DNA from: Actinomycetaceae bacterium
Lineage (GTDB): Bacteria; Actinomycetota; Actinomycetes; Actinomycetales; Actinomycetaceae
Length of the DNA: 64,000 bases
Direction: 5' to 3'
NCBI GenBank assembly: GCA_030532515.1
Contig: JAUNKY010000003.1
Coordinates: 28,147 to 92,146, forward strand
In this document: piece by piece, positions 1 through 64,000 of the stretch
Layout of the letters: each line of letters starts with the position of its first letter
How positions within the stretch are numbered: position 1 is the first letter of the stretch
Program-made: the position numbers and the translations under genes
Notes under the pieces: model-generated
Seen by the model: the letters and a program-made list of their open reading frames with translations, nothing else
What the model was told of the DNA's origin: nothing
Databases searched by the model: none

Positions 1-8
1 ACCGCCTG

Positions 9-992
9 GTGACTATGCGCGACGGAAGCGGCAACGTCTATATTCGCGACGTTGAAATTGAGAAGATGAACTCGAACGAGTGGAAAGTTAGTGGCCTTTT
101 CGTAGAAAGAGAACGCCGCAACGCCCTGGGCTTCCGCCGCGCCGGGGAAACCCTCAAAGTTAAAGTCGCCGATGTTTCTAATATTTCCGTGCAGTTGGGT
201 ACCCAAGATGCCACTTCCCTAATCGCTAACACGGAAGAAATGAAACCCGCGGACTTAGCAGACTACCTGCACAACCTGCCTGATGACCGTATGTTAGAAG
301 TTGCTAGCCAGTTAGCTGACGAACGTCTGGCAGACGTGTTGGAAGAACTTGGGGAAACCCACTCTGTGTCGATTTTGGAGTCTTTGGAAAATACCCGTGC
401 GGCAGACGTTTTGGAACTGATGCAACCAGACGACGCAGCTGACTTGATCGGTGAGATGCAGCCTGAAACTGCTGACGAGCTGCTCAGCCTGATGGAAAAA
501 GAAGAAGCCGCTGACGTGCGTCGTTTGATGAGCTACGAAGATTACTCTGCCGGTGGTTTGATGACTACTGAACCAGTAATTCTTGGCCCCGACGACACGG
601 TAGCGCAACTATTAGCTTCCGTACGTAGAGAAGATATTCCGCCGGCTTTGGCCGCCATGACTTTTATCGTGCGTCCACCCCACCAGACCCCTACCGGACG
701 TCTAATTGGGGTTGTCCACACGCAGCGGGCTCTGCGCGAACCACCGCAGACTCTACTTGGTTCCATTGTCGATACTGACGTTGAAGAAGTCACTCCGGAA
801 ATGTCGATTGCGACGGTAACCCGTCTGCTGGCGACCTATAACCTCACGGCCCTGCCGGTAGTGAACGAAGACGAATGTCTGCTTGGCGCCGTTTCGGTGG
901 ACGACGTTTTGGACCACTTGCTGCCTGATGACTGGCGTGATCAGGCTGATGAAGTAACTGACGCAGAGATGGAGGAACGCTACGATGTCTGA
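9..992 (+). CDS. MgtE-N domain plus CBS-pair protein (soluble, no transporter TM domain); N-terminus may lie upstream of window
   Basis: Acidic helical MgtE_N-like repeats (LADVLEEL.., AADVLELM.., AADLIGEM..) followed by a CBS pair (GGLMTTEPVILGPDD...; LTALPVVNEDECLLGAVSVDDVL). Stop codon overlaps the start of the next gene (ATGTCTGA). Confidence 0.7.
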   Translation: MTMRDGSGNVYIRDVEIEKMNSNEWKVSGLFVERERRNALGFRRAGETLKVKVADVSNISVQLGTQDATSLIANTEEMKPADLADYLHNLPDDRMLEVASQLADERLADVLEELGETHSVSILESLENTRAADVLELMQPDDAADLIGEMQPETADELLSLMEKEEAADVRRLMSYEDYSAGGLMTTEPVILGPDDTVAQLLASVRREDIPPALAAMTFIVRPPHQTPTGRLIGVVHTQRALREPPQTLLGSIVDTDVEEVTPEMSIATVTRLLATYNLTALPVVNEDECLLGAVSVDDVLDHLLPDDWRDQADEVTDAEMEERYDV

Positions 993-1536
993 GCGCCATG
1001 ACTCCCTGAAATCTCGCGATCGGATTGATACTCCTAAAGATCGGCGCCGCAAGTGGATTCCCCGCATTAACTTGGAATCTGAAGGCGTGGGTATTGCGGC
1101 TGAAAAAATTGCGCGTTTTTCCGGTACCCCGCAGTTTTTGGTTTACCTGTCGTTATTCGTCGCCTTTTGGCTGCTTTGGAATACTTACGCTCCTTCACAG
1201 CTACAGTTCGATAAGGCAGAGCTGGGCTTTACCGTACTGACTCTGATGTTGTCTTTGCAGGCGTCCTATGCGGCTCCACTAATCTTGCTGGCACAAAACC
1301 GCCAAGATGACCGTGACCGCGTAACCGCAGAACAAGACCGCAAACGCGCTGAACGCAATCTCTCTGACACTGAGTATCTTTTGCGTGAGATTGCCAGCTT
1401 GCGTCTGTCTATTTCTGAAGTAGCTACTCGCGACTTCGTTCGTTCTGAGCTGCGCAGTGAACTGCGGGCCCTATTAGAAGAGATTCAGGCAGCGCAAGAG
1501 CCCGCGGCAGAAGATTCGGAAGATTCCCCGCGCTAG
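985..1536 (+). CDS. DUF1003 family membrane protein
   Basis: Two predicted TM helices (FLVYLSLFVAFWLLW; FTVLTLMLSLQASYAAPLILLAQN) followed by a charged coiled-coil tail, typical of DUF1003. Translationally coupled to the upstream CBS protein. Confidence 0.65.
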   Translation: MSERHDSLKSRDRIDTPKDRRRKWIPRINLESEGVGIAAEKIARFSGTPQFLVYLSLFVAFWLLWNTYAPSQLQFDKAELGFTVLTLMLSLQASYAAPLILLAQNRQDDRDRVTAEQDRKRAERNLSDTEYLLREIASLRLSISEVATRDFVRSELRSELRALLEEIQAAQEPAAEDSEDSPR

Positions 1537-1569
1537 GGCGTTACGCGAAACTGTATTTTAAATACAAAA

Positions 1570-1606
1570 GATCCCCGGGCAGCGAGTCGCTGCGCGGGGA
1601 TCTTTT
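1570..1606. terminator. bidirectional rho-independent terminator between convergent genes
   Basis: 15-bp stem GATCCCCGGGCAGCG/CGCTGCGCGGGGATC with one mismatch and a 3-nt loop, flanked by AAAA upstream and TTTT downstream. Confidence 0.6.
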
Positions 1607-1638
1607 AGCTGTCACTATTTGAAAGCTTCTCACGGAGC

Positions 1639-3627
1639 TTATTTGTTGAATGATTCCATGGCTTCGCGGACTACCTTTGCGAAGATGTCACCCCCGGCTG
1701 GTCCTGGGTGGATAAAGTCAGAAGCTAAGTAGTCGGTGTGACCTGAAATCGCCTGCGACCAGTCAGCGATTCGCACGCGGCTGGGGTTCTTTGCAGCGAA
1801 CTCTTGAATATTTCGGTTAGATTGTGCGATCCAGGCGATCCGGTCAGGACCAAAGCCGTTAACCAAAATCAAACGGCGTTCGCGGCCAATCTGATTCAAA
1901 ATCGTTTCCAGCTGTTCTGGGGTAGCCTCAGAGTTGGTTGCTAAAGCAACTACCACATAGGGCTTCAAGCGTCCCTGTGCTTCTGCTTGGTATATGATGT
2001 CCGAAGCCTGGTACATGTGGCGTGATACGGCCGCGTCTACAATGATGCCCGGGAATGCGGTTTCTAAAGATGGTGTCGAAGCTACGGTAACTGAGTCTCC
2101 CAGTACGTAAATGTTTTCTCCGATAATCTCGATTGGTTCCAGTTCCTGCCACTGTGGCAGCGGAATGTAAACCGGCGGCTTAGCGTCTTCTCTAAGCAGT
2201 GTGAAAGGCTTAGTTGCTTGCTTATTTTGCTGTCCGGCTTCAACTACGCGCTGGGCGGAAGATTTTTCTGGGGCTGAGAGCAATAATCCCATTACCGAGC
2301 CGGCAATCACGATCATTGCCAAAGCCGGAGCCAGAGCTTTCCAGAAGCTAAAAGGCTTCCCCTGGTAGGCTTCTTTACCGCCGGGAGTGACCAGGGCTGC
2401 GGGGTCGCCCAACCAGCGGCGGATGGTAGTTCCAATCCCGTGGCGTCGCATTGGTTCTTCAACCAGAGTGTAGGAAATGGCAGCAATGACGATAGACAGT
2501 ACCAGTACAATGGCTCCCACCAGGTAGGCTCCCAGACGGGGGAACTGCGTCACCATAATGACCCAAATGGGCCAGTGCCATAGGTAGATGCCGTAGGAGC
2601 GTTCTCCCAGCCAGCGTAGCGGTGCTAAAGAAAGTATCGATGCCAGTAGTTTTCCAGGGGCGGAAGCCGCATCAACTTCGGGTAGGAATCCTTGGATTAC
2701 CGCCAGCGTTGCTGCCACTGAGATAAGCGTACCTGCGGGGTAAACCCAGGGCTGGTTGTCGGGGATGAAATAGAATCCGGCAATCATTACGCCCAGCCCC
2801 ACCCAGGCTAAAGTACCACGTAGCCAGCGGCTGATGGTGCCCGCCGGGGCTTGTTCAACCAGTGGCCCCTTGGCCATGAAGGCTAAAGTGGCGCCGAACA
2901 TGAGGCCAAAAGCGTGTGAGTCAGTGCCTTGGTAGGCGCGGGTGTAGTCGGTGGCGTCGGAAATGTAATAGGCCATTAAACCGGCGGAAATCAGCGCCAG
3001 CAGGAATGGAATTCCCCATTGGAAACGCCGGTTTAAACGCATAATTAGTAGCGTGATCAAGGGCCAGATTAGATAGAACTGCTGTTCAACAGCTAAAGAC
3101 CAGACGTTCGTCCACAGGTGGGGGCTGGCGGCATCAAAGTAAGAGGCGCCTTGGTAGATTTCTACCCAGTTGTATGAGAAGGTCACTACGCCCAGGAACT
3201 GCGGCACTATGCCTGCCAGCAGGTCCATATTCATCAGACCGGCTACGATAATGGTCACAATTGCCATTAGGAAAGCTGCTGGGAATAGGCGGCGCACGCG
3301 CCGTACCCAGAAGCGCTTGAGGCTAACTTTGCCGTGGCGGCTCTGTTCGGAAAGTAACAGTGAGGTGATTAGGAAACCGGACAGGACGAAGAATACGTCT
3401 ACTCCCAGAAAACCACCGTCTGCCCAGCCGGGGAAAAGGTGGTAGGCCAACACTGCTAACGCTGCTAAAGCACGGAGCCCGTCAAGCCCGCGGATGGGGC
3501 GCAGGGCGGCTGGTTTTCCTTCATTGCTGGGTTCGGGTTGGGAAGTTCCAGTTGCACGTAGGGCTGCTCTTTTGGGGATAGCAGTGAAGTGCGCCGGGGA
3601 GGTGTTTGGCGGCGGTGGAATAGCCAC
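1639..3627 (-). CDS. Membrane O-acyltransferase (acyltransferase-3 family) fused to a C-terminal SGNH hydrolase domain, OatA-like
   Basis: N-terminal multi-TM region with the LDGLRALAALAVLAYH motif; C-terminal VLGDSVT (GDS) SGNH-type esterase block. Confidence 0.8.
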   Translation of the reverse strand: MAIPPPPNTSPAHFTAIPKRAALRATGTSQPEPSNEGKPAALRPIRGLDGLRALAALAVLAYHLFPGWADGGFLGVDVFFVLSGFLITSLLLSEQSRHGKVSLKRFWVRRVRRLFPAAFLMAIVTIIVAGLMNMDLLAGIVPQFLGVVTFSYNWVEIYQGASYFDAASPHLWTNVWSLAVEQQFYLIWPLITLLIMRLNRRFQWGIPFLLALISAGLMAYYISDATDYTRAYQGTDSHAFGLMFGATLAFMAKGPLVEQAPAGTISRWLRGTLAWVGLGVMIAGFYFIPDNQPWVYPAGTLISVAATLAVIQGFLPEVDAASAPGKLLASILSLAPLRWLGERSYGIYLWHWPIWVIMVTQFPRLGAYLVGAIVLVLSIVIAAISYTLVEEPMRRHGIGTTIRRWLGDPAALVTPGGKEAYQGKPFSFWKALAPALAMIVIAGSVMGLLLSAPEKSSAQRVVEAGQQNKQATKPFTLLREDAKPPVYIPLPQWQELEPIEIIGENIYVLGDSVTVASTPSLETAFPGIIVDAAVSRHMYQASDIIYQAEAQGRLKPYVVVALATNSEATPEQLETILNQIGRERRLILVNGFGPDRIAWIAQSNRNIQEFAAKNPSRVRIADWSQAISGHTDYLASDFIHPGPAGGDIFAKVVREAMESFNK

Positions 3628-3727
3628 TAGGTCTTCCTTTGAATTTCATCAGTTACTTATAGACACTCTACTTTCAAGATTACCCCGAACGAGCGCGAAC
3701 CCAGCATGACAGTCTACGATAGTAGGT

Positions 3728-4846
3728 ATGAGTATCATCACCGAAGAAAATGTTTGGGCGGCTCTGGCAACTGTTGAAGACCCAGAAATCCACCGTCCGA
3801 TTACCGACCTGAATATGGTCGCGAAAGTAGAAATCCACGATTCCCTAGTTGAAGTTGAAATTCTGCTGACTACCGCCGGGTGTCCGCTGAAGAACCACAT
3901 CAAGTCTGCGGTTGAGGCTGCGTTGCGCCAGGTTGAGGGCGTGGAGCAAGTTTCGATCATTATGGGGGCGATGAATGATGAGCAGAAGAAGGCTCTACGG
4001 GAAAAGCTCAATGGCGGGATTGCAGAGAAAGAAATTCCGTTTGCTAAGCCTGGTTCGCTGACTCGGGTAATCGCAGTTACTTCCGGCAAGGGCGGGGTTG
4101 GTAAGTCTTCGATGACTGCTAACTTGGCTTGTGCTTTAGCTAAGCAGGGGTTGAAAGTTGGCGTAGTTGACGCGGACATTTACGGCTTCTCAATTCCGCG
4201 CATAATGGGTGTGGAACATGAGCCAACTGTTTTGGATGGGATGATTATTCCTCCGGTTGCTCATGGCGTGAAGGTTATGTCGATTGGCATGTTCGTTCCC
4301 GAAGGGCAGGCGGTAGTTTGGCGTGGCCCAATGCTACACCGGGCGATTCAGCAGTTCTTGGCTGACGTTTTCTGGGGCGATTTAGATGTTTTGTTGCTGG
4401 ACTTGCCACCTGGCACGGGCGATGTGGCAATTTCGATTCCGCAGTTGCTTCCGTCTGCAGAGATTTTGGTTATCACTACCCCGCAGTTGGCGGCTGCAGA
4501 GGTTGCGGAACGAGCTGGTTCCATTTCCGGGCAGACGCGCCAGCGGGTAATCGGCGTAGTGGAGAATATGTCTTACCTGCCACAGCCGGACGGGTCGCAG
4601 TTGCGTATCTTTGGCGAGGGTGGCGGCCAGTTGGTAGCTTCCCGACTTTCAGAGCAGCTTGGTTACCAGGTACCGCTTTTGGCGCAGGTTCCGTTGGATA
4701 TGCAATTGCGCGAGGGCGGCGATGCCGGCTTACCAGTGGCGTTGCAGGACTCTGCTGCTTCAGAGGTTATTAATGCTTTGGCAGCTGAGCTTTCTAAGCA
4801 CTCACGCGGTTTAGCCGGGCGCCAGCTGGGGGTAACTCCAAAGTAG
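3728..4846 (+). CDS. apbC: Mrp/ApbC family Fe-S cluster carrier ATPase with an N-terminal DUF59/MIP18 domain
   Basis: P-loop TSGKGGVGKSS and a deviant Walker A ATPase body; N-terminal DUF59 (EDPEIHRPITDLNMV). Conserved mrp-tatB neighbourhood of actinobacteria. Confidence 0.85.
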   Translation: MSIITEENVWAALATVEDPEIHRPITDLNMVAKVEIHDSLVEVEILLTTAGCPLKNHIKSAVEAALRQVEGVEQVSIIMGAMNDEQKKALREKLNGGIAEKEIPFAKPGSLTRVIAVTSGKGGVGKSSMTANLACALAKQGLKVGVVDADIYGFSIPRIMGVEHEPTVLDGMIIPPVAHGVKVMSIGMFVPEGQAVVWRGPMLHRAIQQFLADVFWGDLDVLLLDLPPGTGDVAISIPQLLPSAEILVITTPQLAAAEVAERAGSISGQTRQRVIGVVENMSYLPQPDGSQLRIFGEGGGQLVASRLSEQLGYQVPLLAQVPLDMQLREGGDAGLPVALQDSAASEVINALAAELSKHSRGLAGRQLGVTPK

Positions 4847-4868
4847 GGGCAGTTTAGAAACTGACGTA

Positions 4869-4915
4869 AACCTGGCTTTTCACTGCTTTTGCAGCGAAAA
4901 GCCAGGTTTTTGTCT
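4869..4915 (+). terminator. rho-independent terminator after the mrp gene
   Basis: 13-bp stem AACCTGGCTTTTC/GAAAAGCCAGGTT followed by TTTTGTC. Confidence 0.55.
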
Positions 4916-5003
4916 ACTGGGTGCGTGGTGATCTTTGCTAGGTGTGTGGAACTTTCTACCCTGGTTGGCTGTTCTGGTAGCTACCCCAAGGGGTAAAATC
5001 CGA

Positions 5004-5160
5004 AACTCGTATCAAAATCTGATTTTGATACGACTTATCCTCATTTTCATCTTAAATACGACGATAACTCGTATCAGATTTTGATTTTGATACGAATTAT
5101 CCTCATTTTTGCCCTAAATACGACGATAACTCGTATCAGATTTTGATTTAGATACGAGTT
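5004..5160. repeat. Family A tandem palindromic repeat array, locus 1 (about 2.5 units, 62-bp period)
   Basis: Units of AACTCGTATCA-N11-TGATACGAGTT (33-bp near-perfect palindrome), each followed by a conserved 29-bp linker ATCCTCATTTT...ACGACGAT. Confidence 0.85.
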
Positions 5161-5248
5161 TAAAATTTCAGCTATCGTTTGCGCTCCGGCATCTTCATTC
5201 CGCACAGCTTCATCATTTGTTCTGCACTGGCACCATGGGCCACAAACA

Positions 5249-5288
5249 CTGCTGAGGGGGACCCACTTGGATCCCCCTCAGCAGTTTG
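5249..5288 (-). terminator. hairpin downstream of the YbjN gene pair (putative terminator)
   Basis: Perfect 13-bp stem CTGCTGAGGGGGA/TCCCCCTCAGCAG; flanking T-tract is weak. Confidence 0.4.
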
Positions 5289-5312
5289 ACTAACAACTAA
5301 GCCGACGTGAGT

Positions 5313-5867
5313 TTATTCCTCTTCTTCTAAAGAAATACCCAGTTCGCCGTAGGCTCCCTTGATAGCTTCCAAAGAGGTAGCGATCGCGCAGTGAATTTGC
5401 AGTGCTAGCTGCTTGTCGGTGCAACCTGGTTCGAAGTCAACTGAGTGTTCGCAGCACACGCGCAAAGCGGTGTCAGCGTCTACGCGGCGCGTGTACACCT
5501 TTGGGAAGTAGTGTTCACGGTGCCAGTTCTCAACGAAAGCGTCCAGCTGGTCTTCAGCGTCAAGCGGAATATCGACGGGGCTTTGGGAGAATACAGTGAG
5601 GATTTCACCGTCCTCGCCATTGAAGTTGAACAGGAAAGGAATCCCATCCCACCCGGATTCAATCTTGGCGCGGTAGCCTTCTTCTGGATCAGCGTCGATA
5701 ACGCCGTACTTGAAGCCTTCACTGTCCATGTAGGCAGTGACGCGTTCCAACGTAAGTGGGGACAGTTGTCCGGCTACTGCTGGAGCTGGTTGGAAACGGT
5801 CGCCAGCGTTTGGCTGTGGTTCTTGTTCTTCGCCCTCAGAGCCGAATAGTTTTGAAAATACACCCAT
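5313..5867 (-). CDS. YbjN-domain protein (putative sensory-transduction regulator / T3SS-chaperone-like fold)
   Basis: 184-aa acidic cytoplasmic protein; paralog of the adjacent gene (shared EGFKY...D.DGD... core). Confidence 0.55.
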   Translation of the reverse strand: MGVFSKLFGSEGEEQEPQPNAGDRFQPAPAVAGQLSPLTLERVTAYMDSEGFKYGVIDADPEEGYRAKIESGWDGIPFLFNFNGEDGEILTVFSQSPVDIPLDAEDQLDAFVENWHREHYFPKVYTRRVDADTALRVCCEHSVDFEPGCTDKQLALQIHCAIATSLEAIKGAYGELGISLEEEE

Positions 5868-5880
5868 TTTTATCTTTTCC

Positions 5881-6312
5881 TCACGCGTCTAGGGCTGCTT
5901 CTAGTTCTTCATAGAACTGGCGGCTGGTGGTTACGGCACACTGGAGCTGCATCTTCAGCTGGGAATCAGCAACACCGTGTTCCCAGTCGTAGGTCAGCTG
6001 CGTGTGTACGGTGATGAGACCTTCGTCAGAAATGCGGTAGAAGCAGGTTGGGAAGATCTTCTCAGCATTGAAGGACTTGATGGTGGCACGAATCGTGTCC
6101 AAGTCTTTCATGGAAACGACGCGGCGCCAGCGGCTCATTACGTGCAGCAGTTCCTGCTGTTCACCAACTAGGATGAAGTGGAAGGTGTTGAAGTCCCAAA
6201 AGCCTCCCAGGTCGCCGTCATTGTCTTGGTAGTATTTGAAGCCCTCATCTTCAAAGAGCTGCATGAGACGCTCTTTAGACAGTGGGTACACTAAGTCTTT
6301 GTCCTTAGCCAT
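5881..6312 (-). CDS. YbjN-domain protein, tandem paralog
   Basis: 143 aa; FEDEGFKYYQDNDGD aligns with DSEGFKYGVIDADPE of the neighbouring gene. Confidence 0.55.
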   Translation of the reverse strand: MAKDKDLVYPLSKERLMQLFEDEGFKYYQDNDGDLGGFWDFNTFHFILVGEQQELLHVMSRWRRVVSMKDLDTIRATIKSFNAEKIFPTCFYRISDEGLITVHTQLTYDWEHGVADSQLKMQLQCAVTTSRQFYEELEAALDA

Positions 6313-6315
6313 AAC

Positions 6316-6951
6316 TTAGTTCCTTCCTTTTTGCTTACTTTGCTTAAGTCGTTTACTTATAGCTCTGCGAGATGGGCCGGCTGCGGGGCGCACTACTGGT
6401 TGGATCCGGTAGATTCCACCATACCGAGGCATATCAATTTTCTTTCCACGCCCCCGGGAGCCTAAACCGTTTCCGGATTGTTTCCCAGTTGACCCTGCTT
6501 GACCAGTTGCGATACCTGCTGCTTCCAGAGCCTGCGCAACAGCTTGCGCAGAGGCTTCTTCCACTGCTTTGTGGGCGGCTTCCTCAGCTACTCCAATAAT
6601 AGAGTCTCTGACTGACTCAGCGCCACTGGATTCATCTTTTTCCTCACCCAGTTTAGATGAGCCAAATGGGGAAAGTAAGTCCCTCCATTCGTCCATTTCC
6701 TCTTGCACAGCTTCTTTAACTAAGCGACGCGGATCGTATTTACGTGGATCCAGCGCAGCAAAGTCAATATCTGTTAATCCCAAGTCGCCGCTTTCGTTCA
6801 GGTCTGCTTTTAGCTTGGCTAATTGCAGCCGGGCAGCTTTAATCCATTTGGTGATGGAGCGAGCTACGTCAGGCAGGCGTGATGGTCCGATGATGATGGT
6901 TAGAACCAGTAACAACACCAGAAATTCGGGACCAGAAATTGGGAAGGACAT
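6316..6951 (-). CDS. tatB: Twin-arginine translocase subunit TatA/TatB family, probably TatB
   Basis: N-terminal TM helix and amphipathic helix (FPISGPEFLVLLLVLTIIIGPSRLPDV), then a long low-complexity tail. Mycobacterium-like position next to mrp. Confidence 0.7.
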   Translation of the reverse strand: MSFPISGPEFLVLLLVLTIIIGPSRLPDVARSITKWIKAARLQLAKLKADLNESGDLGLTDIDFAALDPRKYDPRRLVKEAVQEEMDEWRDLLSPFGSSKLGEEKDESSGAESVRDSIIGVAEEAAHKAVEEASAQAVAQALEAAGIATGQAGSTGKQSGNGLGSRGRGKKIDMPRYGGIYRIQPVVRPAAGPSRRAISKRLKQSKQKGRN

Positions 6952-7044
6952 ACTTACATTGTACGTGCCAGCCCTGACACAATTAAAAGCGGAAAGCGAT
7001 AAACTATAAGAAAATCCCTAAAACCGCTAGGAAAGACCCTACTT

Positions 7045-7677
7045 ATGAGCAACGACAAAACCCTCAGCTGGTCCTATTGTGAAGATTTCGTACCTGAAGG
7101 CGAGGTTTTAGAAACCGCCCGCCAGCATGCGCGCGACGGAGCAATTGGCACCATTTCTCCGGGTGTTGGAGCTGCGTTACGTATGATTGTTGCTTCCTGC
7201 GGAGCGAAAGCAGTTGCCGAAATTGGTACGGGAACCGGGGTTTCAGGACTTTGGTTGCTTTCTGGGATGAGTTCTGATGCAGTGCTCACCACGATTGATA
7301 AAGACGTGGAAAATCATCGGATTGCTAAAACAGCTTTTGCGGCGGCGGGAATGCGCCCTCCGCGGACACGCATTATCACTAGCTTAGCGATTGACGTTTT
7401 ACCGCGGATGGCTACGCGAGCTTATGACCTGGTGTTTATTGATGCCGATATTGCCTACTACCAGGCTTACGTTAAGGAAGCTACCCGCATGCTGCGTCGT
7501 GGCGGGGTTTTAGCCATTGCTCATGCGCTTTGGAATGATACGGTAGCTGACCCGGCTCGTCGGGAATCCGAAACTGTGATGATGCGTCAGCTGGGTAAGG
7601 AACTGGCTGAATCAGAAGATTTCATGACCACGATCTTGCCTGTGGGCGATGGTTTGCTAGTGGCTGTGCGCCGCTAG
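7045..7677 (+). CDS. Class I SAM-dependent O-methyltransferase (family 3, Rv1220c-like)
   Basis: SAM motif EIGTGTGVSGLWLL and VFIDADIAYY block. Conserved neighbour of tatB/sigE loci in actinobacteria. Confidence 0.75.
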   Translation: MSNDKTLSWSYCEDFVPEGEVLETARQHARDGAIGTISPGVGAALRMIVASCGAKAVAEIGTGTGVSGLWLLSGMSSDAVLTTIDKDVENHRIAKTAFAAAGMRPPRTRIITSLAIDVLPRMATRAYDLVFIDADIAYYQAYVKEATRMLRRGGVLAIAHALWNDTVADPARRESETVMMRQLGKELAESEDFMTTILPVGDGLLVAVRR

Positions 7678-7752
7678 AATATTGTGGCTAACTAGCTTTG
7701 CATAGGGATAAAAAATCGTTATTTCAGCTCAAAGAGAGTACAATAGTTAGCT

Positions 7753-8571
7753 ATGAACCACGACGATAACTTGGATGTAAATCCATTTGATTTGGCGGCA
7801 GAAGCTGCCGCTGTTATTCGTGATCGCTCGGGGATTGAGCGCCACGATATTGCCCTGGTATTAGGTTCCGGTTGGGGTGGGGCTGCTGAGCTGATTGGCG
7901 AAGTAGTTTCTGAAATCCCAGCTTCCGAGATTCCTGGTTTCCACGCTCCAGCTGTAGCTGGACACGGGGCAACTTTGCGTTCTATTCGCCTGGCTAACGG
8001 GAAGATTGCTCTGGTATTGGGCTCTCGCACTCACTTTTACGAAGGTAAGGGTGTGCGCGCGGTGGCTCACGGGATGCGCACTGCTGCCGCCTGTGGGGTT
8101 AAAACCGTTGTCCTCACTAATGGCTGTGGTGGCTTGAACCCTGCTTGGGCTCCAGGTCAGCCGGTGCTGATTAGCGACCACATTAACCTAACGGCTGCTT
8201 CCCCACTGGAAGGAGCTACTTTCGTAGACCTTACCGATCTTTATTCTGCGCGTCTGCGTGATTTAGCTCGGACTGTTGACCCAACCTTGCCAGAAGGCGT
8301 TTACGCACAGTTCCGCGGACCTCACTATGAGACCCCTGCAGAAGTGAAGATGGCAAAGATCCTCGGCGCCGATTTAGTTGGTATGTCCACTACCTTGGAA
8401 GCTATTGCGGCCCGTGAAGCTGGTATGGAGATCCTAGGTATTTCTTTGATGACGAACCTAGCTGCTGGTATCTCTGAGAACCCTCTTTCCCACGAGGAAG
8501 TAATTGAGGCAGGTCAGAATGCTGGTCCACGTATCTCTAAGCTGCTGGCTGAGATCATTGCAAAACTGTAA
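7753..8571 (+). CDS. punA: Purine nucleoside phosphorylase (PNP family I, inosine/guanosine type)
   Basis: PNP_UDP_1 fold motifs (LVLGSGWGG...; HYETPAEVKMAKILGADLVGMSTTLEAIAAREAG). Followed by hairpin AAGGACTTT/AAAGTCCTT. Confidence 0.85.
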   Translation: MNHDDNLDVNPFDLAAEAAAVIRDRSGIERHDIALVLGSGWGGAAELIGEVVSEIPASEIPGFHAPAVAGHGATLRSIRLANGKIALVLGSRTHFYEGKGVRAVAHGMRTAAACGVKTVVLTNGCGGLNPAWAPGQPVLISDHINLTAASPLEGATFVDLTDLYSARLRDLARTVDPTLPEGVYAQFRGPHYETPAEVKMAKILGADLVGMSTTLEAIAAREAGMEILGISLMTNLAAGISENPLSHEEVIEAGQNAGPRISKLLAEIIAKL

Positions 8572-8633
8572 TTAGTAGTGAAGGACTTTCCTCTGCGGGG
8601 GTAAAGTCCTTTGCTTATTTGGAAGGAAATTCT

Positions 8634-10319
8634 ATGGTTGATTACCAATTGGTTGAAGAATGGATTAACGACGATCCAGATACCACCACTCAGGAAGAAT
8701 TGCGTTCTTTGGTTGCTGCGGCGAAGGCTGGAGATGCAGCTGCTGAAGCTGATTTAGCGGATCGTTTTAACGGCACGCTGACGTTTGGTACTGCAGGTTT
8801 GCGCGGTGAGCTGGGCGCGGGCCCTAACCGCATGAACCGTGCGGTAGTGATTCGCGCTGCCGCTGGCTTAGTTTCTTACCTGCGTAAGACTGTGGGTGAC
8901 GATTTCCACTTGGTAGTAGGTCACGATGCGCGCTACGGTTCTAAGCAGTTCGCTCAGGATACGGCTGCGATTGCTGTGGCTGCTGGTGGTCGAGCTTCTT
9001 TGTTTAACCGCGAACTGCCTACTCCAGTAACTGCTTTTGCCCTGCGTCACCTGAACGCCGATGCTGCGGTAGTGGTAACTGCTTCTCACAACCCGCCACG
9101 CGATAACGGTTACAAGGTTTACCTGGGTGGCCGCGCTGTTTCTGATTCCGGTCAGGGCGCTCAGATTGTTCCTCCAGCGGATAAAGAGATTTTCGCTGAG
9201 ATCAAGGCGGTACCTTCTGTTGCTTCAGTTGCTCGTGCTGAATCCGGTTGGGAGATTCTGGGCGACGAACTGGTTAATGCCTACTTAGAGCGGGTCACTT
9301 CCCTTGTTTCTCTGGAAGCTAAGGACCTGCGCATTGTGCTTACTTCCATGCATGGGGTGGGCGGTGAAACCTGTCTGCGCGCGTTGAACTTGGCTGGTTT
9401 CAACGATGTTCACGTTGTTGCTGAGCAGCATGATCCTGATCCTGATTTCCCTACGGTTACTTTCCCTAACCCGGAAGAACCCGGGGCGTTGGATCTTTCC
9501 TACAAGTTGGCTTCTGAAGTTGATGCTGACATTATTTTGGCAAATGACCCTGATGCTGACCGTTGTTCGGCGGCGATTCGCGATGCTTCTTCGGCAACTG
9601 GTTGGCGCCAGCTGACCGGTGACGAAGTGGGTTCGTTGCTGGGCGAGCAGACTGCGGCGATGCATACTGGCGATAAGTCTGCCGTTTTGGCTAACTCGAT
9701 TGTCTCTTCGCAACTTCTTGAGCAAATTGCTGCGCACCACGGTGTCTCTTACCGCGCGACTTTGACTGGTTTCAAGTGGATTTCCCGTGTGGAGGGTCTG
9801 GTTTTCGGTTACGAAGAGGCTTTGGGTTACTGCGTTGATCCACAGTTCGTGCGCGATAAGGATGGTATTTCTGCCTGTTTGCGTTTGGCTACGATGGCTG
9901 CGCAGCGTAAGGCTGCTGGTTCTTCCTTACAAGATGCGTTGGATGATTTGGCTCGCCGTCACGGACTGTACGCTACTGCGCCACTGTCGATTCGCGTTGC
10001 TGACCTTTCCTTGATTAAGCAGGGTATGGCAAATCTGCGTGCAGGTTCGGTTACTTCTTTGGCTGGTGAACCAGTTTCTTCCGTAGTGGACTTGGCAGAG
10101 GGTTCTGAGCAGTTGCCACCTACTGATGGTTTGGTTTTCCGCACGGCAGCTGGTGACCGAGTAATTGCTCGCCCATCGGGTACCGAACCGAAGTTGAAGT
10201 GCTACCTTGAGACCGTTATTCCAGTTCCCGAGGGCGCCGATATGCGTGAAATTCGCGCGGCTGCGGCAGCTCGTTTGGACTTGATTAAGGCTGATATGGC
10301 TGCGGCTTTGGGAATCTGA
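8634..10319 (+). CDS. alpha-D-phosphohexomutase family phospho-sugar mutase (PmmB-like; probable phosphopentomutase/phosphoglucomutase)
   Basis: Active-site Ser loop TASHNPPRDNGYKVY and a metal-binding DPDADR block. punA-adjacent like Mtb deoD-pmmB. Start chosen at the ATG preceded by GGAAGGA; the ORF track extends to a TTG at 8619. Confidence 0.8.
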   Translation: MVDYQLVEEWINDDPDTTTQEELRSLVAAAKAGDAAAEADLADRFNGTLTFGTAGLRGELGAGPNRMNRAVVIRAAAGLVSYLRKTVGDDFHLVVGHDARYGSKQFAQDTAAIAVAAGGRASLFNRELPTPVTAFALRHLNADAAVVVTASHNPPRDNGYKVYLGGRAVSDSGQGAQIVPPADKEIFAEIKAVPSVASVARAESGWEILGDELVNAYLERVTSLVSLEAKDLRIVLTSMHGVGGETCLRALNLAGFNDVHVVAEQHDPDPDFPTVTFPNPEEPGALDLSYKLASEVDADIILANDPDADRCSAAIRDASSATGWRQLTGDEVGSLLGEQTAAMHTGDKSAVLANSIVSSQLLEQIAAHHGVSYRATLTGFKWISRVEGLVFGYEEALGYCVDPQFVRDKDGISACLRLATMAAQRKAAGSSLQDALDDLARRHGLYATAPLSIRVADLSLIKQGMANLRAGSVTSLAGEPVSSVVDLAEGSEQLPPTDGLVFRTAAGDRVIARPSGTEPKLKCYLETVIPVPEGADMREIRAAAAARLDLIKADMAAALGI

Positions 10320-10352
10320 GCTAACTGTTGCTGAGCTTTTCCGAGTTTAGTT

Positions 10353-10414
10353 AAATAACTGCTCCTGGAAATATCCGGCGTTTGCTGGTATTTTCCAGGA
10401 GCAGTTATTTTATT
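10353..10414 (+). terminator. long-stem terminator after the phospho-sugar mutase gene
   Basis: 19-bp perfect inverted repeat AAATAACTGCTCCTGGAAA/TTTCCAGGAGCAGTTATTT, then TATT. Confidence 0.55.
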
Positions 10415-10643
10415 GGCTGTGCTTGTGAACGTCGATGCTTCTGGCTATTGCGTTTTCGTGGTTGCTTCTGCTGCCAGAATCAACGTACGTGTGTTTCTGC
10501 CCGGTCATACAGGTAATTCAAGTGTATTCAGGGTGTTTAGTGCGAAATACGTATAGTTTAGGGCGTTCATATCCGTAATCGGTTTTAAATGCGTGGAAGC
10601 TGGTTGCCTGCGGAAGTTCCGCACAGGCCAGCAAGGTCTTTGA

Positions 10644-10800
10644 AACTCGTATCAGAATCGATTTTTGATACGAGTTATCCTCATTTTTCACCGGTTTCAG
10701 GTGCTAACTCGTATCAGTTTTGGATTTTGATACGAGTTATCCTTATTTCGCACCGGATTTAGGTGATAACTCGTATCAGAATCGGTTTTTGATACGAGTT
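10644..10800. repeat. Family A tandem palindromic repeat array, locus 2 (3 units, 62-bp period)
   Basis: AACTCGTATCAGAATCGATTTTTGATACGAGTT + ATCCTCATTTTTCACCGGTTTCAGGTGCT, repeated with variable palindrome centres. Confidence 0.85.
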
Positions 10801-10930
10801 TAAGATTTTACGTAAAGAAGCTGCGCGGCAGCGAACCGGTGTAACCAAAAATCTACAAGACCAGTAAGCCCGTAGGAGAAAAGAAATCGCGCGGGAAAGT
10901 GCTTTCCCGCGCGATTTCAGCTATTTACCT

Positions 10931-13900
10931 TTACTGTAACTTACTACGTTTGCGACGCACTAAGACTACCCCCAGGGCGAAGAAACCAGCTGCAAAACCA
11001 CCTAAAAGCCCGGCAGATACACCGGTCTTAGGAAGTTTCGGAGTCTTCGGAATCTGGTGGTTAACCACCTTGCCAAGGTCTACAACCTGAGCTTCTTCAC
11101 TAATCTGCGCAGACAGAACCTGATTAGACATGGTAAATCCAGCCGGAGAAGCTACTTCCTTCACCTGATAGCTGCCAAAAGCAACTTCCTTGAACCAAAC
11201 TTCACCCTTAGCATCAGAAGTTGCTTCACGAAGCACTTCCCCAGCTTCATTAAGCAGCGCGAACTTAGCACCTGCCAATGGTTTTCCAGAGTCAGTCAGC
11301 TTCAGCAGTTTGATGTCTCCGTGGATCAATCGATTCTGGAATGGTTTTGCCACCTTAATGACTTCCCCATCCTTTTCTACAGACACCAGGCGACCAAAGG
11401 TTTCCGTGCTGGGGTTGTAGCCGGTGATTGGCTTCAACTCGACTACAATCCACTTACCGTATTCAATGCCAGTGAACTGGGCAACCCCGTTTTCATCAGT
11501 TTCTACCTGGAAAGCAGGGACATCAGGTAAATCAAATCCCGCTGGGTAACTGGTCAGTTCAACTGCCTCACCTGGTACCGCTTGGGTGAAGGAATCTGTT
11601 GCTGGGAAGAGCCCGAAGACAACTCCCGCCAGTGGCTGCTGCGTCTGCGCATCCACCTTCGTTACCTGAATGTCACTGGTAATCTTCCGGTTTTCGATCT
11701 TCCCCAAAGCCACCGTTTGCTTATCAGCTTGCACACTTACCGGGTAGGTCTTTCCATGAGCGACATATCCAGTAAGCGGGGTCTTTTCACGTACCGTGTA
11801 GTCTCCGTAACGTACATTGCGGAAAGTAAGATTACCCGCGTCATCAGTTGCCTGCGTTGCAACCACCTTGTCAGCGTCATCAACTAGCTCAAACTCGACT
11901 CCGGCTAAAGGCTTTTGCGTCTTGTCTTCTACCTTCGTCAAAGTTACTGAGCCGCGGATCGCCCGGTTGTTCACAGTCCCTGCGTTAACCTCCACACCGT
12001 CCTCGTGAATTGAAACGGGAATCGGGGTAGCTTCCAGGACAAACCCAGTCGGAGCTTGCGTTTCTACCAACTGGTATTCCCCGTAAACTACCTTGTCGAA
12101 GACCAACTCGCCGGCTGCGTTAGTTACGCCCGTGCGCACCGTCTGGTCGCCTTGCAGCAAAGCGAAATGTGCTCCGGCCAAGCCCTGGCGGTCATCCAAC
12201 GAGAACTTAGTGACCTTCACACTGCCCTTCTTCAGCAAGTTAGTAACTGCTCCCAGATCTACAGTTTGCTTGTCAGCGCTAATATTAACCGCGCCCTTCC
12301 AAGTAGTGTTCAAAGTGTAGTTCTCAGGAGCCCCCACTTCTTCGGCTACGTACTGTCCGTAGACCACATTCGTGAAGGTTACATTCCCAGCCGCATCCGA
12401 AGTTGCCCGGTACTTAACTTCCGTCCCCTGCTTGAGGACGAACTGCGCGCCGGCTACTGGCTTCGTAGGATCGTCAGCATCCACCTTGCGCAGAGTCACC
12501 GTCCCCTTCTTCAAGGTGTTTTGTACGGTTCCAAGGTTAACTTCCTGGCCTTCAGTGCGGATAGTTACCTGCTGGGTTAGCGTTGTCGGAACGTAGTTGA
12601 TCAGCGGCGTGATTTCGCGTAGCTGGTACTGGCCGTACTCTACGTCAGTAAACGTTGCTACGCCGTCAACACCGGTGGTAGCGGTATAGGTTGCTGCTGG
12701 CAAGTAGGTGCCATCAGCGTCCTGTTTGAAGAGGCCAAACTCTACTCCTGCCAAAAGCATTAGTGGAGTATCAGCATCTACCTTAGTGACCTTTACGGTG
12801 CCGGTAATTACCTTGTTGACGAATGGTTCGCCGGCAGTAACTACCTGCTTGTCGATGGCTACCGTAACTTCACGACCAGCTGTTTCTGCAGACGGGTTAA
12901 AGCCTTCCTTCGGAGTAGTTTCCTTCAGGACATAAGTGCCATAAAGGACGTTAGTAAAGGTTGCTTTCCCGTCAGTTCCCGTTGTGGCAGTGTAGGCCGC
13001 TTGGTTAGCTACCGTGCCGTCGGCTGCCTTTGCAAAGAGGCTAAAGGTTACTCCTGCCAATGCAGTTCCCTTAGTATCTTGCTTTTCAACTTCCACGTTG
13101 CCACGAATCCGGGTATTCACAAAAGCGTTGCCAGTTAGGTCATTGGCTTCACCGGCTTGATCAATCACGATCTCGCGCTTATCTGCCGTATTCAGGTTAT
13201 GACCCGCAACGGTAGCTTTTTCGCGTAACTCATAGGTGCCAAACGGTACCTTCACAAACGAGGCAATGCCGTTTTCATTAGTAGTCGCTTCAAAAGCTGG
13301 GTCGGCTGCTACCGTGCCATTGACCTTGGCGTACAGTCCGAAGACTACGCCTTCCAATGGCTTCGCAGGCGTGCTGTCATCCACCTTCTTTACGGTGATA
13401 GAGCCGTTAATGAACTGGTTTTGTACTTCGCCCAGTTCAATCGTGGCGCCATTTTCCGTAACGTTTACTTCCCGGTCGGTGGTATCAAGCACGTATCCAG
13501 GAAGCGTAGCAGTTTCCCGCACCACGTAGGTTCCGAAGCGAACATTGTTGAAAGTAGCAACGCCGTTGGCGTCGGTTTGCGTAGTGGCAGTTGGCGCGCT
13601 GGCTACCGAGTCTTGGCTCTTCGCAAATAGTGCAAAAGTAACGCCACGCAGTTTCTTAGTGGGCTGATCCTTATCGACTTTCACCAAAGTCACCGTGGAC
13701 TTCTTAATAGTGTTCGTCAACGGCTCAGTCACAAAATCAACTACCTGACCATCCGTATCAATATTCACATCCAGTTCCCTACCCAACGGCAAGTAACCGG
13801 TAGCCGGAGCCTTCTCAACCAACTTATAAGCCCCAAAAGGCACCCCTGAGAAAGTAGCCAGACCCGCCGGATCAGTAGTCTGCGTAGCAAAAACAGCATC

Positions 13901-16900
13901 CTGCTTTACTCCGCCCACCACTCGGTGCAGCTCAAAAACCACTCCACCTACCGGAGCCTGCGTATCCGCATCCACCTTCTTCAACTGCACACTACCCTTT
14001 TTGAGAGTGTTGGTGACGGTGGTGAGGACAACTTCTTGGTCTTGCTCAGAGATTACCGCCTGCTGCGTTTGGGCAGTTGGCAGGTAGTTAAGTAGCGGCG
14101 TGATTTCACGCAGTTGGTATTCGCCGTAGGCTACGCCGGTGAAAGTTGCGACACCGTCTACCTGGGTGAGGGCGGTGTAGTTAGGCGTGGTCGGATAAGA
14201 ACCGTCTGCGCCCTTTTTGTAAAGGCCAAATTCTACGCCCGCCAAAAGGACGGTAGGTGTATCCGCGTCTACCTTAGTGACCTTCACCGTGCCAGTGATA
14301 ACGCTGTTTACGAATGGAGCACCCGCAGATACTACTTCTCCTTCATTTAACACTGCGATTTCTCGTCCGCCTACTTCAGCCGAGGGGTTGTACCCTTCCT
14401 TTGGAGTGGTTTCCATCAAGAAGTAGGAGCCGTACAGTACCCGCTTGAAAGTTGCCCTACCATCTGGTCCGGTTACGGCAGTGTAGGCAGCTGGTTCTAC
14501 GGCGAAGCCATCCATATTGCTAAAGAGGCTGAAGGTTACGCCCGGAAGTGGGTTTCCGCTCTCGTCCTGCTTCATAACAACTACGTCACCGCGAATCCGC
14601 TGATTTACAAACGGAGTATCAGTTAGGTCGTTAACCTCGCCGGCTTGATCAATCACGATCTCGCGCTTATCTGCCGTATTTAGGATATGACCTGCGATAG
14701 TTTCTTTTTCGCGTAATTCGTAGGTGCCAAACGGTACCTTCTCGAAAGTGGCAATGCCATCTGGTTCCGTGGTGGCTACCAAAGTTGGGTTAGGAGCCAC
14801 TCCGGCAGCAGTCTTTTCGTAAAGTGCAAATACTACCCCATCCAGCGGTGTGCCAGGATTGTCATCGTCTGTCTTCTTAACGATTACAGAACCGTTAATG
14901 AACTGGTTGGGAATGTTCCCGACGGTAACAGTCTGCTTATCTTCAGTTACCTGTACCTCCCGGTCGGTGGTATCAAGCACGTATCCGGGAAGCGTGGCAG
15001 TTTCCCGCACCACGTAGGTTCCGAAGCGAACATTGTTAAAAGTAGCAACGCCGTCACCGTTAGTTACGGCTGTATCTACTGGGTCGGCAGCTACACCCTG
15101 TGCTGTCTTTGAGTAGAGCTTGAAGGTTACGCCAGTTAGTTTCTTAGTGGGCTGCTCCTTATCGACCTTCACCAAAGTCACCGTGGACTTCTTAATAGTG
15201 TTCGTCAACGGCTCAGTCACAAAATCAACTACCTGACCATCCGTATCAATATTCACATCCAGTTCCCTACCCAACGGCAAGTAACCGGTAGCCGGAGCCT
15301 TCTCAACCAACTTATAAGCCCCAAAAGGCACCCCTGAGAAAGTAGCCAGACCCGCCGGATCAGTAGTCTGCGTAGCAAAAACAGCATCCTGCTTTACTCC
15401 GCCCACCACTCGGTGCAGCTCAAAAACCACTCCACCTACCGGAGCCTGCGTATCCGCATCCACCTTCTTCAACTGCACACTACCTTTGAAGATAGTGTTT
15501 TCATAATCTTCCAGGACGTATTCGTGTCCGTGGTCGCGAACTTCCACGTCTACCGTCTGAGTTGATTTTTGGTAGTGTGCCGGAGCGGTCTTTTCACTGA
15601 GGGTGTAGTCGCCGTAAATAACGTTGTTAAAGGTGGCGATTCCATCAGGTCCAGTGGGGTTGGATTCGTATTTGATAGTTGGATTAGTTTTACTTACCAG
15701 AGCAAATACTGCTCCGGAAAGGGTCGTATTAGGGTTGTCTGCATCGACCTTCTTTACCTTTACGGTTGCTTTCACAACCGTATTTTGGATTTCGATGGCT
15801 GGCTGCGCCTGCCCAGCAGTATCAACTGCTAGGGGCGCGCTGCTGACAATGATTTCTTTCGGAGCTGTTAGACCTTGGACGCCAGCGGGAACGTTTGTTT
15901 CGGTTAGCGTGTACTTACCAAACGGCACGTCCCTAAAAGTTGCATAGCCGGTTGCCGTGGCGTCCGTAGTTTTATCCGTATCTGCTTTTTCTCCGGTAAC
16001 TGCGGTGCGTGGTGCTGGCAGTGGGTCCGGAGCATCGATTCCTGGCAGAGGTTCCACCCAGGTAAGGGTGAAGTTAATGCCATTGAGCAAGTTTCCGTCT
16101 TGGTCAACCTTCTTGATGATTACATCGCGTTTGGTTGCTTTAACACCTGCGTTAATGGTGGCTTCTGGCGTAGCTGGGGTTAGTGCGAATGCTTTCGAGT
16201 AACCGATTTGGTTAGTCTTCGCCCCTGCTTCGGCGCAGTTCGTGGCTTCAGCTGTTGCAAGTGGTGTAGCCTCACCTTGAATGTCACCGCGACACTTTTC
16301 AACGTGGTTAGCCAAAGCCACGTCCTGTGACGGCACTACCGTGTAGGTTTCCGAGGCTTCCTTAACGAACTGGATGCGGTAGTTTCCGCGAGTGTAAACC
16401 GGAAGCTCGTAGTTACCGAAATTGTCAGTTACTGTGCTTACTTCAGTGCCATCTGGGTGGGTAGCAACTTTCCCGGTAGTGGCATCTACCAGAATAACTT
16501 TGCGTCCTGCTACGCCTCCTTCAGAAGTACTCCCAGATCCGTTATGATCCAGGTCGCGGAAGTAATTTCCTTTGACACGGTAGTTGATGATTTCCGAAAT
16601 TACTTCATTTGCTTCCAGGTAGGTAAGGGCATCTATAGAGCTGGCAGCAGAATGTACCGCCTTGTATGCAGCCGGTAGTTCCTTAGTTTTTTCGTTGAAA
16701 GGAATCTGATGCTTGGTGACAATCTGAATTGCTTCGCCGGCTGCTAGTGCTGAGTTGTCTTTGAAAACCAGCTTGAAGTTCCGGATTTCATTCCAGTTGG
16801 TGACTTCATCTGCACGTAGCCAGACGCCGTCGCGGACATCCTGCAGGCGATCTCCTTGCGGGACCTTGGAATAGAAGATATCCACGCGATTGGTCGCGTC

Positions 16901-19660
16901 GCTCTCTACCCTATTCTTGATAGCGGTTACCGATACTACTGGGCCGCTGAGCAAAGTCTCATAGCTAGAGTGGAAGCGGTTCTCGGTCTCTCCGGCTGGA
17001 TTTAGGTAAGTCCAGGGGCGAGGCAAGTATTGTCCATCTTTATTTGCCACAATGCGGTGGTCATTTGCCTGAGGGAAGGTGCCCAGCAAAGTAATCCCCT
17101 GCAAATCCGTATAACTAGCGTTACGTGCTTCAGTTCGGTAGTAAAGCGTACTTCCCAAGTCTTGGGCTGGAGCAGTAATGAACCAGTTATTTGCATCCAA
17201 AGAGATATTGTTCCTTACCACCAGTTCTTGGGGAGGAATGATCTCTGTGACAACTCTGCGATGGGGAATTTTCTCAGTGGTATCACCATTGCGGTTGATA
17301 TCGAAAGTATCTGCTTCAACCGTATACTGGTATGGTTTTACCTTATCCATGTTGTCCCACACAGCATAGAAGGAAATCGGGTTTTGCCCGGGGTCTACGC
17401 TAAGGGTGGTGTCTAAGTTAATCCCGGTAGTAATTCGCAGGTTGCCGTTTTGGTCCCTGCTTACGTCGCCGTATTCATAAATCACCGCAGTTTTACCTGA
17501 GTTGTTGAAGTTCGGCACTACCTTTGGAGCAAAGTCCGGATTTAACCCTTGGCTGTATTTTGTAGTTACTCTGTTGGTGCTTACGTAGTTCACACCAGGG
17601 GGCAGAATGAAGACGTGCTTAAAGTTCTGCAATGGTCCGCGATAAGGTCCCCAAACTGAGTATGGGACGGTTTCAGCGGTGTAAGTCTTGACTCGTCTAC
17701 AGTTATTTGGTGTCAGTGCAGTTGGATCAAGCTTTTGGTCAATAAGTTCCTGTTCACAGTTTTGGTACAACATGCGAGTATTCTGTTCCAAGGTAGCCCC
17801 GATGACTGGGGTGATCCCTTGAATTACCACGCTGTTATTGCGCTTATTCTGCTCTTCTAAAGTCAGCGGTTTAGAGACATCTGCATCTGGACCAAGGTAC
17901 TTCAGCTCAGTTTGGTTGTCGTATGTTTGGCGGTTTACAGCTGAGTACTCTCCGTTTGCCCACTTCTCAATTTCTGCTGGCAAAGGAGCCACATCGACGT
18001 GCAGACGGAACCACATATTGTCCATCAATAATGGGTTATCAAACCGGAAAATCAGTTTTTCATATTTACGAGTCTTATCGTTAATGAAGACCCCGTGGGA
18101 ATTTTCCGAGCCTTCTTGCATTGGAGCATTTGTAAGCTTCACTTCAGAGCCGTTGGCAGTAACGCCGTAGACGTGCAGTTTCGCTTCTGCAAAGCGTTTC
18201 GAAACGTCTGCTGGAGTTAAAGCAGTGCTGTTAGAAGGTCTGATATCAGTGATAAATACGCGCCGGAAGTAGAGGCGCGGATCAAGATCTTTATCAACTA
18301 CTTCGGTAATCGTATTTGTAATCCCGCCGCTCTTAGGACCGGTTGCTTGGGAACCATTGTTCTGTTGGGAAACTTCAATTCGGTACCCAAATACGAATCC
18401 TTGGCGGGAATCATCGCTTAAATCATTTTCATAGTGATCACGGTAGATTTTGCCATCTTCTAAGACATAACCGCGATCGGTAGCGGGTACTTTGCTGATG
18501 GTCAGCTGCGACGTTTTCTTAAAGACAATCGTTCCGAACGAAGACTTAGAGAAGTCAGTTCCCGCATTGTAGTTCAAAGTATCGGGGTCGATTGTTGCGA
18601 CCCCGGTTGCGGTGTAAACCTTTGGTTTTCCGCCCTCGTTAAGTGGTAATCCCACGAAATCAACCGAAAGGTTAACGGTACGGCTATCTGATCCACAGGG
18701 CCATACTCCCGCTCCTAGTTGAGAGGTTTTGCGAGTGATCTCAACCTGGGTGTCATTCGTATTTGGAACGTACTTCCAACCAAGGCGCGTCGCTTTTTCA
18801 CCTAGGCGTGCCCCTTCAGGAAGGGTAACTACCAGGCGAACGGTATCACCGAAGTATTCACCTCTTTGTGACGGTACCCCATTAGGACGTCGGTAGTTGA
18901 TACCCACGCAATAGTCTTGCGTGACGTAGCCTGGGTCAGGCAGAAGGTCAGTAGTCGTATTGGCGTTCGCAGCATCTAAAACTGTGTAGTCACAGTGGCG
19001 GGTATAGGTTCCGTTACTTTCCTTTGCGCCAATGATTTTACACAGAGTATTGCCTGCGGGATTGTGTCCGGCACGCAAGATGGTGTCATATTCCATCTGG
19101 GCTTTGGCAACTAAAGTGCGGGCCTCTGAGGCGCGCGGTTGTTTCGCCGCGTCGTAGAGTGTCCATTCGATAGGGATTTGTGTATTTGGTGGGGTAATCC
19201 CGTTAATGAAGGAAAGAATCGTGGTCACCTGTGAGAACACGCCACCACGCAGGGGGTCAAAATGGTAATCCATGTACCAGAAGTTGCTGTCTTCGCGCAT
19301 GACCGAGGCTTGGGCAGCTTTTGAACTGGTGAACTCTGGGCGCTTTAGGTAAGGTGACTTAGCGATTTTAATCGTAAAGGTCGCTCCGGGAATGTTCAGG
19401 TTTGCGCCCGAGGATTGAAACCCTGAGATGAAGGCAAATTCGTCTCCAGTGACGACGCTCCAGTCTGGTGTCTTGCCGTTCTTAAGGGCATCTACAGTAG
19501 TGAGTAAGAGGTCGATGCGCTCTGTTGCACCATCTTGGGTATTTGTTGCGTGGGCTGAACTTCCGCTGTCTGTAAGCGATGGGAATGTAACCAGCCCCAA
19601 AATAAGTGCGAGTACAAAGAACAGTACTCGCATTTGCTTTTTGAAACTAAATGTATACAT
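10931..19660 (-). CDS. Giant LPXTG-anchored surface adhesin (2909 aa): signal peptide, ~1000-aa non-repetitive N-terminal region, then ~17 tandem Cna-B/SpaA-type (isopeptide, prealbumin-like) domains
   Basis: N-terminal signal peptide MRVLFFVLALILGLVTFPSL. Repeating ~95-aa modules (G[ST]V.V.KVD.....PLAGV.F.L......ATTD..G.A.F..V.YG.Y.L.E..AP.GY). C-terminal LPKTG + hydrophobic stretch + RRKRSK sorting signal. Confidence 0.9.
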   Translation of the reverse strand: MYTFSFKKQMRVLFFVLALILGLVTFPSLTDSGSSAHATNTQDGATERIDLLLTTVDALKNGKTPDWSVVTGDEFAFISGFQSSGANLNIPGATFTIKIAKSPYLKRPEFTSSKAAQASVMREDSNFWYMDYHFDPLRGGVFSQVTTILSFINGITPPNTQIPIEWTLYDAAKQPRASEARTLVAKAQMEYDTILRAGHNPAGNTLCKIIGAKESNGTYTRHCDYTVLDAANANTTTDLLPDPGYVTQDYCVGINYRRPNGVPSQRGEYFGDTVRLVVTLPEGARLGEKATRLGWKYVPNTNDTQVEITRKTSQLGAGVWPCGSDSRTVNLSVDFVGLPLNEGGKPKVYTATGVATIDPDTLNYNAGTDFSKSSFGTIVFKKTSQLTISKVPATDRGYVLEDGKIYRDHYENDLSDDSRQGFVFGYRIEVSQQNNGSQATGPKSGGITNTITEVVDKDLDPRLYFRRVFITDIRPSNSTALTPADVSKRFAEAKLHVYGVTANGSEVKLTNAPMQEGSENSHGVFINDKTRKYEKLIFRFDNPLLMDNMWFRLHVDVAPLPAEIEKWANGEYSAVNRQTYDNQTELKYLGPDADVSKPLTLEEQNKRNNSVVIQGITPVIGATLEQNTRMLYQNCEQELIDQKLDPTALTPNNCRRVKTYTAETVPYSVWGPYRGPLQNFKHVFILPPGVNYVSTNRVTTKYSQGLNPDFAPKVVPNFNNSGKTAVIYEYGDVSRDQNGNLRITTGINLDTTLSVDPGQNPISFYAVWDNMDKVKPYQYTVEADTFDINRNGDTTEKIPHRRVVTEIIPPQELVVRNNISLDANNWFITAPAQDLGSTLYYRTEARNASYTDLQGITLLGTFPQANDHRIVANKDGQYLPRPWTYLNPAGETENRFHSSYETLLSGPVVSVTAIKNRVESDATNRVDIFYSKVPQGDRLQDVRDGVWLRADEVTNWNEIRNFKLVFKDNSALAAGEAIQIVTKHQIPFNEKTKELPAAYKAVHSAASSIDALTYLEANEVISEIINYRVKGNYFRDLDHNGSGSTSEGGVAGRKVILVDATTGKVATHPDGTEVSTVTDNFGNYELPVYTRGNYRIQFVKEASETYTVVPSQDVALANHVEKCRGDIQGEATPLATAEATNCAEAGAKTNQIGYSKAFALTPATPEATINAGVKATKRDVIIKKVDQDGNLLNGINFTLTWVEPLPGIDAPDPLPAPRTAVTGEKADTDKTTDATATGYATFRDVPFGKYTLTETNVPAGVQGLTAPKEIIVSSAPLAVDTAGQAQPAIEIQNTVVKATVKVKKVDADNPNTTLSGAVFALVSKTNPTIKYESNPTGPDGIATFNNVIYGDYTLSEKTAPAHYQKSTQTVDVEVRDHGHEYVLEDYENTIFKGSVQLKKVDADTQAPVGGVVFELHRVVGGVKQDAVFATQTTDPAGLATFSGVPFGAYKLVEKAPATGYLPLGRELDVNIDTDGQVVDFVTEPLTNTIKKSTVTLVKVDKEQPTKKLTGVTFKLYSKTAQGVAADPVDTAVTNGDGVATFNNVRFGTYVVRETATLPGYVLDTTDREVQVTEDKQTVTVGNIPNQFINGSVIVKKTDDDNPGTPLDGVVFALYEKTAAGVAPNPTLVATTEPDGIATFEKVPFGTYELREKETIAGHILNTADKREIVIDQAGEVNDLTDTPFVNQRIRGDVVVMKQDESGNPLPGVTFSLFSNMDGFAVEPAAYTAVTGPDGRATFKRVLYGSYFLMETTPKEGYNPSAEVGGREIAVLNEGEVVSAGAPFVNSVITGTVKVTKVDADTPTVLLAGVEFGLYKKGADGSYPTTPNYTALTQVDGVATFTGVAYGEYQLREITPLLNYLPTAQTQQAVISEQDQEVVLTTVTNTLKKGSVQLKKVDADTQAPVGGVVFELHRVVGGVKQDAVFATQTTDPAGLATFSGVPFGAYKLVEKAPATGYLPLGRELDVNIDTDGQVVDFVTEPLTNTIKKSTVTLVKVDKDQPTKKLRGVTFALFAKSQDSVASAPTATTQTDANGVATFNNVRFGTYVVRETATLPGYVLDTTDREVNVTENGATIELGEVQNQFINGSITVKKVDDSTPAKPLEGVVFGLYAKVNGTVAADPAFEATTNENGIASFVKVPFGTYELREKATVAGHNLNTADKREIVIDQAGEANDLTGNAFVNTRIRGNVEVEKQDTKGTALAGVTFSLFAKAADGTVANQAAYTATTGTDGKATFTNVLYGTYVLKETTPKEGFNPSAETAGREVTVAIDKQVVTAGEPFVNKVITGTVKVTKVDADTPLMLLAGVEFGLFKQDADGTYLPAATYTATTGVDGVATFTDVEYGQYQLREITPLINYVPTTLTQQVTIRTEGQEVNLGTVQNTLKKGTVTLRKVDADDPTKPVAGAQFVLKQGTEVKYRATSDAAGNVTFTNVVYGQYVAEEVGAPENYTLNTTWKGAVNISADKQTVDLGAVTNLLKKGSVKVTKFSLDDRQGLAGAHFALLQGDQTVRTGVTNAAGELVFDKVVYGEYQLVETQAPTGFVLEATPIPVSIHEDGVEVNAGTVNNRAIRGSVTLTKVEDKTQKPLAGVEFELVDDADKVVATQATDDAGNLTFRNVRYGDYTVREKTPLTGYVAHGKTYPVSVQADKQTVALGKIENRKITSDIQVTKVDAQTQQPLAGVVFGLFPATDSFTQAVPGEAVELTSYPAGFDLPDVPAFQVETDENGVAQFTGIEYGKWIVVELKPITGYNPSTETFGRLVSVEKDGEVIKVAKPFQNRLIHGDIKLLKLTDSGKPLAGAKFALLNEAGEVLREATSDAKGEVWFKEVAFGSYQVKEVASPAGFTMSNQVLSAQISEEAQVVDLGKVVNHQIPKTPKLPKTGVSAGLLGGFAAGFFALGVVLVRRKRSKLQ
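12500..15480. repeat. Intragenic ~1.49-kb tandem duplication (5 Cna-B modules x2) inside the adhesin gene, including two 100% identical ~340-bp segments
   Basis: 13640-13990 and 15130-15480 are identical at nucleotide level (both encode KGSVQLKKVDADTQAPVGG...KKSTVTLVKVDK). Flanking modules are diverged copies in the same order. Confidence 0.85.
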
Positions 19661-19747
19661 AACATTAATAATAGCTGAAAATTTCCTGAAAATCGCATGT
19701 GTCTTGATTCACAAGCCAGCCAGCACTAATGTTTTGGTATACAAACT

Positions 19748-20401
19748 TTAATACAGTTTATCGCCCAGTTTAGTTCGGATAGTGTTTACGAATGCCTCAC
19801 GGGATTTCTCATCCTCTAACAAATCGTAATCAGCAATATTAAACTCCAACACATCCGAAACATCGTAACAATTCACTACCCAATCGTCATAACCTTCCCA
19901 CAGGCGACGATAGTAGGCCACCAGCTCTTCACCCTGCTCAAACTCGCGGCCACGCAGGGCAATCCGCTCTAAAATAGTTTCAAAATCGCCATGTAAGTAG
20001 ATAAATAAATCCGGAGCTTTAGAAGGAATCTCAGCAATCTCTTGCATCATATTGTTCAGCAAATCTGAGTAGATCTTCATTTCCAGATCACTAATCCCAC
20101 CCAACTGGTGGTTAACATGGGCGAAATACCAGTCCTCATAGATACTGCGATCCATCACCACTTTACGCCCATGATTGCGCAAACCTTCTTTAATCGAAGC
20201 AAACCGCGCATTCAAAAACTCAAGCTGCAGCAAAAACGGGTAGCGGTGGCGAATACGTTCTTCCTCCGTCGAAGTATAGAACAGTGGCAGAACTAAAGAC
20301 TCATCGACTTTTTCACGGATCACGTCGTAGCCAAGTTCTTTACCTAAGAGGGTGGAAACGGTGGTCTTTCCCGCGCCGATCATTCCCCCAACTACCAGCA
20401 T
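19748..20401 (-). CDS. Deoxynucleoside kinase (dAK/dGK/dCK family)
   Basis: P-loop GGMIGAGKTT at the N-terminus and a dNK-fold ERIALRGREFE lid region. Confidence 0.8.
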   Translation of the reverse strand: MLVVGGMIGAGKTTVSTLLGKELGYDVIREKVDESLVLPLFYTSTEEERIRHRYPFLLQLEFLNARFASIKEGLRNHGRKVVMDRSIYEDWYFAHVNHQLGGISDLEMKIYSDLLNNMMQEIAEIPSKAPDLFIYLHGDFETILERIALRGREFEQGEELVAYYRRLWEGYDDWVVNCYDVSDVLEFNIADYDLLEDEKSREAFVNTIRTKLGDKLY

Positions 20402-20479
20402 CTGCTTCTCCTTAAGATCATTCGAAAGGGCGGTCTGCCAATCTCTTAGTTTAGACAGACCGCCCTCGAAAAGAAAGAA

Positions 20480-21127
20480 TCAGTCCATTTCAGCCAAAAT
20501 AGCGGCAGAAGCAGACAGACCCAAGCGGTTTGCACCCGCTTCAATCATTGCCAACGCGTCAGCTGCCGTGCGGATACCACCGGAAGCCTTCACGCCCAGG
20601 CGGTCACCAACGGTAGCGCGCATCAGTGCTACTGCGTGAGTGGAAGCGCCCCCAGCTGGGTGGAAACCGGTAGAAGTCTTCACGAAATCTGCTCCGGCAC
20701 GTTCGGAAGCCTCACAGCACGCAACGATTTCTTCATCAGTCAAAGCTGCAGACTCGATGATAACCTTCAGCAGTGCCCCTGGAATAGCGTCGCGAACTGC
20801 CTTAATGTCAGCTTCAACTTCATCCCACTTACCTTCTTTAACCAGCTTCAAGTTAACTACCATGTCAACTTCGTCAGCTCCCAGTTCTACCGACTGAGCT
20901 GCTTCTGCGGCTTTAATTTCCTTGTGGTGTGCGCCCGATGGGAAGCCACAAACGGTAGCTACTGCCACGTGATCAGGAGTCTGTACTGGCAGGTGGTTTG
21001 GGCTCACGCAAACAGAGAAAGTGCCCAGTTCGGCAGCTTCGTCGATAATGCGCTGAACATCTGCAGCAGTAGTTTCAGGCTTCAAGATGGTGTGGTCAAT
21101 CAGCTTAGCTACTTCATTCTTATTCAC
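20480..21127 (-). CDS. deoC: Deoxyribose-phosphate aldolase
   Basis: TIM-barrel DeoC motifs (FVKTSTGF, Schiff-base Lys region; VKASGGIRT). Confidence 0.85.
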
Positions 21128-21171
21128 GGTTTCTCCTTATTTCTTTTCTTGTTTACTTACAGTCTTGAGGT

Positions 21172-22470
21172 TTACAGGTCGTTTGCAATGCGATCGAGCA
21201 CTACCGAGGCGCGTGGTGCAGGAGCTTCAGCACTTACCGCGTAGCCGCCAGCCAAAGCTTCCAAAGCACGTTCGAAACGAGCTGGAGTCTGGGTGTGCAA
21301 AGTCATCAGTGGCTGTCCCTTGCGAACTGGGTCGCCAATCTTTGCGTGCAGTTCAATACCAGCTTCAGCCTGTACCTGTTCATCCTTAGATGCACGACCA
21401 GCACCCAAACGCCAAGAAGCCACGCCCACAGAAAGGGCATCCAGTTCGCTTAAGAAGCCGTCTGCTTCGGCCAGCACCTGGTGAGTGTGCTGCGCAACTG
21501 GCAGAGGTGCGAATGGGTCGCCGCCCTGGGCAGAAATCATCTGGTTCCAACGGTCCATGGCACGGCCGTCCTTAAGGGCAGCTTCCACATCAACGTCCTT
21601 CTTACCGGAAGCAGCCAGCATTTCACGAGCTAAGGTTACGGTCAGCTCCACAACGTCAGCTGGGCCGCCGCCAGCCAGAACTTCAACGGCTTCGCGAACT
21701 TCCAAAGCGTTACCCACAGTAAGGCCCAGAGGCGTGGACATGTCGGTGAGCATCGCGACGGTAGGTAGCTTGTGAGCAGCCCCAATGTTTACCATTGCCT
21801 GTGCCAGTTCGCGGGCTTTATCCAAGTCCTTCATGAAGGCGCCAGAGCCAACCTTAACGTCCAGCACCAAAGAACCGGTGCCTTCAGCGATCTTCTTGCT
21901 CATAATTGAAGAAGAAATCAAGGGAACGCAGTCAACGGTGGAAGTTACGTCGCGCAGCGCGTACAGCTTCTTGTCAGCTGGTGCCAAGCCTGCTCCGGCG
22001 GCGCAGATTACTGCTCCGGGGCCGGTTCCCAGCATTTCCATGATTTGTTCGTTAGAGATTTCTGCTTGCCAGCCAGGGATGGTTTCGAGCTTATCCAAGG
22101 TGCCGCCCGTGTGGCCCAGACCGCGACCGGAAAGCTGTGGCACGGCCACGTCGAATACTGCTACCAGTGGGGCCAGTGGCAAGGTGATTTTATCGCCTAC
22201 GCCGCCGGTGGAGTGCTTATCTGCGGTAGGGCGTGGGAGGCTAGAGAAGTCCATGGTTTCGCCGGAATCAATCATGGCTTGGGTCCACTGGCTGATTTCG
22301 GTTGGGTTCATACCGCGGATGAAGATTGCCATTGCCAGGGCCGCCATCTGTTCGTCACCCACTACGCCACGGGTGTAGGCGTCGATTACCCAGTCAATTT
22401 CTGGCTGGCTTAGTACGTGGCCGTCACGTTTGGTACGAATAATGTCGACTACATCGTATTTTTCAGTCAT
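21172..22470 (-). CDS. deoA: Thymidine/pyrimidine-nucleoside phosphorylase
   Basis: DKHSTGGVGDKITL phosphate-binding motif and family-typical length (432 aa). Confidence 0.85.
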   Translation of the reverse strand: MTEKYDVVDIIRTKRDGHVLSQPEIDWVIDAYTRGVVGDEQMAALAMAIFIRGMNPTEISQWTQAMIDSGETMDFSSLPRPTADKHSTGGVGDKITLPLAPLVAVFDVAVPQLSGRGLGHTGGTLDKLETIPGWQAEISNEQIMEMLGTGPGAVICAAGAGLAPADKKLYALRDVTSTVDCVPLISSSIMSKKIAEGTGSLVLDVKVGSGAFMKDLDKARELAQAMVNIGAAHKLPTVAMLTDMSTPLGLTVGNALEVREAVEVLAGGGPADVVELTVTLAREMLAASGKKDVDVEAALKDGRAMDRWNQMISAQGGDPFAPLPVAQHTHQVLAEADGFLSELDALSVGVASWRLGAGRASKDEQVQAEAGIELHAKIGDPVRKGQPLMTLHTQTPARFERALEALAGGYAVSAEAPAPRASVVLDRIANDL

Positions 22471-22497
22471 TCTTTTCTCTCTTCATTACGTATTCGT

Positions 22498-22935
22498 TTA
22501 GTTAGTTGGGTCTGTGTTCAGCCGTTTAACGGTTTCGGTGAGGTAGTCGGGTCCGAAGGCTTCGGGAAGAACCTGACTCATGGGGGTGATGCCAGTTGGC
22601 ATCATTAGTTGCAGGTTTGGTCCGCCGTGTTCATAGAGCAGTTGGCGGCAACGTCCGCAGGGAATCAGATTTTCTTCGAGGGCGTTAACACAGGTAAATG
22701 CTAAGAGTCGGCCTCCCCCAGTTTTGATAAGTTCAGAGACCATTCCACATTCAGCGCAGAGAGTGAGGCCGAAGCTGGCGTTTTCTACGTTGCATCCAGT
22801 GACGATGCGACCGTCGTCTACCAGGGCGGCCACGCCGACTGGGAACTTTGAATAGGGGGCGTAGGCTTTTCGCATGGCATCCACTGCATGAGCATGCAGG
22901 GTGTTCCAGGTTTCTTCAGTGATTTCTACCGCCAT
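22498..22935 (-). CDS. cdd: Cytidine deaminase
   Basis: Zinc-binding CAECG ... PCGRCRQ motifs. Confidence 0.85.
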   Translation of the reverse strand: MAVEITEETWNTLHAHAVDAMRKAYAPYSKFPVGVAALVDDGRIVTGCNVENASFGLTLCAECGMVSELIKTGGGRLLAFTCVNALEENLIPCGRCRQLLYEHGGPNLQLMMPTGITPMSQVLPEAFGPDYLTETVKRLNTDPTN

Positions 22936-23051
22936 GGGAGTCCTTTCAACTTCTGAATTGCCTGTCGTAATTTAGTGTGAGGGCACTTTTGGTGCCCTCA
23001 CACTAGTGTCTATCTATTTTATCAGTTCACCATTTAACCCAGTACCTGACT

Positions 23052-24320
23052 TTAGGCTGGGTATGGTTTACCTTCTGCTGCTGGGGCACGTACTGCACCA
23101 ACGAAGCCGGCAACGGCCAAGATGGTGATGACGTAAGGGATCATCAGCAGGAATTCTGCTGGTAGATCTGCCTTAACGGTCTGCATGGTAATGCCCAGGT
23201 TGGTTGCGAAACCAAAGAGCAGAGCGGCACCAAAAGCACCACGTGGGTTCCAGCGTCCCAGGATCATAGCTGCCAGCGCGATGAAGCCTGCGCCGGAAGT
23301 CATGTCCTTAGAGAATGCCAGGCCCTGTGAGAGGGTGAAGAAGGCGCCGCCCAGACCTGCCAGTGCGCCACCGATCATGACGTTCTGCCAACGAGTGCGG
23401 TTCACCTTAATACCCACGGTGTCAGCAGCCTTTGGATGTTCACCACAGGCGCGCATGCGCAGGCCCCAACGGGAGTTGAATACCAGGAACTGCATGCCGA
23501 TAACTGCCAGGAACATCAGGTAAACCAAGATGTTGTGGTTAAACAGAACGGGGCCAACTACAGGCAGGTCGGATAGTACTGGGATAGGTAGCTTTGGTAG
23601 CAGGTTAACCTTGTTCAAAGCCCCGTTGTCTACACTCAAAATGGTAGAGAACAAGAAGGAGGTTAATCCCAGGACCAGCATATTCAGCACCACGCCCACG
23701 ATGATGTGGTCGGTGCGGAAGTTGATGGTGAACAGCGCCAAAAGCACCGATACCAGTACACCGGCCAGCATTGCGCCGAAGAGGCCAATGTAAGGGCTGG
23801 AAGTTAGGGTAGCTACAACTGCGCCGAGGAAAGCTCCGAAGAGAAGCTGGCCTTCGATCGCGATGTTGATGATACCGGAGCGTTCGCAGACTACGCCGGA
23901 AAGGGCGCCGAATACCAGTGGAATAGCGAAGGTGAGTGCGCCGGTTAAGAGCGCAATCATCGGCAGGTGAGCATCGGATTTGCCTGCTACGGTAAAGGCT
24001 AGGAAGGCCAGTACGAATGCTACCGATACGCCTACCAGGAACCAACCACTGATGTGCTTGCGGTTTACTGCCTTGAGCCAGATCAGTACGGTCAGTGCCA
24101 CCGCGATGACGAACATAACGATGGTGAATGGGCGAGCTGGCAGGTTCGTTTCTGGAATTTCGAACCAGCTGGTGGCACCGCTCCAAGTGATGTGGGAGAT
24201 GCCAGAGGAACGTAGCATGATGAAGAAAGTCAGAACGGTCATCACCGTAGCGGTGATGGGGTCACGCAGTTCGATCTTCTTGCGTACGTCCACGCTGTTT
24301 TGCATAGTTTCTACGCTCAC
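23052..24320 (-). CDS. Nucleoside ABC importer permease (BMP-system, YufQ/NupC-like branched-chain permease fold)
   Basis: Multi-TM protein in an operon with the BMP lipoprotein and a duplicated ATPase. Confidence 0.75.
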   Translation of the reverse strand: MSVETMQNSVDVRKKIELRDPITATVMTVLTFFIMLRSSGISHITWSGATSWFEIPETNLPARPFTIVMFVIAVALTVLIWLKAVNRKHISGWFLVGVSVAFVLAFLAFTVAGKSDAHLPMIALLTGALTFAIPLVFGALSGVVCERSGIINIAIEGQLLFGAFLGAVVATLTSSPYIGLFGAMLAGVLVSVLLALFTINFRTDHIIVGVVLNMLVLGLTSFLFSTILSVDNGALNKVNLLPKLPIPVLSDLPVVGPVLFNHNILVYLMFLAVIGMQFLVFNSRWGLRMRACGEHPKAADTVGIKVNRTRWQNVMIGGALAGLGGAFFTLSQGLAFSKDMTSGAGFIALAAMILGRWNPRGAFGAALLFGFATNLGITMQTVKADLPAEFLLMIPYVITILAVAGFVGAVRAPAAEGKPYPA

Positions 24321-25525
24321 TTTTCTGCTCCCTTCACGGTGCTAGCGGTTGCAGACTGGGCTACCTTACGCTTGGTTTGGTAATAGCGGACCGCTTCTGA
24401 AGCTGCGATCAGCAGCACGATAACTGCCTGGGTAATCTGCACGATATCAACCGGAATCCCCGCGGATGCCTGCATGGTTGAGGAACCGGCAGAAAGCGCG
24501 CCAAAGAGGATACCCGCTAAAACGGTACCCAGCGGACGGGCCTTACCCAGCAGGGCTACGGTGATCGCGTCGAAACCGAAGGAGCCAGCTGAAGAGTTAG
24601 CCAAGAAGCGTTCGGTACCCAAAACTGGGGCCGTACCAGCCAAACCAGCCAGCGCACCAGAGATAGCCATCGTCAGCAAGATTACGCGCGAAACGGACAT
24701 ACCGGCGGTGCGGGCAGCGTCAGGGTTAGCACCCACTGCGCGCAGTTCGAAACCGAAGGTAGAGCGTTCCAGCAGCCACCAGACGAATACCGCCGCCAAC
24801 AGGGCAACGATAATCGACAGGTCCAGACGCAGCACTTCACCCAGCAGACGTGGGTAGGCTGCGGTGGCTTCAACCATCTGAGACTTACCCTGGGTGCCGC
24901 CCATGGTGAGGAAGTCTTGTCGCAAGAGGAATGCCAGTAACTGGATGGTTACAGCGTTCATCATAATGGTTACGATAACTTCGTTTGCGCCCAGTTTTGC
25001 CTTCAGGAAGCCTGGGATGGCACCCCAGAGCATACCGCCTGCAATAGCTGCCAGTACGGCTACTAGCAGGTGGATGCCGTATGGCAGGTGCAGGTGTAGA
25101 CCCGCGGTGGTAGCGAAGATCGCACCCATTGCCAGCTGACCTTGTACACCGATGTTGAACAGGCCGGCACGGAATGCCACGGTGATTGCCAAACCAGCGA
25201 TGATCAGTGGAACTGCGCGGGTAAGGGTTTCAAATAGTGGCTTGATGGCGCGGGTGGCATTACGAGCGTTGTAGTCGTAGATGGATCCGCGGAATAGTGA
25301 GGTGAAGAATCCGTGTAGCGAGTTTCCGACCTCGGCAAAGAAAGCGCCGGGGTTGGTTGAGAAGGATGCTGCTGCGGTTTGTACGTCGTTGTCGAAGATG
25401 ACGACGATCAGTGCACCGATTAGCAGCGATGCAATAATTGCCCCCACGATTGTGAAGGTGTTCATCCCAAAGACGCGCTTGAGAATGCGTTGCGCTACCG
25501 GGAGGTTCGTAGTTTCTTTACTCAT
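24317..25525 (-). CDS. Nucleoside ABC importer permease (YufP-like)
   Basis: Multi-TM protein. Start set at MSKETT (8-bp overlap with the ATPase stop) rather than the longer ORF-track start at 25588. Confidence 0.75.
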   Translation of the reverse strand: MSKETTNLPVAQRILKRVFGMNTFTIVGAIIASLLIGALIVVIFDNDVQTAAASFSTNPGAFFAEVGNSLHGFFTSLFRGSIYDYNARNATRAIKPLFETLTRAVPLIIAGLAITVAFRAGLFNIGVQGQLAMGAIFATTAGLHLHLPYGIHLLVAVLAAIAGGMLWGAIPGFLKAKLGANEVIVTIMMNAVTIQLLAFLLRQDFLTMGGTQGKSQMVEATAAYPRLLGEVLRLDLSIIVALLAAVFVWWLLERSTFGFELRAVGANPDAARTAGMSVSRVILLTMAISGALAGLAGTAPVLGTERFLANSSAGSFGFDAITVALLGKARPLGTVLAGILFGALSAGSSTMQASAGIPVDIVQITQAVIVLLIAASEAVRYYQTKRKVAQSATASTVKGAEK

Positions 25526-27074
25526 GTGAGCCCTCCAACTGAGTAGGGTTAGCAGCTGCCTGGGCGCGGGCTTCCTCAAGTGGCACACCTGCCATCATGA
25601 GGCCCAGTACGTCACGTGGGGTGCCGGCTGGAACGATACCAACAATCCGGCCACGGTACATGACGGCGATCCGGTCAGCCAGTGCGTCAACTTCATCTAG
25701 TTCGGTGGAGATAACTAGCACTGCAGTGCCGTTATCGCGTTCTTCTACAATGCGCTTGTAGACGAATTCGATGGAGCCAACGTCCAGGCCACGGGTAGGC
25801 TGTGAGGCTACCAGGGCAGTCAGTGGACGGGAGAGTTCACGTGCCAAAATCGCCTTCTGGGCGTTACCGCCAGAGAGGGTAGAGATTGGGTCGTGAACGG
25901 AAGTGACGCGAACGTCGAATTCTTCGCGGCGCTTTTCGGCATTTTCTGCGATGACGCTCGGGCGCATGTTGATGCCCTTTGCGAAAGGTTCCTGATCGTA
26001 GAGGTCAAGGATCATATTCTCTGCAATGGAGAAGGAACCAACCATGCCTTCAGTTTGGCGGTCTTCGGGAACGTAGCCTAAGCCTGCGCGCAGACGTTGT
26101 TTAATCGTAAGCGCGTTGACGTCATTGCCACCTAGGGTTACGTTGCCAGAGTTTGGTTCAATTGCGCCCAGGATAGAGGCGGCCAGTTCGGTCTGACCGT
26201 TGCCCTGCACACCTGCGACACAGACAATCTCACCGCGTTTTACTTCCAGATCTACGTGGTCTAGAAGTAGCTGTCCGGATTCAGCAAGTACGGACAGGTT
26301 GTTTACTGACAGACCAACTTCACCTTCTTTTGGTGCGTCTTTGTCTACGCCAAGGTTAACTGGGCGACCAACCATGAGGGAGGCCAGTTCCTTTTCGGTA
26401 GAGGTGGGGCTAGCTTCGCCCACTACCTTACCGCGGCGGATAACGGTGATGCGGTCTGCAACTGCGCGAACTTCGCGGAGTTTGTGGGTGATGAAGACGA
26501 TGGAGGTGCCGGCTGCCTTTAGCTGCAGCATGATTTCCATGAGTTCATCGGTTTCTTGCGGAGTGAGCACTGCGGTGGGTTCATCCAGGATGAGGACTTC
26601 GGCATCGCGTGAGAGTGCCTTGATGATTTCGACGCGCTGCTGTGCGCCTACAGGCAGGTCAGCAATTTTTGCCTGTGGATCGATATCGAAACCAAATTTC
26701 TTTGAGAGCTTTTCTACCAGTGCGGCCGCTTCTTTGTGCTTGATGATACCCGCAGCATTAGTTGGTTCGTAGCCTAATGCTACAGATTCTGCGACAGTGA
26801 AAACGGGGACCAGCATGAAGTGCTGGTGAACCATACCAATCCCGGCGGCTACAGCGTCGCCAGGTCCCTTGAAAGTTACCGGTTTGTCGTTGATGAGAAT
26901 TTCGCCATCGTTTGGCTGATAAAGGCCATAGAGTACGTTCATCAAGGTGGACTTACCGGCGCCGTTTTCACCCAATAGAGCGTGGATTTCTCCAGGCTCA
27001 ATAGTTAGGTCGATGTGATCGTTTGCTACTAGCGGACCGAAAACCTTGGTGATACCTCTTAGTTCGAGTTTCAC
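25518..27074 (-). CDS. ABC transporter ATP-binding protein with two fused NBDs (sugar/nucleoside importer type)
   Basis: Two Walker A sites (GENGAGKST; GVQGNGQTE) and two LSGG signatures. Confidence 0.85.
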
Positions 27075-27162
27075 GTCGTGTCCTATTCTTGTTCAAAAAT
27101 AATGGAATAAGGTCCGAGCCGACGCGTCGGTTCGGACCTTATTCACGAGGATAGATCAGTTA

Positions 27163-28260
27163 TCAGGGCTGGTTCTTGGATTCTACCTTGATTTCGCCGT
27201 TCTTGATCTTTTCTTCCAGCTTCTTTACGCCTTCCTTAACTTCTGCAGGAACCTTGTCCTCGAAGTCGTGGAATGGAGCGATGGAAACGCCACCGTTCTT
27301 CAGGTTGCCTACGTATGGTTCACCAGAGAAGTTGCCTTCGGTCAGGCCCTTGATGGTGTCGAATACGGAGTTACCAATTTCCTTAACCACGGAGGTCAGG
27401 ATCAGGTTCTTGAATTCTGGCTGGGTGTTGTAGCCGTCAGCGTCAACCCAGATAACCATGGTGCCGTTGTTTGCTTCCTTAGCTGCTGCCAGGGTACCTG
27501 CACCTACTGGACCTGCAACTGGCATGATTACGTCAACGCCCTGTTCGATCAGCTGGTTGGAGAAGGTCTGACCCTTTGGAACGTCAGAGAAGCCACCGAC
27601 TACGATGCCGTCCTGCTTTGCCTTGTCCCAGCCAACGAGCTTAACGTCTGCGCCGTGTTCTTCGTTGTACTTCTTCATACCATCTTCGAAGCCGTCAGCG
27701 AAGATTGCGGTGGTAGGAATGTTCAGACCAACGAAGGTACCAATCTTGCCCTTGCCGGTCATGCCTGCTGCTACGTAGCCAGCCAGGTAGGAAGCTTCAG
27801 CGGTGTTGAATACCAGTGGCTTCAGGTTTTCTGGCTTTTCTTCGTAGTTGAAGTCAACGATTGCGAACTTAACATCTGGGTTAGCGGTTGCCTTTTCCTT
27901 CATGATGTCTGCCATCAAGAAGCCAACGCCAACGATGATGTCACAGTTGTCAGAGATCAGAGCTTCGATGTTTGGATCGTAGTCTGCTGCAGAGTGGGAT
28001 TCGGTGAACTTAATTTCGATGCCCAGTTCTGCTTCAGCGCGCTTCAGACCTTCGAAACCGGACTGGTTGAAGGACTTGTCTTCGAAGCCACCTTCGTCAG
28101 AAACCATACATGCCTTAACCTTCTTGGCAGGTTCGGTCTTGGTGGTTTCCTTGTTTTCCTTGCCAGCTTCTGGCTTGGCGTCAGTTGCTGCACCGCCACA
28201 TGCGGACAGAACCAAAGCTGCGGATACCATCAGGGCACCGAACTTCATAGTGTTCTTCAC
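27163..28260 (-). CDS. BMP-family (PnrA/Med-like) nucleoside-binding lipoprotein
   Basis: Lipoprotein signal with LSACGG lipobox; BMP-fold motifs. First gene of the bmp-ATPase-permease-permease-cdd-deoA-deoC(-dNK) minus-strand operon. Confidence 0.85.
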   Translation of the reverse strand: MKNTMKFGALMVSAALVLSACGGAATDAKPEAGKENKETTKTEPAKKVKACMVSDEGGFEDKSFNQSGFEGLKRAEAELGIEIKFTESHSAADYDPNIEALISDNCDIIVGVGFLMADIMKEKATANPDVKFAIVDFNYEEKPENLKPLVFNTAEASYLAGYVAAGMTGKGKIGTFVGLNIPTTAIFADGFEDGMKKYNEEHGADVKLVGWDKAKQDGIVVGGFSDVPKGQTFSNQLIEQGVDVIMPVAGPVGAGTLAAAKEANNGTMVIWVDADGYNTQPEFKNLILTSVVKEIGNSVFDTIKGLTEGNFSGEPYVGNLKNGGVSIAPFHDFEDKVPAEVKEGVKKLEEKIKNGEIKVESKNQP

Positions 28261-28578
28261 AATTTCCTCCTATGGAGTTGTAAGGATACTCTGAGTTACC
28301 GTTTTCTATGGAACATTTTTCCTTTGAATGGTCTCTCATTTGCCGTTCCAGTTTACCTGATTATTGTTAGCAATATCGCGGTCGATATGGAATCGTTACC
28401 CAGCAATGCCCGAGTTTCCCGCAAAATTGCCCACATTTAGCGACGTAGCTCACACTCTTTCGTGACTATAGTAGAGGGACTTTACAAACCCTTAACTAAA
28501 GCAAATTACGGACTATCAATTACCTACGCTCGATTGAGTTTGCCTATAGCAACGTTAGTCGCACGTTATACCGTTCAT

Positions 28579-28712
28579 TTCGCACGGGAAACCGCTTTCG
28601 TATGCGAATTCAGCCCACCAACCCCCTAAATTCACACGGGAAACGGCTTTCGTATGCGAATCCAGCCCACCAACCCCCTAAATTCGCACGGGAAACGCGT
28701 TTCCCGTGCGAA
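28579..28712. repeat. Family B tandem palindromic repeat array, locus 1 (3 units, 52-bp period)
   Basis: 30-bp palindromes TTCGCACGGGAAAC(C/G)GCTTTCGTATGCGAA separated by 22-bp linker TTCAGCCCACCAACCCCCTAAA. Third unit is a perfect palindrome TTCGCACGGGAAACGCGTTTCCCGTGCGAA. Confidence 0.85.
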
Positions 28713-28855
28713 TTGAGAGTAGACTGGGCGCCCTCGGGACAATATCGGGTGAACGGCGCTCCCAACCTGCCCTCTGAAATTAAACTAATCCCGCTCCCCT
28801 GCTGCGAACTTTTAGCTCGCCGGGAAGCGGGATCAGTAAAGCACTATTAAATGAA

Positions 28856-29149
28856 TCAGCCCTGTACTGCAACCAGGTCTACGTGCATGATGTCACGACG
28901 AACTGGGTGACGCTGTACTTCCTTGATCACTGCCAGCTGTTCCTTGCCATCGAATGCGATAGCCAAGGTAGCCTTGCGGTTGTTCTTCACAACCATGAAG
29001 ATTTCGTGACCTGGTAGTTCAACGTGGATTGGGTCCAAACCTGCGCCGTAAACAACAGCTGGAACCTTACCAGCCATGCGGGAACGACGGGCAAAGCCCT
29101 TACCAAAATCGGTACGTACAGTAGCTTCAAGACGGATTACGTCAGACAT
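28856..29149 (-). CDS. rplY: 50S ribosomal protein L25 (short form, lacking the Ctc C-terminal extension)
   Basis: L25 N-domain (GKVPAVVYG...HVEL). Position downstream of prs and glmU as in other actinobacteria. Confidence 0.7.
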   Translation of the reverse strand: MSDVIRLEATVRTDFGKGFARRSRMAGKVPAVVYGAGLDPIHVELPGHEIFMVVKNNRKATLAIAFDGKEQLAVIKEVQRHPVRRDIMHVDLVAVQG

Positions 29150-29350
29150 TTTTACTCCTTAGGGTTTCTTAGTAGTGACCCCGGGTGCGATATTCCCCGC
29201 GGCTGGATGGGCGATTTAGTCTCGCTTCCCAAAACCTTAAGGAACAATCGCCCAGTCGATAACGGCGATTTAGCTGGTAAAACCAGTTAAACCTCCCTCG
29301 CCGAGGCAACGTCACTTAGTATAACGTATTTACGCAAAGGCGACTAGCGC

Positions 29351-30331
29351 TTAGGCTACCCCGTCAAAGAGCGAGGTAACAGAACCGTCGTCGAATACTT
29401 CGCGAATTGCGCGAGCCAAAAGTGGGGCGATGGATAGAACGGTGAGGTTCTCGAAACGCTTTTCTTCTGGGATTGGCAGGGTATTGGTAACCACTACCTC
29501 GCGCGCACCACAGCTAGAGAGACGTTCTACAGCTGGGTGAGACAAGATGCCGTGGGTAGCGACAACTGTGACAGATTTCGCTCCGGCGTTCTTTACGACC
29601 TTTACTGCTTCAGCAATGGTGCCGCCGGTGTCGATCATGTCATCTACCAGCACGCAGTCGCGGCCTTCAACTTCACCAACTACACGGTTGGCAACAGCAA
29701 CGTTTGGACGAGTGGTGTCGCGGGTCTTGTGGACGAAGGACAGCGGACAGCCGCCCAGCTGGTTTGCCCACTTTTCAGCTACGCGGATACGACCGGCATC
29801 TGGGGAAACCACAGCAACGTTTGCCAAGTCGATAGTGGACTTTACGTAATCTACCAGCACTGGCATAGCCCACAGGTGGTCAACTGGCCCGTCGAAGAAG
29901 CCCTGTGCCTGGGAGGCGTGCAGGTCTACTGACATGACGCGGTCTGCGCCGGCAGTTTTGAAGAGGTCGGACATGAGACGTGCGGAGATTGGTTCACGTC
30001 CCAGGTGCTTCTTATCCTGACGAGCGTATGGGTAGCAGGGCGCTACTACAGTAATGCGCTTTGCTGAAGCGCGCTTGAGCGCATCCAGCATGATCAGCTG
30101 TTCCATGATCCATTCGTTGACTGGGTCAGTGTGGGACTGGATGACGAATACGTCGGCGCCACGAACTGATTCATTGAATCGAACGTAGGTTTCACCGTTT
30201 GCAAAGTCGTATGCGGTGGTTGGCGATACTTCGGTGTCAAGTTCCTTTGCCACCGCCTCTGCCAACTCTGGGTAGGCGCGTCCGGAAACGATCATTAGTC
30301 GCTTCTCACCCTGGGTTAGAATACCTGTCAA
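29351..30331 (-). CDS. prs: Ribose-phosphate pyrophosphokinase (TTG start)
   Basis: PRPP-binding loop DDMIDTGGT and N-terminal MIVSGRAYPELAEAVA. TTG start with GCAGGAGA RBS. Confidence 0.9.
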   Translation of the reverse strand: MTGILTQGEKRLMIVSGRAYPELAEAVAKELDTEVSPTTAYDFANGETYVRFNESVRGADVFVIQSHTDPVNEWIMEQLIMLDALKRASAKRITVVAPCYPYARQDKKHLGREPISARLMSDLFKTAGADRVMSVDLHASQAQGFFDGPVDHLWAMPVLVDYVKSTIDLANVAVVSPDAGRIRVAEKWANQLGGCPLSFVHKTRDTTRPNVAVANRVVGEVEGRDCVLVDDMIDTGGTIAEAVKVVKNAGAKSVTVVATHGILSHPAVERLSSCGAREVVVTNTLPIPEEKRFENLTVLSIAPLLARAIREVFDDGSVTSLFDGVA

Positions 30332-30364
30332 CGTAATCTCCTGCTTTCGACGGTGGGAACTTGG

Positions 30365-31435
30365 TTAGTCGTGCTTATAGGTAAATGGTGGAACTACAGT
30401 TCCTTCCGCAATGTCAGTATCGTGCAGGAAGCTGTGGGCAATCACTGCGCCGGTACCTACGTGGACATTGCGAAGCGTGGTGTTTGGACCTACCACGGCA
30501 AAAGGCTCAACAACGGTGTCGCCTTCTAAAATGGTGCCGGGTTCGATGCAGGCATCGGGTCCGATTTCAACAGTTACGTCAATGTGGGTGGTGCCTGGAG
30601 AGACGATGGAAACTCCGGCTTTCATGTGTGCGTCAAGGATGCGACGGTTCATTTCGTCGCGCAGTTCGGCCAGTTGCGCGCGGTCGTTACAGCCCTGCGC
30701 CTGCCACTGGTCTTCCAGAATGTAGGCTCCGCAGCGGCGTCCTTCGGCAACGGCGATGGCTACCGTGTCGGTTAGGTAGACTTCGCCCTGGTCGTTATTC
30801 GTTCCGATTTTTTCGAGGGCGCCACGGAGGAATTGGGCATCAAAAGCGTAAATTCCCGCGTTGATTTCGTTAATTTCTCTTTGCTCTTCAGTGGCGTCGC
30901 GGTGTTCAACGATGCCCACCAGGGCTCCGTGGTCACGCACCATTCGCCCGTATCCGGTAGGGTCATCAACTAAGGTGGTTACTACGGTTACGGCATTTTG
31001 GTTGGCTTCATGCAGTGCGTGGAGTTCTTGCAGAGTGTGTGCTTCTAGTAAGGGGACGTCTGCAGAAGTAACGATGATGGTGCCAGTCAGGTCTGCTCGA
31101 AGGGCTTCTAAGCCGCACTGTACGGCGCGTCCGGTGCCGGGAATTTCGTCTTGGTCGGCGATGCGCACGTTTTCGTCCAGGGCTTTAACTACTTCAATGA
31201 CGTTTTCACGTTGGTGGCGGACTACCACTACTACATCGTCTGCGCCGGCTTCGTAGGCGGCGTTGATTGAGTGTCCTACCAGGGGCAGTCCACACATGGT
31301 GTGGAGGACTTTGGGGGTAGCGGATTTCATCCGGGTACCCTGACCGGCGGCGAGTACAATTACTGCACTTGGATGAGTTGGCTCAGCGTTTGGGGTCTGC
31401 GCAGATTCTGGCGACACTACACTTTGGTGGGACAC
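30365..31435 (-). CDS. glmU: GlmU N-terminal part: UDP-GlcNAc pyrophosphorylase domain plus only the first turns of the LbH domain (C-terminally truncated, 356 aa)
   Basis: LAAGQGTRMKS nucleotidyltransferase motif. Ends ~35 bp before prs with no room for the acetyltransferase active-site region. Confidence 0.75.
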   Translation of the reverse strand: MSHQSVVSPESAQTPNAEPTHPSAVIVLAAGQGTRMKSATPKVLHTMCGLPLVGHSINAAYEAGADDVVVVVRHQRENVIEVVKALDENVRIADQDEIPGTGRAVQCGLEALRADLTGTIIVTSADVPLLEAHTLQELHALHEANQNAVTVVTTLVDDPTGYGRMVRDHGALVGIVEHRDATEEQREINEINAGIYAFDAQFLRGALEKIGTNNDQGEVYLTDTVAIAVAEGRRCGAYILEDQWQAQGCNDRAQLAELRDEMNRRILDAHMKAGVSIVSPGTTHIDVTVEIGPDACIEPGTILEGDTVVEPFAVVGPNTTLRNVHVGTGAVIAHSFLHDTDIAEGTVVPPFTYKHD

Positions 31436-31539
31436 TGGGGTGACTCTTTCGAAGTTCGCATTTTTACCCTGGGGTGCGCCCCAGAGTTTGCCTTTGGGGA
31501 CACATCTTTATCTATCATAAGCGGTTTCTTAAGCAAAGT

Positions 31540-31661
31540 GTGAACTGTCCAGATTTTTTGATTTGTTAGCAGAAATCTTTTTTACGTCTTTATTTTTTAA
31601 AAAATATATTATTCCTCAGACATCAGATGACTGGGGGCTAATTTCCGGGTAACATAAATTT
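31540..31661 (+). promoter_or_regulatory. AT-rich leader/promoter region upstream of the sialidase gene
   Basis: Strongly AT-rich (TTTTTTGATTTGTTAGCAGAAATCTTTTTTACGTCTTTATTTTTTAAAAAATATATTATT), unlike flanking DNA. Confidence 0.35.
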
Positions 31662-34600
31662 ATGGAACTCAACGTAGAGACCCGCCGACGGCGATTAGTC
31701 GGCGCATTAACAACCATTACGTTAATCGCAACTCCACTCACCGCACTGCCTTCCGCCTTTGGTGCAGAAGATCAAAATTCGGTGCCAGTCGCAGTCTCTA
31801 GCACTGCACAGGAAGCTTCCGCGCTTCCAAATGTGTCCGTACAAATCACTCCAGCCGAAGATCGCACCTACAATGTGGGCGAAACCATTCGGTTCAATGT
31901 CACGATTACCAACCATACTCCAAATTCCTACGGCATTCAGTTAGAAGCTTCGGAAACAAACCTGGGCAATACCCTTAAATGTCGTTGGTCCCAATTCAGA
32001 GGGAATGGACATTCCGGGAACTGCAATCGCGCTGACTTGCAGCTAACTCACGAAGTCACTGAAGAAGATGCCCGTGCCGGACAGTTCGTACCGTACTACG
32101 TTGTTACGCTCTATGAACCAAAGCCTACTTCAGCTACAGGCTATAAGAAGGTACTCCATAAGCTTCCGCGGGTCGAGCTTAAACCAATTAAAGTTGCAGC
32201 CCCGGGAACCACTAACCCAGCGCCTGCACCACGCGTCGCAGAGATCTCCTTCCAGCTCCGCAGCACCAAACAGGGGCCATGGACTTTGGGTGACTTGCTG
32301 GAATACACGATTCACGTTAAGAACGTCTCGGGCGCAGCCCGCGGTTTCACCCCTATTGATGGCAACTTAGACAAATGGGAAAAGTGCAAGTGGAGCAATC
32401 CCTTCCCAGACCAAACCACTAAGTCAGACTGTAGCTTCGTCACGCACCGCATCACCGCAGAAGACGTCACCCGCGGCTACTTTGAACCCTTCATCACCTA
32501 TCAAGGCGTTCCAAAAGCCGTAGGCGACAAAGTAATCATTCGCCCTGAAGCAATCGCCCTCGAACTAGGAGACGTTACCGGAGTAAAACCGCACTATACT
32601 GCCGGTGACGTACTCAGCTTCCCCGTGAAAGTTATCTCCCGCGGGCAGGAAACCTACACTCTGCGTACCGACGCCAGCAACCTAACTTTCACCGGCGCCA
32701 AATGTGATGGCACGCTGAATACCGGCGCCACCCACAGCTGCGAAGTAGGCACCTACACCATCACCGAAAATGACTTAGAAGCCGGCTACTTCACCCCTAC
32801 CCTCACGGTTACTGCCCTGGGCGCTAATCAAGAAGTTGCAGGCGTAGTGTCCCTAAAAGCCGCTGAAGTTAAACTCCCCCACCAGCACGTGTGGCCAAAA
32901 GCCGGCGCGTTTAAACCTGCTGACTATAATCCCGCAGGTAACGCAGCAGGCGGTCTAACCAAAGAACTGATTATCGCTCAGCAAAACGGCAATAACTTCT
33001 ACCGCATTCCGGCACTCACCGTGGCTCCAAACGGGGACCTGCTGGCGTCCTACGACCACCGGCCAAACCACGCCGGAGACACCCCTAACGCAAACTCCAT
33101 CGTGCAACGTCGTTCCTCTGACAACGGCAAAACCTGGGGTCCAGAAACCTTCGTTGCCAAAGCCCACGGAGTTCCAAACCAGACGCTGGAATCCTTCTCT
33201 GACCCCTCTTACGTAGTGGATTACAAGACCGGTAAGATCTTCAACTTCCACGTGAAGGGCTACAACCGCGGTTGGGGCAACGCTGAATACAGTTTCAATG
33301 GAGATAAAGTGCGCGTTGGGAACCGCAACTCCATGGACCTGCACGTTTCCGTTTCCGACGACAACGGCCGCACTTGGAAACACCAGGTGATCACCGACCA
33401 GTTGCTCAACGGACGTACTGAAACTGTCAAAGCCTTTGCCACCTCTGGCGACGGCATCCAAATCCAGCACGGTACCTACCAAGGACGCCTGGTACAGCCA
33501 GCTGCCTGGGGGCTACGCGATGGCCGCGTCGTAGCTGCAGTTATCTATTCTGACAACGGCGGCGAATCTTGGAAGCTGGGTCAGTGGACCCCTACCCAGG
33601 GTACTGACGGTGTACACCGCTGGGACGAAAATAAGGTCGTTGAACTTTCCGACGGACGTTTGATGATCAACTCCCGCGTTTCTGACGGCCCCGCCACCCG
33701 AGCCCGCGTGCGCGCGATTGCCTACTCTTCTGACGGTGGCGTCACTTGGACTGCTCCACAGACCGAATCGCAACTAACCGACCCGGTTAATAACGCGCAC
33801 ATCATCCGTGCTTTCCCGAACGCCCCACAGGGCTCGGCCAAGGCAAAGATGCTGCTGTTCTCTAACTCTAAGAACGCCTACGCCCGCACCAACGGCACCA
33901 TCACTGTTTCATGTGACGATGGTAAGACTTGGAAGAATGGAAGCGCTAAGGAATACTTCGCCGGACACATGGGTTACTCTTCCATCGCCGTTTTAAATGA
34001 CGGTTCCGTAGGTATCCTCTCTGAAGTTGCCGGTCACTCAATCCGCTTCCAGCGTTTTGACTCCACCTGGCTTGGACAGCAGTGTGACTTGACGGAAACT
34101 AACGTGCAGCCACCTGCTACCCCAGATTTCACCGTAGAAGTTGCGCCCACTCAAAAGCGCGTCTACACCGAAGGGGAAAAGATCTGGTTCCAGATTTCCG
34201 TTCGCAACAATTCCAGCCAGGCATACGGCCTGCAGATTGCCGCAGAAGACACCAACTTGTCGCGTACCGAACGTTGCCGTTGGTCTACTTTTGCCCCGCA
34301 GCAGTCCGGCACCTGCAACAACGACCGGTTGATGGCTTGGCATATTGTTACTTCCGAGGACGTAGCAGCCGGCTCTTTCACCCCGCACTACGCGCTGAGC
34401 CTGTACGAAGCTCAGCCAAGTACCAGCGACCAAATTTACAAGAAACGCCTCTTCACTTTGCCAAAGGTAACTTTGGAACCAGTCCAAGTAGCTCCAGCTC
34501 CACCACAGGCAGAGGTAACGATTCAATTAAATAACCCTAAGACCACTCCGTGGACTAAGGGTGATATTTTGAACTACAGCGTTTTAGTGAAGAACACTTC

Positions 34601-36854
34601 CGGTCGAGCACGCGGATTCCAACCAGAATCTTCAAACCTCACCGACTATGAACGCTGCAGATGGACAGCTCCATTCGCTCATGGCGTCACTAAACGTGAC
34701 TGCGACTTCCTCACCCACGAAATCACCGACGCTGACGTTGCTAACGGTTACTTTGAGCCTCGCATCAAGTACCGTGACGTAGCTGAAACCGTGGGGTCAC
34801 GAGTAACCATTACCCCACCGGTAATCTCAGCCACCCCAGTGCAAATCACTGAAAAGACTGACTACGCCATAGGCGACAAGATTGTTTTCGGCGCGGACAT
34901 CAAGTCTTTGGCGCAGCAGCCTCTCACCCTCCAGTTACAGCGCGCCAACGGTGTAGCTAAGCCAGGTACGTGTGATGGTCCATTGGCTCCGGCAGAAACT
35001 AAACAGTGCCGCGTGGAACACACCATTAGCGAAGATGATTTAATCACTGGTTACTTCACTCCGAAGCTGCAGTTTGCCGCCCTCGAAAATGATGCGGTAG
35101 TCCAAGTTGTGGTAATGCCAAGCAACGCTCTGCCACTGCCAACTACCCACCAGTGGCCGGCTGCCCAGCCATTTAAACCACATAACTTCAATCCCGAGTC
35201 TGCCGCTGCCGGCGGTCTCACGGAAGAAATCATCATTGCCCAACAGCATGGCAAGGTTTACTACCGCATTCCAGCGCTGACCGTGGCAGCCAATGGTGAC
35301 TTGCTGGCGTCCTACGACTACCGTCCAAATGGGGCTGGCGATACGCCGAACCCGAACTCCATCGTGCAACGCCGTTCCAAGGACAATGGCAAAACCTGGG
35401 GTCCAGAAACTTTCATCGCTAAGGCAACTGGCACGCAGTGGAAGGATCTGCATTCCTACTCTGACCCATCCTACGTAGTGGACTATACTACTGGCGCGAT
35501 CTTCAACTTCCACGTGAAGGGCCACGATCGCGGCTGGCACAACGGGGCTCGCTACCGCTTCGATGCCGCTGGTAACACCACCAACGATCACCCAGATGCA
35601 ATGGATTTCCATGTATCTACCTCCACTGACAACGGCTACACCTGGAAGCATCGCGTCATTACCGCTGATATTTTGCAAGGTCGTACCGACGCGGTGAAGG
35701 CCTTTGCAACTTCCGGTGACGGGATTCAGATTCGCCACGGACAGTACAAGGGTCGCCTGTTGCAGCCAGCAGCTTGGCATTTAACTGATGGCACTACCCG
35801 CGCGGCCGTCATCTATTCCGATGACCACGGGCAGACCTGGAAGCTGGGCGAATGGGCTCCAGCCGAGGGCGAAGGTGGACGTCATAATTGGGATGAAAAT
35901 AAGGTGGTGGAACTGGAAGATGGTCGAATTATGATCAACTCCCGAGTTTCTGCTGGCATCGCTAACCAGCTGCGAGTTCGCTTGGTTGCTTACTCTAACG
36001 ATGGCGGCGTCACCTGGGGTGCGCCAACTATCGAAACTGAGTTGACTGACCCGGTTAACAACGCGCATATCATCCGCGCTTTCCCAACTGCGAAGCCGGG
36101 GACTCCTGAGGCGAAGGTGCTGTTGTTCTCTAACGCGAAGCACCCGCGTGCCCGCGTGAATGGTTCTATCACGGTTTCATGTGATTCCGGGCAAACTTGG
36201 AAGAATGATCAGGCAAAGACTTTCTTCGAAGGCCATATGGGTTACTCTTCCCTAGCGATTTTGCGTGACGGAACGGTAGGTGTGCTTTCTGAAGTACAGG
36301 GTCACTCGATCCGATTCCAGCGTTTCGACGCCAGCTGGCTGGGCAAGCAGTGTAACTTGCCAGGGTTGGTTGATGAGGATTACGTGCCGGCTCCAAAGGT
36401 AGCTCCGGTTGTGACTATCGAGGGCGGTCAGGTAGTTCCTGGGAAGCAGATTTCCGGTAGCTTCACCGGCGCGACTCCTAATGGCAAGGTTCGCATTGAG
36501 ATTCACTCTTCCCCGGTTGTCCTGGGCGAGGTAGTTGCCGATGCTACTGGCGCAGGAAGCTTTAGCTTCGTCGTTCCAGCGAATATTCCTGCCGGAGCAC
36601 ATCATATTGTCGCGGTAGACGTAGCTACCAACCAGGCTGGGAAGCAGCCGATTGATGTGAAGGATGCTTCGCAAAGTGGTACTAAGCCGGGTGACGGTAA
36701 GGTGCAGACGCCGCAGAAGCCTAAGGCCCCGGTAGTTCCGAAACCGCAGTCCGCTTTACCAAAGACTGGTGCAGAAATCGCGACTCTCGGTGGCGTTTCT
36801 GTCGCGTTACTAGCTTTGGGCGGTTGGCTGGTTTTGCGTCGCAAAGCTCGCTAA
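31662..36854 (+). CDS. nanH: Cell-wall-anchored exo-alpha-sialidase (GH33) with two tandem complete catalytic modules, each preceded by three Ig-like domains
   Basis: Signal peptide. Two RIP motifs (FYRIPALTVAPNGDLLASYD; VYYRIPALTVAANGDLLASYD), each followed by 4-5 Asp-boxes (SSDNGKTW, SDDNGRTW, SDNGGESW, SSDGGVTW, SCDDGKTW / SKDNGKTW, STDNGYTW, SDDHGQTW, SNDGGVTW, SCDSGQTW). C-terminal LPKTG sorting signal. Confidence 0.85.
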   Translation: MELNVETRRRRLVGALTTITLIATPLTALPSAFGAEDQNSVPVAVSSTAQEASALPNVSVQITPAEDRTYNVGETIRFNVTITNHTPNSYGIQLEASETNLGNTLKCRWSQFRGNGHSGNCNRADLQLTHEVTEEDARAGQFVPYYVVTLYEPKPTSATGYKKVLHKLPRVELKPIKVAAPGTTNPAPAPRVAEISFQLRSTKQGPWTLGDLLEYTIHVKNVSGAARGFTPIDGNLDKWEKCKWSNPFPDQTTKSDCSFVTHRITAEDVTRGYFEPFITYQGVPKAVGDKVIIRPEAIALELGDVTGVKPHYTAGDVLSFPVKVISRGQETYTLRTDASNLTFTGAKCDGTLNTGATHSCEVGTYTITENDLEAGYFTPTLTVTALGANQEVAGVVSLKAAEVKLPHQHVWPKAGAFKPADYNPAGNAAGGLTKELIIAQQNGNNFYRIPALTVAPNGDLLASYDHRPNHAGDTPNANSIVQRRSSDNGKTWGPETFVAKAHGVPNQTLESFSDPSYVVDYKTGKIFNFHVKGYNRGWGNAEYSFNGDKVRVGNRNSMDLHVSVSDDNGRTWKHQVITDQLLNGRTETVKAFATSGDGIQIQHGTYQGRLVQPAAWGLRDGRVVAAVIYSDNGGESWKLGQWTPTQGTDGVHRWDENKVVELSDGRLMINSRVSDGPATRARVRAIAYSSDGGVTWTAPQTESQLTDPVNNAHIIRAFPNAPQGSAKAKMLLFSNSKNAYARTNGTITVSCDDGKTWKNGSAKEYFAGHMGYSSIAVLNDGSVGILSEVAGHSIRFQRFDSTWLGQQCDLTETNVQPPATPDFTVEVAPTQKRVYTEGEKIWFQISVRNNSSQAYGLQIAAEDTNLSRTERCRWSTFAPQQSGTCNNDRLMAWHIVTSEDVAAGSFTPHYALSLYEAQPSTSDQIYKKRLFTLPKVTLEPVQVAPAPPQAEVTIQLNNPKTTPWTKGDILNYSVLVKNTSGRARGFQPESSNLTDYERCRWTAPFAHGVTKRDCDFLTHEITDADVANGYFEPRIKYRDVAETVGSRVTITPPVISATPVQITEKTDYAIGDKIVFGADIKSLAQQPLTLQLQRANGVAKPGTCDGPLAPAETKQCRVEHTISEDDLITGYFTPKLQFAALENDAVVQVVVMPSNALPLPTTHQWPAAQPFKPHNFNPESAAAGGLTEEIIIAQQHGKVYYRIPALTVAANGDLLASYDYRPNGAGDTPNPNSIVQRRSKDNGKTWGPETFIAKATGTQWKDLHSYSDPSYVVDYTTGAIFNFHVKGHDRGWHNGARYRFDAAGNTTNDHPDAMDFHVSTSTDNGYTWKHRVITADILQGRTDAVKAFATSGDGIQIRHGQYKGRLLQPAAWHLTDGTTRAAVIYSDDHGQTWKLGEWAPAEGEGGRHNWDENKVVELEDGRIMINSRVSAGIANQLRVRLVAYSNDGGVTWGAPTIETELTDPVNNAHIIRAFPTAKPGTPEAKVLLFSNAKHPRARVNGSITVSCDSGQTWKNDQAKTFFEGHMGYSSLAILRDGTVGVLSEVQGHSIRFQRFDASWLGKQCNLPGLVDEDYVPAPKVAPVVTIEGGQVVPGKQISGSFTGATPNGKVRIEIHSSPVVLGEVVADATGAGSFSFVVPANIPAGAHHIVAVDVATNQAGKQPIDVKDASQSGTKPGDGKVQTPQKPKAPVVPKPQSALPKTGAEIATLGGVSVALLALGGWLVLRRKAR

Positions 36855-36937
36855 TCTACTGTCTGAGTAAATAGTCTGGGTGGCTGGTAGTTTTCTACCG
36901 GCCACCCAGTTTTTGCGCGTGGCCTTTTGGAGCTCAT

Positions 36938-37071
36938 TTCGCACGGGAAACGGCTTTCGTATGCGAATTGAGAGGGTTTGGGGGCTGAATTCGCACGGGA
37001 AACGGCTTTCGTATGCGAATTGAGAGAGTTTGGGTGCTCATTTCGCACGGGAAACCGCTTTCGTATGCGAA
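36938..37071. repeat. Family B tandem palindromic repeat array, locus 2 (3 units, inverted relative to locus 1)
   Basis: TTCGCACGGGAAACGGCTTTCGTATGCGAA x3 with 22-bp linkers TTGAGAGGGTTTGGGGGCTGAA, which resemble the reverse complement of the locus-1 linker. Confidence 0.85.
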
Positions 37072-37184
37072 ATGAAGGTTGGCGGGCGCCCTCGGGAAAA
37101 TTTTTACGAGGGCGGACCACCCGGGTCTTGCGAAACACTGCCAAGTCTCCGCCCTAAACCGTGCTCCCTCCAAAGAAAAATCCA

Positions 37185-37341
37185 AACTCGTATCAAAATC
37201 GCAAACTGATACGAGTTATCGCCCAAAACCAACGCAAAATGAGGATAACTCGTATCAAAAACTGATTTTGATACGAGTTATGGGTAAAACGGGGGCTAAA
37301 CCAGGGATAACTCGTATCAAAACGCGAATTTGATACGAGTT
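37185..37341. repeat. Family A tandem palindromic repeat array, locus 3 (3 units, inverted orientation)
   Basis: AACTCGTATCAAAATCGCAAACTGATACGAGTT etc. with a 62-bp period; linker contains AAAATGAGGAT, the reverse complement of ATCCTCATTTT in loci 1 and 2. Confidence 0.85.
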
Positions 37342-37517
37342 TCAAAAAAGGGAGCAAAACCGGCGGACATGACGCCCCACCCAGCCCCCCCGAACCGGGC
37401 GCCAAAGCATCCACGCCTGCTGAGCATTGGATCCTGCTGAGCATCGGCGCTTAAAACCTACCGTACCAATCCCAAAAACCGAAAACAAAAAGGGAACTCG
37501 CAAAAGCGAGTTCCCAG

Positions 37518-37592
37518 TGGTTCCGCCCCCAGGATTCGAACCCAGATCTCAAGGCACCAAAGGCCCGCGTCATGCCGTTAGACCAGGGCGGA
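37518..37592 (-). tRNA. tRNA-Gln (anticodon UUG), CCA encoded
   Basis: Reverse complement folds as a cloverleaf: acceptor stem TCCGCCC/GGGCGGA (U1-A72, typical of bacterial tRNA-Gln), T-loop GGTTCGAAT, anticodon loop CUUUGGU, 3' ACCA. Confidence 0.6.
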
Positions 37593-37857
37593 AGCTTTTA
37601 CTATTGTGCCACATCGAAGTGGATTCGCACAATTGCAGGCTGTGTAGCCCCGCAGAAAGCCACGCCCACCAACAGAACGGCTACATAAGAAAGCCACGCC
37701 CACCTGCAGAACGGCTACATATGAAAGCCACACCCCTCCCGAAAACAGGACTAATCCCACAAATGCTGTTGCATAATCAGGGAAAACCCTGACAGCTTAT
37801 TCCCAGGTACGCCCGCTACAATTAGAAAAAAGCTATCGAACATAGAGGTAACAAGTT

Positions 37858-38613
37858 ATGAATGTACCCGCAATTGAATTGCGAAATCTAACCAAAGTAT
37901 TCGGAAATACGGTGGCCGTTGGCAACATCAGCCTCAGCATTCCAAAAGGCTCTTTCTTCGGTGTGGTGGGTCCCAACGGCGCTGGTAAAACCACATCTTT
38001 AAATATGGCTACCGGCTTGCTGATCCCCGACCAAGGTACAGCTTTCATCAATGGCATTGATATGTGGCAAAACCCCGGCGAAGCCAAGGCACTGCTGGGG
38101 GTTATGCCTGACGGTATGCGACTATTCGACCGCCTTTCCGGCCCGGCCCTTGTCACCTATTTCGGTATGCTGCGCGGCCTTTCCAAGGCTGAAGCAGAAG
38201 CCCGCGCTACCTCTTTGATCGAGGTTCTGGGTCTGGCTGAAGCTGGCGACAAACTGGTGGTTGACTACTCGGCTGGTATGACTAAGAAAATTACTTTGGC
38301 GTGCGCCCTCGTACATAATCCGCAGGTGCTGGTACTGGACGAACCATTCGAAGCTGTCGATCCAATTTCTGCGGCTACCATCCGCGAAATTCTCAATAAT
38401 TTCGTTGCCAACGGTGGCACTGTGGTCCTTTCCAGCCACGTGATGGAAACCGTCCAAAAGCTATGCACCCACGTAGCTATCTTCAACCAAGGGCGAATTC
38501 TGGCTGCCGGCACCACTGCCGACGTAGCAGCTGGCATGGATCTGGGCGAACGTTTCGCTCAGCTGATTGGTGGCGTAAAGTCCACGGAAGGTTTGGAATG
38601 GCTGCGTCACTGA
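37858..38613 (+). CDS. ABC transporter ATP-binding protein (ABC-2 / DrrA-like exporter type)
   Basis: Walker A GPNGAGKTT, signature YSAGMTKK, Walker B VLVLDEP. Confidence 0.85.
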   Translation: MNVPAIELRNLTKVFGNTVAVGNISLSIPKGSFFGVVGPNGAGKTTSLNMATGLLIPDQGTAFINGIDMWQNPGEAKALLGVMPDGMRLFDRLSGPALVTYFGMLRGLSKAEAEARATSLIEVLGLAEAGDKLVVDYSAGMTKKITLACALVHNPQVLVLDEPFEAVDPISAATIREILNNFVANGGTVVLSSHVMETVQKLCTHVAIFNQGRILAAGTTADVAAGMDLGERFAQLIGGVKSTEGLEWLRH

Positions 38614-40310
38614 TCAAAATGAAACTCCGCATGGCGTGGAATGGTATGCGCCGTGAAAAGTGGAAACTTGTACTTTTTATCATTCTTGGCCTGTATTTCT
38701 TAGGCATTTATGGCGTGACGCTGACGGGGATTGCGTTTGGCGCGGCCTCGGGAGAGCTGGTGAACTACGCACACGTAGTCAACTTTGCTGGCATCCTGGG
38801 GGTCTCTGTAGTCTTCCTGGCGTGGCTCATCGGCCCGGTGGTGGGCTATGGCTTCGACGATACTTTGGATCCTCGCCGTTTCTCTACGCTTATGCCTCCG
38901 AACAAAAAGCTGGGGCGGGCGCTGATTGTCGCCACCATGTTTGGTTTAGGCGCGCTTCTGACTACGGCGCTGATTCTGCTGCTCTTCATCGCTTTGGTCG
39001 GAGCCCACAACTTCGTTGCCGCAGCCGTGTTGCTTGCGATCACACCGGTGGCTCTTTACACCTTCTCTCTGTGGGGGCGGGCGCTGTCAACTACTTTGGG
39101 GCATGCCCTGATGGCGAACTCGAAGCGTAAAGACCGCACGGTTTTCATTACTACCGCGATTTTCTTGGCGATTATGGCGCCGCTGGGCCTGTGGATTAAC
39201 GTGTTGGCTGCGAATGCCACGGTTGCCGGGGTGGGCAAGTTCGCGAATATTCTGCTGTGGTTGCCACTTTCGGCTCCGTTTGGGATCGCTTTTGCGCTTT
39301 CCGAGGGCGCTTGGCTGCAGTTTGCAGTACAGATTGTCTATGCAGTTGTCTTACTTGTCGCCGGGCAGTGGCTGTGGAATCGTACGCTAGCGCCTTCTAT
39401 GGTGGGCGTTGCTGCGCCAGTTTCGCCGCAGGCGCAGGAGGCTATTGCGCAGGGCCGTCACCTGGTGGATCCAAACTTGGTGAAGGCTGAGGTAACTAGT
39501 GCCTTCGATTTAGGTAAGGAGCTGCCGCTTTTGGGTGGTTTCTTGAAGCTGGGTATGTCTTCCCCATTGGCAGCGATGTCTGCTCGTACTTTGCAAATGC
39601 GGATGAAGGATCCGCGAATTTCCACTTCGGTGCTGGGTTTGTTGATCTTCCCGATGATGGCTGTTTTCATGCCAAAGTTGCAAGGCGGCGAGTTTGCCAG
39701 CTCTTCGGTGGGATTCAGCTTCGGGTTCTTCATGTATTTTGTGCCTTTCATTTTGGCTATGACTATCGCCACCTTGCCTTCTTACGATTCGACGTCTTTC
39801 TGGGGTTACATTTCGGTGGGGCTTTCAGGTAAGGCGGATCGTTTGGGACGCTTGTTCGGTTCTCTTCCGGTAGTATTTTTCATTCTGCCTTTAAGCGCCG
39901 CGTTGCCAGCGATTTTTAATACGGGTACTAGCTTTGTGTCGATGTTGGTAACTTTGTTTACTGTTTTCGCTATGGCTTTGGCAGTGATTCAGTTGGTGAC
40001 TACTTTCTGGTTGCCTGGTGTGCAGCCTCCGGGCAGCTCGCCGCTGTCTACTAAGGGTGCGGGTAATCAGATGATTGCTTTCTTGCTGATGATGGTCGGC
40101 CCCATCGTGGTGTTCGTACTTTACTTGCCAGTTCTGTTGGCGTTTTGGTTCTTGGCAACTCCCGGTAGCGTGTTGGAAGTAGTCATCTTGCTGGCTGGTT
40201 TGCTGTGGGGCTTGGCGATTTTGGCGGGTTCTTTGCTGCTGAGCATTAAGTTCTTCCCCAAGCAGGCTCCGCACTTGCTTGAGCAGATTAAGAAGTGGCC
40301 GGGACATTAG
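38598..40310 (+). CDS. ABC-2 family transporter permease (multi-TM, ~570 aa)
   Basis: Start at ATG overlapping the ATPase stop (MAASLIKMKL). At least 10 hydrophobic helices. No homology-recognisable substrate motif. Confidence 0.7.
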   Translation: MAASLIKMKLRMAWNGMRREKWKLVLFIILGLYFLGIYGVTLTGIAFGAASGELVNYAHVVNFAGILGVSVVFLAWLIGPVVGYGFDDTLDPRRFSTLMPPNKKLGRALIVATMFGLGALLTTALILLLFIALVGAHNFVAAAVLLAITPVALYTFSLWGRALSTTLGHALMANSKRKDRTVFITTAIFLAIMAPLGLWINVLAANATVAGVGKFANILLWLPLSAPFGIAFALSEGAWLQFAVQIVYAVVLLVAGQWLWNRTLAPSMVGVAAPVSPQAQEAIAQGRHLVDPNLVKAEVTSAFDLGKELPLLGGFLKLGMSSPLAAMSARTLQMRMKDPRISTSVLGLLIFPMMAVFMPKLQGGEFASSSVGFSFGFFMYFVPFILAMTIATLPSYDSTSFWGYISVGLSGKADRLGRLFGSLPVVFFILPLSAALPAIFNTGTSFVSMLVTLFTVFAMALAVIQLVTTFWLPGVQPPGSSPLSTKGAGNQMIAFLLMMVGPIVVFVLYLPVLLAFWFLATPGSVLEVVILLAGLLWGLAILAGSLLLSIKFFPKQAPHLLEQIKKWPGH

Positions 40311-40385
40311 AACTACCAGCGCTTTTAAAGTTGCTTTCCCAAGCACCCTTTAGAGCGTTTAAACGCTGATTTTACGGCGGTTTGA

Positions 40386-40422
40386 GGCTGTGGGCGAAAT
40401 GTTTTTCGCCCACAGCCTTTTC
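40386..40422 (+). terminator. rho-independent terminator after the ABC-2 permease
   Basis: 14-bp perfect stem GGCTGTGGGCGAAA/TTTCGCCCACAGCC, then TTTTC. Confidence 0.65.
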
Positions 40423-40595
40423 TAATCTTCTTCTAATGCCTTTCTTCTCTTAACCGTGTTTGATAGAAGTAATCCCATCTAGAGGCGTTCTTTCATGGAG
40501 GCCTACACGGATCAGGCGCCGGGTTTATCCCTGGCGGTGAGACTTGGTTCTTTTCTAGGTAGTCCTGTTATAAACGCTGATTTGAGGAGGAAAAA

Positions 40596-41453
40596 ATGCG
40601 TTTAAATAAAGTTAGTCTCTTAGCGTCAGCAACGGTTGTGCCACTGTTATTTTTGACTGCTTGCGGCGGGGTAACCGGTGGTTCTGGAAAGTCGGGTGAT
40701 TCAGGCGGGACGGCTTCTTTAAGTGAACGCCGTGAGCAGCTTGCGAAGCAAGATGCGGGTAAGTCTGTTGATAAGGCTGATAAGTCCACTGGCACTGATA
40801 CGAATCAGGCGCAGCCATCTCAGTCTGCTGGCAAGGCGGGGCAGATTGAGGGTTTTTACCAGTATTTCCAGCGTGATCCTCACGATGAGCACAATGAGTA
40901 TCGTGAGAATATGCTGGAGCGTGATTTGTTGATTGGGCAGTTTTCGCAGACTCATCAGATTCCGGCTCCTTTGAAGGAAATTGTGGATGATGAGTTGGCG
41001 GGCGTGGATTTGCAGTGGCCGGCTGGTCACCCCGTGTTGCCGGCTGAGTATGTGATGCCGATTTTGGTGGGGGCAGAGATTTCTCCGCTCGAGGGCGGTC
41101 AGTTCAAGGTTACCAACGGGATTACTAACCCTTGGGTGCGTGAGCTTTTGGATGATGATTCTAAGCTTTCCAGTACGTCTATCACTTACCGTCCGGGGGA
41201 TGCGCGTACGGCGAAGATTGCTTTGTGGAAGTGTGCTTGGGTGGAAGAGTATGCCAATGCGGTTTATACGGGGTCGCCTGAGGTGGCCCGTTTGCAAGAG
41301 ACTTTGCAAAATCCGCAGGTGCTGACTTTGCTTGATGAGGTGAATAAGCCGGCGGGGGATGCTTGGCGGCGGGATTTGCCGCTGTTGTTGAATGCGAAGC
41401 ATGATGATGTTTTCGATGATTGGCTAGATTTCCACTGTGATGATATTGATTAA
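40596..41453 (+). CDS. Lipoprotein of unknown function (paralog 1)
   Basis: Signal peptide with lipobox LFLTACGG; low-complexity S/G/D linker; conserved THQIPAPLKEIVDDELAGVDL and WKCAWVEEYANAVY blocks. Confidence 0.6.
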   Translation: MRLNKVSLLASATVVPLLFLTACGGVTGGSGKSGDSGGTASLSERREQLAKQDAGKSVDKADKSTGTDTNQAQPSQSAGKAGQIEGFYQYFQRDPHDEHNEYRENMLERDLLIGQFSQTHQIPAPLKEIVDDELAGVDLQWPAGHPVLPAEYVMPILVGAEISPLEGGQFKVTNGITNPWVRELLDDDSKLSSTSITYRPGDARTAKIALWKCAWVEEYANAVYTGSPEVARLQETLQNPQVLTLLDEVNKPAGDAWRRDLPLLLNAKHDDVFDDWLDFHCDDID

Positions 41454-41502
41454 GCGCTTTGCTTTTGGTTAAGTGTTTAGCTTTCTGCGGGCGTTGGTTT
41501 GG

Positions 41503-41552
41503 GGCGCGGTAGGTTGTCAGGTTTTCCTGATGGTTTACCGCGCCTTTTACTT
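41503..41552 (+). terminator. hairpin plus T-tract after lipoprotein paralog 1
   Basis: GGCGCGGTA ... TACCGCGCC stem followed by TTTTACTTT. Confidence 0.45.
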
Positions 41553-41604
41553 TGATAACTGCTACACTTAATGAAAAGTTAAACATTTAAACAAGGGAGC
41601 TTAA

Positions 41605-42360
41605 ATGATTGTTAAACTTACTTCTCTGCGTACCGTATCTGCCGGCTTGGTTTTAGCCTTCGCATTAACAGGCTGTACTTTAGGAAATGAGTCTGCTTCT
41701 ACCTACCCGGCATCAGAGCAAGGTTCACAAACACAGTCTTCCGAAAAAGCTTCCACTGAGGTAAAACCTACCCAAGAAACCCAGAAACTGGTAAGCACTT
41801 ATTCAGAAGCTCTTAACCTTCCCTACAACCAGATTGCTGAGTTTAGTAAAACCCATCAAATTCCTGCCGAAGCAGTTACTTTCACTGAGGCAGAGCTGGC
41901 CGAGTTCAGTGAAGAATTCCCACCGGGCTACGAACGCCCTGACTTAGCAACTCTCTATCCGGCTTTAGTAGGGGCAACGCTTGAAAAGTCACCGGATAGT
42001 TCGGCAGTTACTTTCAAGACCCACGCTGAGAATGCTTTTGCGAAACAACAGATCCAAAAAGAGCATCCCAAGGAAACTACGGTTTTATTCGAGTTAGCTA
42101 AAGGTAATGCTGCAACTGACTTGGCGCTGCGGTGGCGCTGCGCTTGGATTGAACAGTACACGAATGCCACGATCATGCAAAACCGCGACAGCATGCGTGA
42201 AGCTGAAGCACAGATCCGTAAAGCCTCTGAACTTCCGGTTCTGGTTAAGTACAATCCCGAGATTGCTGCCTATTTCAAAGAGTATGAAGCCTCTGTTATT
42301 GGACAAAGCGTACCCATGTTGAAAGACTATTTATCGGCTCGCTGCGTTTTCTATAAGTAA
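41605..42360 (+). CDS. Lipoprotein of unknown function (paralog 2)
   Basis: Lipobox ALTGCTLG; shares THQIPAEAVTFTEAELAEF and WRCAWIEQYTNATI blocks with the preceding gene. Confidence 0.6.
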   Translation: MIVKLTSLRTVSAGLVLAFALTGCTLGNESASTYPASEQGSQTQSSEKASTEVKPTQETQKLVSTYSEALNLPYNQIAEFSKTHQIPAEAVTFTEAELAEFSEEFPPGYERPDLATLYPALVGATLEKSPDSSAVTFKTHAENAFAKQQIQKEHPKETTVLFELAKGNAATDLALRWRCAWIEQYTNATIMQNRDSMREAEAQIRKASELPVLVKYNPEIAAYFKEYEASVIGQSVPMLKDYLSARCVFYK

Positions 42361-42388
42361 ACTACGCTTACCGACATAGCCAACGAAA

Positions 42389-44308
42389 CTACTGGGCTAA
42401 CTCTAGCCAGCGCATTTCCAACTCATCGTGCTTTTCACGTAGCCGCGCACTTTCTTCTACCAGCTGCGTCATTTGCGCTAAGTCTGCGCTGGTTGGGCCA
42501 GAAATCGCCGAAATTTGCGCTAGCTGGGCATCAACTTCCGCAATCTGGGTGGCCAATTTTTCGATTTGCCGCTCAATCTTAGCCATCTCTTTTTGCGCTT
42601 CGCGCGTCATTTTCGCGCTCTGCACATTAGCCGGTGGCGAAGTTTGCCCAGCAGTATCACCGCCAGTTGCAGCTACCAGAGAGTCGGTGCCCTTCGCTCC
42701 CGCGAAGTTACCCGCTGCAGAGGGGTTATGCTCAAGTTCAGCGCGCAACTGTAGATACTGCTCTACCCCACCGGGAAGGTCCCGGAGTTTGCCGTCTCCT
42801 AAAAGCGCCAGCTGGTGGCTGGTGACTCGTTCTAATAGGTAGCGGTCGTGAGAAACTACCACTAAAGTTCCGGGGAAAGAATCCAACAGGTCTTCCATCG
42901 CAGCTAAAGTGTCAGTATCTAAGTCGTTGGTGGGTTCGTCAAGTAGAATCACGTTTGGTTCTGCCATGAGCAGACGCACAAGTTGCAGGCGGCGGCGTTC
43001 CCCACCAGAAATGTCGGCTACTGGCGTCCAGGCGCGTTCTTTAGAAAAGCCAATCCGCTCAACTAGTTGCGAAGCACTCACGTCTTTTCCGCCGATCACC
43101 ACTGAAGGGGCTACGGCTGCAACCGCTTCAACTACGCGTAAATGCCCAATCTGGTCCAGTTCATGCGTATCTTGAGAAAGTACCGCTACGGAAACGGTTT
43201 TACCGCGCTTTACCCGGCCTGCGTCAGGGGTTATGACGCCTGCCAAGAGTCGCAGTAAGGTGGTTTTTCCGGCGCCGTTTACGCCCACAATCCCCACGCG
43301 TTCCGCGGGAGCTAACCGGTAGGTGACATCATCGAAAATCACTTTTTCACCGTAGGCTAAAGAGACGTTTTCTAAATCTAAGACGTCTTTGCCCAGCCGT
43401 GCGGTAGCCATTTTCACCAGTTCTACTTCGTCGCGAACCGGTGGTTCGTTAGCGATTAGAGCCTCGGCAGCTTCGATGCGGAACCGGGGTTTTGAAGTCC
43501 GCGCCGGAGCCCCACGGCGCAGCCAAGCCAGTTCTTTCCGCAGCAAATTTTCACGTTTAGTGGCGGTCACTGAGGCCAGGCGAGCACGTTCTGCCCGCGC
43601 CAAAATATAGGCGGCGTAAGAACCTTCGTAGATTTCAATACGCCCAGGAATCTGCGGCTTTCCTTTACCAGGGTCAATCCCGCCGATAACTTCCCAAACG
43701 TGGGAACAGACTTCATCTAAAAACCAGCGGTCGTGCGTAACCACCAGCAGAGCCCCGTTTTGGCGGGCTTTTTGCCCACGCCCACCAAAACGTTTATTTA
43801 AGTGCCCCGCCAGCCAAGCCACGCCTTCTACATCCAGGTGGTTGGTAGGTTCGTCCAAAATCAGTACTTCCGCAGGATGCCCGCTAATCAGCCCTTGGGA
43901 CAGTACGCGTGCTAACGAAACGCGGCGTTTTTGCCCGCCTGACAGGGTTCCAAAGGCGGCATCTAACGGCACATCGGCCAGCAAACCGGCGTGAATGTCG
44001 CGGATCAGCGCATTGGAAGCCCATTCGTGAGCTTCGCGCCCCGGGTGAATGACTTCTAAAACTGTGTCATTCGTAGCTGGGTCACGTTGCGAGAGGAAAG
44101 CAACTTCTACCCCATCACGGCGTATCAGCGCGCCCCCATCTGGCTGGCGAGTGCCGGCAAGTAGGCCTAAGAGAGTGGATTTTCCGGCGCCGTTTGACCC
44201 TAAAATGCCGATTCGATCGCCGTCCTCGACGGAAACGTTAATGCCATCTAGAATCACGCGGGACCCGCCCAGCGCTTTCAAATTCTGCGTCCCAAATAGG
44301 TGCGCCAC
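42389..44308 (-). CDS. ABC-F family ATPase (two NBDs, inter-domain linker, C-terminal coiled-coil; Uup/EttA/ARE-like)
   Basis: Two Walker A (GSNGAGKST; GVNGAGKTT), two LSGG signatures, no TM domain, C-terminal coiled-coil MTREAQKEMAKIERQIEKLATQIAEVDAQLAQ. Confidence 0.85.
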   Translation of the reverse strand: MAHLFGTQNLKALGGSRVILDGINVSVEDGDRIGILGSNGAGKSTLLGLLAGTRQPDGGALIRRDGVEVAFLSQRDPATNDTVLEVIHPGREAHEWASNALIRDIHAGLLADVPLDAAFGTLSGGQKRRVSLARVLSQGLISGHPAEVLILDEPTNHLDVEGVAWLAGHLNKRFGGRGQKARQNGALLVVTHDRWFLDEVCSHVWEVIGGIDPGKGKPQIPGRIEIYEGSYAAYILARAERARLASVTATKRENLLRKELAWLRRGAPARTSKPRFRIEAAEALIANEPPVRDEVELVKMATARLGKDVLDLENVSLAYGEKVIFDDVTYRLAPAERVGIVGVNGAGKTTLLRLLAGVITPDAGRVKRGKTVSVAVLSQDTHELDQIGHLRVVEAVAAVAPSVVIGGKDVSASQLVERIGFSKERAWTPVADISGGERRRLQLVRLLMAEPNVILLDEPTNDLDTDTLAAMEDLLDSFPGTLVVVSHDRYLLERVTSHQLALLGDGKLRDLPGGVEQYLQLRAELEHNPSAAGNFAGAKGTDSLVAATGGDTAGQTSPPANVQSAKMTREAQKEMAKIERQIEKLATQIAEVDAQLAQISAISGPTSADLAQMTQLVEESARLREKHDELEMRWLELAQ

Positions 44309-44317
44309 TTGCCCTCC

Positions 44318-45421
44318 TTATTGCGTCTTTTCTACCATAGCGGGCAGACCCGGTCCGCTGGTAATCAAGACGCCGGCAACTTGCGGGTGGGTAGAAATTT
44401 TTTCTCCGAGGGCGCGCGCTGCAGCTTCATTTTCAGCCAGCACTGCCAAAGTGGGGCCAGAGCCCGAGAGCATGACTTTGTGGGCTCCCAGCGTCTCTAA
44501 ATACTGGTGCACCTGGGCTACATCTGGGCGCAGTGCAAAGGCGGTTTCCTGCAGGTCATTTTCCATGATTTCTGCCATTTGTTTAGCTTCACAAAGCGCT
44601 TTGGGTAGCTGAGTGTCGTGGGTGAGCACTTCAGTTAGGTCGGTAACTGCTGGAATTAGTGGACGCCCGGCGTTGGCAGCGTCGAAAGCTTTAAAAACTG
44701 CCGGAGTCGACAACCCCGTGGGGGACATTACCATCACCCAGTGGTGTGTGTGCCCGGGTGTGCTGTCTGCAGTTTGCGGAGAAAAGTAGGTGTCTAATCT
44801 GGTCATGTGGTCGCCGTAGCCTAAGCCCAGGGAAGTTCCGCCGGTGAGGCAAGCCGGTACGTCGGCACCTAAGGTGCGCGCGATTTTTTCCAGTTCCCCG
44901 TTGGAAAGACGCAGTCCTAAAAGTTCGTTAACGGCAACTAAAGTGGCGGCGGCATCAGCAGAGCCTCCGGCCATGCCACCGGCTGCTGGAATCCGTTTAA
45001 TGATGGTGAGGTCAAGCTGGGTTTCTTTGGGAAGCAACTGATATTCGGGAATTTCCGCAGCTTTTTCTACTAGTTTGGCGGCGGCTTTCCATGCTAGGTG
45101 GTCGGTTGCCGCCACGTCGTTAAGCTGTTGCAGGGCTTGGGCATCTGCCACTGAGCTACCCAGTTCTACGCTGGTGCGTACAGTTATGGGGTAGCCGCTG
45201 GCAGTGTGGGCCAGTAAGGTGGGGGTGCTATTGGGAAGCGTGGGGCTGCCAGACAGGTGTTCGCGCTGCGGCGTAAATTTTGCGATGCAAGTTTCTCTTA
45301 GCCCCACGGTTTCGAAGATCGAATACAGCGGGTGGTAACCGTTGCTATCGGGTTTTCCCACCAGCAGCTGCAGGTTGATTTTCCCCGGAGCTGAGGCGGT
45401 TACTGCTTCCAAATGATGCAT
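44318..45421 (-). CDS. ispE: 4-diphosphocytidyl-2-C-methyl-D-erythritol kinase
   Basis: N-terminal APGKINLQLLVG and GHMP-kinase loop IPAAGGMAGGSADAAATLVA. Conserved ksgA-ispE pairing. Confidence 0.8.
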   Translation of the reverse strand: MHHLEAVTASAPGKINLQLLVGKPDSNGYHPLYSIFETVGLRETCIAKFTPQREHLSGSPTLPNSTPTLLAHTASGYPITVRTSVELGSSVADAQALQQLNDVAATDHLAWKAAAKLVEKAAEIPEYQLLPKETQLDLTIIKRIPAAGGMAGGSADAAATLVAVNELLGLRLSNGELEKIARTLGADVPACLTGGTSLGLGYGDHMTRLDTYFSPQTADSTPGHTHHWVMVMSPTGLSTPAVFKAFDAANAGRPLIPAVTDLTEVLTHDTQLPKALCEAKQMAEIMENDLQETAFALRPDVAQVHQYLETLGAHKVMLSGSGPTLAVLAENEAAARALGEKISTHPQVAGVLITSGPGLPAMVEKTQ

Positions 45422-45425
45422 GTTC

Positions 45426-46442
45426 CTATTTTAGTAGACCCAGCTTTTGCGCGGCTTCTCCCAGGGCAATGAATTCACGAATGTCCAGGGTTTCTCCGCG
45501 GCGTTGCCCGTCGATTCCGGCAGTTGCCAGTAAAGTTTCAGCTTTTTCAGCGCTGTCTAACCAGTTCTTGAAGGCAGCGCGTAATGTTTTGCGGCGCTGC
45601 GCAAAGGCAGCGTCTACCAGTTTGAAGACGATTTCTTTAGAGACTGCGGGTTGTCCGCTGGCAGTCACCGCATAGGGTTCTTGTCCCGGCTGGTAGCGGG
45701 TAATGCGCACTAATGAAGAATCTACGTTAGGTACTGGCCAGAAAATTTGGCGGGAAATAGAGCCGGCCATTTCCGCTTTGCCGTACCAGGCGGTTTTTAC
45801 CGAAGGCACGCCGTAAATGCGACCTTTCGGGGTGGCGCTCAGACGCTGCGCAACTTCAGTTTGGACCATCACCAGGATTTCGGTGATGGAAGGGAAGTTT
45901 TCTAAGAAGTTTAGTACCAGGGGCACAGCCACATTGTAGGGAAGGTTAGCTACCAGGCGGGTAGGGGCTTCCCAGTTTGCCAGTTCGCCGTTGATAAGTG
46001 GCGCCGCATCTAACTGCTGGGGGCTAGTAACTTGCAGACCGTCTTTGAGCAGGATTCGCAGGGGTAGCTGCGCATTTCCTTGCGCGGCTACGGTAGTTGG
46101 CAGGGCGGTTGCCAGCACCGGGTCGATTTCAACTGCGGTGACGCGGGCGCCGGCTTCTAACAACCCCAGGGTTAAAGAGCCTAAGCCGGGACCGACTTCA
46201 AGGACGTGTTCTTCGGCGTTTACTCTGCCAGCTGCAATGATTTTACGTACAGTGCCGCCGTCGTGAACAAAGTTTTGTCCCAGGGTTTTAGTGGGTTGAA
46301 TGTGCAGGGCAGCGCAGATGTCGCGTACGTTTACGGGGGTTAAAAGATTAACCGGAACCACCTGTTTAGTTTCTGCATTAGGTTCAGTGTTTGCAGGTGC
46401 AGTTTCTGCAGTTACGTTTTCAAGCCCTGAAGATTCAGGCAT
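45426..46442 (-). CDS. rsmA: 16S rRNA (adenine1518/1519-N6)-dimethyltransferase
   Basis: SAM motif VLEVGPGLGSLT and KsgA C-terminal domain, with an N-terminal extension. Confidence 0.85.
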   Translation of the reverse strand: MPESSGLENVTAETAPANTEPNAETKQVVPVNLLTPVNVRDICAALHIQPTKTLGQNFVHDGGTVRKIIAAGRVNAEEHVLEVGPGLGSLTLGLLEAGARVTAVEIDPVLATALPTTVAAQGNAQLPLRILLKDGLQVTSPQQLDAAPLINGELANWEAPTRLVANLPYNVAVPLVLNFLENFPSITEILVMVQTEVAQRLSATPKGRIYGVPSVKTAWYGKAEMAGSISRQIFWPVPNVDSSLVRITRYQPGQEPYAVTASGQPAVSKEIVFKLVDAAFAQRRKTLRAAFKNWLDSAEKAETLLATAGIDGQRRGETLDIREFIALGEAAQKLGLLK

Positions 46443-47654
46443 TTAGTACCACCCTACTCGGTTTGAATGTCCCAGCGCTCCACAGGGAGTGCCATATCGA
46501 TTCTGAATATACCCTAATCCCCAGGTTATCTGCGTAACGGGGTTAGTACGCCAGTCAGCTCCGACGGAAGCCATCTTTGTTCCCGGTAACGACTGGGGGA
46601 TGCCGTAGGCGCCTGAAGCAGGATTTTGGGCGTGAGGATTCCAGTTGGATTCGCGTTCCCATAAGACCAGCAGACACTGGTATTGGTCGTCTCCCCAACC
46701 GTGGGCTGATACCAGTGGGCGAGCTAATGCGCGGGGGTCTTCTCCACTGTAGTTTGGCACTGGCAGGCGATTTCCTGCTGCGTCAGTGATTTTCCCTTCA
46801 GCACGTAACTTACGAGCTAATGCTTCTGGGTCGGCAGTACCAACTAAGGTTACTTCTTTTACCGGGGTGGTGGTGATTGAATCAGATACCAGGGTATCAA
46901 CCAGCAGTTTTCCATCGACTTTCTGCTGGTAGCGCACAATGGTACGCACCCCGTCTTTACCGGGGGTTTGTACTTTGTGTTTGCCTTTGACAATGTCAGC
47001 AGAGGGTTTTTCTTCCTTTTCGAAAGGCACTTTTTCGGTTAAGCTGACCGTTCCGCGGTTGACGCGTTTGACAGTGACTGTAAGTTTTCCTTTTGCCCGG
47101 TGGGTGACAACTTGGTCAATGGGACCAACACTGATTTGGGCTTGATTCAAAAGAGCTCTGAGGTTATGCGGGTGGGTGAGTGTTACGGTAGTTTCTTTAC
47201 CGTCAGCTACGACTACTACTTCAGTACCGATTTCTGCCAGCGGCAGGATGCTTTCACGTTCATCAAAGCGTTGTGCGGGGATTTCAAGGCGCGCGAATTC
47301 GGCGCGTTCTAAAAGCTTATCTAGGGTGCTTTCAGTCACCCAGTGTGTTTTGGTTTTTCCATTGTCAAGAACTGAGAGTTCTTTAGCGTAACGTACTTGA
47401 ATAGTTTGTCCTGCTAGGATTTTTTGGTCCAAAGCTGGGGTGATTTCGTCACGCAACGAGTATTGTATTCCAGCGTCGTTTAAGGTTGCGCCCACAGTTT
47501 TTTCTACTGTGTTAACCGGGCGCGTCACCCCGTTCACATTCACCAACACCGTCTTGTAATTTATGGCCAGGTCGGTGGCGGCCGCGCCGATAATTAGTGT
47601 GGCAGCCAAGGCGGCGGATGAGAGTATGATCTTAGGGGATTCAAATATACTCAT
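46443..47654 (-). CDS. RpfB-architecture secreted protein (DUF348 repeats + G5) with a C-terminal SLT-like lytic transglycosylase domain instead of an Rpf domain
   Basis: N-terminal TM/signal; DUF348-like repeats (VLVNVNGVTRPV...); G5-like region; C-terminal LWERESNWNPHAQNPASGAYGIPQ, which matches the SLT ES...N..A.S..GAxG..Q signature. Confidence 0.6.
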   Translation of the reverse strand: MSIFESPKIILSSAALAATLIIGAAATDLAINYKTVLVNVNGVTRPVNTVEKTVGATLNDAGIQYSLRDEITPALDQKILAGQTIQVRYAKELSVLDNGKTKTHWVTESTLDKLLERAEFARLEIPAQRFDERESILPLAEIGTEVVVVADGKETTVTLTHPHNLRALLNQAQISVGPIDQVVTHRAKGKLTVTVKRVNRGTVSLTEKVPFEKEEKPSADIVKGKHKVQTPGKDGVRTIVRYQQKVDGKLLVDTLVSDSITTTPVKEVTLVGTADPEALARKLRAEGKITDAAGNRLPVPNYSGEDPRALARPLVSAHGWGDDQYQCLLVLWERESNWNPHAQNPASGAYGIPQSLPGTKMASVGADWRTNPVTQITWGLGYIQNRYGTPCGALGHSNRVGWY

Positions 47655-47860
47655 CTACGTCACTTTCCAAGCGGGCTTTGTACTAAATAACCGATTTTAC
47701 GCAGGTTTCTGCAGTTTTCTGCCAGTTAGTTCGTCGATTTTCATTAGACTTACTAAAGGGCATTTAGAATGCGTTCACTTAGTCAGGCTAACAGTTTTTC
47801 CCACTGTTTTGTATGTGTGCGACTAAATCTTAAGCGGGTTCACACCGACGTTAGAGTAGG

Positions 47861-49003
47861 CTATAGCAGGCCAAGTTTGCGTGCGCAAGCTGGCCACTGT
47901 CCCCAGCCGGCACGGGCTTGGAGGATTTGCGCGCGGTAGGTTTGTTCTTCAGCTGAGGCTTCCGAGGGAAGCCCCTGACCACCTACTGCACGCCAGGTTG
48001 GCAACGAAAACTGGTACATACCATAGTATCCGTTACCGGTGTTGGTGGTGGGGTTGCCGCCAGATTCGCACTGCGCCAAAGCCGCCCAAACGTCGCCGGG
48101 AACTGTTGCAGACGCAGGTGCGGGGGTTGGCGGTGTGCTTGAGTTACGGGTTTCAGCGCGGGTGGCGGCCGGGGAATTTTCCCGAGGACGCTCTAAAGTG
48201 CCTTTTTCAATGATACGAGGCTGGGCTGCAACCGCAGTTTCGCGGCTGAGTTCTTTTTCGACTAGTTTCTTACCACCGCGAATGTGACGGTAGTAGGTGA
48301 TTTTTGTAGTACCTTTAGCGCCCTCGGAAACAATTCGTTCCTGTCCTTCGTAAAGGTTAGCGGTTTCACGCACCTGGGTTTCGAAAGGAACTTCTTCTTC
48401 TTCACTAACCTGTCCGCGGATTACGCGGATAATGTCTAAACTCAGTTTGCCATCGGCAGAAGTCAGTGCCAGTTCATCAATGGCAGATAGCTTAACCTGG
48501 GCTTTTTCCAGGGCATTTGCTAAGGTATCGCCGGCTGCGAGTTCAACTTGGGTTTCTTTACCTCCATCTGCGATGGTGAGTTTACCTGCTTGAGCCAAAA
48601 GTGGCATTTGCGAGTTACGCTGCAGGGGCAGGGAAACGTGGCGGAAGTTAGCGTTGGTAAGGATATTTTGAAAATTACCTTCGGTAGAGAAAATTTCTTT
48701 TTTATCGCTTCCGACCAGGACGCGGTAGGCGGTGGCACGGGTGATTTTGATCTGTGTTCCGTCTGCTACCTGCTGGTCTAAAGCGGGAGTGACCAAGTCA
48801 TATTCGGAAACTTTTACTTCAGCGGCTGAGAGAATATCCGCTACCGAGCCTTTCCAAGTGGTTACTTCCACGCGGTTATCACCTTCTACGATGGTGTAGG
48901 AAGCGCGCCCCAAGTTGAGGGCCGCAGTTCCCAAACCGGCTACTACCAGTAGGGTAACTAAAGCGAGGATGAGGGATTTTCCGAACTTGCTTGCGGTACT
49001 CAA
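47861..49003 (-). CDS. rpfB: Resuscitation-promoting factor RpfB
   Basis: DUF348 repeats, G5 domain, C-terminal Rpf transglycosylase-like domain WAALAQCESGGNPTTNTGNGYYGMYQFSLPTW. Confidence 0.75.
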   Translation of the reverse strand: MSTASKFGKSLILALVTLLVVAGLGTAALNLGRASYTIVEGDNRVEVTTWKGSVADILSAAEVKVSEYDLVTPALDQQVADGTQIKITRATAYRVLVGSDKKEIFSTEGNFQNILTNANFRHVSLPLQRNSQMPLLAQAGKLTIADGGKETQVELAAGDTLANALEKAQVKLSAIDELALTSADGKLSLDIIRVIRGQVSEEEEVPFETQVRETANLYEGQERIVSEGAKGTTKITYYRHIRGGKKLVEKELSRETAVAAQPRIIEKGTLERPRENSPAATRAETRNSSTPPTPAPASATVPGDVWAALAQCESGGNPTTNTGNGYYGMYQFSLPTWRAVGGQGLPSEASAEEQTYRAQILQARAGWGQWPACARKLGLL

Positions 49004-49104
49004 AAGGTAAATCCTTAATGTCTTGAAAAACTTATACGCATTAAACCCTATCCGGTTCTACCCTATTGCGCATTTTTTCTTAACCAAAGTCACATCCTGT
49101 AGGT

Positions 49105-49965
49105 TTACCATTTTCCGTAGACTGTTTGGCTATTTCGCTTCAGTTGCTTAATGGCGTCTGTTTCGGAAACTCCCCAGAGTTCAGCAATGAATCGCACGGT
49201 GTGGGTCATCACATAAGAGGCGTTCGGACTGCCCCGGTGCGGTGCGGGAGTTAAATATGGGGCATCGGTTTCAACCAAGATTAGTTCTTTTGGCAGTGCT
49301 TTGAATGCTGCGCGGAGGTGTTCATTTGCCGGGTAAGTTAGCGGCCCAGCGAAGGAAGCGTACCAGCCGTGGTCAGAGCATTCGGTGGCTAAGTCTACGT
49401 CCCCTGAGAAACAGTGGAAAACAATTGGGTTGGAAGGCTGGGCGTCTTTAAGGACACTCACGCATTCGGCGTGGGCTTCTCTATCGTGTATTTGTACTGG
49501 CAGGTTGTGACGTTTCCCCATTTCCAGGTGCGCGTAGAAGGACTCGATTTGATGTTTTAAGCCTGTTCGGGCGGTGCGGTACATGTCCAGCCCCGTTTCC
49601 CCTACAGCCACTACCCCGGGGTAGGTGAGGTTTTCGTCTACCAGATTCAAGGCTTCATCCAGGGGACAGTGATGGTCGCGGATTTGGGGGATTAACCCGT
49701 CGGGGGAAGGTTCGGCGTATCCCGCGTGGAGGGGGGCTTCGTTGGGGTGCAGTGCCAGGGCGGCGCGTACCCGCAGTTCGTCGGTATTGTAGGTTTTAGT
49801 TTGTTCGAGGGCGCCAGTAAAGTCTGTTACTTCACAAGCTACTGTAATTATTCGGTTGATTCCCATCTGGCGGGCTCGCTGTAGCTGGTCGTCTATTGAC
49901 ATTTTGATGCCGCCAGCGTTAGGAATTTCCCATTCTCCTAAAGGCAGGTGCGTGTGGTTGTCCAT
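49105..49965 (-). CDS. tatD: TatD family metal-dependent hydrolase/DNase
   Basis: MDNHTHLP start typical of TatD (HxH metal site); ORF track extends to 50094 but TatD homology begins at this Met. ETDAPYL motif near the C-terminus. Confidence 0.75.
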   Translation of the reverse strand: MDNHTHLPLGEWEIPNAGGIKMSIDDQLQRARQMGINRIITVACEVTDFTGALEQTKTYNTDELRVRAALALHPNEAPLHAGYAEPSPDGLIPQIRDHHCPLDEALNLVDENLTYPGVVAVGETGLDMYRTARTGLKHQIESFYAHLEMGKRHNLPVQIHDREAHAECVSVLKDAQPSNPIVFHCFSGDVDLATECSDHGWYASFAGPLTYPANEHLRAAFKALPKELILVETDAPYLTPAPHRGSPNASYVMTHTVRFIAELWGVSETDAIKQLKRNSQTVYGKW

Positions 49966-50277
49966 CACTGGGAGGGGAAGCGGAAGGGAATTTTCTGGCC
50001 AAGTTCGTTTCTTTTTACTCACGTGCCCTAGTGTAACCGGTGCGGGCGGTTTTACGTGAGTGTGGGGTAGTGAGTTTAGAAGCCTTGGTTGCAACGGTCC
50101 ATTCGTTAGAAAATTGTGCCTATTTTACAAATTGCACCAAGCTATCTGGCAACTTGCACACTTGTGCATTTCATTCGGATGACAGCGGAAATGTCTTTCA
50201 ACTAAGATAATACTTGCAACTACCTGCTCAAAGACGGGCAGAATCAAACAGTTTTGCGCAATTATGATGGAGAGACG

Positions 50278-53200
50278 ATGAAGTCAAACACCCGCAGTAA
50301 AACAGCGAAAACGCTGGGATTGCTAGTGGGAGCCAGCCTGGCCACCACTATGTTAACTCCGGTTGCCTTCGCAGCTGATCCAGATACGATCACTAAGATA
50401 CCCCAAACTGAAATGGCAGCAGTTTGGACAAACTCACCGGTAGCCACAAATGAAGGTACCAACGGCGCCCTCGAAAAAATCCTGGACGGCGACCCCCAAT
50501 CCTTCTGGCACACCCAGTGGCATCCCACAAAAAGCCCTCTGCCACACAGTTTCGTTGTGAAGTTGGGCGACGCCCCGGTGAAACTCGCCAAGTTAGAACT
50601 AACTCCCCGGCAAAGTTCCAACGGTTCAGGACGTGCCCGCGACTGGGACGTGTACACGTCGACCGATGAAACCTGTGGCGAAAACTCTAACTTCACGCTG
50701 GCGAAAAGCGGAAGTTTCCCCGGCGATACCGCTACTTACCGGGAAACCCGGGAAATAATCTTCAAACCCAGTATCGAAGCCAAATGCGTGAAGTTCACGC
50801 AGAAAACTTCCTGGGGTGGGCACCAAGGTAACGAAGTAACCTCCCGCGACGAAACTGTTGCCTCCCTAGCTGAGTTCAACGCATTCAAAGGTGAGTGGCC
50901 GGAAGACAACGCCCCTGGCGGCACTGATCCAGTTCAGCCCCCGGCCGCCACTATTCCCGCTGAAGACCTCATTACCATAACGGACGGAACTCTAAGCGTA
51001 AAAATGCACAAACAGTTCCCCCAGGTAGTTGAATGGGCCCTTGGCGACGCTAAAGCAAATGGCAACACTGCGGTTCCAGATCCACAGATTTACATGGACG
51101 AAACCAGCTACCCAGTAGAAGTTTCCGAAGCTACCACCACAGAAAACAGCGCCACCTGGGACTTTAAAGTCACTGGCACTGCCGTCACTTTCAAAGCTAC
51201 CGCCACTGTTAAAGACGGTATTTGGAAGCTGGAACTTCACGACCTGGTAGATCCAAACGGCCAAATGCACCGCATTATCCTCCATACACTATCTTTTGTT
51301 TCCCTAGGAGCCGATGAAGAACTGGCTACCGCCACCATCAGTGTCAACCGCGCTGTCAGCGGCGACCGAATTGGGGCTGCTCGGACCTTCGCTGGCGGAT
51401 ACTACTCTTACATGAGCATTGCCACTTCAGGACAGCTGTCCTTTGGTATGGATAACAACGCTATTGCAGATAATACCGTTCGATACGACGGTCGTACCCA
51501 AGGCTCAAACGGGAAGTGGATCAACGTCTTCCATGAAGGAACCGGCAGAGTCATTCCAGGCTCTTTCGTCTGGCGTTCCCCCTCGGCAACGGTAATTGGT
51601 AATGATGAGAACCCGTACGTGGTAGTAAAACCAACCGTTGATGCCAACAAAGACTCAGTACTTAACTGGCAAGATGGCGCCATTGCCCTGCGTGATATTC
51701 GCCCGGCAATCAACGGTGCCGACCAGGTAAAAAACACGGTAATTACTCGTATTCCGTTCAACATTGTTTCCCAAGCCACCCACCCATTCTTACGCACTTT
51801 GGATGACACGAAGCGTATTGCGTTAGCTACCGACGGTTTACGTCAGCAGGTAATGCTCAAAGGCTACCAAGCTGAAGGACACGACTCCGCTCACCCAGAC
51901 TACGCCGGAAACTACAATGAAAGAGCTGGTGGTTTCACTGACCTGGTTACTTTAGCTAACGAAGCCCAGCAGTGGAACGCACTGATCGGCGTACACGTTA
52001 ACGCCACAGAATCCTACTCTGAATCCAAGAACTTCAGCGAAGAGCTACTGTATATGCCTCCTCGCAAAGCCTGGGGTTGGATGAACCAATCCTATTACAT
52101 TAACGGCCCTAAGGATCTGGGTACTGGGAAGGTACTGGAACGCTTCAAAGAGTTCAAAAAAGAAGCTCCCGCTAACCTCAACTGGCTGTACATTGACGTG
52201 TATTACCCAGATGGTTGGGAAGGACGCCGACTCTCTGACGAACTGCGCAAACAAGGTTGGGTAATCGGCACCGAATGGGCAGACAAGATGCCAGAAAACT
52301 CCATCTGGTCTCACTGGGCTAATGATGAAAACTACGGCGGTACCAACAATAAGGGCGTCAGCTCCCAAATATTCCGCTTCGTTGAAAACACTCGCCGCGA
52401 CATTTTCAACCCTCACCCAATCCTGTCCAACTCCAACATCGTCGAATTCGAAGGCTGGACTGGGCACGTTAACTACAACGATTTCATCCGTAACATCTGG
52501 GATCGTAACCTGCCAGTTAAATTCCTGCAGCAGTCTCCAATTATGCGTTGGGAAGCTAACTCCATCACCTTCGAAAACGGCACTGTAGCAACCTCTGACT
52601 TGACCACTATCGGTGGGCGCGACGTTCCCTACCAGCGCGTTATCAACTATGATGGCGCAGTAGTTTACCAGGGCGGAAAGTACTTGCTTCCATGGAAAGA
52701 CGGCGGCACCGACCGTCTTTACCACTGGAATGTAAACGGTGGCGCCTCCACCTGGACGCTAACTAATGCTTGGAAGAACCAGACATCTCTCTCACTTTTC
52801 AAGCTCACTGACCAAGGACGCGTCAAGGTTTCTGACGTGGCAGTAACCAACGGCCAGATCACCCTTGAAGCTGAAGCTGGTGTAGCATACGTACTGTACC
52901 CAACTTCCGCAGTACCAATGCCAAAGGCTCCGAACTGGGGTCAAGGCTCCCCCATTGCTGACCCCGGCTTCTTCTCTGGCACTTTAAACGCCTACCAAAC
53001 CACCGGTGACGTTTCCATCGTAAAAACTGACCGTGGCAACAACCAGGTAGCTTTAGGTGCTGGCGCAGCTTCCATCTCCCAAATTCTAGGGGGCGGTAAC
53101 TTACCTGCTGGAACCTACAATGCTTCTGCCTGGATTGAAATTGCCAATGGGGCAGAAAGAGACGTTACCCTTACCGTAACCGGTGACGGCGTAACCGCAA

Positions 53201-55578
53201 CGCAGCTGCAGGCAGTTCAGGGCTCTGTTCCCACCACGGTAGTTAAGAGTTCGCGCACTCCAAACGCTACTGCCTCAGATGAAAAGTTCCGCACTTACTT
53301 CCAGCGTGCGCGCGTAACCTTCACCACCACCGGCGGAGCCGTAACCTTTAAGATTGCCGCGGGTGAAGGTGAAGCTAAAGTCCACGTTGACGATCTGCGA
53401 CTTGTTTCCTTCACCTCCCCCACCCTTCCATCTGGAGTTGAAGCTTCCAAGGTAGTGGTCTTCGAAGACTTCGAAAACCCAGACTCCGGCTACTGGCCAT
53501 ACGTAACCGGCCCAGTTCAAACTGGTGACGCACGTACCCAGCTAACCCGTCGCCACGAGCCATATTCGCAAGCCGGCTGGTGGGGCATTGACGCTAACGG
53601 GCGTCCTCGAGAAGGATACAAACTGGTCGACAACGTACTTTCCGGTAACTGGTCGCTGATGGCGCACGAAGAAAACACCGGTCTGGTCCTGCGCACCGCA
53701 GAAACCACCGTGGCGCTGCAACCAAACCACAAGTACCGTATTTCCTTCGACTACCAAAACGCTCGGGCAAACACCTACGCGTTCGTAACCGGCTACGACA
53801 CGCTGGACACCAAGGGTCGTATCAAAACCACCCACCAGCAAATCTTCTCTTTCCCATCCACCGCGAACACTGACGTAACCCCAGTAACTGCACAAACCCA
53901 ACGGTTCACGCACGAACTGAACGTTGGGGCCTGCGGCTCATACTGGTTCGGGATCGAAAAGATCGGTGGAGGCTGGCAAGCTGACCTGTCTATGGACAAT
54001 ATTTTGGTTGAAGACCTGGGGGAATCCGACACGGTAGTCCCGTGTGCTTCCCTCCAAATCATCCCAGACTCTGGATTTGTCGCTGGTAAAGCCTCTGTGG
54101 TGCGCACTATTCTGACCTCTGCTGAAAACTCAGTTGCCAGCGAGGTAAAGCACCTGCTGGTAGTTCCACAAGGCTGGTCTGTCACCGCAATTGAACCAGT
54201 TTCAGATACCCTGGCAGCTAAGAGTAGAAGTATGCAAACCTGGTTGGTAACCCCGCCACTATCTGCAGCAAGTACCACGGCAAACCTGGTTGCTACAGGT
54301 AGTTATGACCTGCAAGACGGGCATGGAGTGCGCGTTTTGGAAGCTGATTTGGATGTGAAGATCACAAACTCAGGAATCATCGCCGGTAAGAATTACCTAT
54401 CTGACCTGCCATTCGTAGACACTCGCAACGGCTGGGGTCCAGTTGAACGCGACACTGCGAACGGAGAAAACAATGCCGGTGACGGGGGTCCAATCCGCAT
54501 TGACGGTGTCACTTATGAAAAGGGGCTGGGTACCCACGCTAACTCCATGGTTAAGTTCAACCTGGGTGGGCAATGCCAGTCCTTCCACGCAGTTGTTGGC
54601 GTTGATGACCAGCAGACTTCTGCCGGCACTATCCGTTTCTTAGTCACCGGCGATAATAGCGCCGTAGTGGTTCCAGAAACTGAGGTGTTGCGCCACAACT
54701 CGGCGGCAGTCACCCTTGACGCTGACATCACCGGCGTTCAAGAACTGACTCTGTGGGTAAACGGCGCTGGCGACGGCATTGGCAATGACTGGGCTTCTTG
54801 GGGCGACGCATACGTTGTATGTAACTCCGTAACCGAAACGGTTGTTCCAGCACTGGAAGCCACTCCAGATACCGTTAAACCAGGTGAAACAGTTACCCTC
54901 AAGCTAACTAACTTTACCGCTGGGGATACTCCAGTCACCCTGGTGCACGCCTACAGCGGCGTGAAGATAGGCGAAGTTACCATCGGCACTGATGGCACGG
55001 GAACCTACCAGTACACAGTTCCTGAAGACTACACTAACCCAGAAGTCCACTTCGGTGCGTTACAGGTAGTAGCTGCTAATACAAACGCAGCCAGCGCTAA
55101 GGTTACTGTCAAAAAGCCACAGCCTCAACCTAATACGCCAGGACCTAATACGCCTGGATTGCAGTTAACCTTGCTCACCCCATCCGTACACGCAGGTGAG
55201 GATGTTATTGGTACGGGCACTGGCTTCACCCCAGGTGCGCAGGTAGCTGTCGAACTGCATTCGAACATTATCCCTCTAGGAACAGTAGTTGCCGACGCAG
55301 CAGGAAAGGTTTCCTTCAAGTTCAAGGTTCCTACCACTGCAGTGGCTGGCGCTCACCACGTTGTCTTGGTGGATAAGGAAAAGAACCAGATTGTAAAGGC
55401 CCCAGTAACTGTATTGGCAGCTAAAGGGGATTCCTCGAAGCCAATCGTGACTCCAGTTCCTCCGAAGAAACCAGGTCTGTCCAACACTGGCTCCAATGCG
55501 ATGCAGGTTGGTTTGGGTGCGCTCTTCCTAGCAGTTCTAGGTTCCTTCGCTGTAATGCGTCGCAAGCGCATGCAGTGA
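50278..55578 (+). CDS. Cell-wall-anchored multidomain glycoside hydrolase, probably GH101 endo-alpha-N-acetylgalactosaminidase (O-glycanase), with F5/8-type-C and NPCBM-like carbohydrate-binding modules
   Basis: Signal peptide (start moved to MKSNTRSK). N-terminal discoidin-like FWHTQWHP block; central (b/a)8-like region; C-terminal NPCBM-like block GWGPVERDTANGENNAGDGGPIRIDGVTYEKGLGTHANS...NDWASWGDAYV; Ig-like repeats. C-terminal LSNTG + hydrophobic + RRKR sorting signal. Family assignment from overall architecture (~1770 aa, as in S. pneumoniae and Bifidobacterium enzymes), not from a verified catalytic motif. Confidence 0.6.
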   Translation: MKSNTRSKTAKTLGLLVGASLATTMLTPVAFAADPDTITKIPQTEMAAVWTNSPVATNEGTNGALEKILDGDPQSFWHTQWHPTKSPLPHSFVVKLGDAPVKLAKLELTPRQSSNGSGRARDWDVYTSTDETCGENSNFTLAKSGSFPGDTATYRETREIIFKPSIEAKCVKFTQKTSWGGHQGNEVTSRDETVASLAEFNAFKGEWPEDNAPGGTDPVQPPAATIPAEDLITITDGTLSVKMHKQFPQVVEWALGDAKANGNTAVPDPQIYMDETSYPVEVSEATTTENSATWDFKVTGTAVTFKATATVKDGIWKLELHDLVDPNGQMHRIILHTLSFVSLGADEELATATISVNRAVSGDRIGAARTFAGGYYSYMSIATSGQLSFGMDNNAIADNTVRYDGRTQGSNGKWINVFHEGTGRVIPGSFVWRSPSATVIGNDENPYVVVKPTVDANKDSVLNWQDGAIALRDIRPAINGADQVKNTVITRIPFNIVSQATHPFLRTLDDTKRIALATDGLRQQVMLKGYQAEGHDSAHPDYAGNYNERAGGFTDLVTLANEAQQWNALIGVHVNATESYSESKNFSEELLYMPPRKAWGWMNQSYYINGPKDLGTGKVLERFKEFKKEAPANLNWLYIDVYYPDGWEGRRLSDELRKQGWVIGTEWADKMPENSIWSHWANDENYGGTNNKGVSSQIFRFVENTRRDIFNPHPILSNSNIVEFEGWTGHVNYNDFIRNIWDRNLPVKFLQQSPIMRWEANSITFENGTVATSDLTTIGGRDVPYQRVINYDGAVVYQGGKYLLPWKDGGTDRLYHWNVNGGASTWTLTNAWKNQTSLSLFKLTDQGRVKVSDVAVTNGQITLEAEAGVAYVLYPTSAVPMPKAPNWGQGSPIADPGFFSGTLNAYQTTGDVSIVKTDRGNNQVALGAGAASISQILGGGNLPAGTYNASAWIEIANGAERDVTLTVTGDGVTATQLQAVQGSVPTTVVKSSRTPNATASDEKFRTYFQRARVTFTTTGGAVTFKIAAGEGEAKVHVDDLRLVSFTSPTLPSGVEASKVVVFEDFENPDSGYWPYVTGPVQTGDARTQLTRRHEPYSQAGWWGIDANGRPREGYKLVDNVLSGNWSLMAHEENTGLVLRTAETTVALQPNHKYRISFDYQNARANTYAFVTGYDTLDTKGRIKTTHQQIFSFPSTANTDVTPVTAQTQRFTHELNVGACGSYWFGIEKIGGGWQADLSMDNILVEDLGESDTVVPCASLQIIPDSGFVAGKASVVRTILTSAENSVASEVKHLLVVPQGWSVTAIEPVSDTLAAKSRSMQTWLVTPPLSAASTTANLVATGSYDLQDGHGVRVLEADLDVKITNSGIIAGKNYLSDLPFVDTRNGWGPVERDTANGENNAGDGGPIRIDGVTYEKGLGTHANSMVKFNLGGQCQSFHAVVGVDDQQTSAGTIRFLVTGDNSAVVVPETEVLRHNSAAVTLDADITGVQELTLWVNGAGDGIGNDWASWGDAYVVCNSVTETVVPALEATPDTVKPGETVTLKLTNFTAGDTPVTLVHAYSGVKIGEVTIGTDGTGTYQYTVPEDYTNPEVHFGALQVVAANTNAASAKVTVKKPQPQPNTPGPNTPGLQLTLLTPSVHAGEDVIGTGTGFTPGAQVAVELHSNIIPLGTVVADAAGKVSFKFKVPTTAVAGAHHVVLVDKEKNQIVKAPVTVLAAKGDSSKPIVTPVPPKKPGLSNTGSNAMQVGLGALFLAVLGSFAVMRRKRMQ

Positions 55579-55730
55579 TGACTTAGGCACGTATAAGTGG
55601 GGCTGGTCTCATCCGAGACCAGCCCCACTTACTGTTTCAGCCCCGTCGCACCGCAACACCCCCTTCCCATGCGACACCCCCTGAATTCGCACCGCAACAC
55701 CCCCTTCCGGCGCGACGGGAGGCATAAGAA

Positions 55731-55768
55731 AGCGCCCTCGGAAACCTTAGAATCCGAGGGCGCTTATT
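55731..55768. terminator. bidirectional terminator between the O-glycanase gene and the convergent pseudogene
   Basis: Perfect 12-bp stem AGCGCCCTCGGA/TCCGAGGGCGCT, then TATT. Confidence 0.6.
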
Positions 55769-55826
55769 CCAGCTACCCAGTAGCAACTACTACCCATCCA
55801 ACGAACAGTAGCCACTATCTAACTAA

Positions 55827-57469
55827 CTAGCGGTAGTCGTTAATATAGGTCGAAACGACGTACCGGCGGTCTAGGTTGTAGTATTCGGTCATAATCGGAT
55901 GGTCCACTGGAAGATTGAACCACCGTTCCTCATAACCTTCAGCGTCATTCCAAGTGGGGTCGAAGTAACGCCATTCGCCGTTAATCTTCACTGCAGCCCA
56001 CTTGTGGCCGACGGAAGCGTCACCGTTGATTGAACCGGTGACGCCGATTGCTTCAAAGCCTGCTTCGCATGCCAGGAATACGAAGGCTTCAGAGTAGCCT
56101 TCACATACTGCCAGGTGGTCGATTGCTGGGCCATAAGTGGTCCAGTTGGACTCAAGCTCAGGAGTGATTGGCTGACAAGTATGCAAGAAGTCCAAAGCAG
56201 GGTAGTTGTACTCGGTGTTCAGGTAGGTCCACTGGTTGATACGGCGTAGCTTCTCAATATCGTCTAAGCTGTCCAGGTTCATTTCTTTGAGTACGCGACG
56301 CAGCTCGTTACGAGCAGCCTCAGCTTTCTTAATACGCAAGTTCCTGTCAGGAACAGCGTAGACGAAACGGATACGGGAACCTAGCCAAATGCGAGCCTCG
56401 TTAAGGGTGATAGCGTGCGGAGTCTGCGTGATAGATTCAACCAATGCAGCACACACGAATTCCAAGTCGCCCGCGCCAAGTAGACCCGAAACATCCACTA
56501 CTTCATCATCGTTGAGCAAAGCCACTGAAATACGGTAACTCAGTGGGTTGGTGGCGAATACTTTGTCTTCGTATGGCGGTTCAGCCGGGGCTTTGGTTTC
56601 GTTGGTCTTCTTTTCAGAATCCTGCTTCTTATCCTTTTCAGTATCCTTGTCGTTACGCTTTTCTTCAGCTCGTTCTTTGTCTGTTACTTCTGGAGTCTTT
56701 TCGTCTTCGTTTGCTTCGGTAACGAATAGTTGCGTGTTAGTACGGGTACGACGCTGGTTGATTTCTTTAGCGCGCTTTTCTAGGAATGCCTTCCAGTTTT
56801 CTGGGTACTTTTTGACGGTGAGTTTGCCACTCAAATTTGCTTCACGCACTACTACGGCGACGATTAGCTTGCCGTCTATGATTTCAGATTTGTCTGGTTC
56901 AGGTAGTACTGGCAGTTACTTGGTTTTACCGCTGGCCATGATGAATGGCAGTTCCTTCGGGAAGTCTTCGAGGTTGTCGAAGATGCCCTTGTTTTCCTTG
57001 GAGTGCTTTACTTCCAGCTCCCACGTTTCTTCAGCGGTACGGAGCACAAGTTTGTCTTTGTAGTCGTGGATGGAAATGCGGTTGGATAGTGGCGATAGTT
57101 TGTCGCCTTTTTCGCTACTACCGTAAGAAAGGATTCGTCACGTGCGACTAGCATTGATTTAATGCGTTTCTTAGCTTCCTTGGGGTTTTCTGGCCCGGCT
57201 TCGTAGTCGAATATGATGCTTTTACCGTAGGTTTGTACGGTGATGGGTTCGTCGGCGTTAATGTAATGAATTTCGGGGTCGAAGATATACTTCGCGTTTT
57301 CTCCCCAGTTAGCATTTTCGACAGTTGTTAGGTCAGTTTTCGATTCCGTCAATGAACGTGGTTTAACAGGGAGCGTGTTTGTACCAAGGTTTGTTACAAG
57401 GATTCCGCATCTGGCAAGTGACATGCAAGCAGTGCGACAAACGCGTTTGAGACGAATTTTTTCATTGGT
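55827..57469 (-). pseudogene. Decayed paralog of the downstream transglutaminase-like lipoprotein (frameshifts, an internal TAA and a deletion)
   Basis: Three ORF fragments (lipoprotein signal MKKFVSNAFVALLAC-; MSLARCGILVT...; ...IFDNLEDFPKELPFIMASGKTK*; MREANLSGKLTVKK...) are collinear with the intact 705-aa paralog (IFDNLEDLPDYFPFIMLGGATKF.. / LTVKSYPKDWKEK.. / transglutaminase-like C-domain) but in different frames. One in-frame TAA; total length ~160 codons short. Confidence 0.8.
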
Positions 57470-57658
57470 ACCGCTGCTTCTTGCTTAGATGGACAGCATT
57501 AGCGTTAACAGTTAACGCCAAAGGATGAAAAGATGCTAGTTCTTAACTTGGATGCTGTTTTGTTAGCAGACATTTGTGCTGGAAGATTGGGTTTATTTGT
57601 TTACTTTTCGGTGGGTTAACGTGTGGTTAGTTTTGTGACGCTTTCTTTTTCCGAGGGC

Positions 57659-57722
57659 GGCGGATGCACTTTTATCACTGACAAATGTGGGGTTCTGTCC
57701 GGTGTAGAGAAGTGCATCCGCC
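57659..57722. other. 13-bp-stem hairpin with large loop downstream of the transglutaminase-like lipoprotein gene (possible terminator)
   Basis: GGCGGATGCACTT ... AAGTGCATCCGCC perfect stem, 38-nt loop, followed by TGAGTTTT on the plus strand. Confidence 0.3.
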
Positions 57723-57736
57723 TGAGTTTTGTATGC

Positions 57737-64000: not shown

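Follow-up and report, generated by a model that had tools for sequence, protein, structure and literature searches.

Three intergenic arrays of palindromes that were found in the window (the whole stretch of DNA that was analysed, 64 kb in length) probably, though far from certainly, represent a previously undescribed dispersed non-coding stem-loop repeat of the REP/BIME or MITE-like kind from a Gleimia-related lineage, here termed family A. The original prediction put forward an array of operators for a dimeric DNA-binding protein and named a REP/MITE-like element as an alternative; it is this alternative that is now favoured, in view of the modular copies, the location in convergent gaps, the restriction to one lineage and the turnover in unit number.

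The arrays come from the MAG of an uncultured member of the Actinomycetaceae near Gleimia: protein MDO5060234.1 of this MAG, which is labelled Actinomycetaceae bacterium, is identical to the phosphoglucomutase encoded in the window, the latter sharing 89% identity with the enzyme of Gleimia sp. 6138-11-ORH1 (hereafter ORH1) and 82% with that of G. coleocanis, and the proteins encoded beside the arrays are actinomycete housekeeping or surface proteins. A sister species, found via the members of protein clusters and represented by Logan assemblies only, is approximately 97.5% identical to the window in phosphoglucomutase, 88% in genes (at the DNA level) and 68–72% in intergenic DNA. Copies of family A were counted in approximately 72 kb of the window genome and approximately 60 kb of the sister species, giving three arrays and one extra site, so that a high copy number, read from these lengths, is an extrapolation. 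The genome and metagenome collections scanned do not contain the species of the window, and in the collection of species-representative genomes the pattern occurs in no Gleimia.

The arrays at the three proposed loci (A1, A2 and A3; Table 1) were confirmed. Each of them consists of exactly three 33-bp palindromes of the form AACTCGTATCA-N11-TGATACGAGTT, where 2.5–3 units had been proposed, and the proposed phase of 62 bp turned out to be exact; the length of an array, 157 bp, is the sum of three 33-bp palindromes and two 29-bp linkers. The exact pattern AACTCGTATCA-N(9–13)-TGATACGAGTT was matched six times in the window and not once in any of 100 dinucleotide shuffles. Together with the three units of A1, each of which carries a single mismatch in the right arm, this gives nine units in the window. 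A covariance model of the unit, which was built on all known units and run with filters off, likewise found exactly nine units in 64 kb and otherwise noise. The model scored best on the plus strand at A1 and A2 and on the minus strand at A3; the architecture had been described as the same at all three loci with no mention of orientation, and A3 is in fact inverted, so that the three arrays align unit for unit and end to end only once A3 is reverse-complemented. TRF did not call A3 a tandem repeat. Logan assemblies that were made independently, from the same sample as well as from the sister species (L028, L030, L031, L040), contain these arrays too, hence the arrays are not an assembly artefact; one Logan contig of the window strain breaks off inside A1.

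Table 1. Family-A arrays in the window, their neighbouring genes with terminators, and the types of loops and linkers (positions are those of the window).
Feature	Position	Strand	Length	Description
A1	5004–5160	plus	157 bp	palindromes 5004–5036, 5066–5098, 5128–5160; beta-Lb-gamma-Lb-gamma
A1, left neighbour	3728–4846	plus		Mrp/ApbC-like gene; terminator hairpin 4863–4914
A1, right neighbour	5313–5867	minus		YbjN-domain gene; terminator hairpin 5248–5285
A2	10644–10800	plus	157 bp	perfect-armed palindromes 10644–10676, 10706–10738, 10768–10800; beta-Lb-gamma-Lb-beta
A2, left neighbour	8619–10319	plus		phosphoglucomutase gene; hairpin 10353–10410
A2, right neighbour	10931–19660	minus	2909 aa	LPXTG pilin-like gene; terminator 10883–10918
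A3	37185–37341	minus (inverted)	157 bp	perfect-armed palindromes 37185–37217, 37247–37279, 37309–37341; alpha-La-beta-Lb-gamma on the minus strand
A3, left neighbour	31662–36854	plus	1730 aa	sialidase-like gene; terminator 36876–36909
A3, right neighbour	37518–37592	minus		tRNA-Gln; terminator 37515–37492
Loop alpha			11 nt	AATTCGCRTTT
Loop beta			11 nt	RAATCRGTTTT
Loop gamma			11 nt	GTTTKSGATTT
Linker La			29 nt	ends GTTTTACCCAT
Linker Lb			29 nt	ATCCTCATTTTGC...GGNGAT

The anatomy of the repeat was described on 14 distinct units and eight linkers from the window and the sister species. The arms of internal units reach 13 bp (ATAACTCGTATCA), and the palindrome written with 13-bp arms reads ATAACTCGTATCA-N11-TGATACGAGTTAT. 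All 14 loops are 11 nt long and all eight linkers 29 nt long, with mean pairwise identities of 64% and 59%, respectively. The linker had been claimed to be conserved, which is not borne out, since whole linkers reach the above 59% versus 97% for the arms, and an initial ATCC, a T-run and a terminal (G/C)AT are all that the linkers have in common; among the 308 arm positions there are five mismatches. The 11-bp centre does vary, as was proposed, but it is rich in A towards the left and in T towards the right and falls into three loop types (alpha, beta and gamma); due to this composition the stem often gains 2–4 extra pairs, so that palindromes of 33–37 bp with stems of 11–15 pairs are formed (91% of cells paired). 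Judging by the asymmetry of the loops and by the linkers, the units of each array are all arranged head to tail.

The order alpha-La-beta-Lb-gamma was found both in A3 of the window, on the minus strand, and in A2 of the sister species, i.e., at different loci, with 139 of 157 positions identical, and is the apparent master form of the module. Since the types of loops and linkers are discrete and stand in the same order at different loci, it is the three-hairpin module that seems to be dispersed. The spreading unit would then be a composite 157-bp module, built of common 11–13-bp arms, three 11-nt loops and two 29-nt linkers (La and Lb), rather than a single palindrome that was tandemised later. 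(G)AAACTCGTATCA opens the module and TGATACGAGTTT closes it, and the same inverted repeats recur inside; as all arms are alike, the whole module can also be folded as one nested quasi-palindrome.

All copies are intergenic, as had been stated, and each lies between two convergent genes. Both flanking genes have canonical hairpin terminators of their own, so that each array occupies the non-essential gap between two terminators. No regulator, recombinase or transposase gene was found among the flanking genes scanned near the three arrays, and a Pfam search of the unannotated ORFs near A3 and of the ORFs overlapping arrays, which are spurious, yielded no DNA-binding or recombinase domain. The search for promoter-like sites in the three array regions gave one match (10435–10407, minus strand), situated approximately 200 bp outside A2, and the count did not exceed that in shuffles. 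The idea that a dimeric regulator uses the arrays as operators is hard to reconcile with this location beyond the terminators, with no promoter-like site or regulator nearby, with a unit number of three versus one at one site in two species and with the absence of the element from the corresponding sites of the closest named relatives. What remains of the operator idea is its structural part and not the context of gene regulation: the arms are conserved as sequence and the 11-nt and 29-nt spacings are fixed, and family A shares with transcription-factor operators the dyad half-sites, the fixed spacing and the sequence conservation.

Some features of the neighbouring genes may be recorded here. 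The terminator hairpin of tRNA-Gln, GGGAACTCGCAAAAGCGAGTTCCC (37492–37515), has the same outer six bases as the family-A arms (AACTCG/CGAGTT) and is the top non-family match of the unit model, with 14.6 bits. The genes between tRNA-Gln and ABC-F (37858–42360), which encode an ABC ATPase, a protein of 615 aa with no Pfam match and two hypothetical proteins, have no sister-species member in their 90% clusters, and a sister-species contig stops at the boundary of this segment, which may be a small species-specific island beside a tRNA gene. The LPXTG pilin-like gene contains internal repeats with a period of 1488–1491 bp that are up to 98% identical; it is missing at this position in ORH1, and the version of G. 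coleocanis has 2397 aa. The sialidase-like gene carries an internal duplication of 2262–2268 bp.

Comparative genomics, to which the original prediction had pointed as a check, revealed family A in the sister species and not at the same sites of ORH1 and G. coleocanis, where the unit model detected no unit in 21.7 kb of syntenic DNA. The same gaps of these two relatives measure 113 and 206 bp versus 466 bp and contain ordinary unique terminators only; the intergenic gaps of the array-free relatives are too diverged to align, and provide no clean empty site. The gene order from A2 to A3 is unchanged in the relatives without the element. Between the window and the sister species the A1 site differs by exactly 124 bp (2 × 62), i.e., three units versus one, and the A2 site has three units in both species with the register shifted by one unit. 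Two strains of the sister species agree on the family-A sites, and this species has in addition a solo unit (L038 4458–4490) in the convergent gap between the DEAD helicase and MarC genes, adjoining an array of family B, the second hairpin family described below. Exactly three units are present at four of the five complete sites. In both species A1 is in decay; in the window copy the uncompensated mismatch in every right arm points to it. In the Mrp/YbjN gap of G. coleocanis (L024 6585–6643), which corresponds to the site of A1, there is another long palindrome, TTGCGCGCGAACTTCAGTTCCCCCG...CGCGGGAACTGAAGTTCGCGCGTAA, and each of the related species may possess hairpin repeats of its own in such gaps.

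Such changes of unit number and order in whole 62-bp steps are what recombination between identical arms would produce, and the arrays may have been reshuffled locally in this way. The arms themselves behave differently from the rest of the module. In the orthologous A2 arrays 65 of 66 arm positions are identical between the two species, while the surrounding intergenic DNA is approximately 30% diverged (binomial P ~7e-9); with the A1 site added, 85 of 88 positions are identical (P ~2e-10). Among the 14 units no compensatory change of the stem was found, all departures either breaking a pair or giving G:U, and 7 of the 11 arm pairs never vary. The flanking alignments between the window and the sister species need 94 and 132 gap columns, whereas the loops and linkers are without indels. 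The near-frozen sequence of the arms and the fixed spacings amid drifting loops and linkers argue for sequence-specific recognition and not for selection on a hairpin as such, so that the family-A arms are likely read by a sequence-specific protein.

Within the reading as a dispersed repeat, the arms would serve as recognition sites for a protein acting in trans, and by analogy with REPs, the stems of which are kept because the RAYT protein recognises them, this protein is most likely an enzyme that copies or maintains the element, like the RAYT-type transposases. No transposase or other partner gene was found in the window or in the loci of the relatives that were examined. Effects on the host would be secondary, and two candidates can be named: an extra hairpin barrier to read-through transcripts, and a cruciform or topoisomerase target at places where convergent transcription piles up supercoils.

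The arms of A2 have been kept at one locus from a time before the two species separated, which could also point to a host function at the individual loci; such survival is not predicted for an element that is purely selfish and decaying. Hence the arrays may be regarded as phased sites for a host dimeric protein that acts at the level of the chromosome and not in gene regulation, e.g., a nucleoid-structuring, partition-type, SMC-related, fork-barrier or gyrase-recruiting protein, three dimers of which would occupy one helix face every 62 bp. We consider this main rival unlikely; several observations speak for it: the arms are near-invariant as sequence and show no covariation, the arms of the orthologous A2 arrays are conserved far above neutral expectation, the half-sites lie 22 bp apart from centre to centre and the period of 62 bp (approximately 5.9 helical turns) is fixed despite the divergence of loops and linkers. 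The prevalence of three units among the complete sites, the polarity of the arrays (plus and plus in the left part of the window, minus at 37 kb) and the 52-bp period (approximately 5 turns) of the co-resident family B point in the same direction. However, no gene for a candidate protein lies nearby, the absence from the closest named Gleimia at the same sites would make a core chromosome function a very recent one, A1 decays in either species and is down to one unit in one of them, and the module looks copied between loci.

A related reading comes from outside the family. A termite-gut Coriobacteriia MAG (WQXH01, Ga0123356) contains at least 10 intergenic copies of a longer nested palindrome (loci L002–L004, L007, L008, L011, L013–L019, L021 and L022), GGGGGATACAGGGGGACGTATAACTCGTATCA-TTTCGTAGAAA-TGATACGAGTTATACGTCCCCCTGTATCCCCC, with the loop TTTCGTAGAAA in either orientation. 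Its 13-bp core arms (ATAACTCGTATCA) and the length of its loop, 11 nt, are identical to those of family A. It differs in being a single hairpin within G-rich inverted repeats (GGGGGATACAGGGGGACGTAT...), in the lack of 62-bp arrays and in belonging to another class; the number of outer G-rich modules is variable. That 26 bases and the spacing should agree by chance seems unlikely from comparison of the two repeats, and a common, perhaps horizontally moved, recognition protein would explain the link. The ATAACTCGTATCA arm with its 11-bp centre would in that case be the putative site of an unrecognised DNA-binding or processing protein common to distant Actinomycetota, and the three-site, 62-bp-phased module would be no passive junk but a functional nucleoprotein site, either a new kind of mobile-element end or recombination site or a chromosome-structuring site in zones of convergent transcription; as a whole, we find this account rather doubtful.

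It may also be asked whether the arrays act as RNA. Read-through transcripts would then fold into three hairpins that serve as back-up terminators or as barriers to 3′–5′ exonucleases, as E. coli REPs do, and the identity of the arms would reflect recent copying. The predicted folds are indeed very stable (folding z-scores of −10.5 for RNA and −10.9 for DNA), the arrays are downstream of genes and a T-run begins 5–7 nt past each stem. G:T occupies the first loop-proximal position in 8 of 14 units, which permits G:U pairing on the element's own strand only and agrees with the polarity of the element. In the terminator scan one of the nine window units looked terminator-like. The claim that the arrays are not plain terminators nevertheless stands, given this single passing unit, the T-run that is not adjacent to the stem and the separate terminators of the genes. 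The arrays lie beyond the canonical GC-rich terminators of both flanking genes, whereas the window units have 27–36% GC and the stems approximately 36%. Moreover, selection on structure only would allow compensatory substitutions, none of which was seen in family A, and recent copying fails to explain identical arms beside loops and linkers that are approximately 40% diverged. An RNA role as the primary explanation is therefore improbable.

Still less probable, indeed to a high degree, is that the units are sites of site-specific recombination, with 13-bp arms and asymmetric cores alpha, beta and gamma, either res-like with three subsites or heterospecific and lox-like. Near-invariant 13-bp arms around an asymmetric centre of conserved types would suit such sites, and the res sites of the Tn3 family are composed of three dimer-sized subsites, as family A has three in approximately 157 bp; the arm ATAACTCGTATCA presumably also resembles the loxP arm ATAACTTCGTATA, which is a lead only. 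On the other hand, the window contains no recombinase gene, the 11-bp centre exceeds the 6–8-bp cores of tyrosine recombinase sites, and dispersed sites able to recombine with one another in either orientation should lead to inversions and deletions, while the A2–A3 gene order is unchanged. As for a degenerate or orphan CRISPR-like array, the regular alternation of a 33–37-bp palindromic repeat and a 25–29-bp spacer is its sole resemblance, and the idea can practically be discarded in accordance with the original prediction, as the centres of the repeats are variable, the would-be 'spacers' show homology from locus to locus and from species to species, the arrays do not exceed three units and no cas-like gene is present among the flanking genes scanned.

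The dispersed-repeat reading, to which we return, finds its nearest counterparts in the REP/BIME elements of E. coli and other Proteobacteria, BIME-2 in particular. Family A is like them in its short extragenic palindromic stem-loops, in its occurrence as singletons and as regular clusters with fixed linkers (62-bp period, 29-bp linkers), in its lineage restriction and in a unit number that varies between relatives. REPs typically are units of approximately 20–40 bp with tens to thousands of dispersed copies per genome, and the repeats flank the gene of their RAYT. REP units have stems of 5–13 bp and loops of 2–20 nt, and REP families prefer convergent gaps or the 3′ sides of genes (PMC3733652). 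Several differences have to be noted: the units of E. coli BIMEs alternate in orientation, while those of family A run head to tail; the palindromes of family A are perfect and those of REPs imperfect; and the host is an actinomycete, with no RAYT gene known from it and no REP family found described for Actinomycetaceae. Classified REP super-families carry a GTAG or CGTC tag at one end, and 'untagged' stem-loop families are known from M. tuberculosis, D. radiodurans, Bordetella, Brucella and cyanobacteria (PMC3733652). No such tag flanks the units of family A, which is therefore grouped with the untagged families; these are, like family A, palindromic intergenic repeats with no terminal tag or known mobilising enzyme, but they have other sequences, and family A is distinguished by three hairpins, the 157-bp module and the exact 62-bp period. 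MITEs share with family A the terminal inverted repeats; however, there is no target-site duplication at the ends of the family-A arrays, the flanks being GA...TA, GA...TA and GA...TG in the orientation of the element.

The BOX elements of Streptococcus pneumoniae are composite dispersed intergenic modules as well, structured, with one sub-unit variable in number and without a transposase of their own. Their modules boxA, boxB and boxC share no arms, while the sub-units of family A all have the same inverted arms. Dyad sites at fixed spacing, often three of them, are also known from sopC of plasmid F (43-bp inverted-repeat units), from the res sites of the Tn3 family and from OR/OL of lambda. 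These arrays adjoin the gene of their binder and occur once or twice per replicon, whereas family A is dispersed among unrelated genes.

The searches for a described relative, Rfam and BLAST among them as had been proposed, matched no known family. At the gathering thresholds of Rfam only tRNA-Gln passed in the window, and at E-value thresholds the arrays matched only generic long-hairpin (plant miRNA) models, far below threshold. BLAST of a 186-bp array against plasmids and phages gave only chance matches of 24–25 nt, and a pattern scan of a viral collection with loops of 0–30 nt gave nothing. Two Y1-transposase probes had no match in the DNA searched, which amounts to less than 5% of the genome; this is a weak negative. 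The literature search for REP, RAYT or MITE in Actinomycetaceae or Gleimia returned nothing relevant, and the search by arm sequence returned primers and a single Listeria 'CRISPR' repeat only. With no match found in Rfam, plasmids, phages or literature, family A counts as a new family within a kind of element that is already known.

The Listeria repeat, GAACTCGTATCAAAACTGCTTAA, is reported in three copies (PMC12041059). Its likeness to family A is presumably a coincidence; Listeria is absent from the matches of the palindrome scan. The companion 'array' of GAACTCGTATCAAAACTGCTTAA reads like what we take to be the coding repeat of actA. The single hairpins of Cellulosilyticum, Roseburia, Saprospiraceae, Syntrophobacteraceae and a few metagenome contigs were treated as chance; several of them are flanked by A-runs and T-runs and are thus terminator-like.

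A second hairpin array, family B, occurs in the same DNA. It consists of three imperfect palindromes TTCGCACGGGAAAC..CTTTCGTATGCGAA with a 52-bp period, at 28574–28719 and 36933–37078 of the window, and one perfect variant reads ...GTTTCCCGTGCGAA. Family B was also found at the ends of L027, approximately 4.4 kb to the left of the window, and of L029, approximately 3.4 kb to its right, and to the left as well as to the right of the window, Logan contigs of the same strain have their first bases within B hairpins. Between the two arrays in the window the 22-bp linkers are mutual reverse complements (18 of 22 positions), and the imperfect hairpins have the same orientation. In the sister species the arrays of family B (L032 60–150 and 8400–8500; L038 4541–4622) include orthologous arrays with two units versus three. 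The stems of the window and the sister species differ by apparent paired changes (TTCGCAC...GTGCGAA versus TTCGCAT...ATGCGAA), and from these stems family B appears to evolve by compensation, whereas family A does not. A3 is 106 bp from the nearest array of family B, and at two independent loci (window 36933–37341; L038 4458–4622) the two families stand approximately 50–110 bp apart, which suggests that they are directed to one type of gap or that one family targets the other.

REP-like repeats have been well studied in Proteobacteria, and none was found described for Actinomycetaceae. Family A provides a clean natural experiment, in which the arms and spacings are near-frozen and the rest drifts, and the two sister species let orthologous and paralogous copies be separated. 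In practice, the arrays break short-read assemblies in this lineage and could be mistaken for CRISPR arrays, and they are usable as strain-typing markers. Since the pattern of conservation points to a protein that reads the arms, this partner should be findable by phylogenetic profiling: it is expected in both sister species, perhaps in the Coriobacteriia MAG, and not in ORH1 or G. coleocanis. One may ask what kind of protein this would be; if the partner is a host factor and not a transposase, the arrays would mark a novel mode of arranging the ends of convergent genes.

Follow-up and report, generated by a model that had tools for sequence, protein, structure and literature searches.

The intergenic spacer that follows the sialidase gene in the DNA analysed here, a window of 64,000 nucleotides from a MAG of an Actinomycetaceae bacterium, is probably a mosaic of dispersed, lineage-specific small repeats of the REP, BIME and REPIN-cluster kind, in a Gleimia-like genome, and not a set of att sites. 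Its building blocks are short imperfect palindromes able to form hairpins, as in REP-type elements, and the modules named here Family B, GC hairpin and Family A stand next to each other, with motifs in varying orientation. The sequence-only reading had taken these arrays for the boundary, or att region, of an island carrying the sialidase, which is contradicted both by the presence of the same modules at four other spacers that are not tied to the sialidase and by their absence from the sialidase-tRNA spacer of Gleimia sp. 6138-11-ORH1 (hereafter Gleimia sp. 6138), which has only 297 nt, against 663 nt in the window.

Layout of the spacer and its repeat modules

The stretch between positions 36855 and 37857 corresponds to exactly one full intergenic spacer, given that the last position of the sialidase CDS (31662-36854, plus strand) is 36854 and that the CDS after it, of an ABC ATPase, starts at 37858. 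From the sialidase stop onwards, an intrinsic terminator comes first; it is followed by three units of Family B, a GC hairpin and three units of Family A, and the series closes with the terminator of tRNA-Gln and, on the minus strand, the tRNA gene itself. The three B and three A palindromes, the GC hairpin and the opposite-strand tRNA-Gln had all been described by the sequence-only reading and were all recovered, while the two terminators, which bracket the repeats, are additions to its list.

The sialidase terminator (36876-36909, plus strand) has a 15-bp stem followed by TTTTT, and is kept in a sibling lineage whose sialidase is 90% identical. The Family B array (36925-37080, plus strand) consists of three units that repeat every 52 nt, the cores of which lie at 36938-36967, 36990-37019 and 37042-37071, and is followed by its tail module, the GC hairpin GCGCCCTCG...CGAGGGCG (37084-37115, plus strand). 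The Family A array (37181-37344, minus strand) also has three units, here with a 62-nt period and with cores at 37185-37217, 37247-37279 and 37309-37341. Two copies of a short direct repeat, CCTGCTGAGCATYGG, come next (37416-37447, plus strand), and then the intrinsic terminator of tRNA-Gln (37492-37515, minus strand), which has an orthologous hairpin in the Gleimia locus L002, and the tRNA-Gln gene (anticodon TTG; 37518-37592, minus strand), which was called by both ARAGORN and Rfam. Upstream of the tRNA, where a divergent spacer separates it from the ABC transporter genes, there is a third tandem repeat, of 34 nt in 2.4 copies (37654-37735, plus strand), which the sequence-only reading had not listed either and which is found at no other site within the window; the corresponding spacer of L002 is shorter and does not contain it.

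The 663-nt sialidase-tRNA spacer as a whole folds more stably than its shuffled versions (z = -9.7 for the plus strand and -12.7 for the minus strand). At the Rfam gathering threshold only the tRNA passes, and the best non-tRNA matches of a permissive scan were generic long-hairpin miRNA models, far under the threshold.

The Family A core may be written as AACTCGTATCA-N11-TGATACGAGTT, with stems of 11-16 bp, while the Family B core is an imperfect palindrome of 30 nt, TTCGCACGGGAAAC(G/C)GCTTTCGTATGCGAA. The window contains nine matches to Family A and five to Family B, against none in each of 100 dinucleotide-preserving shuffles, and the hairpins of both families, folded as DNA, have energies of -7.7 to -17.8 kcal/mol, with z-scores of -3 to -11. 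One of the A units also scores as terminator-like. The arms of Family A are 97% identical, within arrays and between arrays alike, whereas the loops are only 65% identical and the spacers between units (approximately 25-29 nt) reach 57% between arrays and 70% within them, with the within-array spacers beginning with a conserved CCTCATTT. For the B hairpin, covariation was scored over 14 copies from the window and the sibling lineages, and the observed score was reached by 66 of the 500 shuffles; covariation thus does not go beyond that of the shuffles, and speaks neither for nor against a function or recognition based on structure.

The mosaic character of the modules is visible in their orientation, given that the A array at 37185 runs opposite to those at 5004 and 10644, and that the relative orientation of B spacer and B core is flipped between the two B arrays. 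A B-arm motif is also found inside one A spacer (10742-10757), with one mismatch. Another motif, TTATCCTCA, which lies at the junction of A unit and spacer, differs at one position from the DnaA-box consensus of E. coli, and this assignment was discarded, as 64 kb should by chance alone contain dozens of such matches.

Outside the genus, a MAG of the Coriobacteriia carries the 13-nt A arm with an 11-nt loop, ATAACTCGTATCA-N11-TGATACGAGTTAT, in multiple dispersed copies with a different flanking architecture. In L039, from this MAG, a related palindrome lies between an A-run and a T-run, in an arrangement that resembles a bidirectional terminator. The arm of loxP is ATAACTTCGTATA, and the likeness of the A arm ATAACTCGTATCA to it was dismissed as a coincidence, given that it needs an indel and that the central region has 11 nt rather than 8.

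Distribution of the arrays in the window and among relatives

The A or B modules occupy five extragenic sites in the 64-kb window and have no genic copies. Besides the sialidase-tRNA spacer, Family A arrays of three 62-nt units are found at 5004-5160 (plus strand), between convergent Mrp/ApbC-like and YbjN-like genes, and at 10644-10800 (plus strand), between the convergent genes of a phosphoglucomutase-like protein and a SpaA-repeat protein of 2909 aa. A second array of Family B, again with three units of 52 nt (28579-28739, plus strand), is found immediately behind the rplY terminator, on the upstream side of the Bmp operon; its third core is a perfect palindrome, and it ends in a degenerate GC-hairpin tail (28726-28739). 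At the fifth site, downstream of the GH101 gene and again in a convergent spacer, two degenerate B-like cores with a 41-nt period are accompanied by an intact GC hairpin (55646-55762, plus strand; hairpin at 55732-55762). The GC-hairpin tail also follows the B arrays in the sibling loci.

In the window, all full arrays are triplets, a number of units which, the window being a MAG sequence, may contain assembly error, and there are no solo copies. The occurrence of triplets only is not what would be predicted from the simple transposition of single units.

The full A and B arrays are found in three of the six convergent spacers, in one of the approximately 26 co-directional spacers and in none of the five divergent spacers, an enrichment in convergent spacers with p ~0.01 (one-sided hypergeometric test, calculated by hand). 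A strict limitation to convergent spacers was nevertheless rejected on account of the B array at 28579, which is in a co-directional spacer, given that no real gene corresponds to the long plus-strand ORF at 27268-28440, the gene there being Bmp, on the minus strand. In each of the spacers with a full array, the array sits past a terminator or a terminator-like hairpin, as scored by program in the sialidase-tRNA spacer and read from the sequence by eye in the remaining ones.

Comparison with relatives favours a later arrival of the repeats. With up to 4-5 substitutions allowed, no copies of A or B were found in Gleimia sp. 6138, G. coleocanis and G. hominis (loci of 21 kb), nor in 25 other loci. 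Relative to Gleimia sp. 6138, which has no arrays in its orthologous sialidase-tRNA spacer, the window is approximately 370 nt longer at this spacer and approximately 340 nt longer at the rplY spacer. Alignment of the rplY spacer with that of Gleimia sp. 6138 yielded no definable insertion boundaries or target-site duplications, because the flanks are too diverged. The sibling lineage, on the other hand, has two B units and the GC hairpin at both orthologous loci, where the window has three units, so that, as in MIRU-like VNTRs, the number of units differs at orthologous loci and the 52-nt period is maintained throughout. Neither the A and B patterns, scanned against viral contigs, nor the spacer, searched with blastn against phages and plasmids, had any match, and the literature on REP elements in Actinomyces and Gleimia, or on the Gleimia sialidase, provided no description of these repeats.

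The short-read (Logan) assemblies bear on whether the arrays could be artefacts of the MAG assembly. Among the contigs of the same strain, L001 ends inside B units at both ends and L052 begins within the third A unit, as is expected when multi-copy repeats interrupt a short-read assembly. The MAG source, together with a uniform three units that could reflect the way in which the assembler handles repeats, would favour an artefact, but this is extremely improbable, given that independent Logan assemblies from other runs cross two B units and the GC hairpin at two loci, that the loops and spacers differ among the units of an array, which determines the assembly path, and that the same-strain contigs stop inside the arrays where they would be expected to.

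The sialidase insertion next to tRNA-Gln

The sialidase has 1730 aa and two complete catalytic (BNR) modules, with BNR_2 and BNR_3 of Pfam each matching twice and the two halves of the protein being 56% identical; it is 100% identical to the MAG protein MDO5060247.1 of NCBI. The gene lies as cargo between tRNA-Gln and the gene of a glmU-like nucleotidyltransferase (30365-31435, minus strand), which in most other Actinomycetaceae is found directly downstream of tRNA-Gln. Among 13 non-Gleimia loci that cover the site (from Schaalia, Actinomyces, Winkia, Varibaculum and MAGs), tRNA-Gln is 40-220 nt upstream of glmU in 12, the exception being L010, where the sequence extends only ~120 nt upstream and contains no tRNA. 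In the window, the gap is of approximately 6.1 kb, with the sialidase inside.

The comparison with relatives that lack the sialidase, which had been proposed as a check on horizontal acquisition, thus returned an empty slot in 12 non-Gleimia loci and variable cargo among four Gleimia lineages. The slot holds the sialidase in three Gleimia lineages (the window, the sibling lineage and Gleimia sp. 6138), a DJ-1-like gene, a Cna_B surface-protein gene and a sialidase remnant of approximately 500 nt in G. coleocanis, and an RHH/ParE toxin-antitoxin pair in G. hominis. The direct adjacency of tRNA-Gln and glmU in 12 of the 13 loci, taken together with the variable slot in Gleimia, argues that the sialidase is an old insertion next to tRNA-Gln and that the repeats came later. 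As judged from these sequence comparisons, the gene is by now vertically inherited.

An ancient origin, which the sequence-only reading had allowed for, agrees with the identity of 74% between the sialidase and its ortholog in Gleimia sp. 6138, which falls inside the range of the flanking proteins (60-98%), and with a codon usage that is core-like. The gene has a GC content of 0.544 and a GC3 of 0.578, it has, of 39 genes, the lowest synonymous-codon distance (0.091) to the remainder of the window, and the GC profile across the window is flat; the atypical composition that might have accompanied a recent transfer was thus not found by either the composition or the codon tests. The AT-rich leader, which had been offered as a further sign of transfer, corresponds to the divergent glmU/sialidase spacer (31436-31661), and its 38% GC is inside the 33-57% range of the other intergenic regions. 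This spacer aligns to L002 within a single blastn segment, at 78% identity, and contains no partial copy of the tRNA.

Another check proposed was for a directly repeated tRNA 3' end on the far side of the sialidase; the window has none, and neither have the three Gleimia loci L002, L003 and L006. The 24-mer of the tRNA 3' end, with up to three mismatches, is unique in the window, and 11-14-mers gave only chance-level matches in the window and in the same three loci. The absence of an integrase, by contrast, was borne out by Pfam scans of the predicted proteins of the window, in which no integrase, transposase, RAYT or Cas domain was found. Given all this, the idea of a horizontal island beside a tRNA survives in part, as an old insertion that broke the adjacency of tRNA-Gln and glmU, and fails where it makes the repeats its integration site.

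That the arrays are the boundary or att region of a genomic island targeted to tRNA-Gln, made or used by site-specific integration, is therefore very improbable, even though the sialidase is located 3' of the tRNA, where it interrupts an otherwise conserved adjacency, and the cargo of the slot differs among Gleimia species. The repeats stand at four further spacers and are absent from the spacer of Gleimia sp. 6138 despite its orthologous sialidase, there is no array of either family on the far (glmU) side of the gene, and the missing tRNA duplicate and integrase, like the core-like codon usage and GC, are at odds with such an island.

Origin of the arrays, known systems and significance

Two further explanations take the arrays themselves as their object. 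An orphan or degenerate mini-CRISPR, with palindromic repeats of 33-37 nt and spacers of approximately 25 nt, is superficially similar in its 62-nt period, its palindromic repeats and its more variable spacers, but has a close to negligible probability and may be considered effectively refuted: there are only three repeats per array, the within-array spacers are 70% alike and share their CCTCATTT start, the variability sits in the loop of the repeat itself, which is unlike CRISPR repeats, three such arrays occur per 64 kb with no cas gene in the window, and neither the patterns nor the spacer region matched the viral, phage or plasmid collections. A CRISPR array, by comparison, has identical repeats, unique spacers of approximately 26-72 nt and associated cas genes. 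It is unlikely, if rather less so, that the arrays are cis-elements kept by the host, whether as back-up or bidirectional terminators, insulators, protectors of RNA 3' ends, or phased sites for architectural or nucleoid proteins. The hairpins are stable, one A unit is terminator-like, the arrays are exclusively on the 3' side of genes and adjoin terminators, and the L039 palindrome of the Coriobacteriia MAG has its A-run and T-run flanks; the arms are invariant against drifting loops and spacers, and lineages with a changed sequence still share the period. At 52 and 62 bp, the periods also come near five and six helical turns, but the argument from helical phase, as it stands, is numerology. 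Moreover, strong primary terminators precede the arrays, so that little transcription is expected to reach them, the arrays are missing at the orthologous sites of a congener with the same genes, and are thus dispensable, the B stem has no compensatory changes, and the arrays have no Rfam match.

Among the known systems, REP and BIME elements of enterobacteria and the REP/REPIN elements of Pseudomonas fluorescens SBW25 share with the modules of the window the short imperfect palindromes, the extragenic and, over the 64 kb compared, dispersed location, often past the 3' ends of genes, and the specificity to a lineage. In SBW25, ordered and evenly spaced tandem arrays of REP/REPIN are known, some of which mix two REP groups (Bertels and Rainey 2011, PMC3116915). 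The arrays of the window resemble these clusters in their ordered and even tandem arrangement, which includes flanking sequence, and in the possibility of mixing two groups. They differ from REPIN doublets, which have 70-110 nt, in that the units are single hairpins with arms of 11-16 bp, and from REP/REPIN in general in that they are always triplets, with no singlets in the window, no RAYT or transposase in the 64 kb, and an actinomycete host. The cognate RAYT, a Y1/HUH transposase, is usually single-copy, with repeats on its flanks.

The MIRU-VNTRs of mycobacteria are also comparable, as tandem intergenic units of 40-100 bp in an actinobacterial genome, with a variable number of units at orthologous loci and a fixed period. 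MIRUs, on the other hand, lie inside operons and contain small ORFs that overlap the adjacent genes, whereas the arrays of the window are based on palindromes, follow terminators, for the most part where two genes converge, and have no sequence similarity to them. The dRS3/RS arrays of Neisseria and the BOX elements of pneumococci are likewise modular intergenic mosaics, in which an inverted-repeat motif alternates with variable segments and the number of modules varies, but their sequences and hosts are unrelated. The dRS3 repeats are integration targets of a phage, and nothing like this targeting was seen here. With the genomic islands linked to tRNAs, finally, the locus shares a secreted glycosidase as cargo immediately 3' of the tRNA and a slot that varies across species; it lacks their integrase, tRNA-derived direct repeat and compositional signal, and its cargo is vertical within the subclade.

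The history of the spacer comprises two separate steps that the comparison of loci shows. An ancestor of a Gleimia subclade gained the sialidase gene in the otherwise tight junction from tRNA-Gln to glmU, after which the gene was passed on vertically and decayed in G. coleocanis. The B arrays then arose here and in at least one other spacer, following the split from Gleimia sp. 6138, with a subsequent drift in the number of units, to two in the sibling lineage and three in the window. For the A arrays, what the comparison shows is their absence from Gleimia sp. 6138, the region concerned lying beyond the sibling contigs, which end approximately 60 nt past the GC hairpin. The modules occupy a gap, expected to be transcriptionally quiet, from the sialidase terminator to the tRNA-Gln terminator.

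With regard to the mechanism, the modules may have spread as non-autonomous elements, the invariant arms of which would be recognised by a factor from another part of the genome. The 64-kb window itself contains no transposase or RAYT. Candidates for this factor would be a transposase, of the RAYT/HUH type or other, or a DNA-binding protein. The arrays may lengthen or shorten through slippage or unequal recombination, and the segments between inverted arms may flip. A decidedly more doubtful proposal, which stems from the match in the Coriobacteriia MAG and from arms that are 97% identical amid drifting surroundings, is that Family A could be a deep family of palindromes across the Actinomycetota, the sequence of which would be kept invariant by a conserved protein that acts in trans and is RAYT-like or of a new type.

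These results remove a false lead, given that palindromic repeats that crowd a tRNA are no evidence of an integration site when the same repeats are scattered over other sites of the genome. They also separate and date two events, an early insertion of a mucin-foraging double sialidase at the tRNA-Gln/glmU junction in a Gleimia subclade and the later appearance of the repeats, and provide the Actinomycetaceae with REP/BIME-like families for which the literature searched gave no published description. The fragmentation of short-read assemblies at the arrays, together with the variation in the number of units between close lineages, makes them possible typing loci, and the invariant arms point to a putative sequence-specific factor. 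Should the deep reading of Family A prove true, a REPIN/RAYT-like system would, with the triplet arrays, have been described for the first time in the Actinomycetota.

Composition of the repeat spacer

The repeat region under study occupies the entire spacer between the stop codon of the sialidase (1730 aa, plus strand, 31662-36854) and the start of the plus-strand ABC-transporter ATPase gene at 37858. Since the glmU-like protein of the window has 85% identity to those of both Gleimia sp. 6138-11-ORH1 and G. coleocanis, and the sialidase matches NCBI MDO5060247.1 (from a MAG labelled Actinomycetaceae bacterium) at 100% identity, the source is an uncultured Gleimia relative.

The composite, repeat-rich organization that a sequence-only reading had described beside tRNA-Gln was confirmed module by module. 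The intrinsic terminator of the sialidase (36876-36909, plus strand, then TTTTT) is followed by a Family B array of three 52-nt units (36925-37080), imperfect palindromes with cores TTCGCACGGGAAAC(G/C)GCTTTCGTATGCGAA at 36938, 36990 and 37042, by the GC hairpin GCGCCCTCG...CGAGGGCG (37086-37114), and by a Family A array of three 62-nt palindromic units, with cores AACTCGTATCA-N11-TGATACGAGTT at 37185, 37247 and 37309. A short direct repeat (37416-37447) then precedes the intrinsic terminator of the tRNA (37515-37492, minus strand) and tRNA-Gln(ttg) itself (37518-37592, minus strand), both terminators having been scored by terminator prediction. No A or B match was found in 100 shuffles of the window, and the folding of the spacer returned z values of -9.7 and -12.7, one per strand. 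The divergent spacer that separates tRNA-Gln from the ABC transporter genes contains a tandem repeat with a 34-nt unit, AGAAAGCCACGCCCACCAACAGAACGGCTACATA (37654-37735, 2.4 copies), which is restricted to this site in the window and is not present in the shorter spacer of Gleimia sp. 6138-11-ORH1; it may represent the duplication of a promoter or operator segment.

Further Family A arrays are located at 5004-5160 and 10644-10800, and a Family B array with the tail GGGCGCCCTCGGGA, as at the sialidase spacer, at 28579-28739, while two degenerate B-like cores with an intact GC hairpin lie downstream of the GH101 gene (55646-55762). Every full array in the window has three units, and no solo A or B copy was found there. 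The three A arrays can be aligned over their full length, from approximately TTTGAAACTCG to CGAGTTTAAAATTT, with unrelated outer flanks, and the tRNA-side array is inverted in relation to the other two. Arm identity over the nine A units is 97% within and between arrays, in comparison with 65% for the loops and, for the spacers, 57% between and 70% within arrays; the arms are thus under sequence constraint, and whole arrays evolve partly in concert. In Family B, the cores have the same orientation in both arrays and the 22-nt spacer is flipped (84% identity as the reverse complement), the third core (28683-28712) is perfectly palindromic, and a 16-nt flank-plus-arm motif recurs, with one mismatch, in an A spacer (10742-10757). 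Among 14 B copies from the window and the sibling lineages, no hairpin covariation was found beyond that of shuffles (66 of 500 reached the observed score); what is conserved is the sequence blocks TTCGCA, GAAAC, TTTC and TGCGAA, not the pairing as such.

No Rfam family besides tRNA matched, and searches of viral contigs, phages and plasmids returned no similar sequence. The Family A arm ATAACTCGTATCA (37245-37281) was also compared with the loxP arm ATAACTTCGTATA, but the alignment needs one indel and the centre has 11 nt, not 8, and the resemblance was judged a coincidence. Past an ABC transporter gene, the intergenic DNA contains one other hairpin of the CGAGGGCG/CGCCCTCG type (62244-62310), and the GC hairpin motif may constitute a third family of dispersed repeats. 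Intergenic triplet arrays of their own are also present in G. coleocanis (three 31-nt palindromic units, L003 840-929) and G. hominis (three 27-nt units, L006 14758-14838), and carrying small tandem arrays, of a family that differs from species to species, may be a feature of Gleimia in general.

The tRNA-Gln|glmU slot and the age of the repeats

In 12 of the 13 non-Gleimia Actinomycetaceae loci covering the site (Schaalia, Actinomyces, Winkia, Varibaculum and MAGs), tRNA-Gln precedes glmU on the same strand by 40-220 nt, the exception (L010) having only some 120 nt of upstream sequence, with no tRNA in that stretch. This gap reaches approximately 6.1 kb in the window. The same slot holds an orthologous sialidase of 1752 aa in Gleimia sp. 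6138-11-ORH1, an RHH antitoxin and ParE toxin pair in G. hominis (L006 8772-9285; a TetR-family gene is found on the opposite side of the tRNA), and, in G. coleocanis, a DJ-1-like gene, a gene for a 939-aa Cna_B surface protein and a sialidase remnant. This remnant, of about 500 nt (L003 8422-8936), derives from the second catalytic module and has 70-79% DNA identity to positions 35349-36095 of the window. Given these differing contents, the tRNA-Gln|glmU junction is a variable slot in Gleimia, which the sialidase entered before Gleimia sp. 6138, G. coleocanis and the lineage of the window diverged.

The suggestion that the island may be ancient agrees with this, given that the sialidase is 74% identical to its ortholog in Gleimia sp. 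6138, within the range of the flanking proteins (60-98%; ABC permease 60%, glmU-like 85%, ABC ATPase 88%, Prs 98%). The sialidase is core-like in GC (0.544), GC3 (0.578) and codon usage (synonymous codon distance 0.091, the lowest among 39 genes), and its AT-rich leader, at 38% GC, falls inside the intergenic range of 33-57%. The best homolog beyond the Gleimia subclade has only 38% identity, over one module, so no donor is visible. Internally, the protein is a tandemly duplicated module of approximately 755 aa, with halves 56% identical and a full BNR catalytic domain in each, and this two-module architecture was found only within this Gleimia subclade. Nothing points to tRNA-att integration: the expected direct repeat of the tRNA 3' end is missing both from the rest of the window and from the three Gleimia loci, and the window's predicted proteins include no integrase, as had been remarked, and no transposase, RAYT or Cas domain.

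The repeats, for their part, had been proposed as the island boundary or att region, and this part of the proposal fails, leaving the sialidase as an old insert beside the tRNA, in a slot of variable content. The same families occupy other spacers, no comparable repeats lie on the glmU side of the sialidase, and the orthologous sialidase-tRNA spacer of Gleimia sp. 6138 (297 nt) has terminators of its own but neither A nor B units. The repeats thus do not bound the sialidase insertion. Past rplY, too, Gleimia sp. 6138 has no B array, and neither A nor B copies were found in any of 28 related loci, with 4-5 substitutions allowed. In a closer sibling lineage (Logan contigs L046-L051), whose sialidase is 90% identical, a B array with the GC hairpin is present at both orthologous sites, with two units per array versus three in the window and a period of 52 nt in both. 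Given this absence and this presence, the B arrays arose between two splits, that from Gleimia sp. 6138 and the later one from the sibling lineage, well after the arrival of the sialidase. For the A arrays, comparison of these loci gives only the first of these bounds, because the sibling contigs end before the expected start of the A array.

A matching palindrome in Coriobacteriia

A metagenome scan with the A arms recovered the palindrome GGGGACGTATAACTCGTATCATTTCnnnGAAATGATACGAGTTATACGTCCCC, dispersed in multiple copies over six contigs from a single metagenome (Ga0123356), and its core (ATAACTCGTATCA, an 11-nt loop and TGATACGAGTTAT) matches the Family A arms exactly. The copies are single, numerous and bordered by GGGGATACAG-type runs, for example at L033 13560-13700, L035 1610-1690 and 2470-2560, and L039 3120-3200 (among contigs L031-L045), the last of which has an A-run on one side of the hairpin and a T-run on the other, in the manner of a bidirectional terminator. 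The host was identified as a Coriobacteriia MAG through FtsZ, which on one palindrome-bearing contig is 100% identical to an NCBI MAG protein. The sharing of a 13-nt arm and an 11-nt loop by two distant Actinomycetota lineages could be due to chance, or could reflect a conserved recognition factor.

Placement and behaviour of the arrays

Full arrays are found in three of the six convergent spacers, one of about 26 co-directional and none of five divergent ones (p ~0.01, one-sided hypergeometric test calculated by hand). These counts use a corrected annotation, in which the plus-strand ORF 27268-28440 (390 aa) was rejected as spurious, having no Pfam match and, within the window, the codon usage that deviates furthest, and the real gene encodes a Bmp/PnrA-like lipoprotein (27163-28260, minus strand). 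The spacer downstream of GH101, with its degenerate B-like copy, is likewise convergent. Every full array stands beyond a terminator or terminator-like hairpin of the neighbouring gene(s), as scored by the tool in the sialidase-tRNA spacer and as read from the sequence at the others, and the arrays appear to occupy the least-transcribed, least-constrained DNA available. Among the short-read contigs of the same strain, L001 breaks inside B units at both ends and L052 begins within the third A unit, as expected of multi-copy repeats in short-read assembly.

GH101, an endo-alpha-N-acetylgalactosaminidase of 1774 aa (50254-55578) flanked by tatD-like and transglutaminase-like genes, is a second large mucin-glycan enzyme and, like the sialidase, is followed by a terminator and then by B-like cores and the GC hairpin. 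An A array also lies just past the terminator of a 2909-aa surface protein (10931-19660) with 17 matched SpaA (prealbumin-like fold) repeats.

Within the 64-kb window, the modules are dispersed and confined to extragenic DNA; they are also palindromic, mosaic and lineage-specific, they are dispensable in a congener, and their unit number varies while the period is fixed and the arms are sequence-constrained. They probably act in a manner similar to REP/BIME or REPIN-cluster elements, i.e., as non-autonomous elements whose arms would be recognised by a factor encoded elsewhere, with the arrays presumably growing and shrinking through slippage or unequal recombination, and the segments between inverted arms being open to inversion. 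Ordered, evenly spaced tandem REP/REPIN arrays, some of which interleave two REP groups, are known from P. fluorescens SBW25 (PMC3116915), and RAYT groups extend well past Proteobacteria (PMC5581495).

The main alternative, considered less likely, is that the arrays are maintained by the host, whether to insulate, to provide back-up termination or to bind a protein at phased sites. The invariance of the arms and the conserved period would fit this; their position behind strong terminators, their absence from Gleimia sp. 6138 and the lack of compensatory changes argue against it. The repeats are best regarded as probable, previously undescribed members of a familiar class, the bacterial interspersed palindromic repeats.
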